From Amoebophrya sp. A120 (lineage: Eukaryota > Protista > Dinoflagellata), in NCBI GenBank assembly GCA_905178155.1, contig CAJINV010000026.1, positions 132,814 to 153,455 on the forward strand: a stretch of 20,642 nucleotides of DNA, read 5' to 3'. Both the position numbers and the translations under genes were made by a program. Under the pieces are notes generated by a model that saw only the letters and a list, made by a program, of their open reading frames with translations, was not told the DNA's origin and searched no databases. Shown here piece by piece: positions 1 to 20,642 of this stretch. The number at the start of each line of letters is the position of its first letter. Positions within the stretch are counted from its first letter, which is position 1.

Positions 1-505
1 CCGACATTCGCACGACTTCCCCTCGGCACCGCTACGGAGCCTGCGCGTCTGTCAAAAAGCGGCGCGTCTGCTTTGAGGGTGCCTGTCGCAAAATAGTCCT
101 CGCCATAGTCGCTAAGCAGCACGCCGGTGGCCGGACAGCCCAGAAGGCATGCGCGCACAGCCGCGCATAGACATTCGCGCTGCTCCCGCTGGTGCCACCG
201 AAGGCCGCCAATTGGTACACGGAACGAGGGCGCGCGCGTCCGGGTAGAAGGGGCACAACCTGAAAAGGCCGGGGCGCTCTTGGGCCGCCCTTTCGTGCTT
301 TTCTGCCCCGTTAGTTGCCGGCTTGTTTTCATTTGGTCGGCGTTTAGGAGCCTTTTTCTTTGCTAGGCCGATTTGTTCCTAAAACATCATCAACAACCTT
401 TGTCTACATCGCGTCCTGGTCCTCCCAAGATGAAAGAAAACCTACAAAGAGCTGGCGCCTACCAAAAAACGAAAAAGATAAACGGCTTTTTGCCGCTATT
501 GACGC

Positions 506-722
506 TGGGCGCGATGCCCAAAACCTGCCGCCCCGGAGCAAAGCGACCGGGGGTCGCTTTTGAATTCCCCGCGCGGATTCTGCAAAACTTCTAAATCTAT
601 TAACTTTGGGCGTGATGCCCAAAACCTGCCGCCCGGGAGCAAGGCAATTTCCGCAGTAAACTGTAGCTTTTGCTTGTCATTCTTCCAAGCGATTTCCGCA
701 GTAAACTGTAGCTTTTGCTTGT
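506..722. repeat. Two short local duplications
   Basis: TGGGCGYGATGCCCAAAACCTGCCGCCCSGGAGCAA occurs at ~506-542 and ~607-642. ATTTCCGCAGTAAACTGTAGCTTTTGCTTGT occurs at 647-677 and 692-722. Confidence 0.85.
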
Positions 723-773
723 TTGCAGTTGTTCTGTAGTCGCCTGCAAGTAGAAGTTGAAGCAGACATCAAC

Positions 774-982
774 TATCCAAGAAAAAAACGCTGTTAGTGT
801 AAATTTGTGATGCGCAACACGCAAGCTGATTGCGTCTGTCATGCTTGGCATGCATCATAGGGTCCATTAAAGGGCGTTTTCCCGTACTATCTGCGCATGA
901 CAGGTTTTTGCTGTCATGCCAGACAAATTTGTAATGCTGTTCCTCCAAAAAAGTTACACCTACAATGTTTTTTTCTTGGATA
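774..982. mobile_element. TIR element (family B-like), in the presumed 3' UTR of the large gene
   Basis: Ends TATCCAAGAAAAAAA...TTTTTTTCTTGGATA. Exact direct repeat TCAAC at 769-773 and 983-987. Confidence 0.9.
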
Positions 983-997
983 TCAACTGCAATAATA

Positions 998-3900
998 TTA
1001 CCAGCCAAACTCCCGGTTCTGCGGACCATTTGGGTCGGGCATAAACACCTTCATGACCCCCGTGGGCACGAACCACGTGTCCTTTGGTAGGATGCGGTTT
1101 CCCTGGCACCGACACGAGTGGAGATGCCCGGGGGCCGATATCGATGGAAAAAGCTGTCTTAGTCTACTACTCAAAGAACCTGTGCAAATCCGGCAAGACA
1201 AATTTGCGAAACACGAACACGAGGGAAAGACGTATGAGAGACGACACGACTGTCACTGTCTTGCATCTCCAGCATGACAAAAGCAAAACACTGTCTACTC
1301 CAGGACGAGGGTCTTGCGCATTACAAGTTGAGATTGACCAGAGAATGTTTTCTCTATACGATAGCCGACCGCACGGAAATACTGCGCACGTGGAATCCGC
1401 AGTTGCAATTGTTTCCCGTGATCGTGTATCAAATGCAAATATGTCTGGGTCTGGAAGGAAAAGCAGGATGCATACTTGTAATGCTGCACGTGGATTCTGA
1501 AAAAATCTGTATTGCAGGAGCAGCAAAAGCAGTGCGTTTCTTGCTACACGGGGGGGCATTTCTGATGCAGTATGGGCGTCAGAAAGCCGTCACAATAGCC
1601 GTGATGCTAGAGCATGCATCACAGACATCGCCGGGGATGCAAAATGTGCATGACAAACTTCCCGACCCAGACATATTTGCAGTTGATATCGTGTTATGAT
1701 GCGCTCCATTCGCGTACTTTTCCCACTCCGGGTGCGAAAGCGTCTGGCAATAGAGCGCCATCACCGTGCCCTTGTTGTCCTTCTGTCGCTGCGCCACTGA
1801 ATCAATGTAATTTTGCTTCCGCTCGATTTCCTCCTTGGACAGCTTGAGCTTTTTACCACCGCTATCGAAAGGAAAGACTCCCCCTCCCCATATTGAAAAG
1901 GTATTTTTCCGCAACTTTGTGTTGCTGATTTGAGGTCACAAATCACATTCGTGCTGCAAGAAGACAATGGCAGAAGCTGCCGCCTCATTATGGAAGCCGT
2001 TTGTCATGCTGTTTGGCCTAAAGGGGAGCTGTTTGCCATGCTCGACAACTAGACCCAGGCGCCTGTGCCTAGGCTGGGTATCTGGCCGCAATGCCTTCCT
2101 GCAATACAAAGCGTATTTGTGTACACAAATCCAGCCTCAGAAATTCCGTTTTGATATGGGGAGGGGGGATTTTTCATTTTGATAACCGCGCAGATCGCCT
2201 TTCGCCTCCTCGAGGTCGTCCCAATCTTCATAAGCCGCCCGGTATCAAATGCAGATATGTCTGTTTTACTTTTGTACGGCTACGGCATTACCTGGCTTCC
2301 TTTTTCAGCATGAGAAAAATAAGTAGCGCTTTTGCGCCAAAATGTGGCGAATGGTTTTCACTTCAACTTTTTGCGCCCCACGCGCAAAAGCAAGTGCTTT
2401 GAATCACGAGCGCAATAAGATTCATGTCTCGATATCCGAGGCCCCAAAGACTGTCGCCTAATGAGCAGAAAAAAGCTCGCTTTTGTCTCGCGTATCACGA
2501 CATTATGGCGTGGGACAAATTTCTCCACCAAAATTTGAAAAATCGTTTTCACTTCAACTTTTTGCGCCCGACGCGCAAAACAAAAATCTTTTGAATCACG
2601 AACGGAATCTGATTCAAGTCTCGATACCCGAGGCCCCAAGGACTGCCGCTGAATGAGCAGAAAAAATATTTTTTTTGTCTCGCGTATCACGACGGTATGG
2701 CGGAGGGCAAATTTCTACACCAAAATTTGCAAAGTTGTTTTTAGTTCAACTTTTTGTGCCCCACGCGCAAAAGCAAAATCTTTTGAATCACGAGCGGAGT
2801 CTGATTCTAATCTCGATATCCGAGGCCCCAAGAACTACCGCTTAATGAGCCGAAAAAACCTTTTTTTTGTCTCGCGTATCACGACGGTATGGCGTAAATC
2901 AAATTTCTACGCCAAATTTTGAAATATCGTTTTCACTTCAAGTGTTTGCGCCCCACACGGAAACAAAAAGTCTTTTAAATCACGAGCGGAATCTGACTCA
3001 ATGCTCGATATCGGAGGCCCCAAGGACTGCAGCTTAATGAGCAAAAAAGTCCTCTCTTTTGTCTCGCGTATCACGACGGTATGGCGTAGAGCAAATTTCT
3101 ACACCATAACTTGCAAAGTCGTTTTCACTTCAACTTTTTGCGCCCGACGCGCAAAAAAAATCTTTTGAATCACGAGCGGAATCTGATTCAAGTCTCGTTA
3201 TCCGAGGCCCCAAGGACTGCCGCTCATTGAGCAGAAAAAAGCTCTTTTTTGTCTCGCGTATCGCGACGGTGTGGCGTAGGAAAGATTTCTACGCCAAAAT
3301 TTGAAAAATCGTTCTCACTTCAACTTTTTGCGCCCCACGCGCAAAAGCAAGTGCTTTGAATCACGAGCGCAATAAGATTCATGTCTCGATATCCGAGGCC
3401 CCAAAGACTGTCGCCTAATGAGCAGAAAAAAGCTCGCTTTTGTCTCGCGTATCACGACATTATGGCGTGGGACAAATTTCTCCACCAAAATTTGAAAAAT
3501 CGTTTTCACTTCAACTTTTTGCGCCCGACGCGCAAAACAAAAATCTTTTGAATCACGAACGGAATCTGATTCAAGTCTCGATACCCGAGGCCCCAAGGAC
3601 TGCCGCTGAATGAGCAGAAAAAATATTTTTTTTGTCTCGCGTATCACGACGGTATGGCGGAGGGCAAATTTCTACACCAAAATTTGCAAAGTTGTTTTTA
3701 GTTCAACTTTTTGTGCCCCACGCGCAAAAGCAAAATCTTTTGAATCACGAGCGGAGTCTGATTCTAATCTCGATATCCGAGGCCCCAAGAACTACCGCTT
3801 AATGAGCCGAAAAAACCTTTTTTTTGTCTCGCGTATCACGACGGTATGGCGTAAATCAAATTTCTACGCCAAATTTTGAAATATCGTTTTCACTTCAAGT

Positions 3901-6900
3901 GTTTGCGCCCCACACGGAAACAAAAAGTCTTTTAAATCACGAGCGGAATCTGACTCAATGCTCGATATCGGAGGCCCCAAGGACTGCAGCTTAATGAGCA
4001 AAAAAGTCCTCTCTTTTGTCTCGCGTATCACGACGGTATGGCGTAGAGCAAATTTCTACACCATAACTTGCAAAGTCGTTTTCACTTCAACTTTTTGCGC
4101 CCGACGCGCAAAAAAAATCTTTTGAATCACGAGCGGAATCTGATTCAAGTCTCGTTATCCGAGGCCCCAAGGACTGCCGCTCATTGAGCAGAAAAAAGCT
4201 CTTTTTTGTCTCGCGTATCGCGACGGTGTGGCGTAGGAAAGATTTCTACGCCAAAATTTGAAAAATCGTTCTCACTTCAACTTTTTGCGCCCCACGCGCA
4301 AAAGCAAGTGCTTTGAATCACGAGCGCAATAAGATTCATGTCTCGATATCCGAGGCCCCAAAGACTGTCGCCTAATGAGCAGAAAAAAGCTCGCTTTTGT
4401 CTCGCGTATCACGACATTATGGCGTGGGACAAATTTCTCCACCAAAATTTGAAAAATCGTTTTCACTTCAACTTTTTGCGCCCGACGCGCAAAACAAAAG
4501 TCTTTTGAATCACGAGCGGAATCTGATTCAAGTCTCGATACCCGAGGCCCCAAGGACTGCCGCTGAATGAGCAGAAAAAATATTTTTTTTGTCTCGCGTA
4601 TCACGACGGTATGGCGGAGGGCAAATTTCTACACCAAAATTTGCAAAGTTGTTTTTAGTTCAACTTTTTGTGCCCCACGCGCAAAAGCAAAATCTTTTGA
4701 ATCACGAGCGGAGTCTGATTCTAATCTCGATATCCGAGGCCCCAAGAACTACCGCTTAATGAGCCGAAAAAATCTTTTTTTTGTCTCGCGTATCACGACG
4801 GTATGGCGTAAATCAAATTTCTACGCCAAATTTTGAAATATCGTTTTCACTTCAACTTTTAGCGCCCCACGCGCAAAAAAAAAATCTTTTGAATCACGAG
4901 CGCGATAAGATTCATGTCTCGATACCCGAGGCCCCAAGGCCTGCCGCTTCATGAGGAGAAAAAAGCTTTTTTTTGTCTCGCGTATCGCGACGGTATGGCG
5001 TAGAACGAATTTCTTGCCCAAAGTTTGAAGATCGTTTTCACTTCAACTTTTTGTCACCCACACGCAAAAAAAAAGTCTCTCGAATGACGAGCCAAATCTG
5101 GATCAATGCTTGATATCCGAGGCGCCAGGAAAGCGGTCTCATGAGCAGAAAAATTCCTTGAGGCTTCTCGCGTATCACGGCGGCGTGGCGCAACATAAAT
5201 TCTAATTCCCTCCTACTCCTGCGTTGCATGCATTACAGATCTCGCTGCCTTTCAAATTTCGCATCAGAAATTGAGACCCAGATCGATATTTGCATTGCAT
5301 ACCTCGAGCTCCTGGTTCATTTCTAGCTGCTGCTGCTGGAAGATTCGTACCCCGCACCCGTCATCGACTTGGACTTGCGCATAGGAGTATCTTTGTCCCG
5401 TATCCAGGGAATCCTCTGGCTCGGCGTACCCAATCGAGCCGTCCAAGTCGCCGTGCCCTGACATAATGATTTTCTCGTGGGTCGCGAAAGGGATCTTCTG
5501 AATGCCGCCACGCAGACCCTGGTCTTTCGTGAAGGAGATGATCGTTTTGCCGGGGACTGCACCCTCCGGACCCAAAGGGTACACGCGGCCACCACCTCCG
5601 GGTATCATTCGCGTTTTGTACTGGGCAAGGGCCTCCGCGAGTTTTTCTTTCTGCGGACCAAGGTACCTAGTTGTAAATCACAGAAGCGACTTGAACTTGT
5701 AATGCGTATAATGCGTTGCTCTTGCAAGCCACTGGATTTTGATTTTGATCAGCATTGATGTAAGTATTCTGAGAACAACTGCGCGCATGGTACTAATTCA
5801 TTGACTCATTTATTCCACATGTAGACCTCCACGCAAAGAAGCAAAAGTAGAACCGAAGATGTATAGAGAAAAGGCCTCACCACACGCAGGCCTTTGCCAT
5901 CATGCTCTTCGAGTTGTAAAAGTACTTTATCAATACCCCTTGTCGACACTTGTTATGCCCAATTGTACGAGTTGATTGTAGTCTGCCATGCTCAACCTGC
6001 CTTCCCGCATGTCCAGTATGACATTGCACAACTCCCCCTCCTGTCATTTGTATAGCATGAACGGCATGTGACAAGCATCAGCAAGAAAGCCGGTTTTGCA
6101 TGAGAAATGTACACTGGAGTGTAGTGCAAGTGCTATTTGGGCCGCTACCAGAACTTGTCATGCAAACAGTGCCATAGGGCAACGACTGGAGTCTGGGTTT
6201 TGCATGACAAATGAGGCGGAGGGGGAGTTGCGCACTGTCATATCCAGAGCTGGGTCTTCAAACGGCAGCCCGGCCGCGGTGCCGCCTTCGTTCTCCCAGT
6301 TGGATGCATTGCAAATCTGTCTGGGTCTGGGAACTTCTTGTGATGCAAATTTACAAATTGCGCGGGCGCTGCAATATGCAACCCAGCATGACAAGTTTTT
6401 GCGCTGCTGTGTGTTTCGTTTTTCGCACGACAAACTGCGTGGTTGCATGACAGGCAAGCGGCCCTTTTCCTGCTCATGCATCACAGATTTAAGAGTCACG
6501 CCAGACACACATGACAAACTTGCATTCTTCCAGACCCAGACATATTTGCAATTCATAAGTTGGATGTCATAGCATCTTTCTGCTCGCCCTTGTGGTCAGC
6601 GGCGGTCACGGGCCCGCGTTTTTTCTTTTTTCGGCCCACATTCTTTATCCGGTCCCACATCTTCCCTCCTTTTGATTTCGCATCCTTTTTTTTTCCTCCC
6701 GATTTTTTATTCTCGTCGTGGTCCTTGCTCTTGCTCTTCCCGCGATCCGAGCTTCTGGAACTGCTTTTGCTGCTCCCTCTATTAGAACTCCGGCTGCTGG
6801 TACTCGTTGCTTCAGCTTCGGTATCCCACGAAAAAAGTGTTACAGTTACACATTTGTAGTGAATTCAGCAACACAAATTTCTCTGCATGAGAGAGAAAAC

Positions 6901-9900
6901 TTGTAATGCAGAAATCCTACAGGAAAACACCTATGAAACGAGGATCCGATGCACATCCGGCATGACAGAGCTTGTTTGTCTTGCTTGGCCTGCAACACAA
7001 TGTGTAACTGTAACACTTTTTTCTTGCGATATTCGGCCTCTGGAGCCCCACCCTCATCTCCGCCGGCTTGATCATCTGCGTCGTCTTTGCCGCTACTGGA
7101 AGAACTATTTTTCGTCTTTTTCTCGCTTTTTTTACTACTACTTCCCTTGATCTTGTTAACCAATCCGTCCTTCGCGTCCCTTAACTTTTCTTTTGCGCCT
7201 TTCAACTTTTCTTTCATCACGCTTTTCTTCTCTTTGCTGCTGCTCTTGCTCGTGCTTGTCCCTCTGTTGCTGCTTCTTGTACTGCTCTTGCTGCTAGTAG
7301 ACTGGTCTTCGTTAGTACTATCCTTCGAGCTGCCGCGTCTGCTGCTACCTCTACTGCTGCCTCTGCTGCTACCTCTACTGCTACCTCTACTGCTGCCTCT
7401 ACTGCTTGTTGCAGCTTCGTCTTCATTCTCCTTGTCGCTGCTGCCTCTACTGCTTGTCTTCGAGGAAGACGAGCCTCTCCTCGACGAAGACGAGGAATCT
7501 GCTCTCCTGGATGAAGACGAGGAATCTGCTCTCTTGGATGAAGACGAGGAATCTCTCCTGGATGAAGAGGAGGAGGGCCGCGTGAATGTCTTTTCCGTTC
7601 GTTCGACGTTTTCCTCCAAAAACGCAGGCTGGAGGTCTTCATCTTCCACGAGAGCTACGTCTTCAAGGATTTCATCTACTGCAGCAGGTGGTCCATGATC
7701 TACTTCCTCGTCTGCTTGGTCAGGTCCTCGCTGCTGTCCTAGATTTATTTCTGGCTGGTATTTTTCCGTTTCAACATCTTCCACCAGAAACGACTCTCCT
7801 TGTACAACTTCCTTATCCTTTGTTGAAGATGGCGTAGGATAAAAATCTTTGTCCCCTACTTTCTCTGATACTTCTGCACCAGTATGATCTTCTACCGCCG
7901 CCCCCACGTCGTCTGGTTGGTGTACTTCGGTCCTCTCCCTGGCAGGAACATTTGCATTTGCATGAAGGTGAACATGATCTGTTCCATCGTCGTGCAATAA
8001 ACCATCTTCGTCCACCGTCGTGGTTTGTTTTTCGTTTTCCTCAGCCCGTCGTGAGGGGGAAGAAATTATTCTGTCATCCTCAACCTCCTCCTCAACCTCT
8101 TCATTGAAAACGAAACTGGACTCCGGTAGGGGCTCAGTCGTGTCTACTTCCGGGTCGTCATCTGGCGGAGCAGTACCAGACTCGGTTGTACTAGGATCAT
8201 AACGACCATCGGTTTCTTCTTGTTCTCCACCGTCGTGGTCATATGATCTCCCACGTCGAAACGGTCCCTCGTCATGGTCCTCGTGGTTGTGAAGATGCGC
8301 GTCATCATCTCCATAGAAGTCCTCGTCCTGGTGGTCATCTGCAAGGAAGGAATGATGCGCGCTGTCTCTGACAACATCATTCTCTCCGATTTCGTAGTCA
8401 TGACCGCGTTCTTCATCACCGTCGAGTTCCTCCTCTACTTCTAGCATGCTCTATCAAATGCAAAAATGTCTGGGTCTGGAAACTTGCGATGCTAAAAGTG
8501 AATGGTAGACGGACTGCAGTACGCAGCTATGTATGACAAACTTTTTGGCTCCCATGTCTTACGTATTCCGCATGGCAAACTGCGTTTTTGCATGACAGGT
8601 AAGAGGGCCTTTTCGTGCTTATGCAACGCAGATTCTCGACTCATGCCAGACAAGCATGACAAACTTGCATTCTTCCAGACACAGACATTTTTGCATTTGA
8701 TATGTTCCCGGTTTCGTCAAACGCAAGCGGCTCGTCCTCGTCTTCGCGGAAATATTCCTGTATGAAATGCAAAAGCATCTATACTACGTAGTGATTGCAA
8801 TACAAATTCACTTAGCATGATAAATGAAATCGAGAAGGGTACGCTGTGGGACCTAAAAAGCAACCGCTTCCGCTCCTGTAGCCTCAAAAACCAGCGCGGC
8901 CGCCGGAGAGTACTCCCCTCGTGATTGGCCTTGTAAATGTCACGCGATTTGCATCGTGTGGCGACGCAGTCCGCCCGTGATTGTGCTTGCTTTGAGGAAG
9001 CGTTTCAAAACAACACAAAAAACGACCGAAGTGGCCGAGTCCCGTGCTGTTTGCCGCCGGATTTGGGGGCGCGGCAAACCGGCGCACATTTTGCGCGGCA
9101 GTCCTCTGGCCCAATTTGGACCGCCCCGGGCGACCTTCCCCCGGTCTACCTCGATTTCGGGGGAGGATTCCGCAGAGGATTCCGGAGAGGATTCCAAAAT
9201 CCTCTCCGGAATCCTCTGGCCCAAGTTGAGCCGTGTTTCGCGCCCTTTCCCCGACGGCACGGCCTCGATTTCGGGGGAGGATTCCACAGAGGATTCCGGA
9301 GAGGATTCCAAAATCCTCTCCGGAATCCTCTGGCCCAATTTGGGCCGTCTTCCGCGCCCTTCCCCCGATGGCACTGCCCCGATTTCGGGAGAGGATTCCT
9401 CAGAGGATTCCTCAGAGGATTCCAAAATCCTCTCAGGAATCCTCTGGCCCAATTTGGGCCGTCTTCCGCGCCCTTCCCCCGATGGCACTGCCCCGATTTC
9501 GATCGGGAGAGGATTCCACAGAGGATTCCTCAGAGGATTCCAAAATCCTCCCAGGAATCCTCTGGCCCAATTTGGGCCGTCGGTCTTCCGCGCCCTTCCC
9601 CCGATGGCACGACCTCGGTTTCGGGGGAGGATTCCACAGAGGATTCCGGGGAGGATTCCAAAATCCTCTCCGGAATCCTCTGGCCCAAGTTGAGCCGTCT
9701 TTGGCGCGCGCCCTTTCCCCGACGGCACGACCCCGATTTCGGGGGAGGATTCCGCAGAGGATTCCAAAATCCTCTCCGGAATCCTCTGGCCCAAGTTGAG
9801 CCGTCTTTCGCGCCCGTTCCCCGACGGCACGACCTCGATTTCGGGGGGGGATTCCACAGAGGATTCCGGAGAGGATTCCGAAACCCCCTCCGGAATCCTC

Positions 9901-12900
9901 TGACCGGATTGGCGCCGTCCTTCGCGGTCTTTCCCCGGCGGCACGGCGTCGATTTCGGGAGGGGATTCCGGAGAGGATTCCTCCGGAGCCCTTTCTCCCG
10001 TGGTACGCACTACCTCATCCGGGAGGATTTCCCCGGGGACATGGCGGACCCCCCGAAGCGAGGGCGGACCCCCCGGGGGCGAGGGTGGATCCCCCGGAGA
10101 ACGGGCGGATCCCCGGAAAGCGGGCGGATCCCCCGGAGAACAGGTGAATCCCGCGGGAAGCCGGCGGATCCCCGGGGAACGGGCGGATCCCCGGGAAGCG
10201 GGCGGATCCCCGAGTAGCGGGCGGATCCCCGAGTAGCAGGCGGATCCCCAGGGCGAAGGCGGATCCCCGGGGAGCGGGCGGATCCTCGGGGCGCGGGCGG
10301 ATCCCCGGGGAACGGGCGGATCCCCGGGGAACGGGCGGATCCCCGAGTAACGGGCGGATCCCCTGGGCGAAGGCGGATGGATCCCCTGGGCCAAGGCGGA
10401 TCCCCGGGAAGCGGGCGGATCCTCGGGGGGCGGGCGGATCCCCTGGGGGAAGGCGGATCCCCGGGGAGCGGGCGGATCCCCGGGGAATGGGCGGAGGGAT
10501 TCCCTGCGCGAAGGCGACTCCCCGGGGAGTGGGCGGATCCCCTGCGCGAAGGCGGATCCCCGGGGAATGGGCGGGCTCCTGGGCGAAGGCGGATCCCCGA
10601 GTAACGGGCGGATCCCCTGCGCGAAGGCGGATCCCCGGGGAATGGGCGGGCTCCTGGGCGAAGGCGGATCCCCGAGGAACGGGCGGATCCCCTGGGCGAA
10701 GGCGGATCCCCGGGGAATGGGCGGGCTCCTGGGCGAAGGCGGATCCCCGGGGAACGGGCGGGTCCCCGGGAAGAGGGCGGATCCCCGGGAAGAGGGCGGA
10801 TCCCCGGGGAAGTTGGCGGATCCCCGGGATGAGGGCGGATCCCCGGGGGCGAGGGCGGATCCCCGGGGAACGGGCGGATCCCCCGGTCGAGGGCGGATCC
10901 CCTGGTCGAGGGCGGATCCCCGGGGAGCGGGCGGATCCCCGCGGGCGAGGGCGGATCCCCCGGAGAACGGGCAATCTGTTTCACGGGCGATATACGTGCT
11001 CCACGGTATTTAATTTCCCACAAAATAACAAGCAACCTTCGTAGTTCCGTCGTGTTTCGCGTTTTAGGTCTCAGAGCGTACCGGTCTCATGAAATTTGTC
11101 ATGCTGATTTGCCTTAGCAACGAGATTTGGAATGTATGACTGCGATTTTTACTACGAGTACGATACTTTTGCACAGGATATCCTGCTCGTCCAGCGGCTG
11201 GTCGTGGTAAACGATGTGACTTTGATCTTCTGCATCGTCATCCAGATTCATTTCCATCCCGTCGCCGGGAGCCGGGCTGTTGTACGTACCTGCTTCAACT
11301 CGGTGGTCATCGTCTTCGCGGCCCATATTTTCATCCTCATCGCCGTAGTCTCTGTCGTCATGATGATCTTCTAGGTCCGCATACTCCAGAAACCGCTCGT
11401 CTTCGTCTTCCTCTGTGTTGTCTGCTCTGTACATGATCCTTCGTGCTGGCAGCTCTGGCTGTAGTTCTTGATCTTGATCATCCACCGTCGGTAGTTCCTG
11501 GTCTCCTTCGTCGAAGAATACGTCTTCGTTGATTTCGGGAAAGTTTTCTAGCAAGGCTTGCTCCGGGTGGAAGTCTTCTTCATCTTCATCTTCTCCTGGT
11601 GCATCTACCGCACTACCTTCTTCAAAAAACTCGTCGTCCTTGTTCGGTGCAACTGGGAAGTGGTTCTCCTGCAGTTCGCGGTCGTGGAACTCATCGTCAT
11701 TTTCATCGACGCTGGCCAACATCTTCTCCTGATTTTTCTCACCCTGCTCTGTAATTTTCCTCTGGTCAATCTGTAAAAAATCCTCGCCACTTGGCGACAT
11801 TGTCCCGACTCCAGCCTGCGCCGGAGCAGCTTTATTTCCCATATCGATTTCTTTCTGCACCAGCATCGGATGCACTTCCGGTACCCCGGTGCTGCGCCAG
11901 AGGTGCCTCTCGGTGCCGTCTTTCATTTTTACTACCACCCTCTCCTATCAAATGTAAAAAGTGTCTGGGTCTGGAAGAATGCAACTTGTGATGCTGCGTC
12001 TGCATTATCCAAAAATCTGTATTGCATGAACAGCAAAAGAGGTCTAGTTTTGGCCACGGCGAGAGGGCATTTCTCATGCGGTATAGGCACAAGAAAGCCC
12101 TCACAAGATCTGCGATGCTAGGGCATGCATCGTAGACATCAGGAGTCACGCAAAACGTGCATGACAAACCTTGCATCCTTCCAGACCCGGACATTTTTGC
12201 ATTTGATATCTCCGCGAAGTCTGGGTGGATAGTATCCCTTGAAAAAACTGCTTCACTCTGAGGTGTGATGATTTTGCAAGATCTGCATCACAAGTTTGTT
12301 AATACACATGACAAAGAAAACTTGGCATGCGTGCTTCCTAAAGGAAGAACACACAGCTAGAAATCCAATGTCTTGCATGTGTAGCAACACAAACAAACTT
12401 GCATTCCGTTCTATGCATCACAAGTTTGCAGTGAAGCAGTTTCAGTTTTTTCTTACGATAGATGAGGCCGCTTCGGTAATCCGGATGATCTTCGTCCCAG
12501 AAATCAGGGTGGAGCGCGTATTATGCGTAGCAAAAATGTCTGGGTCTGGGAAGTTGCAACTTGTAATGCTGTCTTTGAATTCCAAAAAAATCTGTATTGC
12601 ATGACCAGCAACGGGGGTCCAGTTTGTCTTACGTGGAAAGGGCATTTGCATTTCTCATGCGGAATGGGCATTAGGAAGCCCTGTAAAGAAAAAGATCTGT
12701 GATGCTAGGTCATGCATTACAGGCATCAACATCATGGATCATACGAGATATGCATGACCAACCTGGCAACTTTCCAGACCTAGACATATTTGCATTTGAT
12801 ACGTATAATTTGCCTGACGCCGCGTGGAGGTTTTCTGCTCCCTCTACTGGTGCATCTACTAGTGCTTCACCGTCGTTATTCGCTTGTTGCAAGAAAGAGC

Positions 12901-14030
12901 TTTGTTGTTCTACTGGCGGTGGTGGTTCTTTTCTTTCAAAAGACGTTGCGCCGTCTACGTGCTTTGAAGATGAAGATGACGACAAAGCCGCCTGCGCCTC
13001 CCTATCGTCGTCCGGTGAGACAAAACCGTTCCCAACACCCAGCCGCTCATCATAGTCATCGCTGACATCGTATCCCAAGAAAAAAGTGTATACAGTTACA
13101 CATTTGTTCGAGTTTCTGCATCACAAATTTTCTCTGTGTGGCAGGCACAACTTGTAATGCAAAGATCATAAGGGAAAACAGAAAGGAAACGAGCCTCCCA
13201 AGCATTTCCTGCATGAGAAAGGTTGTCTCTGTTGCTGGTCTTGCATCATAATGTGTAAGAACTGTAACACTTTTTTCTTGCGATACACCCAGCCGCTCAT
13301 CATAATCATCGCTGACATCGCCCTCCGGTTCTACTACGGAGGAAGATAGGAGGTTTTGATCGGCTTGTGAAGCAGAAGCATAGTCGTCTGGTGATGTCGC
13401 GGCTTGACCTCCGCTACTATTTGTTCCGTGGTCACCGTTTCTTCCCTTCACCGTGTCCAGCTGCGTCCAGAAAAGGAAAAGGAGGAGAAACATCCAGTAA
13501 AAGCCGTTTCGGACAAGCAAGATTGGTTTCAATTGCGATAGGAGGTAATAGTGGTGAAAAACTACCCGGTCGGTTTTTCCTGTTTTCGTTTTTCGCCTCG
13601 CTCGGTTGTGTGCGTAGATTTTGCTGGTGGAGGAAAGAGGTGGTGCTGCAGACTTTTTCAAATTTGCGATCGTCGACAAGGAAATAAATGATTGGCGCTC
13701 GTCTTTTTCGGAATCAGGTGAGGCGGAAGCTGTACTGTCGCTGGACCTGAAACAGGACGCGGACGATGTTGGAAAAAGACTCTGTATGCCGCATGGCTGC
13801 ACTTGTTTTTGTCTTCCCGAGCACCACTTGTGGCCCGTGTATGATCCGGCGTGCTTGGGTGGTGACGTTGACGAAGAAGAGGGTGTCGCGGGAGATGCAG
13901 GTACAACTAACCGAAATTGAATCCGCTCTCCGAATGGTGTTTCTGCAAACGCGGCGGTCGGCTTTCTTGGAGGAACACCTCCGTCGACACCACCTGCACC
14001 ACTAGGCACGGTCGCCATTGCGCTGGCCAT
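998..14030 (-). CDS. Large 15-exon protein of unknown function (~1483 aa). It has a hydrophobic TM/signal-like segment near aa 165-190, long D/E-rich and S/R/K-rich low-complexity regions, and a Cys/His-containing C-terminus.
   Basis: Manual splicing, counting each direct repeat once. Exons: 14030-13286, 13035-12802, 12516-12461, 12227-12209, 11940-11181, 8755-8703, 8446-7032, 6816-6558, 6297-6243, 6011-5937, 5666-5302, 2237-2185, 1857-1689, 1421-1364, 1133-998. Total 4452 nt (divisible by 3), no internal stop, ends TAA. It links ORF-track fragments 13056..14030, 12710..13078, 11114..11938, 6846..8447, 5264..5608, 1579..1914 and 998..1201. Junction peptides read sensibly, e.g. GKLYALHPDFWDEDHPDYRSGLIHPDFAERVVVKMKD, DEQEYFREDEDEPLAFDETGNMLEVEE, NQELEAAYEDWDDLEEAKGDLRGGKKLKLSKEE. 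The start codon is uncertain. Confidence 0.85.
1139..1363. mobile_element. Degenerate TIR element / non-canonical intron
   Basis: Ends TATCG...CGATA with a weak TIR. Exact direct repeat GCCGA at 1134-1138 and 1364-1368. Removal restores the frame (VRS-APGHLH). Confidence 0.8.
1427..1688. mobile_element. TIR element family A / non-canonical intron
   Basis: TATCAAATGCAAATATGTCTGGGTC...GACCCAGACATATTTGCAGTTGATA. Direct repeat TCGTG. Confidence 0.95.
1863..2184. mobile_element. TIR element family C / non-canonical intron
   Basis: TATCGAAAGGAAAGACTCCCCCTCCCCATAT...ATATGGGGAGGGGGGATTTTTCATTTTGATA. Direct repeat ACCGC. Confidence 0.92.
2243..5301. mobile_element. Giant family-A TIR element / intron (3059 bp) containing a satellite array
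   Basis: Left end TATCAAATGCAGATATGTCTG; right end GACCCAGATCGATATTTGCATTGCATA. Flanks CCCGG/CCTCG match 3/5. Removal plus 5 nt keeps the frame (ELE-AAYEDWDD). Confidence 0.8.
2354..5205. repeat. Satellite of ~15 monomers of ~191-192 bp, organised as a 957-bp 5-mer higher-order repeat
   Basis: CACTTCAAC-like anchors at 2359, 2550, 2742, 2934, 3126, 3316 ... 4273 ... 5039. Near-identical ORF translations recur at 2358/3315/4272 and 2653/3610/4567 (period 957). Confidence 0.97.
5667..5936 (-). other. Canonical GT-AG intron (270 nt)
   Basis: Minus strand AAGGG|GTATTG...TTTACAACTAG|GTAC. Splicing gives in-frame SVDKGYLGPQKEKLAEALAQYKTRM and avoids an immediate TGA. Confidence 0.75.
6017..6242. 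mobile_element. TIR element (family C-like) / non-canonical intron
   Basis: TATGACATTGCACAACTCCCCCTCC...GGAGGGGGAGTTGCGCACTGTCATA. Direct repeat TCCAG. Confidence 0.93.
6303..6557. mobile_element. TIR element family A / non-canonical intron
   Basis: GATGCATTGCAAATCTGTCTGGGTCTGG...CCAGACCCAGACATATTTGCAATTCATA. Direct repeat AGTTG. Confidence 0.92.
6822..7031. mobile_element. TIR element family B / non-canonical intron
   Basis: TATCCCACGAAAAAAGTGTTACAGTTACACATT...AATGTGTAACTGTAACACTTTTTTCTTGCGATA. Direct repeat TTCGG. Confidence 0.95.
7330..7575 (-). repeat. Coding tandem repeats, (SSRG)n and SSSSRR(A)D
   Basis: 12-bp units CTACCTCTACTG and ~27-bp units CTGGATGAAGACGAGGAATCTGCTCTC lie inside the 8446-7032 exon. 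Confidence 0.9.
8452..8702. mobile_element. TIR element family A / non-canonical intron
   Basis: TATCAAATGCAAAAATGTCTGGGTCTGGAA...TTCCAGACACAGACATTTTTGCATTTGATA. Flanks TGCTC/TGTTC match 4/5. Confidence 0.95.
9103..9990. repeat. Tandem repeat, ~8 copies of ~106-118 bp, with 12-bp subrepeats and an internal palindrome
   Basis: CCTCTG anchors at 9103, 9213, 9327, 9441, 9559, 9677, 9783, 9897, with GAGGATTCC subunits. Confidence 0.95.
10020..10972. repeat. GC-rich minisatellite, ~20-21-bp unit GGGCGGATCCCCGGGGAAC, roughly 45 copies
   Basis: GGCGGATCCCC recurs continuously across the interval. Confidence 0.95.
11946..12208. mobile_element. TIR element family A / non-canonical intron
   Basis: TATCAAATGTAAAAAGTGTCTGGGTCTGGAAG...CTTCCAGACCCGGACATTTTTGCATTTGATA. 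Direct repeat TCTCC. Confidence 0.95.
12233..12460. mobile_element. TIR element (family B-like) / non-canonical intron
   Basis: TATCCCTTGAAAAAACTGCTTCACT...AGTGAAGCAGTTTCAGTTTTTTCTTACGATA. Flanks GATAG/GATGA match 3/5. Removal gives GLI-HPDFAE. Confidence 0.87.
12522..12801. mobile_element. TIR element family A / non-canonical intron
   Basis: TATGCGTAGCAAAAATGTCTGGGTCTGG...CCAGACCTAGACATATTTGCATTTGATA. Direct repeat CGTAT. Confidence 0.93.
13071..13285. mobile_element. TIR element family B / non-canonical intron, flanked by a 35-bp duplication
   Basis: TATCCCAAGAAAAAAGTGTATACAGTTACACATT...GTAACACTTTTTTCTTGCGATA. 13036-13070 and 13286-13320 are identical at 34/35 positions. Confidence 0.93.
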
Positions 14031-16029
14031 GGCTCGCGGGGTGGGGAGCAGCCCGCGCTCCCACCCGCTTCATGCGTGGTTACCACGGCAAAGCTGCCCT
14101 CATCACGAAGGAGGCATGGTTTTGAAAGGCGGTTCTCTGCGCTCCATCGGTGCGGACCGCAGGGACGGTTGGTCTGTTCGTGGTCCTCGCAAATGAGTGC
14201 CGCTTATTAGCTTTGTGACAACTCCCTCGAAGCGAGACACATACAACAGCAAAACAGGCAAGGCTGCCCCTCAAACTGTACAGATGGGGATCGCGCGTTT
14301 CCTCTCAGGCGCTCGGGTGAGAAAGAGGCCTGTTAAAGCAGGCGCTGGGGCACTGCCGCTGCAACAGAAAGGCAAGAAGCCTCGCCCCGAAGGAAAACAT
14401 CGGCGCGCCAGCCTATCCCCTCGTCCGTTCTCGCACACATCGTCTCACTCCCTCCACTCACTTCGGGCTCGGCTGGCCGTGACGAAAACAATGCCACGAG
14501 CGGGTGGCGCGCGTGCTTCATCGCGCTCCGCAAGAAGTTCTTCTATCTGTACTGGTAAAACGGGCCACTTTATATAGCAGCAATGCATGCTTTTGGCGCC
14601 CGGGCCAATTCTGGCGCGGGCGGCGGCGGGAGAGCTGCGCCATTGATTATTCCACCTCGCCCGGGCAACCCACAAACGTGGGAAGAAAAGCCGGGGCTCG
14701 CGTGCCCCCCCGGCCGCCACCAAACCGCCCGGCGCGGGCCTTCGGGAATGAATAGCGGGGGGGGGGTTCGCCTCGGACGGCCGCCGATTCGCATGGCGCA
14801 GGCCGTTCTCTTTTTAGCGCGCCGGCAGGCCCACGGAGGCCCCCGGCAAACGGGGGCCAAGAATTCGGCGCCGGGGCTAGCCGCGCACCGGCGCGGCCGC
14901 TCGCTGTGCCCGCGCGTTTTCTAGCTCTGCGGCGAAGAATGAAGGGGCGGCGGGACCGTGACGGGGCGGCCCGCTTCGTGTTCGCGCCGTACGCTTCCGC
15001 ACCAGTGCGACCGCTTTCATCCGCTTCCACTTGCCACAAAGGGCGGCCGGTGCTGCGGCAGCTTCAGCGCTTCACTTGCGCGCCTGCGGGCCGGCGCGCT
15101 TCCTTGGGTGGCGTAGGCCGCGCACTTCAAATTCGCGTTTGCCAGAGGACCGCCTCAGACCCGCGCCCGTTTCTGCGCGAGCTGCGCGACTACGGTGCGA
15201 TCCCTGGAAGGGGGCGGCGGCTGAACCTTGTTACGGAAACCCGAGCCGCGCGCCATGATGCTCTTCAACCGGTCTTGTAGTGGATACACCTAATACAGGC
15301 TGGCTTTCGTCCACTGATGTGCTTGGAACTGGATGCACATCTAGATCTAGTGCGGAGGACCCGCATCAAAATCTATTGCTCGTTCACTTAGAGTGCCCTC
15401 CAACTCAATGGCCACTCTTCTCAGTGCTGATTTCCCTAACGCAATTCCTCCGCAGTATATCCTCTTCCCTAATCTTTCAAGACGTAAAATGTAGAACTCT
15501 TCCCCTTCTCTACCCTCTTCCACTCCTGTTAAATCAGGTCTCCACACACGACATTACAGGAATCTTACGCAGGACTCCATCGGAAAATCGCGCTTGGTGC
15601 CGATGTTAAGATTAGAAAAAAATCTGATCTGGGGACGATTGAGAAGACCGAACAGCGCACAAGAATACATGTTGCCAGGAAGCACTTGCACGGTGGCAGC
15701 GAGAGCTTTCATAGTGTACTAGTTGTAAGTATTTTCTGTTCGCGTTCTTTGCCGGAAGTTGCTGTTCGTTTTTGTCGGAAGTTGCTGTATGTACAGTGTT
15801 AATTTCCATCCAACAATATATACGCGTTGACGGTCTTGCTCGTTGAAGTATTCATTGTGCATAGAGAGACAATGATTTTTACATTTAATTTCGAGTAGTA
15901 CGTACGAGATAAATTTTGATTCTGTAAAGAGTTTCTGTAAAAAAAGCTTTTCGTTAAATCTGTAAGCTGTTGTTGTTCTTTTTCATTTTCAGCGCTTTTT
16001 CATTTTCCAACCACCACTTCACTTCCACC

Positions 16030-17613
16030 CTATTCCTTGCCGCTATCCAGTGAAATAAATACATCAGGATCACAAGAAAAGCTGCGTACTTTGTACCACG
16101 CTGATGTTGCTGTTGTACCAATAGGGCATAACAAGTGTGTTGCGTTTTTCTTGTGACTCTGAAGAAATATTTTCATCAGATAAAACATCTCGCCCTGTAA
16201 AGCCGCCACCGCCCTTCGCCGCTCCCTATCAAATGTAAAAATGTCTGGGTCTGGAAGAGTGCGCGATTTGTCATGCAGCTTTTCCATGATCCATGAGGTC
16301 TGGAATGCAGGACCTAGCATGACAGATTCTGTGCGATCTTTCTCATGCCTATTCTGCATGAGAAACTGCCTCCCGACTTGGTTAAAACTGGACGACTTTT
16401 GGTAATCATGCAACACAGATTTTTGCATGCTGCAGATTTAGCATGACAAGTCGCATTCTTCCAGACCCAGACATTCTTACATTTGATACTCCCGGATGGA
16501 TTGCAATTTCACCATCTGTTGCTCCATCGCATCTATCGCCTCCTTCTCGTCCTTATCAAATGCAAAAATGTCTGGGTCTGGATGATTCCGGGATTTGTCA
16601 TGCTAGTCCGGCATGGCTCTGAGCTCTGTATTGCGTGGCCGCAAAGGGCTTCTCTTGCCTGTCATGCAGAAACGCAGTTTCTCATGCGGAGTACGCAACT
16701 CTGCACCACGGAAAAACTTGTCATGCTTGGCAGTGCATTACAGTATGCGCATTTTTCCCTGGCTTGCATCACAAGTTTCCAGACCCAGACATTTTTGCAT
16801 TTGATAGTCCTTGGCCAACTGCTGGTCGAGATTGTAGTTCAAGTGGACTTCGTTCAGTATCTCCGCTGCCTTCAGCGGATTGTTTTCGACGTTGGTGGCA
16901 ATACTGTATCAAGGTCGAGACATTTCCTATCCCAGTATCGCTGTTCACGTACATGCCTTTGTAGCCCAACATGTGACCAGCAGCCAAGGACTATGGCTTA
17001 GCTATTTCGTAGCGAAATGCGGATGTTGGTGCACCGTGAGAAGATGGCGTCTTCCGCGGATTATTTTGCGTGTGTTTCATGATCACATTCCGGAAGCGCC
17101 AACTCACTTTGTTTTTGCGGAAGCAAAAAGTATACAAATTTGTCAATGGAAATGGCTGCCGCACAGACAGAAGGAAAGAGCTCTTTTCGCGAACAACCGC
17201 ATGCCACGAATGCTGGGATCGGACTATTTTCAAGCTGACACCTTTTCCTGCACACGCATCGAAACCTGCACGTTGTCCTCCGCGACGGGGAGCATGTTAC
17301 CCCGGAGCTTCGCCCGTCGCTCTGCGCGGCGCCTTGTGTTCTCCATGCGCTCTGTTGATCAATAGTTCGCTTGATTCATACATAACTTCAACTATCTCGA
17401 ATCGAGCTCATAATTATGGTCGACTATTCATTCAACATCATATTTATTCTTCAACCGCCGCATCAACATTAATAAATTTCTTCGCACAAAAAAAAAGTAA
17501 GTACTTTTTTTATCCTTCTCGGACTCCTCTCGTTTCTGTGTCGTTTTGGCGCCGAACTTGGCTGTGGTAGAAGAGCTGCCTGTCGAACTCGATCCGATTT
17601 TTGGGGGGAGCAT
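16030..17613 (-). CDS. Small charged, probably coiled-coil protein (~140 aa) of unknown function; may extend further 5'
   Basis: Exons 17613-17505, 17351-17241, 16901-16807, 16548-16489, 16221-16183 and 16038-16030 total 423 nt in frame: MLPPKIGSSSTGSSSTTAKFGAKTTQKREESEKDKKKRMENTRRRAERRAKLRGNMLPVAEDNVQVSMRVQEKVATNVENNPLKAAEILNEVHLNYNLDQQLAKDEKEAIDAMEQQMVKLQSIRERRRAVAALQGEMFKE*. The first and last junctions are less certain than the middle ones. Confidence 0.7.
16044..16182. mobile_element. Probable short decayed TIR element / intron
   Basis: TATCCAGTGAAATAAATACATCAGGATCACAAGAAAA resembles the reverse complement of the right end, TATCTGATGAAAATATTTCTTCAGAGTCACAAGAAAA. There is no intact direct repeat. 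Element plus 5 nt is 144 nt (frame-neutral), and read-through is also open. Confidence 0.55.
16227..16488. mobile_element. TIR element family A / non-canonical intron
   Basis: TATCAAATGTAAAAATGTCTGGGTCTGGAAGA...TCTTCCAGACCCAGACATTCTTACATTTGATA. Direct repeat CTCCC. Confidence 0.95.
16554..16806. mobile_element. TIR element family A / non-canonical intron
   Basis: TATCAAATGCAAAAATGTCTGGGTCTGGA...TCCAGACCCAGACATTTTTGCATTTGATA, a perfect 29-bp TIR. Direct repeat GTCCT. Confidence 0.96.
16907..17240. mobile_element. Decayed TIR element / intron
   Basis: TATCAAGGTCGAGACATTTCCTATCCCAGTAT resembles the reverse complement of the right end, TGTCAGCTTGAAAATAGTCCGATCCCAGCAT. The direct repeat is lost, but removal plus 5 nt gives in-frame VQEK-(V/I)ATNVENN. 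Confidence 0.65.
17352..17504 (-). other. Canonical GT-AG intron (153 nt), AT-rich
   Basis: Minus strand AAAAAAA|GTACTTAC...ATCAACAG|AGCGCATG. Splicing gives in-frame EKDKKKRMENT. Confidence 0.65.
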
Positions 17614-19239
17614 GTAGCGTCCCCGGCGAATAATGCAGAGACAAGATGTGGGACAAGAACCCAATTCAAACCTGGAGTCTTCGACTTAGAGTCTGTAACT
17701 GTACGAACATGCACTGAAGTCGTTGAATGACACATGATTGGCTGCTACATTGCAGCTGTTGTCGTTCTATCTCGTTTTGAAATTCTTTCTGCAACGAGCC
17801 CGGTTGTCAGCCACGGCGCACCGTTGGAAATACTTACGATACAAATGGCGCATGTGGCTTTTGCTTTCTTTCATGCAGACAATATACGGCTCGCAGTATA
17901 ATCGCGATGATCGGTTGTTGACCCATGAATGTTCGGAGATATCGACGTCCGGTAGCGCCTTGCTGCTGGAACTGAGTATCAGACTTCAAAATACCGCCAT
18001 TTTCGCATATTCTAAGCTGGAACAATCAAGGTTCTCAATACCGCAAAACGTATTATGCCTTGTTTCGGGGCGGCAAGACAGTGCATAATCATGACAAGTT
18101 TCAAAGAGATAAACTCAACAATGGCGAACGGAATTCGTACCAAGTGACCAACTTTGCCTTTCTGTGAATATGCGGGGGCTGGACCCGGTATTTGTGCTTG
18201 ATAACCAAGTTGAAGCTCGTGTCTTGATCTGTTGTTGAAAGTTGAAAAGTTCGGTTGAAAAATTATTTATTACACAGTTCCATAAATAGCACGGGCCGAC
18301 GGATAGTCATCTTTCAGGATCGAGTCAATCATTATCATCTTTTCTCCCTCCATATCCATTCTCGTAGCACAGGATCACGAAACAACAAAATCACAATCAG
18401 ACCAAGAAGCAGTAGTTAGAATACAACTGAGCGACGAGACGGTGCTGACAGTGGAGATCGGGGACTGCAGAACCTCTTGCTCTTTTTCCTGCTCTCCGCG
18501 GAAAAGGTCCCACACTGTGGTCCCGTTCCATTTCGGGACAGGCGGCAGATGATGTGGTCGCTTGTCCATGTTCCCTCCTTCTCAAGCAATGAACAACCAC
18601 AACGCGCTGCTATTGATTACGACGAAAAAAAATGGAAAACGCTACGTATCTATTAGCGCCATATTCTGTTCATACAGTTTGGTAAAAGAATTCAGGTAGA
18701 CTGCGTCACCAACGCGAAAAGGAAAAGGTAAGGGGCGGCTTTTATTTTCGCTTCACATATTGCAAAATAAAAGTGATCTCGACATACATAGCGCGAAAAC
18801 GACAGCACGACGGGCGAGAGTAGACCGACGACAACTCAAACGGATACTCGATACGATTCGAAGATAAGTGCGCCATCTCTTCGTAGCAACGCACGATCAG
18901 ACGCGCCCGTGACACCGAGGGCCAGTACGTCGACACCAAGGCCCGAAAAAGAACAAACGGAATCCGCGTCGAAAAGACTACTTTAATGAAACTAAGTAAA
19001 AATCAATAGGAATAAACAACGAGCTCGACGACCACGACTTCGTGTAACGATCACGACGAACTTCTACTCTCAACCACTGCTCCCACGGGAAATCGTGTTG
19101 GCTCTTAAGCATGCGCGTGCAACCATCACTACTGCCAAAAACTCCGCGACTTATTATCCAAACCCTCCATCGTCGGACTTTATTGGAGCGGTGACGGGCG
19201 GCATTGGCATTGCGGCGTCGAGCATCGTTATACACTCCG

Positions 19240-20642
19240 CGGCTTTCGCTGCCTCGGCTTTCGCTGCTTTCTTGGGTCGTGTCCAGTGGAGACTGGACAG
19301 CCCCAAACCCGGGCGCCCGTGTGTGCGTCTCAGCGGGGCGACCTGCTTCGGCTTTCGCTGCTCTCTTGGGTCGTGTCCAGCGGAGACTGGACAACCCCAA
19401 GCCCGGGCATCTTTGTGCGCGTCTCAACGGGGCGAACTGCCTCGGCTTTCGCTGCTTTCTTGGGTCGTGTCCAGTGGAGACGGGACAACCCCAAACCCGG
19501 GCGCCCGTGTCTGTGCGCGCCTCAGCGGGGCGAACTGCCTCGGCCTTCCTTCGCTGCTCTCTTGGGTCGTGTCCAACGGAGACTGGACAACCCCAAGCCC
19601 GGGCATCCTTGTGCGCGTCTCAACGGGCGGGGCGAACTGCCTCGGCTTTCGCTGCTTTCTTAGGTCGTGCCCAGTGGAGACTGGACAACCCGAAACCCGG
19701 GCACCCGTGTGCGCGTCTCAGCGGGGCGAACTGCCTCGGCTTTCGCTGCTCTCCTGGGCCGTGTCCAACGGAGACCGGACAACCCCAAGCCCGGGCATCC
19801 TTCTGCGCGTCTCAACGGGCGGGGCGAACTGCCTCGGCCTTCGCTGCTTTCTTGGGTCGTGCCCAGTGGAGACTGGACAGCCCCAAACCCGGGCGCCCTT
19901 GTGGGTGCGCGTCTCAGCGGGGCGAACTGCCTCGGCTTTCGCTGCTCTCTTGGGTCGTGTCCAGCGGAGACTGGACAACCCCACGCGGGCACTCTTGTGC
20001 GCGTCTCAACGGGGCGAACTGCCTTGGCTTTCGCTGCTAGCTTTCTCGGGTCGTGTCCACCGGAGACTGGACAGCCCCAAACCCGGGCGCCCTTGTGCGC
20101 GTCGCAACGGGGCGAACTGCCTCGGCTTTCGCTGCTCTCTTGGGTCGTGGGTGCCCAGTGGAGACCGGACAACCCCAAACCCGGGCGCCCCTGTGCGCGG
20201 CTCAGCGAGCGGGGCGAACTGCCTCGGCGTCCGCTGCTCTCTTGGGTCGTGGGTGTCCAGCGGAGACTGGACAACCCCAAGCCCGGGCATCCTCGTGCGC
20301 GTCTCAACGGGGCGAACTTCCTCGGCTTTCGCTGCTCTCTTGGGTCGTGGGTGTCCTGTGGAGACTGGACAGCCCCAAACCCGGGCGCCCGTGTGCGCGT
20401 CTCAACGGGGCGAACTGCCTCGGCTTTCGCTGCTCTCTTGGGTCGTGTCCAGCGGAGACCGTACAACCCCAAGCCCGGGCATCCTTGTGCGCGTCTCAGC
20501 GGGGCGAACTGCCTCGGCTTTCGCTGCTTTCTTGGGTCGTGTCCAGCGTAGACTGGACAACCCCAAGCCCGGGCGTCCTTGTTCGCGTCTCAACGGGGCG
20601 AACTGCCTCGGCTTTCGCTGCTTTCTTGGGTCGTGTCCAGTG
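19240..20642. repeat. GC-rich satellite with a ~94-100-bp monomer, ~15 copies, truncated by the window end
   Basis: CCTCGGCTTTCGCTGCTYTCTTGGGTCGTGTCCAGYGGAGACTGGACARCCCCAARCCCGGGC...GGGGCGAACTG recurs from ~19252 to the end. Confidence 0.97.

Follow-up and report, generated by a model that had tools for sequence, protein, structure and literature searches.

The locus and its inserted elements

The window analysed here is a stretch of 20,642 nt from Amoebophrya sp. A120 (assembly GCA_905178155.1, contig CAJINV010000026.1, positions 132,814-153,455, forward). It contains two genes, A and B, and 18 inverted-repeat (TIR) elements spanning positions 774-17240 (Table 1). A recount bears out what a sequence-only reading had reported, namely that 12 of the 18 are flanked by exact 5-bp direct repeats, all 12 different. 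Three more (2243, 8452 and 12233) have flanking 5-mers with one or two mismatches; at 16044 and 16907 the flanking repeat is absent, and at 13071 a 35-nt duplication takes its place. A true TAT/ATA end is missing in two elements, one starting with GAT (6303) and one ending in ACA (16907). Element lengths run from 139 nt to 3 kb. Pairs of TAT..ATA ends whose arms match and whose flanking 5-mers are exact number 11 in the window, versus none or one in each of 40 dinucleotide shuffles, and 14 of the 18 elements match family copies at related loci. Both orientations are represented inside the genes: 16227 is inverted relative to 11946, and 16554 relative to 8452 and 6303.

Table 1. Genes, TIR elements and canonical introns in the window
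Feature	Position	Strand	Remarks
Gene B, 1,493-aa frame	998..14030	-	13 TIR introns and one predicted GT-AG intron
Predicted canonical GT-AG intron, gene B	5667..5936	-	longest frame among single GT..AG choices
Gene A, transcript span	15730..18632	-	4 TIR introns and GT-donor introns; from 999-nt contig record and frame
Canonical GT-AG intron, gene A	17352..17504	-	from frame and bin depth
TIR element	774..982	.	repeat TCAAC; 3' UTR of gene B; family copies up to 95% identical
TIR element	1139..1363	.	repeat GCCGA
TIR element	1427..1688	.	repeat TCGTG
TIR element	1863..2184	.	repeat ACCGC
TIR element, 3.06 kb	2243..5301	.	flanks CCCGG/CCTCG; 192-bp tandem array inside
TIR element	6017..6242	.	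repeat TCCAG
TIR element, GAT start in place of TAT	6303..6557	.	repeat AGTTG
TIR element	6822..7031	.	repeat TTCGG
TIR element	8452..8702	.	flanks TGCTC/TGTTC
TIR element, 2.42 kb	8761..11180	.	repeat TCCTG; 114-bp and 19-bp arrays inside
TIR element	11946..12208	.	repeat TCTCC; part of three-element contig gap
TIR element	12233..12460	.	flanks GATAG/GATGA; part of three-element contig gap
TIR element, left arm degenerate	12522..12801	.	repeat CGTAT; part of three-element contig gap
TIR element	13071..13285	.	flanked by 35-nt duplication copies; contig skip 220 nt; hairpin z = -6.2
TIR element, short, degenerate	16044..16182	.	flanking repeat absent; contig piece stops 4 nt past ATA
TIR element	16227..16488	.	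repeat CTCCC; hairpin z = -8.9
TIR element	16554..16806	.	repeat GTCCT
TIR element, degenerate, ACA end	16907..17240	.	no flanking repeat; missing from 999-nt contig by depth

Seventeen elements lie in coding sequence, as first claimed, the exception (774-982) sitting behind the stop codon at 998-1000. Removal of 13 elements, each with 5 nt, and of one predicted GT-AG intron gives the gene B frame, which is truncated when any single one of the 13 is retained. The claim that this rule preserves the frame stands, but offsets of +2 and +8 preserve it equally and frame alone therefore cannot fix the 5 nt. At 1139 and 1427 the frame even becomes slightly longer, in a different phase, with +4/+7, which makes the frame test weak at these two elements. 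The product of gene B is acidic and of low complexity. A Pfam search with five of its exons gave nothing above cut-off, a search with six window exons gave a single sub-threshold match, and homologue searches with two window exons gave no match.

Removal of the elements in transcript contigs

The RNA evidence consists of one run, presumed RNA, with one contig per gene; the raw RNA runs X7 and X8, in which just 7 and 3 reads were placed, were uninformative. The contig of gene B (record 1) matches the window with 0 differences in three pieces (13922-13285, 13064-12802 and 11945-11181). It runs from 13064 straight on to 13285 and so omits 220 nt, corresponding to the 215-nt element plus 5 nt; the element is surrounded by a 35-nt duplication, yet only 5 nt are lost beyond it. 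The next gap leaves 70 nt, which equals 856 nt minus the elements at 11946, 12233 and 12522, each with 5 nt. The last piece stops at 11181, the edge of the 8761-11180 element, and the record continues for 2,302 nt. The contig of gene A (record 4, 999 nt, likely RNA) lacks element 16907-17240, as judged by depth. This record is not fully explained, since 177 nt are needed upstream of 17504 where the bin offers at most about 132. Altogether, four of the 18 elements are measured by length in a contig (one exactly, three as a sum) and three more at one end, the junction coverage comprising elements from 8761 rightward.

The joints at 13071 and 16044 have non-canonical ends, and ordinary GT donors occur alongside element removal in the same genes. 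The proposal of a precise excision that coexists with GT-AG introns is supported by the likely-RNA contigs. DNA-like contigs, which come from one run, retain the elements; their depth across 16044 and 16907 is that of the flanks (45.7 vs 42-48). Depth in this run reaches 4.5e5 on element bins versus about 45 on unique bins. The RNA-like run lacks canonical introns as well as elements. Removal of element + 5 nt very probably happens at the RNA level.

Transposon origin and family

In a related public assembly exact 5-bp repeats flank 229 of 300 elements, against a mean of 1.1 under shuffled pairing, and the distribution of repeat lengths peaks sharply at 5. The arm consensus is TAT, seven variable bases and AAA, with A at positions 11-13 in 528, 555 and 569 of 600 arms. 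The caller behind this set required TAT; a TAT-free scan recovered TAT in 107/113 and 110/113 arms. Two pairs of filled and empty paralogous sites were found, the empty site carrying one 5-mer. Given the 5-bp repeats and these empty sites, the elements are non-autonomous (MITE-like) DNA transposons turned introns. The three elements longer than 600 nt at related loci contain frames of at most 151 aa. Searches of viral contigs and of phages with the TIRs gave no match, and an Rfam search gave a single weak match put down to chance. A 5-bp stagger is typical of Copia/Gypsy-like integrases. An integrase-like, Ginger-like TIR family of A120 carries Copia/Gypsy-like coding sequence and makes introns, according to Gozashti 2025 (PMC12130899), whereas the loci examined here yielded no autonomous copy.

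Elements at related loci interrupt conserved parts of RNA polymerase II Rpb1, and they must therefore be removed in vivo. Removal with +5 restores Rpb1 with no new gaps (452 bits, versus 443 for +2 and 437 for +8). As the related loci obey the same rule within conserved Rpb1, the genes are functional, in agreement with the original claim. In searches with an Rpb1 exon from these loci the top match reaches 73%, dinoflagellates and Perkinsus are among the nearest named matches (43-48%) and the second-ranked match is labelled Rhizopus (38%).

We are confident that the elements are known A120-type introners. Farhat et al. 2021 (PMC7789003) describe A120 introner elements of about 240-260 nt in many families, with arms of TAT, seven variable bases and at least three A, direct repeats of 3-5 nt (5 bp in the Fig. 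S19 legend) and RNA-seq-supported non-canonical ends, mixed with GT-AG introns in co-oriented genes. The window elements are alike in all these respects and show no difference in kind from that description. Because arm consensus, size and 5-bp repeats match, the phenomenon is already known; the earlier mention of non-canonical Amoebophrya introners was right and understated how much of it (arms, repeats, splicing) that paper already contains. Its intron set is limited to 1 kb or less, whereas two window elements measure 2.4 and 3.1 kb. The text leaves the border open, as "variable", whereas three junctions here indicate one register.

Position of the cut

At 13071 the joint leaves room for a 5' cut between 1 nt within the arm and 2 nt ahead of it. 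For the 16044 element, the contig piece that stops at 16039 places the 3' cut 4 nt past the ATA, a total of +5 being assumed. The exon at 17242-17351 measures 110 nt (109.6-110.6) by depth arithmetic, as distinct from a direct junction read, and puts the cut 1 nt before the arm of the 16907 element. Only -1/+4 satisfies all three junctions and it is favoured for this reason: a fixed register, in which the cuts fall one base ahead of TAT and four bases past ATA, is probable, as drawn from three junctions of one run and partly from indirect arithmetic. The nine commonest non-canonical A120 motifs in Table S4 of PMC7789003 all begin N-T, in agreement with the -1 prediction. Eight of the nine also end A-N, which is compatible with the mirror register 4/1, and tie-breaking by the mapper could matter. 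The paralog pair L010 and L009 retains the downstream and not the upstream 5-mer, the repeats having diverged there, and fits a cut placed further upstream. A codon-score test of 28 mismatched repeats was flat across registers, with no stops, and the Rpb1 mismatch site is uninformative on the register because the homologue itself differs there.

The flanks of 162 elements show no GT or AG bias, G preceding TAT in 50 (p 0.73) and AG occupying +3/+4 after the element in 17 (p 0.24). Among the 18 window elements the third position of the repeat leans towards purines, but this did not recur in 162 others (83/162). Canonical GT/GC..AG ends occur at any +5 register in just 16 of 162, and the claim that no such register runs across the set holds. 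Among predicted canonical donors GTAT accounts for 21 of 100, versus 4.1% of GT sites, and is the commonest; these counts are ab initio predictions that possibly include missed elements. The cut does not track repeat homology, since only 5 nt are lost within the 35-nt duplication. For a pure ruler, cutting at -1 from TAT and +4 from ATA regardless of flank, orientation, repeat match or length, we consider the odds evenly balanced.

Candidate mechanisms

Taken together, the likelier account is that TAT..ATA transposon copies, whose insertion duplicated 5 bp of target, leave the RNA as element + 5 nt through a spliceosome that is relaxed in its recognition of intron ends. The cut may be measured from the arms, giving an intron of the form N-TAT..ATA-NNNN. 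TAT would then occupy +2 to +4, matching GTAT, the folded arms would bring both cut sites together and, as both arms are alike, either orientation would present identical ends. The A120 spliceosome is near-complete and U1 was not found in it, as stated in PMC7789003. The spliceosome is our favoured, though by no means assured, candidate for the cutting enzyme.

Related systems, as covered in PMC11282704 and bioRxiv 2025.08.15.670264, offer precedents. The introners of Fritillaria borealis (Henriet 2019, via PMC11282704; bioRxiv 2025.08.15.670264) are likewise MITE-derived, with TIRs, target duplications and non-GT/AG ends, and an adapted U2 spliceosome removes them. They prefer AG-AC and AG-AT ends and an exonic TAC, whereas the elements of the window type show no 3' motif. 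In Micromonas and Aureococcus (Huff 2016, via PMC11282704) a non-autonomous TIR element is also removed with one target copy, restoring the gene, but arm and target there form canonical GT/GC-AG ends.

The most serious alternative, though an improbable one, is a non-spliceosomal nuclease and ligase that reads the arm stem and overhangs, as proposed for the nonconventional introns of euglenids. These resemble the present elements in their TIRs, TSD-like repeats, lengths of tens to thousands of nt and a terminal stem that begins some way inside the cut sites, and they exit as circles, not lariats (PMC11282704). The signal-free flanks, both orientations, the strong hairpins at 13071 and 16227 (Table 1) and a U1 snRNA not found in A120 are also in keeping with such an enzyme. 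In contrast, the euglenid stem lies at +4..6/-8..-6 with CAG/CTG, whereas here it would run from +2 to -5, and the arm consensus differs from a CAG/CTG stem at +4/-8. The coincidence of TAT with positions +2 to +4 of predicted canonical donors and the Fritillaria precedent speak against it, as does the lack of the G-U excess that a strict stem in the RNA would leave. Arm mismatches comprise 83 G-U versus 91 A-C, arm positions 4-16 in an extended set comprise 48 versus 75, and conservation at TAT does not differ between 5' and 3' arms (one of 28 positions differs, p 0.01). With no G-U excess and equal conservation at TAT, RNA-level selection on the stem was not detected by these tests. The idea that the paired TIRs guide excision fits the geometry, but the arm mismatches give no sign of pairing at the RNA level.

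It is quite unlikely that the direct repeat itself guides removal, with a cut anywhere within it. Perfect repeats are kept at 229 of 300 elements, most single mismatches are silent (own count, codon-test table), the L010/L009 pair is compatible and the Fig. 3 legend of PMC7789003 calls the sites variable. Young insertions would account for perfect repeats without selection, however, and the contig at 13071 drops 5 nt rather than 35, cut at non-homologous positions, while 16044 and 16907 are missing from the contig without any repeat.

A hairpin with a short direct repeat is a typical substrate of reverse-transcriptase template-switch artefacts. Such artefacts, or DNA-level excision like that of ciliate IESs, with 15 of 449 joints of the DNA-like run examined, are nevertheless very unlikely. 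Elements with no matching repeat are skipped too, the longer repeat at 13071 is disregarded, the interrupted Rpb1 requires removal in vivo, and the DNA-like and RNA-like runs differ as described above. Use of cryptic GT-AG sites near the arms, or a dead pseudogene locus, outcomes envisaged beside element retention in the sequence-only reading, is scarcely credible: a frame-keeping GT/GC..AG pair lies within 10 nt of 10/18 window (3 with GT) and 102/193 related elements, but 8/18 and 91/193 have none, the pairs available at 13071, 16044 (where a GT..AG pair goes unused) and 16907 are incompatible with the contig, and both genes have spliced contigs (depths 24 and 38).

Implications

In the literature searched the mechanism is unresolved, as the earlier reading held, and neither enzyme nor border rule is published, although the figures of PMC7789003 may already show some of it. 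The additions made here are a cut independent of repeat homology, both orientations, flanks free of GT/AG bias and a candidate fixed register. The window offers natural test cases by which the models can be told apart, in its 35-nt duplication, two repeat-less elements, TAT-less arms, kilobase elements and elements of opposite orientation. Should the -1/+4 ruler be true, it would put an exact rule in the place of "no splicing signature", fix gene annotation in a genome with about two thirds non-canonical introns and define a substrate for biochemistry on a U1-less spliceosome. The host may have evolved a structure-measuring splicing that suits the 5-bp stagger of one transposase, carried out by a new enzyme or by a spliceosome lacking U1. 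As the ruler spans exactly one target duplication, any new exon insertion would, if this is true, be silently reversed in RNA.

TIR elements and their distribution

A scan for TAT...ATA pairs with matching arms, followed by inspection by eye, identifies 18 TIR elements in the window, and the 12 exact 5-bp direct repeats listed by the sequence-only reading are all recovered among them. Flanking 5-mers differ by one or two mismatches at three of the 18, and elements 16044 and 16907 (elements are named by start position) have no flanking repeat. The automatic count, from which element 6303 is left out because it begins with GAT, is 11 elements; each of 40 dinucleotide shuffles gave none or one. 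Two elements reach kilobase size; according to the accessible text of the published A120 analysis, introns >1 kb were left out there (PMC7789003).

Features of the window discussed in the text
Feature	Coordinates	Strand	Details
Dispersed duplications	530-720		Past the gene B end; two pairs, ~30-45 nt, by eye
Element 774	774-982		In the 3′ UTR of gene B
Gene B	998-14030	minus	From 14030 to stop 998-1000
Element 2243	2243-5301		Satellite array, 192 bp x 14.6; arms and target repeats kept
Predicted GT-AG intron of gene B	5936-5667	minus	Frame model
Element 8761	8761-11180		Satellite arrays, 114 bp x 7.3 and 19 bp x 45.6; arms and target repeats kept
Element 13071	13071-13285		Within a 35-nt duplication; end-to-end hairpin when folded (z -6.2)
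Gene A	15730-18632	minus	
Element 16044	16044-16182		
Element 16227	16227-16488		End-to-end hairpin when folded (z -8.9)
Element 16907	16907-17240		
GT-AG intron	17352-17504		Short inverted repeat near 17361-17428, unlike the TAT family, by eye
Non-canonical singleton intron or small unseen exon (likely)	17505-18424		For GT donor 18424, no AG acceptor satisfies frame and depth together
Tandem array	19249-20642		98 bp, 14.4 copies, upstream of gene A

In the metagenome collection the arm pattern finds at least 156 matching stretches, and all 80 among the matches listed are JACKZZ01 contigs. Fourteen of the 18 window elements match these related loci with identity up to 95%, and the named neighbours of an Rpb1 exon from them are mostly dinoflagellates and Perkinsus. 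An exact 5-bp repeat flanks 229 of 300 related-locus elements called without use of the repeats (shuffled pairing: mean 1.1, maximum 5); the elements have a median length of 261 and show 170 different 5-mers. Two paralog pairs provide filled and empty sites, the empty site carrying a single 5-mer. One locus (L058:2001-3031) holds a 1,031-nt element in which a 280-nt element with an 8-nt flanking repeat is nested.

Reading frames

Gene B reads as a 1,493-aa frame after removal of 13 elements, each with 5 nt, and of one predicted GT-AG intron. Retaining any single one of the 13 truncates it, and removing +3, +4, +6 or +7 shifts its frame; at elements 1139 and 1427, +4/+7 yields a slightly longer frame in the other phase. 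The earlier proposal that element plus 5 nt is the frame-keeping unit stands in that the frame opens at +5, but +2 and +8 work equally well, so that frame by itself sets the 5 only modulo 3. Open frames of ≥250 nt on both sides of related-locus elements (n=300) likewise number 73 at +5, 70 at +2 and 67 at +8, with 25-33 at other values. In the Rpb1 gene, removing three elements +5 restores the homologue alignment with no new gaps and the best score. The gene for the largest subunit of RNA polymerase II at L063:34-3833 is interrupted by four elements, one of 972 nt, and two of the four fall in stretches that align gap-free to the closest homologue. Taking out four elements and one GT-AG intron opens the frame in the 3′ part of gene A. 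Homologue searches with two window exons and Pfam searches with six gave no family placement for the protein of either gene.

Signals at the element borders

Flank counts use the 162 of 300 related-locus elements to which a codon model assigned a strand and omit the remaining 138; calls within a locus agreed in 165 of 170 pairs. G precedes TAT in 50 of the 162 and AG lies at +3/+4 in 17, neither departing from coding background, and a canonical register at +5 is available for 16. Among 193 locus-stranded elements, 91 are without any frame-keeping GT/GC..AG pair within 10 nt. Element families are found in either orientation, both within the window and in the related loci, where the two main families count 26 versus 36 and 9 versus 20. 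No selection on an RNA stem is detected: among arm mismatches G-U is not in excess (83 versus 91), and the 5′ arm keeps TAT as often as the 3′ arm does.

Transcript junctions and the cut register

Four runs were compared with window positions 11000-19100: X1, guessed to be RNA, the DNA-like X5, and the raw RNA runs X7 (7 reads) and X8 (3 reads). X1 depth is zero in three bins that are intergenic or UTR, and GT-donor introns are also absent from this run. Contigs of X5 (11159-11986, 12773-13100, 13206-16250 and 16781-19100) cross element ends, its depth within element 16907 equals that of the flanks, and 15 of its 449 joints are listed; the assembly may derive from X5. A 4,038-nt X1 record aligns with 0 differences at 13922-13285, 13064-12802 and 11945-11181. 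Its first joint skips 220 nt, the 215 nt of element 13071 plus 5, and a 30-nt tandem copy remains; the cut thus ignores the 35-nt homology. A 70-nt gap in this record matches what is left of 856 nt once three elements, each with 5 nt more, are subtracted. The record follows the genome as far as the border of the 2.4-kb element at 11181 and then runs on for 2,302 nt. Gene A is represented by a 999-nt record. The likely-RNA evidence covers the removed length for 4 of the 18 elements and a single end for 3 more.

Where repeats are perfect the cut position cannot be located, and the joint at 13071 permits 5′ cuts between 1 nt inside the arm and 2 nt before it. A record piece ending at 16039 places the 3′ cut 4 nt past the ATA of element 16044; a frame-keeping GT..AG pair ending at 16042 is unused. 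Bin depth, which reproduced four known piece lengths with errors of at most 0.3 nt, puts the exon next to element 16907 at 110.1 nt, where a cut at the arm would give 111 and the canonical pair 112. A cut one base before TAT and four bases after ATA (-1/+4) fits the junctions at 13071, 16044 and 16907, and is the sole register compatible with all three. The nine commonest non-canonical A120 motifs all begin N-T (Farhat Table S4), as -1/+4 predicts, and eight of them are compatible with the mirror register (4/1) too. Codon scores are flat across registers and lend no support. Counted against -1/+4 are one paralog pair that retains the downstream 5-mer and the 999-nt gene A record, which is only partly accounted for.

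Removal of TIR elements without GT-AG signals is well supported as real, and the phenomenon is already known. For A120 introners, the accessible text reports arms starting with TAT, a run of A and direct repeats of 3-5 nt, in 29,850 copies and with support from RNA-seq; where the borders lie and how removal works are left open there (PMC7789003). In the searched literature, subscription papers such as Roy 2023 aside, no paper resolving mechanism or register was found, the accessible parts of PMC12130899, PMC11282704, PMC11453091, PMC12005148 and bioRxiv 2025.08.15.670264 included. Part of the register may be visible already in Farhat Figs 3 and S19-S25. The new, testable point is a fixed -1/+4 ruler, which has an even chance of being correct.

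Proposed mechanism

Insertion would be the work of a cut-and-paste transposase that acts in trans and makes a 5-bp stagger. The 5-bp duplication and the empty sites are observed; a transposase for the elements was not found among the long elements of the related loci. Removal would act on RNA, as observed at the measured junctions in one likely-RNA run, and the cut would lie at a set distance measured from the arms. The main rival, by analogy with what is suspected in euglenids, is that a separate nuclease and ligase would remove the elements. With a -1 cut the intron would start N-TAT. The most frequent canonical donor in a noisy ab initio prediction is GTAT (21 of 100 donors, versus 4.1% of GT sites), an agreement that favours a spliceosome. 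The spliceosome would read +2 to +4 and tolerate any first and last bases, the 3′ site being set by the arm. Nearly all spliceosomal proteins are present in A120, with U1 undetected, in the accessible text of PMC7789003, and Fritillaria offers a precedent for spliceosomal removal of such introns in the accessible parts of PMC11282704 and bioRxiv 2025.08.15.670264.

The duplication round element 13071 (window 13036-13320) leaves the transcript with a tandem copy of 10 codons. Duplication-flanked insertion of this kind would be a route to protein lengthening.

Follow-up and report, generated by a model that had tools for sequence, protein, structure and literature searches.

The closest described systems are the introners of Amoebophrya sp. 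A120. In the accessible sections of Farhat et al. (2021, PMC7789003), these are non-canonical introns with terminal inverted repeats (TIRs) made of TAT, 7 variable bases and at least 3 A, with direct repeats of 3-5 nt, many families and no coding capacity. A general transposase-driven mobilisation is ruled out in the same sections, on the ground that A120 yielded no transposase, and the exact introner borders are left unknown there. About 1,950 families of A120 introners have been published, and Gozashti et al. (2025, PMC12130899) spread the A120 families over several classes or 'unknown'. The stretch of 20,642 nt analysed here (hereafter the window) holds elements with the same ends, direct repeats, families and non-coding nature as those in the accessible text of Farhat et al.; on the match of end motif and family lengths to the published ones they are assigned to the A120-type introners, and they form repeated families without an internal transposase. 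RPB1 encoded in one of the further loci has a best match at 86%, and its best named matches are alveolates (62-64%). That text covers terminal repeats only and mentions no internal motif shared by families, whereas here an internal word, TTGTVATGC, with a fixed pair spacing links the families, including those whose ends lack the AAA box, and the borders fit a single splice register (-1/+4).

The elements have TAT...ATA ends and a 5-nt target site duplication (TSD), and are removed from RNA as the element plus 5 nt (Table 1). They carry the published TIR pattern, and some further families have TAT ends without the AAA box (e.g. window 6017-6242). For comparison we used 150 further loci of one assembly, about 620 kb non-redundant, which were fetched with the end of family F0, so that F0 is over-represented. 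An exact 5-nt TSD is present in 345 elements, against 0-4 in offset controls, and in 336 of the 454 copies found by homology, where the TAT terminus has a mismatch rate of 0.012-0.03. Complementarity between ends drops off beyond about 30 nt, the TIRs are about 14-30 nt long, and the composition of target sites is flat, with no target preference. Element lengths are 109-330 nt, and none of this sequence is coding. Spliced contigs from one sample, presumed to be RNA, have joints or loose ends at every one of the 12 young elements of the RNA-covered regions and at 4 older introns; three raw RNA runs gave 7, 3 and 2 partial reads and were uninformative. A loose contig end joins 5302 to 2237, so that element 2243..5301 is removed whole, and another joins 8760 to 11186 across introner 8761..11180, which contains 114-nt and 19-nt satellite arrays. 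No orthologous insertions were found between the window and the 150 loci, and a Pfam scan of 5 exon ORFs of host gene 1 returned no family above the cut-off.

Table 1. Features of the window, with coordinates, target site duplications and positions of the word (spacing of direct pairs in nt, in brackets). Both host genes, the canonical intron, the micro-exon and the older introns at 16903..17241, 17628..17942 and 17973..18204 are on the minus strand.
Feature	Position	TSD	Word sites	Remarks
Host gene 1	998..14030			introns removed, one stop-free frame of 1,506 codons; acidic, low-complexity
TIR element F3	774..982	TCAAC	805/836 (31), 929	3' of predicted stop of gene 1
TIR element, single-member family	1139..1363	GCCGA	1193, 1272, 1318	element+5 removal keeps frame
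TIR element F0	1427..1688	TCGTG	1476/1507 (31), 1560, 1616/1648 (32)
TIR element F1	1863..2184	ACCGC	1917, 2001/2033 (32), 2101/2134 (33)
TIR element with 192-nt satellite array (about 2330-5200)	2243..5301		2308, 5230/5261 (31)	spliced out whole
Canonical GT-AG intron	5667..5936		5697 (plus strand)	one sense GCATTACAA, about 30 nt before AG
TIR introner without AAA box	6017..6242	TCCAG	6048, 6098, 6155, 6202	spliced, 231 nt
F0 introner	6303..6557	AGTTG	6338, 6386, 6425, 6445/6478/6509	spliced, 260 nt
F3 introner	6822..7031	TTCGG	6868, 6885, 6901, 6960, 6976	spliced, 215 nt
F0 introner	8452..8702	4/5	8484, 8531, 8570, 8590, 8623/8654 (31)	spliced, 256 nt
Introner with F4-like ends	8761..11180	TCCTG	8797, 8815, 11096	spliced out whole
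F0 introner	11946..12208	TCTCC	11986/12017 (31), 12071, 12110, 12159
Micro-exon, 14 nt	12214..12227			between two introners
F5 introner	12233..12460		12285, 12322, 12384/12415 (31)
F0 introner	12522..12801	CGTAT	12561/12592 (31), 12652, 12697, 12752	spliced, 285 nt
F3 introner flanked by 35-nt duplication	13071..13285		13118, 13152, 13211	only element+5 (220 nt) spliced out
Host gene 2	15730..18631			spliced contig of 998 nt, 215-codon frame; 2 canonical and 6 non-canonical introns
Older TAT...ATA non-canonical intron without TSD	16044..16182		one N=T copy, one 1-mismatch copy	intron 16040-16183
F0 introner	16227..16488	CTCCC	16268, 16317, 16356, 16410/16441 (31)	spliced, 267 nt
F0 introner	16554..16806	GTCCT	16595, 16659, 16679, 16718, 16766	spliced, 258 nt
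Older non-canonical intron	16903..17241		none at up to 1 mismatch	spliced
Older non-canonical intron	17628..17942		none at up to 1 mismatch; weak matrix match 17868	spliced
Older non-canonical intron	17973..18204		one 1-mismatch antisense copy, 18089	spliced

Counted on both strands, TTGT[ACG]ATGC occurs in 27 exact copies in the window, against a mean of 0.53 and a maximum of 4 in 500 dinucleotide shuffles. All but one (26/27) lie inside TIR elements, the remaining copy being in the canonical intron 5667-5936, and 15 of the 16 young elements carry an exact copy, the exception (2243-5301) having 1-mismatch copies only. The density reaches 6.8 per kb in young elements, compared with no V-copies in 5,307 nt of RNA-supported exon, where a single near-copy, the N=T variant TTGTTATGC, was seen near 5950. 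Window satellites (6,157 nt) gave no exact copy, and outside the elements the window is almost free of the word, the intergenic stretch at 14.3-15.7 kb having one matrix match scoring at least 9.5. With flanking bases the consensus extends to A-T-T-T-G-T-V-A-T-G-C-A, and elements average 2.0-7.4 sites across 14 groups, near-matches included, with copies in either direction. A strict paired pattern, being tighter than the matrix, had no matches in the window. The first-pass annotation, which had seen the word in most elements and noticed none in exons, is borne out on both points, and its refuting condition, no enrichment over background, does not hold. All 20 positions it listed are real, 19 exactly and one (16765) off by 1, the true position being 16766, and the list was incomplete (5697, 6338, 6386, 8654, 12285, 12415 and 16718 were missing). 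Its families A, B and C carried no definition, and we assumed them to be F0, F3/F5 and F1.

The word extends well beyond the window. It is present in 323 of the 345 independently defined elements of the 150 further loci, with the following distribution: F0 162/167, F1 36/40, F2 29/31, F3 25/30, F4 29/30 and F5 11/11. A de novo search returned it as the top gapped word, present in 40 of 47 clusters. Once the word is masked the families do not align, cross-family profile matches having E values of 9e-5 or worse, compared with 1e-17 to 1e-82 within families. The earlier claim of sharing across otherwise different families therefore stands. Could the word and its spacing have been passively inherited by all families from a single ancestral element, without any current function? 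TAT ends and a 5-nt TSD are common to all families, F3 and F5 have a weak homology (E about 1e-4), the identity of the spacer between paired sites is slightly above chance, and a faint inverted copy scores above controls mid-spacer in 7 of 11 groups. The comparison of subfamily consensuses tells against this very improbable reading: the 8 fixed positions of the word are 95-98% identical, whereas positions elsewhere (58-73%) and the word's own N position (47-71%) have drifted. The word is selectively kept across families while its neighbours and its N position drift, by which the passive-relic reading is largely refuted, and recent common descent of all copies, the annotation's other refuting condition, does not hold either, given the cross-family profile matches. 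Common ancestry may explain where the word came from, but not its selective retention, given 95-98% at fixed positions versus 47-73% at the others.

The arrangement of sites that recurs, seen in 11 of 14 groups, is two copies in the same direction at a distance of 31-33 nt (a direct pair) rather than inverted terminal pairs. This fixed spacing is new relative to the first annotation, whose inverted pairs just inside the TIRs hold mainly for the largest family (107/167 members); in other families copies are direct or face outward. The weight of direct pairs at 31-33 nt is 8.8 against a null of 1.6, a value reached by none of 3000 random layouts, and any 3-nt spacing window reached the same weight in 2 of 3000. 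Among held-out families 46 of 104 partners fell at 31-33 nt where 5 were expected (by cluster, 18/63 with 3 expected). The smallest elements consist of two ends and two sites: in the minimal elements (109-122 nt) exactly two same-direction sites occur in 8 of 8, and these are 32 nt apart in 6 of 8. Between groups the spacer itself is only 0.34 identical. How far the first site lies from the end, and which way it faces, varies by family (inward 31-35, 39-43 or 54; outward 33-48), and all six copies in F2 point one way. The faint inverted copy in mid-spacer outscores both flanking controls in its 7 of 11 groups; for a lattice of sites alternating in direction every 16 nt or so this faint signal is all there is, and it is not claimed, nor is a strict helical phasing of sites from the ends, which was weak (p 0.02-0.03) in one direction and absent in the other.

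The word might alternatively be an RNA signal, with GCATNACAA serving as a branch-point sequence (T-N-A-C resembling yUnAy) present at each end, which would make insertions in either direction spliceable, or with the copies pairing to close an intron hairpin; the branch-point version would need an A120 U2 snRNA complementary to GCAUNACAA. In keeping with such a role, F0 has a sense copy at 32-41 nt from its 3' end, the copy in the canonical intron 5667-5936 is at a branch-like distance from the AG, predicted folds pair the motif bases somewhat more often (0.67-0.81 versus 0.61), and whole elements fold strongly (z -10.0 and -3.9). We nevertheless regard it as distinctly unlikely. Intact copies number 143/210 on the sense strand at the 3' end and 153/200 on the antisense strand at the 5' end, the mismatch at the putative branch A is 0.082 in sense and 0.065 in antisense copies, and F4 has no copy in branch position (0 of 18 oriented) and inserts both ways (34:26). 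Two of the three canonical introns, and three of the four old non-canonical ones, also lack the word. A branch-point sequence was consequently dropped, there being neither a sense-strand bias nor conservation of the branch A close to the 3' end, and so was pairing between copies, as the N base is not complementary between the ends (terminal copies agree at N in only 29 of 107) and the motif-to-motif pairing probability in F2 is 0.11. The absence of a transcript-strand bias and of a branch-A signal, together with three spliced old introns that are RNA-supported and have no exact copy, leaves a splicing role for the word unsupported, and with it the earlier suggestion that a factor excising the elements reads it.

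The indifference of the word to transcript strand, the unmatched N in terminal copies and the unidirectional copies of F2 argue for a site read at the DNA level. The word is probably (we would say about 0.6) a double-stranded DNA site at which a single shared protein complex would bind to copy or move all these non-coding introners. A shared DNA-binding mobilising protein, in line with the one transposase first proposed, is our best reading, inferred from the sharing and selective retention of the word; no transposase was found in the loci and ORFs scanned. A direct pair about three helical turns apart would put two protomers on the same DNA face beside an end, the TAT terminus would be the point of strand cutting, and a 5-nt staggered insertion would follow. 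The 5' splice site would take its positions +2 to +4 from the same TAT, so that each new insertion could be spliced out. As weakly hinted by A120 family 38, the enzyme might be an integrase-like DDE transposase. The direct pair could also have been inherited as a cassette.

Decay after insertion is a point in favour of the shared complex: motif mismatches, 168/5921 at first, rise to 79/1585 where the copy's TSD is mutated (p 5e-5), and the TAT has no significant rise. Outside F0, however, the decay is not significant (p 0.097), nor does the background rise there, and matrix-site counts are flat with TSD age (0.88, 0.89, 0.86). Flat counts, decay confined to F0, variable first-site offset and direction, weak helical phasing, the missing partner, the sense copy in the canonical intron, a possible cassette origin of the pair and the drawing of all 150 loci from one assembly with the F0 end are points against the shared-protein reading. 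An alternative is a host DNA-binding or chromatin protein that would bind the word and act after insertion, for instance by recruiting the splicing machinery while transcription proceeds or by shielding the element, so that its carriers would be tolerated in genes. Such a DNA-level site would be equally strand-indifferent, site direction relative to the ends is free, the steady counts would suit it, and no transposase is known in A120 in the accessible sections of Farhat et al. (2021). Still, per-base decay with insertion age is near background, the three spliced old introns lack an exact copy and one of them lacks any matrix match, and the word is almost absent outside elements, including the 14.3-15.7 kb intergenic stretch; we consider a host protein unlikely.

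Searches for a partner of the shared mobilising complex were negative within their scope. The annotation had suggested looking for a long ORF-bearing element with the same ends, and the non-redundant loci, about 620 kb in all, contained none: of seven long TSD-flanked candidates, none had both convincing ends and a transposase-like ORF. A Pfam scan of 100 of 391 long ORFs detected no transposase or integrase, and the element end patterns had no matches in the viral contig and genome contig collections. Tentatively, and with slightly less than even odds, the roughly 30,000 A120-type introners (17% of the genome) may be one transposon system, in which a single transposase with TA ends and a 5-bp TSD would read the TAT terminus plus the TTGTVATGC pair three helical turns apart; with TAT also forming the 5' splice site core, every jump would make a seamless intron.

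The elements are already published; the shared motif and its spacing were not found in searchable papers, and among the literal-word matches listed none concerned transposons of this host. The word bears on the question of how introners multiply in Amoebophrya, since its conservation in different families, at a fixed spacing, points to a single recognition code. The word pair offers a concrete probe for protein pull-down and a signature for finding an autonomous element, and it separates a likely mobility signal (the internal pair) from a likely splicing signal (the TAT ends in their fixed -1/+4 register).

Transposons with multiple subterminal transposase sites include hAT Ac/Ds, CACTA En/Spm, Mu, Tn7 and IS21 (5-bp TSD), and reportedly Galileo. 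By analogy with these, the introners appear to combine a short terminal signal with several internal motif copies in either direction, kept by non-autonomous derivatives. TSDs are 8 bp in hAT and 2-3 bp in CACTA, so the 5-nt TSD and the TAT ends do not fit those two groups, and the elements here also act as spliced introns. The word resembles the Sox2-Oct4 composite site, RAG signal sequences and ApiAP2 sites, a likeness that is probably coincidental. As for the Ginger/TDD group, the accessible sections of Bao et al. (2010, PMC2836005) give TIRs of 40-270 bp, CCGG or RTATAY targets and 4-bp TSDs (5-bp in TDD-4/5) overall, and TGTNR termini, TIRs of 50-180 bp and an RTATAY preference for Ginger2/TDD; on that description the 5-nt TSD agrees with TDD, whereas our ends are TAT rather than TGTNR, our TIRs only about 14-30 nt, and there is no target preference. 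Closer at hand is A120 family 38, named 'Ginger' by Gozashti et al. (PMC12130899), which has TA/TA termini and a 5-bp TSD like the present elements but is about 808 bp long with ORFs partly homologous to Copia/Gypsy, against 109-330 nt of non-coding DNA here. Most other A120 families are classed as 'TIR DNA, unknown' (PMC12130899, supplementary file 8), and the listed family lengths of about 107, 149, 209, 252-261, 278 and 305-321 match the groups described here (PMC12130899).

The motif TTGT[ACG]ATGC, read on both strands, occurs in 27 exact copies in the window, whereas shuffled sequence gave a mean of 0.53 and a maximum of 4. Its fifth base, the N position, is C, G or A in these 27 copies and T in 2 others. 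The positions listed in the first-pass annotation are exact in 19 of 20 cases and off by 1 in the remaining one, and the enrichment that it proposed to check is evident: 26 copies lie in TIR elements and 1 in a canonical intron, while the 5,307 nt of RNA-supported exon, in which the annotation had noticed no copies, hold 0 bar one N=T variant. The 6,157 nt of window satellites contain no exact copy. Separately, 15 consecutive bases of the exon stretch 5946-5968, the N=T variant included, recur on the opposite strand within old intron 16044-16182 (at 16113-16137), a likeness due either to chance or to an exonised fragment.

A larger sample comprised 150 loci of one assembly (about 620 kb, non-redundant), gathered by scanning for the most frequent end pattern, which over-samples F0, one of the six largest introner families (F0-F5). 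Elements were defined by their ends and an exact target duplication (TSD) alone, without use of the motif; 345 were found (offset controls 0-4), and 323 of them carry an exact copy. Clustering these with 18 window elements, motif and ends masked, produced 47 clusters, the six largest of which have 162/167, 36/40, 29/31, 25/30, 29/30 and 11/11 carriers, and a de novo search returned the motif as the top gapped word, in 40 of the 47. Because profiles match across families only at E 9e-5 or worse (F3-F5 being closest), as against 1e-17 to 1e-82 within them, recent descent does not explain the sharing, and the claim that the motif is common to otherwise different families stands. Further TAT-ended families, about 230-250 and 306-314 nt long, occur at L013, L020 and similar loci outside the window; they lack the AAA box, a run of 3 or more A after TAT and 7 variable bases, and have both the motif and a pair of sites 31-33 nt apart.

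The copies had been described as inverted pairs just inside the TIRs, which is true of F0 (107 of 167 members, with N bases agreeing between the two terminal copies in just 29 of the 107) and fails as a general rule, F2 carrying six copies in a single direction and F4 having outward-facing copies. The recurrent layout, present in 11 of 14 groups (merged by hand, four old window introns omitted), is a direct pair with a spacing of 31-33 nt. Its weight of 8.8, against 1.6 under the null, was reached by 0 of 3000 random layouts, or by 2 of 3000 at any 3-nt window, and spacers are 34% alike between groups. Among 241 held-out motifs without homology to any element used before, same-direction partners at 31-33 nt numbered 46 of 104 (expected 5), or 18 of 63 counted per cluster (expected 3). 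TAT...ATA elements flanked by an exact TSD enclose 73 of the 241 (controls 1-3), and most of these belong to families in which the AAA box is missing. All 8 of the smallest elements, 109-122 nt in length, contain exactly two sites, both in one direction, and in 6 the sites are 32 nt apart; phasing relative to element ends is weak. A second layout recurs in F3, F4 and small groups: a pair of sites facing outward, separated by 17-18 nt, with an inward-facing site another 16 nt along.

The branch site consensus is yUnAy, which GCATNACAA resembles, and the motif could accordingly be an RNA-level signal. One of three canonical introns does have a sense copy about 30 nt ahead of its AG, and motif bases are paired slightly more often in predicted folds. 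However, with the coding strand taken from purine skew (in agreement with the Pfam-defined strand in 10/10 loci), the 209 of 344 elements oriented by three criteria hold 192 sense and 228 antisense copies, an indifference to strand. Among 454 homology-found copies, 354 of them oriented, the branch-position copy is intact in 143/210 and the 5' antisense copy in 153/200, and conservation is no higher at the putative branch A; the exact motif is also absent from three spliced old introns. The branch-site reading is unlikely.

The motif is selectively retained. When subfamily consensuses are compared, identity is 95-98% at the 8 fixed positions, against 58-73% at other interior positions and 47-71% at the N position, a contrast that may be somewhat inflated, since sites were set on one consensus per pair and alignments can anchor on sites. 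Fixed contacts around a free position would be the pattern expected of a protein site. Age was gauged by TSD mismatch in the 424 copies that retain 3 or more of the 5 TSD matches (30 others dropped); mismatch rates rise with age from 0.028 to 0.050 in the motif (p 5e-5), from 0.064 to 0.089 in the background and from 0.012 to 0.019 in TAT (p 0.29). This fits a motif that is required for jumping and can drift once inserted; the support is modest because the effect reaches significance in F0 only and the number of matrix sites does not drop in older copies.

Splicing is seen in contigs of putative RNA origin. Sixteen young window elements run TAT...ATA, most with a 5-nt direct repeat outside, and across the two regions compared with these contigs the spliced contigs lack every element plus 5 nt, the removal of two satellite-bearing elements appearing as loose ends. 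These contigs come from runs X1-X4 (one sample, one study), and their RNA status is a guess, yet they skip canonical GT-AG introns exactly; for elements at 774-2184, outside these regions, splicing is predicted. Removing the introns leaves frames of 1,506 and 215 codons, both on the minus strand.

Features of the window
Feature	Position	Remark
Satellite array inside introner	2243-5301	192-nt units, 5-unit higher-order repeat; introner spans these positions and is spliced out, array included, as 3.1 kb intron
Satellite array inside introner	8761-11180	114-nt and 19-nt units; introner spans these positions and is spliced out, arrays included, as 2.4 kb intron
Micro-exon, 14 nt	12214-12227	between two introners, retained in spliced contig
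35-nt duplication flanking one element	13036-13070 and 13286-13320	splicing takes out element + 5 nt only
Older non-canonical intron	16040-16183	unambiguous borders
Older non-canonical intron	16903-17241	unambiguous borders
Older non-canonical intron	17628-17942	unambiguous borders
Older non-canonical intron	17973-18204	unambiguous borders
Tandem array, 94-102 nt units	19227-20642	outside any recognised element, without motif

All four older non-canonical introns, which lack a TSD, are cut 1 base before TAT and 4 after ATA (one terminus carries a one-base change in two of them), and every ambiguous joint fits the same borders. Read from sequence, the three canonical introns begin GTAT, GTAC and GTAT (GTAY), in the same register. 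The 35-nt duplication around the element at 13071-13285 leaves a 10-residue repeat in frame, and here the direct repeat does not place the splice sites, which track the ends of the element. Canonical intron 5667-5936 is bordered by a 4-nt direct repeat and holds a single motif copy; it is possibly an old introner turned canonical. In the old element 17977-18203 an internal word of its own, CGCATATTC, stands in inverted copies some 28-29 nt inside each end and may represent an earlier form of the code.

The architecture, the splicing, the pair spacing, the selective retention and the indifference to strand are shown; binding, the binder and the transposition chemistry are inferred, in a scheme to which we give about a 60% chance: a shared mobilising protein would bind the pair on one helix face near the element end, the cut would be made at TAT, insertion would follow with a 5-nt stagger, and the TAT ends would then set the splice register. 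The first-pass annotation proposed one transposase or excision factor reading the motif; a retained, DNA-like site across families agrees with the former and does not support an excision factor acting on RNA. No transposase or integrase was found among the 100 of 391 long ORFs scanned by Pfam. Likewise, the about 620 kb of non-redundant loci yielded no autonomous partner, the long ORF-bearing element with the same ends that it had suggested seeking. Locus L015 (2635-6090) encodes a C-5 cytosine DNA methylase domain split across two adjacent long ORFs. What moves these introners can be addressed by pull-down and a directed genome search.

Published A120 introners have inverted repeats of TAT, 7 variable bases and 3 or more A, and direct repeats of 3-5 nt, with the intron border position left unknown, in the parts of Farhat 2021 (PMC7789003) covered; the window elements match them in end pattern and direct repeats. 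Family lengths agree with the A120 table of Gozashti 2025 (PMC12130899, supplementary file 8; 56/58 A120 rows compared). An RPB1 gene in a related locus has its best named matches among alveolates, and an A120-type host is accordingly probable. No description of the motif was found in the openly available literature searched, including the covered text of PMC7789003, whose figures may show it, and that of PMC12130899, where "subterminal" has 0 matches; the motif is real and, though its element class is known, apparently undescribed itself. The covered parts of Farhat 2021 report no transposase found in A120. Among the families tabulated by Gozashti 2025 is one from A120, 808 bp long, that has TA/TA termini, a 5-bp TSD and Copia/Gypsy homology; like the elements here it lacks the TGT ends of Ginger (PMC2836005), and it is the best lead to the mobilising enzyme.

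Follow-up and report, generated by a model that had tools for sequence, protein, structure and literature searches.

Same-strand genes of Amoebophrya sp. A120 likely carry non-coding, MITE-like introners in both orientations, with the element and one copy of its 5-bp target absent from what is likely mRNA. The window analyzed (20,642 nucleotides of contig CAJINV010000026.1) contained seven copies of one such family, termed family A, of 251-280 bp, with terminal inverted repeats (TIRs) and flanking 5-bp target site duplications (TSDs), four facing one way and three the other. Confidence is high that these copies are introners and that they are removed in either orientation. The features of the window were as follows.

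1354..14069, minus strand: host gene 1, a 1,464-codon stop-to-stop frame once 12 TIR elements plus a single GT-AG intron are taken out
16030..16900 (approximate), minus strand: host gene 2, an open frame after element removal, containing the copies at 16227 and 16554
1427..1688, body plus: family A (A1) introner, exact 5-bp TSD; minus frame kept when element plus TSD are removed
6303..6557, body minus: family A (A2) introner; first base of left arm departs from TAT; joint 6297/6558
8452..8702, body minus: family A (A2) introner, TSD matching at 4/5 positions and informative on the cut register; joint 8445/8702
11946..12208, body plus: family A (A1) introner; a contig piece of run X3 stops at 11945
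12522..12801, body plus: family A (A1) introner, arms mismatched at five consecutive positions (4-8); edge of an X3 piece at 12802
16227..16488, body minus: family A (A1) introner in gene 2, orientation from body alignments and profiles
16554..16806, body plus: family A (A2) introner in gene 2, orientation from body alignments and profiles
774..982, strand not callable: TAT-ended TIR element past the gene 1 stop codon, exact TSD
1863..2184, no strand assigned: introner of another family, exact TSD; frame survives removal
2243..5301, no strand assigned: 3.06-kb TIR element with a 192-bp tandem array, TSD 3/5; skipped whole
5667..5936, minus strand: GT-AG intron of gene 1, starting GTAT; joint 5663/5934 skips 270 nt in 4/4 runs
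6017..6242, no strand assigned: introner of another TAT-ended family; joint 6011/6243 in 4/4 runs
6822..7031, no strand assigned: introner of another TAT-ended family; joint 6816/7032 in 4/4 runs
8761..11180, no strand assigned: 2.42-kb TIR element with 114-bp and 19-bp arrays, exact TSD; skipped whole
12233..12460, no strand assigned: introner of another family, TSD 3/5, arm mismatches at several of positions 5-8; removal inferred from a 70-nt gap
13071..13285, no strand assigned: introner of another family, TSD 3/5 and informative on the cut register; X3 pieces abut at 13064/13285

An inverted repeat (at least 8-20 nt) joined both ends of 15/15 window elements, and the family A TSD was exact in six of the seven copies, the copy at 8452 being the exception. 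Orientation was assigned from the asymmetric bodies. The motif TCTGTATTGC occurred exactly on the plus strand of the four plus copies (at 1506, 12016, 12591, and 16625) and TTTCTCATGCGG in three of them, the fourth (at 1559) having two mismatches, while the copies at 6303, 8452, and 16227 carried the reverse-complement forms of both with one to two mismatches. Pairwise alignment of the bodies alone, with 45 nt cut off each end and same orientation scored against opposite (shuffle means ~18-20), backed the assignment in 21/21 pairs, including 11946 versus 16227 (opposite 164, same 33) and 8452 versus 16554 (opposite 110, same 38), so that the latter two mirror each other as the original prediction had held. 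Profiles built from 152 copies outside the window, among the loci listed, returned the same orientation for 7/7 copies, and the predicted arrangement of asymmetric bodies (plus at 1427, 11946, 12522, and 16554, reversed at 6303, 8452, and 16227) was thus borne out, the alignment on both strands yielding two orientations (4:3) and not a single one. Two subfamilies were distinguished, A1 (1427+, 11946+, 12522+, 16227-) and A2 (16554+, 6303-, 8452-), each with both orientations, and their relative orientation was consistent in 46/46 and 106/106 cross-profile tests. Family A also displayed the features of a MITE, i.e., TIRs, a TSD of fixed length, and no transposase gene, for which a copy of this length is too short. 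No autonomous partner with the same ends was identified among five long elements checked, and a 415-aa frame in one long element outside the window had no Pfam match; a TIR-flanked Copia-like family has been described in A120 (PMC12130899).

Both host genes were placed on the minus strand, as proposed. For gene 1, which holds five family A copies, this follows from the 1,464-codon frame, its exon chain having been taken from contig joints with the joins at 1427 and 1863 assumed. Its product is acidic and of low complexity; no Pfam match above cut-off was obtained in six frames, and no homolog was present among 258 candidates, which is weak evidence as the query was one 120-aa exon and the candidates were longer proteins only. 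The strand of gene 2 was taken from its codon score only (32.7 on minus compared to -10 and -24 on plus). All seven family A copies, if retained, would frameshift or stop the host frame, and retention would break the frame for 91/96 copies outside the window among the loci listed.

Evidence of removal came from assembled contigs of runs X3-X6, which are probably RNA by an automated guess and all derive from one sample, with X1 providing contigs of DNA type; raw RNA reads at the locus were few and all partial (47 in X9 and three in X10). Contigs of all four runs lacked the minus copies at 6303 (260 nt skipped; depth zero in bin 6361-6489) and 8452 (256 nt skipped). A 6,788-nt X3 contig additionally skipped the plus copies at 11946 and 12522, with outer boundaries and a 70-nt gap exactly fitting the predicted exons. 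One probable RNA contig therefore omits copies of both orientations, each as the element plus one TSD, together with the GT-AG intron at 5667..5936, whose absence is an internal control that these contigs are spliced. The long elements were skipped likewise, a loose contig end at 5302 matching 2208-2237 (X4 and X6) and another at 8760 matching 11186 onward (4/4 runs). None of nine element joints examined could be read as GT-AG, and GA-AG was allowed at one of the nine. For the copies at 16227 and 16554 no RNA joint appeared among the joints listed. The proposal that removal is independent of orientation stands as a qualitative statement rather than a quantitative one, the two minus and two plus copies all being skipped by one contig.

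The arrangement was also surveyed in at least 142 loci of one other assembly, seeded by an exact 28-nt arm, using genomic sequence with gene strands inferred. At least 155 family A copies were recovered, the families being repeated over the genome. Among the loci listed, 96 of 155 copies could be oriented against the inferred strand of their gene, in a ratio of 62:34, and ten loci had both orientations; both thus occur beyond the window, in a count that covers these loci rather than the whole genome. A strict finder returned at least 317 unique outside elements compared to one match when 127,605 nt of reversed sequence served as control, and the 5-bp TSD was exact in 265/317 among the loci listed. 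Terminal TAT was present on 206/212 and 204/212 arms among these loci, partly by construction as the finder required near-TAT ends; AAA occupied arm positions 11-13 in 181/212 and 178/212, and positions 4-6 were mostly C/G, A, A. In the same set, TSD composition was without AG or GT preference, GT-AG was possible at any register in only 12/212 elements and G[TCA]-AG in 29/212, and no fixed pair of terminal dinucleotides emerged at any register. A co-opted AG or GT inside the TSD was ruled out for these loci by the TSD composition and the 12/212 count. Two further candidates were rejected among the loci listed: a concentration of TSD mismatches over transcript positions 1-3, seen for 7/7 in the window but not outside (11, 6, 4, 4, and 6), and arm positions 4-10 as a guide copying or pairing with the flank, hinted at by 8761 and 12522 but with 0/140 tests above z=2.5 in 636 arms.

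The elements match the published A120-type introners, and the system is already known. Those introners likewise have TAT, ~7 variable bases, and AAA, a 3-5 nt direct repeat at their boundaries, non-GT-AG ends, a length of ~240 nt, and many insertions per gene in co-oriented genes (PMC7789003), and no anatomical difference was found with respect to that report. Its main and supplementary text mentions orientation for genes only and calls the cut site variable (PMC7789003). What is added here, as far as the literature was searched, is the removal of both orientations from a single transcript, a register limited to 3-5 nt, and the lack of pairing at arm positions 4-7. In Polarella glacialis and Aureococcus anophagefferens, introner-like elements with TIRs and TSDs create introns whichever way they face, one orientation being favored (bioRxiv 10.1101/2020.10.14.339549). 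Both taxa resemble A120 in creating introns both ways with an orientation bias, here 62:34 among the loci listed, whereas theirs use GA, GT, or GC with an AG from the element or a constrained TSD (bioRxiv 10.1101/2020.10.14.339549); in family A the TSD is unconstrained and few elements allow G[TCA]-AG. Fritillaria borealis introns are also TIR/TSD-bearing, MITE-derived, and non-GT-AG and are removed by an adapted U2 spliceosome, but prefer AG-AC and AG-AT ends with an exonic TAC, in contrast to the lack of fixed terminal dinucleotides here. Euglenid nonconventional introns share the TIR stem, TSD-like repeats, and lengths from dozens to thousands of nt, whereas their CAG at +4 to +6, which pairs with a CTG close to the 3' end, is absent from family A.

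The original prediction took removal in both orientations as an argument against a polar branch-point or polypyrimidine signal and for recognition of the symmetric TIR stem, and this step was not supported in that form. The terminal ~30-55 bases are symmetric, with the 5' text TAT..AAAA and the U-rich 3' text ..TTTT..ATA alike in either orientation, so that any polar signal in them faces the machinery both ways and orientation independence excludes only signals that the asymmetric body would have to supply. That introners with G[TCA]-AG ends are already published in both orientations also weighs against the step to stem recognition, as does the absence of covariation at arm positions 4-7 and of a G-U excess among the loci listed. 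Deviations were equal at the 5' and 3' arms among the loci listed (TAT 6 versus 8 and A-tract 31 versus 34, of 212), and therefore no transcript-polar constraint was seen; the terminal TAT and A-tract are accounted for equally well by the needs of a transposase, a point against splicing signals in the TIRs.

We lean toward a putative mechanism in which a relaxed-GT-AG spliceosome reads signals borne by the TIRs, with the stem helping. The A120 spliceosome is almost complete, with U1 not detected, and >60% of Amoebophrya introns lack GT-AG ends, as stated in the genome report (PMC7789003). A cut-and-paste transposase or integrase, suggested by the anatomy of the elements, would insert the element either way and leave the 5-bp TSD. 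The transcript would then form a long stem between the arms, according to the predicted folds, that may bring the ends together even across 2-3 kb. The mismatched TSDs confine the 5' cut to 0-2 nt ahead of the terminal UAU and the 3' cut to 3-5 nt past the terminal AUA; with a register of 1 nt, the donor would read N-U-A-U-(C/G) and resemble the predicted GUAU donors. The 3' site would probably be measured off from the U-rich 3' arm with no AG needed, and the A of the terminal UGAUA is a candidate branch point.

The register is taken from three mismatched TSDs, which place the cut 0-2 nt before the terminal TAT with three registers allowed, and this allows an N-U-A-U donor like the predicted GUAU donors of the genome. 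GTAT was enriched among predicted canonical donors (14/102 compared to 33/601 nearby GT sites, p=0.0045), an enrichment in ab initio intron predictions that was present in two of three prediction versions; CT, AT, and TT controls gave no matching enrichment, and the third version, the objective of which was judged faulty, gave none for GTAT (5/66, p=0.41). According to the genome report, the A120 direct repeat most often lies 4 nt before the 5' end, T is second in 9/9 'predominant' non-canonical sites, and 8/9 A120 rows of the splice-site table end in A-N, which fits another register; A25 repeats start with TTA and two purines (PMC7789003). The direct repeats blur that table.

A possible but doubtful alternative to this spliceosomal reading is a structure-specific non-spliceosomal endonuclease and ligase acting on the symmetric TIR stem, with staggered cleavage at the stem base. 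The precedent is the nonconventional introns of euglenids, for which such a model has been put forward. Long terminal stems were predicted on both strands for 13/13 short elements folded, with a strong stem in every element tested (z -6.7 and -4.5), and the lack of a dinucleotide rule at any register, the undetected U1 (PMC7789003), and the removal of 2.4-kb and 3.1-kb elements as cleanly as short ones would all suit such an enzyme. However, among the loci listed the arms were identical through positions 1-10 in only 26/212 elements, and 92/212 had at least two non-G-U mismatches at positions 4-8. Arm positions 4-7 matched no better than shuffled arms (0.483 versus 0.523 in 44 unseeded family A copies among the loci listed), and G-U was no commoner than A-C (65:68 in the inner stem and 56:77 at positions 4-10, among the loci listed), a comparison of limited power if scattered mismatches are tolerated. 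Selection on pairing was therefore not found, and the copy at 12522 was skipped exactly despite its five consecutive arm mismatches. A separate non-spliceosomal RNA removal of any TAT-ended inverted-repeat element with exactly one 5-nt duplication, whatever its orientation or target and over 0.2-3 kb, is considered improbable. Such a removal would make these transposons invisible to the proteome, as self-erasing insertions without GT, AG, or a perfect stem end.

Skipping at the level of DNA or transcription, whether through programmed excision at some life-cycle stages or through polymerase slippage between TSD copies across the hairpin, is very unlikely. Loss of the element plus one TSD is the outcome of precise excision, and the repeat-rich X1 joints, where summed depth above the elements was very high, were inspected in part. 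Against it, X1 contigs pass from unique flank into the elements and through intergenic DNA at single-copy-like depth, the skipping contigs also lack the GT-AG intron, X3 has no depth over 14278-14825, and at three joints the two sides share just 2-3 nt. A hairpin with a short direct repeat and non-canonical ends is the signature of a template-switching artefact. That reverse transcriptase switched templates over the hairpin between direct repeats, so that the elements are not truly spliced, is scarcely credible even with this signature matched and all support coming from cDNA-type contigs of one sample, since the skipped form is what was assembled at each joint seen, the 1,464-codon frame is restored by removal and broken by any retained copy, and the 3-kb element was skipped with only 2 nt of common sequence.

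The locus narrows how Amoebophrya splices without GT-AG or a detectable U1, in that the body of the element plays no part, any target sequence will do, the cut is confined to 3 nt, and the outer stem is frequently interrupted. The insertion target is far larger than for introners that need a co-opted AG or GT, and tolerance of insertion either way and at any 5-mer explains the spread of the elements.

Seven family-A copies (251-280 bp) were present in the window, with inverted ends and a flanking 5-bp target-site duplication (TSD) that was exact in six of the seven. The body orientations originally predicted were reproduced in 21 of 21 pairwise alignments with 45 nt cut off each end, most of them far above shuffles, and profiles of copies from outside loci (106 A1 and 46 A2) gave the same orientation for all seven. 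The copies formed subfamilies A1 (1427+, 11946+, 12522+, and 16227-) and A2 (16554+, 6303-, and 8452-). The relative register of A1 to A2 matters because in gene 1, a minus-strand host frame, opposite orientations represent different subfamilies, and it was upheld by the profile tests (46/46 and 106/106). The duplication at copy 6303 (6298-6306/6558-6566) looks 9 bp long, as the left arm opens with a base other than the family T, and the joint is free to slide over 9 positions.

A systematic search of the window yielded 32 candidate pairings, from which 15 TAT-ended inverted-repeat elements were selected by eye; two of these are long and filled with tandem arrays:

2243-5301, 3.1-kb element, tandem array of 192 bp x 14.5
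8761-11180, 2.4-kb element, tandem arrays of 114 bp x 7.3 and of 19-bp units

When 12 of these elements, each with a single TSD copy, and a GT-AG intron were removed, gene 1 became a single 1,464-codon minus-strand frame hosting five family-A copies with both orientations represented. Retention of any family-A copy would break its frame, three causing a frameshift and four introducing stops in all three minus frames. A codon score whose training left out the window assigned 13 of 14 window elements to the minus strand with one ambiguous. At its right end, the 2.4-kb element makes a perfect 12-bp palindrome together with its TSD (8756-8760 and 11174-11185); no general arm-to-flank relation was found among the element arms. 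A further tandem array of 94-102 bp units (19227-20642) reaches the window end and may be the interior of another long element.

Sequencing runs X3-X6 derive from one sample whose RNA status is a software guess, and among the eleven runs listed none covering the window is recorded as RNA. Each gave one contig with zero mismatches, sharing the same five joints:

5663/5934, minus-strand GT-AG intron
6011/6243, joint
6297/6558, copy 6303 skipped
6816/7032, joint
8445/8702, copy 8452 skipped

Both long elements were also skipped, as seen at contig loose ends; elements swollen to 3.1 and 2.4 kb were nonetheless precisely skipped in these probable-RNA contigs. Contigs of a further run, X1, pass from unique flank into elements and across intergenic DNA not covered by X3, and we therefore read X1 as DNA and X3-X6, which skip elements and the GT-AG intron, as spliced RNA. 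In the X3 contig (6,788 nt, depth 25.6), one piece ends at 12802 and another at 11945, separated by 70 nt of contig, the exact length of two small predicted exons if 12522, 12233, and 11946 were each lost with one TSD; their removal is deduced from these outer boundaries and the gap length. One X3 contig therefore skips 6303-, 8452-, 11946+, and 12522+, qualitatively supporting removal in both orientations, with RNA support within family A limited to these four copies and to contigs, which drop rare forms. This contig extends 2,573 nt beyond position 5302, far exceeding the ~290 nt of coding sequence remaining there, so the transcript or contig continues well past the gene 1 stop and probably crosses element 774-982.

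An exact 28-nt arm search yielded at least 142 outside loci (405,915 nt), all in one other assembly. The strict finder identified 317 unique elements in the 142 listed loci (exact 5-bp TSD in 265) and one match in 127,605 nt of reversed sequence; in silico splicing used a looser finder whose reversed control gave 13 matches. Among 155 family-A copies in the listed loci, 56 had no strand call and three no orientation, and the 96 usable copies split 62:34 against gene strand (p=0.006). A stricter threshold gave 33:25 (p=0.36), a looser threshold gave 73:44, and taking a single copy from each locus gave 43:26 (p=0.053). Ten listed loci held both orientations. Both orientations are common, with a probable mild bias towards one. 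At one locus (L076, 476-2934), 2,459 bp between terminal inverted repeats (TIRs) with an exact TSD enclose a 415-aa frame with no match in Pfam, representing either a cargo-bearing element or two ends paired by chance.

Where the TSDs were mismatched, at the joints of 8452, 13071, and 2243, the upstream TSD copy was retained through position 3 in 3/3, so that the 5' cut precedes TAT by 0-2 nt and the 3' cut follows ATA by 3-5 nt. In transcript sense the 5' and 3' arms had the same composition, no AG or GT preference was seen in the TSDs of the listed outside loci, and a GT-AG reading was possible at any register for 12 of 212 elements.

The original prediction took orientation independence as evidence against polar signals, which does not follow because symmetric ends present any such signal either way; only a required signal in the element body is ruled out. 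We lean towards a spliceosome with relaxed requirements that recognizes signals carried by the TIRs and for which the stem serves as a bridge. A cut 1 nt before TAT would create the donor N-U-A-U. Among the canonical donors predicted at the outside loci, GTA was present in 39/102 vs 112/601 nearby GT sites and GTAT in 14/102 vs 33/601 (p=0.0045), with no enrichment of three control dinucleotides in this prediction; of two other prediction versions, the first agreed (36/228 redundant calls) and the second did not. Predicted canonical donors in loci L001-L078 were often GTATA. The predicted acceptors there were A/C-rich, often ending ACAG, without a pyrimidine tract, such that absence of a tract would not distinguish introners.

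Recognition of the symmetric stem alone, which the original prediction deduced from orientation independence, loses that deduction and survives as a live though rather unlikely rival, since folding still predicts strong stems for the elements. Against it, family-A arm positions 4-7 showed no covariation (match 0.483 vs 0.523 shuffled, n=44), and there was no G-U excess over A-C among arm mismatches (65:68 and 56:77). The arms of the same element disagreed in 43-116 of 212 elements per position at positions 4-7, compared to 2-6 of 212 at positions 1-3, where the finder demanded near-TAT ends. In the 171 elements of other families, arms matched better than shuffled ones (0.598 vs 0.377), an effect that pooling several families would produce.

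Family-A arm positions 4, 5, 7, 10, and 15 were hypervariable across the listed loci. Of 48 nearest-neighbor pairs whose bodies were closely similar, 19 differed at position 7 of the left arm and 16 at position 7 of the right arm, and differences at positions 6, 8, and 9 were almost absent. Identical variants recurred in A1 and A2 and in left and right arms alike, a sequence pattern that suggests swapping or conversion of arm ends between elements.

The window elements share the TAT + 7 + AAA repeat of the A120 introners described with 3-5 nt direct repeats in PMC7789003, the available text of which reports U1 as undetectable and the removal mechanism as unknown, and uses 'orientation' solely of genes. 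In other sources, Polarella introners occur in either orientation with a bias, like Aureococcus (bioRxiv 10.1101/2020.10.14.339549), a method permits insertion in opposite orientation (PMC9860276), A120 introners are diverse, one having Copia-like homology and TIRs (PMC12130899), and Fritillaria and euglenids are treated (PMC11282704). Two-way removal of Amoebophrya elements was stated in no paper found in a search outside the subscription literature. The presence of introners in both orientations is genuine and belongs to a system already described, which is usefully extended here by two-way removal from a single transcript and by a narrower range for the cut register.

What the first reader, a model, noticed from the sequence alone, without database searches (positions are those of the whole stretch)
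1364..16553. Neighbouring elements are repeatedly 58-65 nt apart
Seen: gaps between adjacent elements are 63 (1364-1426), 58 (2185-2242), 60 (6243-6302), 58 (8703-8760), 61 (12461-12521) and 65 nt (16489-16553), i.e. 6 of 16 within-gene gaps. The rest range from 24 to 1420 nt, and long exons stay element-free. Inference: new insertions may be directed to a fixed offset from an existing element end, analogous to the fixed-offset targeting of Tn7-type systems, which also make 5-bp duplications. Chromatin phasing or an exon-size constraint could also explain it. The sample is small.
Basis: partly seen in the sequence, partly recalled or inferred. Interest (0 to 1): 0.7.

Follow-up and report, generated by a model that had tools for sequence, protein, structure and literature searches.

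The report
Intron-forming transposons sit 35-90 bases apart
In this window and in a close relative's genome, likely marine parasitic dinoflagellates, small transposons that are spliced out as introns sit 35-90 bases from one another far more often than chance allows and almost never closer, likely because new copies are steered in beside existing introns, a rule that would cut genes into roughly 55-base exons.

Summary
The six gaps are real at the stated coordinates (6 of 15 gaps between 16 elements). The elements are TAT..ATA inverted-repeat MITE introners with 5-bp duplications, matching those described for Amoebophrya A120; six are spliced out in transcript-like contigs. In 571 kb of a close relative (484 elements, 351 gaps) the pattern replicates, but as a broad zone: 3 gaps under 30 nt, 144 at 30-89 nt (plateau mean 62, SD 15), 18 at 150-249. 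The 58-65 bin is no denser than the rest of the plateau (p=0.65), and a narrow fixed-offset model fits as badly as an exclusion-only model. So the Tn7-like fixed offset is rejected, while 'insertion near an existing element' is supported. Neighbours are unrelated, the gap ignores element length, nothing nests, and there is no nucleosome-sized second peak. Predicted canonical introns show the same hole and a weaker hump. One asymmetric family points a particular end at its neighbour regardless of gene strand, hinting at DNA-level targeting. Best reading: end-anchored targeting at insertion (0.5); rival: splicing-based selection (0.27). I found no report of the spacing rule in ten literature searches.

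The parts
1364..1426 (-). 63-nt gap (58-nt exon after removing one duplication) between elements 1139-1363 and 1427-1688
2185..2242 (-). 58-nt gap (53-nt exon) between elements 1863-2184 and 2243-5301
6243..6302 (-). 60-nt gap (55-nt exon) between elements 6017-6242 and 6303-6557
8703..8760 (-). 58-nt gap (53-nt exon) between elements 8452-8702 and 8761-11180
12461..12521 (-). 61-nt gap; 56-nt exon seen in a spliced contig
16489..16553 (-). 65-nt gap; 60-nt exon seen in a spliced contig
12209..12232 (-). 24-nt gap (19-nt exon), the one case inside the exclusion zone; seen in the spliced contig
774..982 (.). 209-nt TIR element, perfect 5-bp duplication; lies just past the stop codon of gene 1 (3' UTR, inferred)
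1139..1363 (.). 225-nt TIR element with degenerate ends, perfect 5-bp duplication
1427..1688 (.). 262-nt TIR element (family 0)
1863..2184 (.). 322-nt TIR element (family 6)
2243..5301 (.). 3059-nt element filled with a 192-bp tandem array; duplication 3 of 5
   Evidence: frame stays open after removal
5667..5936 (-). predicted canonical GT-AG intron of gene 1; leaves a 75-nt exon next to element 6017-6242
   Evidence: longest frame, 1506 aa; not RNA-checked
6017..6242 (.). 226-nt TIR element (family 8)
6303..6557 (.). 255-nt TIR element (family 2)
6822..7031 (.). 210-nt TIR element (family 10)
8452..8702 (.). 251-nt TIR element (family 2), duplication 4 of 5
8761..11180 (.). 2420-nt element with a family-1-like right end, filled with 114-bp and 19-bp tandem arrays; perfect 5-bp duplication
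   Evidence: spliced contig piece ends at 11181
11946..12208 (.). 263-nt TIR element (family 0), spliced out
12233..12460 (.). 228-nt TIR element (family 5), spliced out; duplication 3 of 5
12522..12801 (.). 280-nt TIR element (family 0), spliced out
13071..13285 (.). 215-nt TIR element (family 10), spliced out; flanked by a 35-nt direct repeat instead of 5 bp
16227..16488 (.). 262-nt TIR element (family 0), spliced out; folds as a long hairpin
16554..16806 (.). 253-nt TIR element (family 2), spliced out; folds as a long hairpin
998..14069 (-). gene 1: 1506-codon open frame once 13 elements (each with one duplication copy) and one predicted canonical intron are removed; acidic low-complexity protein with no family above cut-off
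15738..18460 (-). gene 2 (ends approximate): eight introns from RNA joints: two called elements, three degenerate non-canonical introns, three GT-AG introns (one read with a shifted cut)

Best explanation
These TIR introner transposons lie 35-90 nt from one another in excess and almost never closer than 30 nt, likely because the integration machinery is steered, at the moment of insertion, to a broad exposed zone just outside an existing intron boundary, most strongly an element end. Shown: the spacing rule, its anchoring to element ends, its indifference to family and element length, scarless splicing, and a weaker version of the rule at predicted canonical introns. Inferred: a protein complex bound at resident ends (the shared transposase or a host chromatin or splicing-linked factor) covers the first 30 bp or so of flank and the element interior, and recruits or exposes DNA for an incoming element within about 85 bp, at roughly 5-8 times the background rate. 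Each new element then seeds its own zone, giving pairs and chains while long exons stay empty. A minimum exon size for splicing probably contributes to the hole. No transposase or tethering factor was identified.
For: Replication in a relative: 144 of 351 gaps at 30-89 nt and 3 below 30; stable over four thresholds and among 182 pairs lacking the search pattern, 70 of them at 30-90. Within single reading frames 114 of 208 spacings fall at 25-84 nt against about 45 (uniform) or 55 (minimum-exon) expected. A growth model with a hole plus a broad boost fits best (chi2 15, against 108 for hole only and 177 for uniform). No gap-length correlation with either neighbour (rho about 0.03). Short gaps are not autocorrelated, and chains exceed any single patch. 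Elements are scarce where selection should be weakest: 1.58 per kb in modelled exons, 0.20 in canonical introns, 0 nested against about 38 expected; decayed remnants are too few to fill the deficit (49 segments). The share with a close neighbour is the same (0.62-0.67) in all five identity classes. Family 1, the large family with the most unlike ends, has a close neighbour at its R end in 37 of 65 cases and at its L end in 16 of 60 (family-wise p=0.008), whichever way the gene runs (R 15/26 and 10/21; L 5/21 and 5/27). The excess sits in pairs where it looks younger (27 R to 8 L, and 24 to 8, by two age proxies; 9 to 8 and 10 to 8 when older). Nearly all families share a subterminal motif (407 of 475 elements), so family-blind recruitment is plausible.
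Against: Predicted canonical introns also show the hole (1 against 7.1 expected) and a hump (2.4 per kb against 7.4 from element ends; 5.3 against 8.6 in element-rich genes), so TIR ends are not required. The orientation bias is post hoc and appears in 1 of 11 families. A third age proxy (TSD/TIR mismatch, confounded by family 1's unlike ends) puts it in the older member instead (21 to 8), and the window's own family-1-like element faces its neighbour with the other end. Motif number at an end does not predict a neighbour (109/307, 139/365, 39/93). Scarcity in introns could reflect fast deletion there. Almost no clearly non-coding pairs exist for a selection-free test. Codon-phase bias (160/96/73) and more GT/GC-AG registers in clustered elements (20/205 against 4/124, p=0.03) suggest that selection also shapes the sites. 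Age proxies are noisy, since well under 1% of a genome of A120's size was sampled.
Confidence: 0.5

Rival explanations
1. Selection through splicing: elements insert anywhere in genes, but those under 30 nt from another intron create unspliceable exons and are purged, and those within about 85 nt are spliced better (cooperation across short exons in a lineage reported to lack U1) and fix more often.
For: The hole and a weaker hump also occur at predicted canonical splice sites; codon-phase bias; clustered elements more often have a GT/GC-AG register; 17 of the 20 elements with the worst TIR pairing are clustered; U1 was not detected in A25 or A120 (PMC7789003, passages).
Against: A minimum exon size alone does not produce the excess. 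Isolated elements are about 39% of the total, and elements with a long exon on one side are spliced. TIR quality is not better in isolated elements (4.0 against 4.4 mismatches, p=0.19). Frame-preserving exons are no more enriched in close pairs than in far pairs (46% against 50%). The strand-independent end bias of family 1 is hard to obtain at RNA level. Selection should spare intronic and nested copies, yet these are the rarest.
Confidence: 0.27
2. Intrinsic hot patches: exon sequence or chromatin defines accessible patches that are hit repeatedly, independent of resident elements, with tiny exons removed by selection.
For: Two paralogs in L009 carry elements of different families only 2 nt apart (one case). 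Sites lie in slightly GC-richer exon DNA (0.55-0.56 against 0.54).
Against: Chains of 35-85 nt steps span up to about 600 nt, short gaps are not autocorrelated (Fisher p=0.16), and density peaks at 65-75 nt rather than falling with distance; a decaying-attraction model fits worse (chi2 28-32 against 15). No flanking sequence signature stood out.
Confidence: 0.1
3. Nucleosome phasing as in algal introners, or Ty1-like use of two sites about 70 bp apart on one nucleosome positioned against the AT-richer intron.
For: The hazard peaks at 65-75 nt, close to the roughly 70-bp spacing of Ty1 hotspots (PMC3545840, passages). Elements and introns are AT-richer than exons (0.43-0.44 against 0.55 GC). 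A small bump at 245-275 nt (8 events, post-hoc p=0.02).
Against: Pair correlation stays near 1 beyond 100 nt with no second peak; the gap does not compensate for element length; ATAC-seq in another dinoflagellate shows no nucleosomal signature (PMC11071213, passages).
Confidence: 0.08
4. Tn7-like fixed offset of about 58-65 nt, or local hopping, or duplication of element-plus-spacer units.
For: The window's six gaps are tighter than the relative's plateau predicts (p=0.005); 5-bp duplications.
Against: 58-65 holds 25 of 138 plateau gaps (expected share one sixth, p=0.65); a narrow-offset model is rejected; neighbours are of the same family in 9 of 116 close and 11 of 112 far pairs and are no more similar; 132 spacers show no mutual homology; neighbour ages are uncorrelated.
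Confidence: 0.03

Closest known systems
Amoebophrya A120 introner elements (Farhat et al. 2021, PMC7789003; passages, sections 5 and 12, supplement search)
   Same: Inverted repeats starting TAT, seven looser bases, then an A run; 3-5 nt direct repeats; about 240-nt non-canonical hairpin introns; no internal transposase; exon and intron GC similar.
   Different: The passages and supplement text I searched contain no analysis of spacing between elements ('nucleosome' 0 hits in the main text, 'distance' 0 in the supplement). The species was not confirmed directly here.
Algal introners that insert in nucleosome linkers (Huff et al. 2016, not held and so recalled; as summarised in PMC9860276, passages)
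   Same: MITE-like introners with TIRs and duplications whose sites are constrained by something other than the target sequence.
   Different: Here the preferred spacing is sub-nucleosomal (35-85 nt), anchored to element ends, with no second peak at nucleosome multiples.
Tethered integration of Ty1, Ty5 and Tf1 (PMC3545840, passages)
   Same: Targeting to a zone beside a bound protein rather than to a sequence; hotspots about 70 bp apart.
   Different: The landmark here appears to be another intron or element, there is one broad zone with no periodic series, and no integrase or tether is identified.
Tn7 and CAST fixed-offset targeting (PMC9308760, passages; listing)
   Different: Spread is SD 15 nt rather than a fixed distance; no general orientation rule; attraction instead of target immunity; eukaryotic non-autonomous elements.
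IS3EU/GingerRoot DNA transposons (PMC10045372, passages)
   Same: TA..TA termini.
   Different: Those usually make 6-bp duplications, these 5 bp; no transposase was found to test kinship.

Membership tests
Amoebophrya A120-type introner elements | Inverted repeats starting TAT, seven looser bases, then at least three A | tested here: met
   position matrix of 622 ends (TAT was required by the strict caller; the A run at positions 11-13 was not); family ends
Amoebophrya A120-type introner elements | 3-5 nt direct repeat at the borders | tested here: met
   exact 5-bp repeat in 154 of 213 elements called without that requirement
Amoebophrya A120-type introner elements | Removed from transcripts as non-canonical introns | tested here: met
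   6 of 6 called elements in the laid stretch skipped in contigs of run X3, whose RNA status is the tool's guess; 13 removals give a 1506-codon frame
Amoebophrya A120-type introner elements | No internal transposase | tested here: inconclusive
   typical elements are 150-320 nt; six loci elements over 600 nt have open frames of at most 238 aa, not scanned against Pfam; one window long-element frame has no Pfam hit
Amoebophrya A120-type introner elements | Host is Amoebophrya | not testable with these tools
   no genome held; the gene 1 segment has no homologues; assignment rests on element features
Tn7-type fixed-offset targeting | Insertion at a fixed distance from the landmark | tested here: not met
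   SD 15 nt; narrow model chi2 108-191 against 15
Tn7-type fixed-offset targeting | Single orientation | tested here: not met
   10 of 11 families unbiased; family 1 about 2:1
Tn7-type fixed-offset targeting | Target immunity around a resident copy | tested here: not met
   exclusion only under 30 nt, then a several-fold excess
Tn7-type fixed-offset targeting | 5-bp target duplication | tested here: met
Nucleosome-linker-phased introners | Spacing peaks at nucleosome-repeat multiples | tested here: not met
   pair correlation near 1 beyond 100 nt; weak 245-275 bump only
Nucleosome-linker-phased introners | Sites coincide with mapped linkers | not testable with these tools
   no MNase or footprint data available
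IS3EU/GingerRoot | TA..TA termini | tested here: met
IS3EU/GingerRoot | Usually 6-bp duplication | tested here: not met
   exact repeats of 5 bp in 154 of 213, of 6 bp in none
IS3EU/GingerRoot | IS3-related DDE transposase | not tested
   no autonomous element found in the window or loci

The most novel reading that the evidence does not exclude
Introns beget introns at a set reach: the introner integration complex is recruited to existing intron boundaries, in an oriented way for elements with unlike ends, and drops new introns 30-85 bp away. Iterated, this self-seeding rule drives genes toward exons of about 55 nt, and this genome is caught midway through the process that gave Symbiodiniaceae their median exons of 51-53 nt (PMC7789003 Table 1; plateau exon mean here 57 nt).
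Probability: 0.2. Interest if true: 0.85.

Novelty: new variant of a known kind. Interest (0 to 1): 0.62.

Why it matters
What sets intron positions and exon size is a long-standing open question, and core dinoflagellates have among the shortest exons known. Here a quantitative spacing rule (exclusion under about 30 nt, a 5-8-fold excess out to about 85 nt) is visible in a genome undergoing mass intron gain. It is sub-nucleosomal, unlike the linker phasing reported for algal introners. If it acts at insertion, it is a transposon that uses introns as landmarks; if it acts through selection, it reveals how signal-free hairpin introns are recognised without U1. Either way, two close strains with polymorphic elements make the question directly testable.

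Tried and rejected
No genome is held for the window, and the loci's records are not searchable as handles, so the genome-wide test used loci of a relative. TIR pattern scans of viral contigs and genome contigs found nothing. No RNA holder was listed on record; three raw-read RNA runs laid 0-3 reads and were no test. The first self-trained gene models over-predicted chains of tiny exons and were discarded. Rejected: local hopping, composite or duplicated units and simultaneous paired insertion; transcription-direction age polarity (53:55 by identity); gap compensating element length; gene-specific offsets (ANOVA p=0.28); avoidance of cross-pairing TIRs (p=0.80); selection for frame-preserving short exons, since the mod-3 excess is explained by phase bias; helical periodicity (Rayleigh p 0.007-0.74 over eight periods on a peaked distribution, not interpretable); a nucleosomal second peak. 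The L014/L037 indel is not an element. Pfam, Atlas and homologue searches on gene 1 pieces gave nothing above cut-off. Three look-ups of earlier findings were empty. Huff et al. 2016 is not held. Supplements of the bioRxiv preprint on dinoflagellate introners and all figures were not visible and may bear on novelty.
Full report
1. What is in the window. An end-library caller built only from other contigs (0 calls in reversed control sequence at the threshold used) finds 16 elements, each bounded by TAT..ATA inverted repeats and, in most cases, a 5-bp direct repeat. Removing 13 elements with one repeat copy each, plus one predicted GT-AG intron (5667-5936), opens a 1506-codon frame on the minus strand. 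Contigs of run X3 (RNA by the tool's guess) skip all six called elements in the laid stretch 11000-19180 and give exons of 56, 19 and 60 nt. Under uniform insertion the clustering in gene 1 has p=0.0002.

2. What the elements are. Their ends, repeats, length and hairpin fold match the introner elements described for Amoebophrya A120: TAT, seven looser bases, an A run, and 3-5 nt direct repeats (PMC7789003, passages). The elements are therefore a known kind. The taxon is inferred from these features; no genome is held, and the one gene 1 segment searched has no detectable homologues.

3. Independent test. The 70 loci listed in its table all come from one assembly; flanks were fetched for 80 only. 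They merge to 151 segments of 578 kb; two duplicates (L014, L098) were dropped, leaving 571 kb and 484 elements. Laying runs on L018 shows a close relative of the organism that holds the window, with about 3-5% exon differences and shared elements. Of 351 gaps, 3 are under 30 nt, 144 at 30-89, 36 at 90-149 and 18 at 150-249. The plateau has mean 61.8 and SD 15.0 (n=147). The 58-65 bin holds 25 of 138 gaps in 38-85, as expected for a flat plateau (p=0.65), and the shape is stable across thresholds, locus lengths and pairs lacking the search pattern. Further tests used segments of 2 kb or more (386 of the 484 elements). Within 81 continuous reading frames, 114 of 208 spacings fall at 25-84 nt against about 45 (uniform) or 55 (28-nt minimum), 2 fall under 25 against 23, and 150-500 is depleted. 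Sequential growth models give chi2 177 for uniform, 108 for hole only, 108-191 for a 56+/-3 offset, 28-32 for decaying attraction, and 15 for a hole plus a broad 5-8-fold zone. Against this reading, six gaps within one 8-nt window out of 14 would arise only 0.5% of the time from the relative's distribution, so the window is unusually tight; post-hoc choice is my untested explanation.

4. Properties of the rule. Close neighbours are not relatives (same family 9 of 116 close, 11 of 112 far), show no age polarity with transcription (53:55), and the gap is independent of either element's length. Ages of neighbours are uncorrelated, and the share with a close neighbour is 0.62-0.67 in every identity class. 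Spacers are unrelated to each other. Short gaps are not autocorrelated. Pair correlation is 0.05 at 0-20 nt, 2.1-2.9 at 40-80 nt and near 1 beyond 100 nt; a bump at 245-275 in nearest-neighbour hazard (8 events, p=0.02 post hoc) does not appear there. Elements sit in exons (329 of 386; 1.58 per kb) and are rare in canonical introns (0.20 per kb), in unmodelled DNA (0.31 per kb) and inside each other (0 against about 38 expected). Most sites outside the model still lie in open frames, so a selection-free test was not possible; three gaps in AT-richer, weakly coding DNA (65, 85, 54) do fall in the plateau.

5. Canonical introns. A self-trained gene model recovered the 6 RNA-supported introns of one L018 gene that the caller had not called, to within 2 nt (two of them had seeded the splice matrices, so the check is not fully independent). 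From 229 predicted canonical boundaries the rate of meeting an element at 25-90 nt is 2.4 per kb against 7.4 from element ends (p=1e-9). In genes with three or more elements it is 5.3 against 8.6, with equal far rates. A cluster-preserving within-exon null gives 26 against 18.2 (p=0.017) for exons of 200 nt or more and 10 against 8.9 for 400 or more, with a hole of 1 against 7.1. Short canonical-bounded exons carry 2-4 times more clusters per kb than long ones. None of 31 canonical-canonical exons is 25-104 nt, but the model would tend to miss such exons. So the effect belongs to intron boundaries in general and is strongest at element ends.

6. A hint that it acts on DNA. Family 1 (149 nt, 71 copies, consensus ends differing at 5 of 30 positions) has a close neighbour at its R end in 37 of 65 cases and at its L end in 16 of 60; the family-wise p over 11 families is 0.008. 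The bias holds whether R points upstream (15/26) or downstream (10/21) in the gene. It is concentrated where the family-1 copy looks younger by best identity (27 R, 8 L) or by divergence from consensus (24, 8), and absent where it looks older (9, 8; 10, 8). A third proxy based on TSD and TIR mismatches gives the reverse split (older 21, 8) but is confounded by the family's unlike ends. The other ten families show no significant bias, and the window's family-1-like element faces its neighbour with L. This is post hoc and needs replication.

7. Mechanism. I favour end-anchored targeting at insertion (0.5): something bound at resident boundaries blocks about 30 bp and recruits or exposes the next 55 bp or so. 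The bound factor, the tethering and the timing are inferred; only the spacing and its properties are shown. Splicing-based selection (0.27) explains the hole, the canonical effect, the phase bias (160/96/73) and the excess of GT/GC-AG registers in clusters (20/205 against 4/124), but not easily the scarcity in introns or the strand-independent end bias. Intrinsic hot patches (0.10) have one supporting case, independent insertions 2 nt apart in paralogs. Nucleosome phasing (0.08) and a Tn7-like offset (0.03) are weakly supported or contradicted.

8. Literature. Ten searches gave no report of this spacing. Term searches found no spacing analysis in PMC7789003 (passages, sections 5 and 12, supplement text), the dinoflagellate introner preprint 10.1101/2020.10.14.339549 (term counts only, all zero), PMC12130899 and PMC9860276 (passages), or two reviews (passages). 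Huff et al. 2016 could not be read; its linker-insertion result is taken from PMC9860276 and recall. Figures, preprint supplements and subscription papers were not visible, so novelty is provisional. Tn7 target immunity is from PMC9308760 (passages), Ty1 tethering and its 70-bp hotspots from PMC3545840 (passages), IS3EU termini from PMC10045372 (passages), and the absence of a nucleosomal ATAC signature in Breviolum from PMC11071213 (passages). Table 1 of PMC7789003 lists median exons of 53 and 51 nt for two Symbiodiniaceae against 265 nt for A120; the plateau exon mean here is 57 nt (n=118). That match motivates the novel case but is only a coincidence of numbers so far.

9. Verdict. New variant of a known kind; interest 0.62.

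Noticed in passing
window 13036-13070 and 13286-13320: Element 13071-13285 is flanked by a 35-nt direct repeat (34 of 35 identical) instead of 5 bp; the transcript keeps a 30-nt duplication (ten codons). It could be recombination between alleles with insertions 30 nt apart, or an aberrant long duplication. No such case was found in the loci.
   Followed up: partly
window 2243-5301 and 8761-11180: Two giant elements filled with tandem arrays (192 bp x 14.6; 114 bp and 19 bp) still behave as scarless introns by reading frame; each has a 58-nt neighbour.
   Followed up: partly
window 12228-12463 and 13065-13288: Two imperfect duplications constrain the splice register: the 5' cut lies 0-2 nt before the terminal UAU and the 3' cut 3-5 nt after the terminal AUA, if one register holds for both.
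   Followed up: partly
loci L001-L162: No nested elements (0 against about 38 expected) and strong scarcity in canonical introns.
   Followed up: partly
loci L001-L162: Insertion sites show codon-phase bias (160/96/73 of 329) although removal is scarless and the duplication has little sequence preference.
   Followed up: no
loci L001-L162: An 8-nt internal motif recurs 30-45 and 60-85 nt inside the ends in 407 of 475 elements across nearly all families; a candidate protein-binding site.
   Followed up: partly
L009 9416-9679 and 14795-15118: Paralogous genes (72% amino-acid identity) carry elements of different families only 2 nt apart; one paralog has a cluster of four elements there, the other a single one.
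   Followed up: partly
L018 7337-7340: A contig of run X1 carries about 167 extra nt with a short overlap here, likely a strain-specific element; it is not near a called element.
   Followed up: no
window 16040-16183, 17628-17942, 17973-18204: Three RNA-supported non-canonical introns with degenerate ends that the caller misses; 16903-17241 is a GT-AG intron with an element-like 3' end.
   Followed up: partly
window 19249-20642: 98-bp tandem array of 14.4 copies running off the window end.
   Followed up: no
window 998-14069 (minus): Gene 1 encodes a long acidic, serine-rich protein; the pieces searched have no Pfam hit above cut-off, and one segment has no homologue.
   Followed up: partly

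Follow-up and report, generated by a model that had tools for sequence, protein, structure and literature searches.

The family-B inverted-repeat element that interrupts a minus-strand gene of Amoebophrya sp. A120 is probably a transposon-derived non-canonical intron, with both of its cuts likely placed at fixed distances from its paired inverted ends, a long flanking repeat ignored, and a 10-residue tandem repeat left in the protein. The locus lies in a stretch of 20,642 nucleotides of contig CAJINV010000026.1 (hereafter the window, whose own positions are used throughout). A preliminary description had proposed it as a natural test of the excision rule, in which excision measured from the terminal inverted repeats (TIRs) would leave two copies of a peptide unit and excision guided by the direct repeats would leave one. 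The test works, and it comes out for TIR-measured excision: a 220-nt joint is found in contig sets X3 to X6, and a count of the copies left across it indicates that the unit SDDYDERLGV would stand twice. The locus is made up as follows.

13286..13320, minus strand: upstream repeat copy (5′ in the transcript), entirely kept in spliced contigs
13071..13285, minus strand: family-B inverted-repeat element, 215 nt, non-coding, with ends TATC...GATA, absent from spliced contigs
13066..13070, minus strand: first 5 nt of the downstream copy, lost with the element
13036..13065, minus strand: other 30 nt of the downstream copy, kept, yielding the second 10-residue unit

The flanking duplication is as it had been described: positions 13036–13070 and 13286–13320 are identical at 34 of 35 letters and flush with the 215-nt element, and the computed probability that such a match would arise by chance at a given place is about 1e-19. 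The single mismatch (G at 13055, A at 13305) exchanges the Asp codons GAC and GAT on the minus strand and is indeed synonymous. The repeat codes for DVSDDYDERLG plus the first base of a V; the full duplication measures 35 nt, and the 5-mers flush with the element agree at 3 of 5 positions. The element itself (13071–13285) is predicted to fold as a closed stem (z of −4.5 for 13020–13335), and the predicted pairing of its ends would set this stem flush with the element borders. Loss of 220 nt (element plus 5) or of 250 nt (element plus 35) preserves the reading frame, as originally claimed, and loss of the element alone (215 nt) breaks it.

Assembly error had been named at the outset as a possible source of the duplication, and the contigs point elsewhere, since the repeat is seen in both DNA-type and RNA-type contigs. 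In the DNA-type run X1, which is possibly the sample from which the window was assembled, one contig (12773–13100) holds the left repeat and 30 nt of the element, one letter short of our 31-letter bridging rule, and a second (13206–13700) holds 80 nt of the element with the right repeat and beyond, each with 0 other letters. Both variants of the repeat copy are present in the likely-RNA contigs, again with 0 other letters. As far as our tests reach, the 35-bp duplication is no assembly artefact.

The joint connects 13064 to 13285, a skip of 220 nt with 3 letters of ambiguity, and is present in all four likely-RNA contig sets (X3, X4, X5 and X6, from one sample), each time within one contig with 0 other letters. 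Eleven runs were listed and eight compared; the RNA status of X3–X6 is a tool's guess, and no listed run is on record as RNA. We treat these sets as RNA on the ground that they precisely lack four elements while 2068 aligned nt carry no other letter, and the coordinates of the X3 contig agree with our reconstruction to the base (2082 at 11181). No 250-nt skip occurs among the joints listed for X3 (all joints) and for X4–X6 (all but one), an absence that concerns the main form, as contigs drop rare variants. When four modelled products were compared with the contig path, removal of the element with the downstream 5 nt was the one that matched, and removal of the upstream 5-mer was 2 letters off. 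The site has a polarity, in that the upstream copy survives intact and the 5 nt that follow the element are lost; a shift of the cut at 13066–13070 by up to 2 nt upstream or 1 nt downstream gives the same product, and a 3-nt match overlaps the joint. Because both outcomes are in frame, decay cannot have selected the 220-nt product. Among raw RNA runs, X9, X10 and X11 contributed 11, 2 and 1 partial reads, respectively, each confined to element ends and none of them spanning the joint; X3 has zero depth at 14319–14400, which we did not use as evidence.

It could be argued that X3–X6 are DNA of an element-free allele, in which a 30-nt tandem repeat predates the insertion, and that they carry no information on splicing. 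The RNA status of the runs is after all a guess, and an ACA match at a distance of 30 nt (13035–13037 and 13065–13067) is the usual mark of slippage duplication. Such an allele, however, would have to lack four elements precisely and show 0 other letters in the 2068 aligned nt, the same runs contain other copies of these element families, and in the left 5-mer two positions must have turned into exactly the letters found downstream; we consider this reading very improbable. All four elements in the contig-matched stretch lose the element plus 5 nt, and the host gene is laid out as follows.

998..14268, minus strand: host gene, matched by spliced contig from 14268 to 11181, the rest inferred
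12522..12801, minus strand: family-A element with perfect 5-nt flanks; a skip of 285 in the same contigs equals the 280-nt element plus 5
12233..12460, minus strand: element with mismatched 5-mers (3/5), upstream copy kept and downstream 5 nt lost, the second informative case
12209..12227, minus strand: micro-exon of 19 nt between two elements, kept in the X3, X4 and X5 contigs
11946..12208, minus strand: family-A element with perfect 5-nt flanks, lost with 5 nt
6822..7031, minus strand: another family-B copy within this gene, serving as a control, since its 5-nt duplication is perfect and of the ordinary kind

For the element at 12233–12460, too, removal with the downstream 5 nt is the only modelled product that equals the contig path. 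The contigs join 11945 to 12461 through a 14-letter insert, and this insert plus one 5-mer is the micro-exon 12209–12227.

Homology-directed excision by the direct repeats would have used the long repeat and left one copy. That most elements carry perfect 5-nt repeats (141 of the 174 found outside the window) and that the 250-nt product is in frame would suit such a mechanism, yet the 220-nt joint stands in four of four likely-RNA contig sets and the 250-nt skip in none of the listed joints, and the 5-mers used agree at just 3 of 5 positions; we find it hardly credible. The joints might also be reverse-transcriptase jumps over a repeat-flanked hairpin (falsitrons), with no splicing involved. 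A hairpin with direct repeats at its base and non-canonical apparent joints, as seen here, is the anatomy of known artefacts in the part of the falsitron report consulted (PMC8240250), and our data, if RNA, are of cDNA type. Unlike the joints of falsitrons, however, this one bypasses the long repeat, and the element must be removed for the reading frame, which on retention stops at codon 324 of at least 1451; moreover, four elements are absent from one contig in which the micro-exon is kept. A perfect match of 20 nt is on offer at the 250-nt skip and one of 3 nt at the 220-nt skip, which argues against repeat guidance and reverse-transcriptase jumps alike: a jump would have to take the 3-nt match, and a falsitron joint is expected at the flanking direct repeats, where the 20-nt match has gone unused. 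We give the artefact explanation next to no weight.

The cut, then, likely follows the element ends and not the long repeat, a ruler reading whose support comes from one sample with guessed RNA status and from two informative joints that both retain a 3-nt match. This match is the starting point for another reading, that the stem sets the position and a short (2–3 nt) match between exon end and intron end is read as well. In its favour are the 3-nt ambiguity at both informative joints, a chance of about 5% by hand calculation for a 3-nt match of unrelated flanks at the focal site, and the mismatches of the window's four imperfect cases, seven of seven of which lie at positions 1–3 of the 5-mer, away from the cut. 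In the loci surveyed elsewhere, where there is no RNA and the strand was inferred from codon use, mismatches at inferred positions 1–2 and 4–5 instead number 10 vs 8 for confidently oriented elements and 15 vs 12 for all 29 elements; an earlier, noisier orientation had placed 20 of 27 single mismatches at positions 1–3. With mismatches at positions 4–5 about as common as at 1–2, a need for a match at 4–5 is unsupported, and we hold the additional reading of a local match to be unlikely.

Unrelated GT-AG sites had been raised as another way in which the cDNA might be joined, and the joint gives no sign of them: its four possible registers read AT..GT, TA..TG, GT..AT and TG..GA, none of them GT-AG, nor does it combine a GT or GC donor with an AG acceptor as a canonical U2 intron would. 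Around the element, 18 in-frame GT/GC-AG pairs are present and none is used, and the sole 220-nt GC-AG pair (13281–13062) would yield a joint other than the one observed. Counted from the element's first T, the focal joint permits a 5′ cut from −2 to +1 and the element at 12233–12460 one from −3 to 0; the register common to both, if the rule is shared, is −2 to 0. At register −1, the four measured introns read N-TATC, with N being G, G, C and A. If this register is used, every intron begins N-T-A-T-C; it would share the U at +2 with GU donors and resemble the U12 donor. The consensus of the latter is RTATCCTT, and U12 introns also have a U12 branch site. In the portions of PMC7789003 consulted, minor snRNAs are reported absent, and Table S4 gives A120 intron starts that are mostly N-T; these starts agree with register −1 and are not counted as evidence, since aligner placement inside the repeat is ambiguous.

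We propose that the stem of paired inverted ends acts as a ruler for the cuts, such that the 5′ cut would fall immediately before the first T of the element or up to 2 nt further upstream, and the 3′ cut 5 to 3 nt past the element end. With an ordinary 5-nt target duplication, the same cuts would restore the gene exactly. The machinery is likely the splicing machinery, and both a modified spliceosome and another enzyme are conceivable. In its general form, the proposal is of a splicing route that needs no splice-site letters, with a 5-nt-staggered cut measured from the base of the terminal stem and mirroring the stagger of a transposase, by which even multi-kilobase, satellite-packed insertions are cleanly removed and faulty ones become in-frame peptide repeats; we judge this wider claim about as likely to hold as to fail.

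Application of the +5 rule at the elements, together with one GT-AG intron (5667–5936), gives an inferred gene model with a 1493-codon frame from 14030. The X3 contig measures 5827 nt vs 5503 nt for the gene model to the window start, and the 3′ part of the model is provisional. The window holds 16 inverted-repeat elements (called by script and by eye), 14 of which lie between 774 and 13285, and 13 of these fall within one inferred minus-strand frame. Compared with offsets of 0, +3, +4 and +6 and with retention, +5 gives the longest frame for 11 of 13 elements tested; of the other two, the first is located beyond the stop, and for the second the comparison was confounded by an overlooked element. 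The host protein is acidic and of low complexity; no relatives were found among longer or similar-length proteins or among 1.84 billion representatives, and Pfam returned sub-threshold low-complexity matches only. Rfam returned 0 matches. The inferred canonical intron at 5667–5936 has a 5′ end that reads GTATTGATAAAG and resembles the element ends, and on this likeness of letters it may be a decayed element.

Two elements in the window are far larger than the focal one. That at 8761–11180 (2420 nt) has the usual ends and a perfect 5-nt duplication and holds GC-rich satellites of 114 nt and 19 nt; it is likely spliced as one intron, because the X3 contig departs from the window sequence exactly at 11181 and the +5 loss preserves the frame. 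That at 2243–5301 (3059 nt) contains a 192-nt satellite with a five-unit (957-nt) higher-order period, and its 5-mers agree at 3 of 5 positions, with the frame kept on +5 removal; given RNA, it would be a third informative case. The element at 8447–8707 has a 4/5 duplication with the mismatch at position 3. At 16227–16806, two family-A elements with perfect 5-nt flanks lie in an apparent second minus-strand gene, in which +5 removal opens a frame across both, and a GC-rich satellite of 94–102-nt units (19185–20642) runs off the window end.

Long flank duplications are rare. In the window, 12 of the 16 elements have perfect 5-nt duplications, one agrees at 4/5 and three at 3/5, and a long duplication is present at the focal element only. 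A scan for family-A ends returned at least 170 stretches, the 80 with a listed origin coming from one assembly. Of the 170 fetched loci, 135 yielded calls, 174 distinct elements in all, a sample biased to family A and to well-kept ends. Their 5-nt duplications are perfect in 141 cases and agree at 4/5 in 27, at 3 positions in 2, at 2 in 2 and at 0 in 2. No duplication of at least 8 nt at 80% identity was found among these 174, of which 164 were flanked by 40 nt or more on each side, which sets 1 of 16 in the window beside 0 of 174 elsewhere. The suggestion that the locus would show how aberrant insertions create peptide repeats thus gains no support as a statement about a frequent source. Of 81 cases in the surveyed loci, the frame stays open across the junction in 50 at +5, 49 at +2, 50 at +8 and 34–37 at out-of-phase offsets, frame tests in which +5 is not separable from +2 or +8.

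The focal element has the features of a MITE, being short (215 nt), non-coding, TIR-bounded and of a kind with many copies and a fixed 5-nt target-site duplication, to which the focal copy is the exception. Its family is repeated: besides the copy at 6822–7031, L031 and L032 of the surveyed loci carry copies 90% and 81% identical over the full length, and the differences to L031 are scattered along the element. Two surveyed elements (L053:217–478 and L080:445–710) have intact ends, no flank duplication (0/5) and no long repeat, and may have come about through recombination of two insertions or through deletion. Two viral-contig matches to a family-B end were dismissed as chance, as they lie in a phage-like gene and the second end is absent, and the family-A pattern had no match in viral contigs.

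The 35-nt duplication would have arisen at or after insertion. The simplest origin is that one end joined 30 nt off the normal site, perhaps aided by the ACA match, and we see roughly an even chance of it. Recombination between two same-family insertions 30 nt apart is a tentative alternative, less likely than not to be correct in our estimate; it would give exactly 5 + 30, and the single mismatch might be accounted for as well. We regard as improbable a 30-nt tandem duplication that predates the insertion, with two exact substitutions afterwards. Searches for protein relatives found no pre-insertion or orthologous allele. The survival of the duplication would be owed to the length of 30, a multiple of 3, and to the low complexity of the region. 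Rare long duplications among many short ones are also described for the HERV-K HML-2 proviruses, for which the part of PMC5488345 consulted discusses recombination of two insertions as a source of pseudo-duplications; HML-2 is retroviral and, unlike the focal element, is not spliced from coding sequence.

Judged from their anatomy, the elements agree with the Amoebophrya A120-type introners described by Farhat et al. (2021, PMC7789003). As far as the consulted portions of that paper go, these are non-canonical repeated introns of about 240 nt, whose inverted repeats read TAT, seven variable bases, then AAA, and which occur together with canonical introns in the same genes. Direct repeats are 5 bp in an example and 3–5 nt in general (3–8 surveyed), overlapping the exon–intron borders; the splice position relative to the hairpin is called variable and the border unknown, since each joint is ambiguous within the flanking repeat, and the authors did not find a U1 snRNA. 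The focal element shares the non-GT-AG joint in likely-RNA contigs, both ends of TAT plus 7 variable bases plus at least 3 A, and membership of a repeated family. It differs from the introners as presented in those portions by the 35-nt repeat and by a joint that fixes the length (+5), the polarity and the −2..0 register.

Several other systems offer comparisons, each taken from partial texts. Nonconventional introns of Euglena, of suspected MITE origin and with no GT-AG, are cut 3 nt from the paired terminal motifs on the donor side and 5–6 nt on the acceptor side, a spacer rule shown by knock-in (Nomura et al. 2025, PMC12501133). Cuts at a set spacer from paired ends and the absence of GT-AG are common to both cases, whereas the lineage is another and the rule is tested here by natural variants and there by knock-in; the Euglena signature N3CDG...CH'GN5-6|R is absent in all four registers, where positions 4–6 read GCA, CGC, TCG and ATC. 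The introners of Polarella, Symbiodinium and Micromonas (10.1101/2020.10.14.339549, PMC11282704, PMC12130899) are TIR-bounded elements that turn into introns and have target duplications of fixed length, the gene being restored by loss of one copy; they carry or recruit near-canonical GT/GC/GA + AG, whereas here the boundary letters are free. In the published literature, apart from subscription papers and figures S19–S23 of PMC7789003, and as far as the consulted portions extend, we found no account of such a polarity, nor of long duplications flanking these introns.

This is a known kind of intron, in which a rare variant flank makes the border question testable and likely answers the first half of it. 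The locus would illustrate how a faulty insertion can turn into a peptide repeat, a route that is rare by our survey. As a method, existing data on elements with differing 5-mers can allow single-base placement of the cut across the whole genome. The focal locus favours a ruler set by the element ends and argues that the joints are no reverse-transcriptase artefacts, and the parallel with the Euglena spacer rule suggests that the same solution arose twice.
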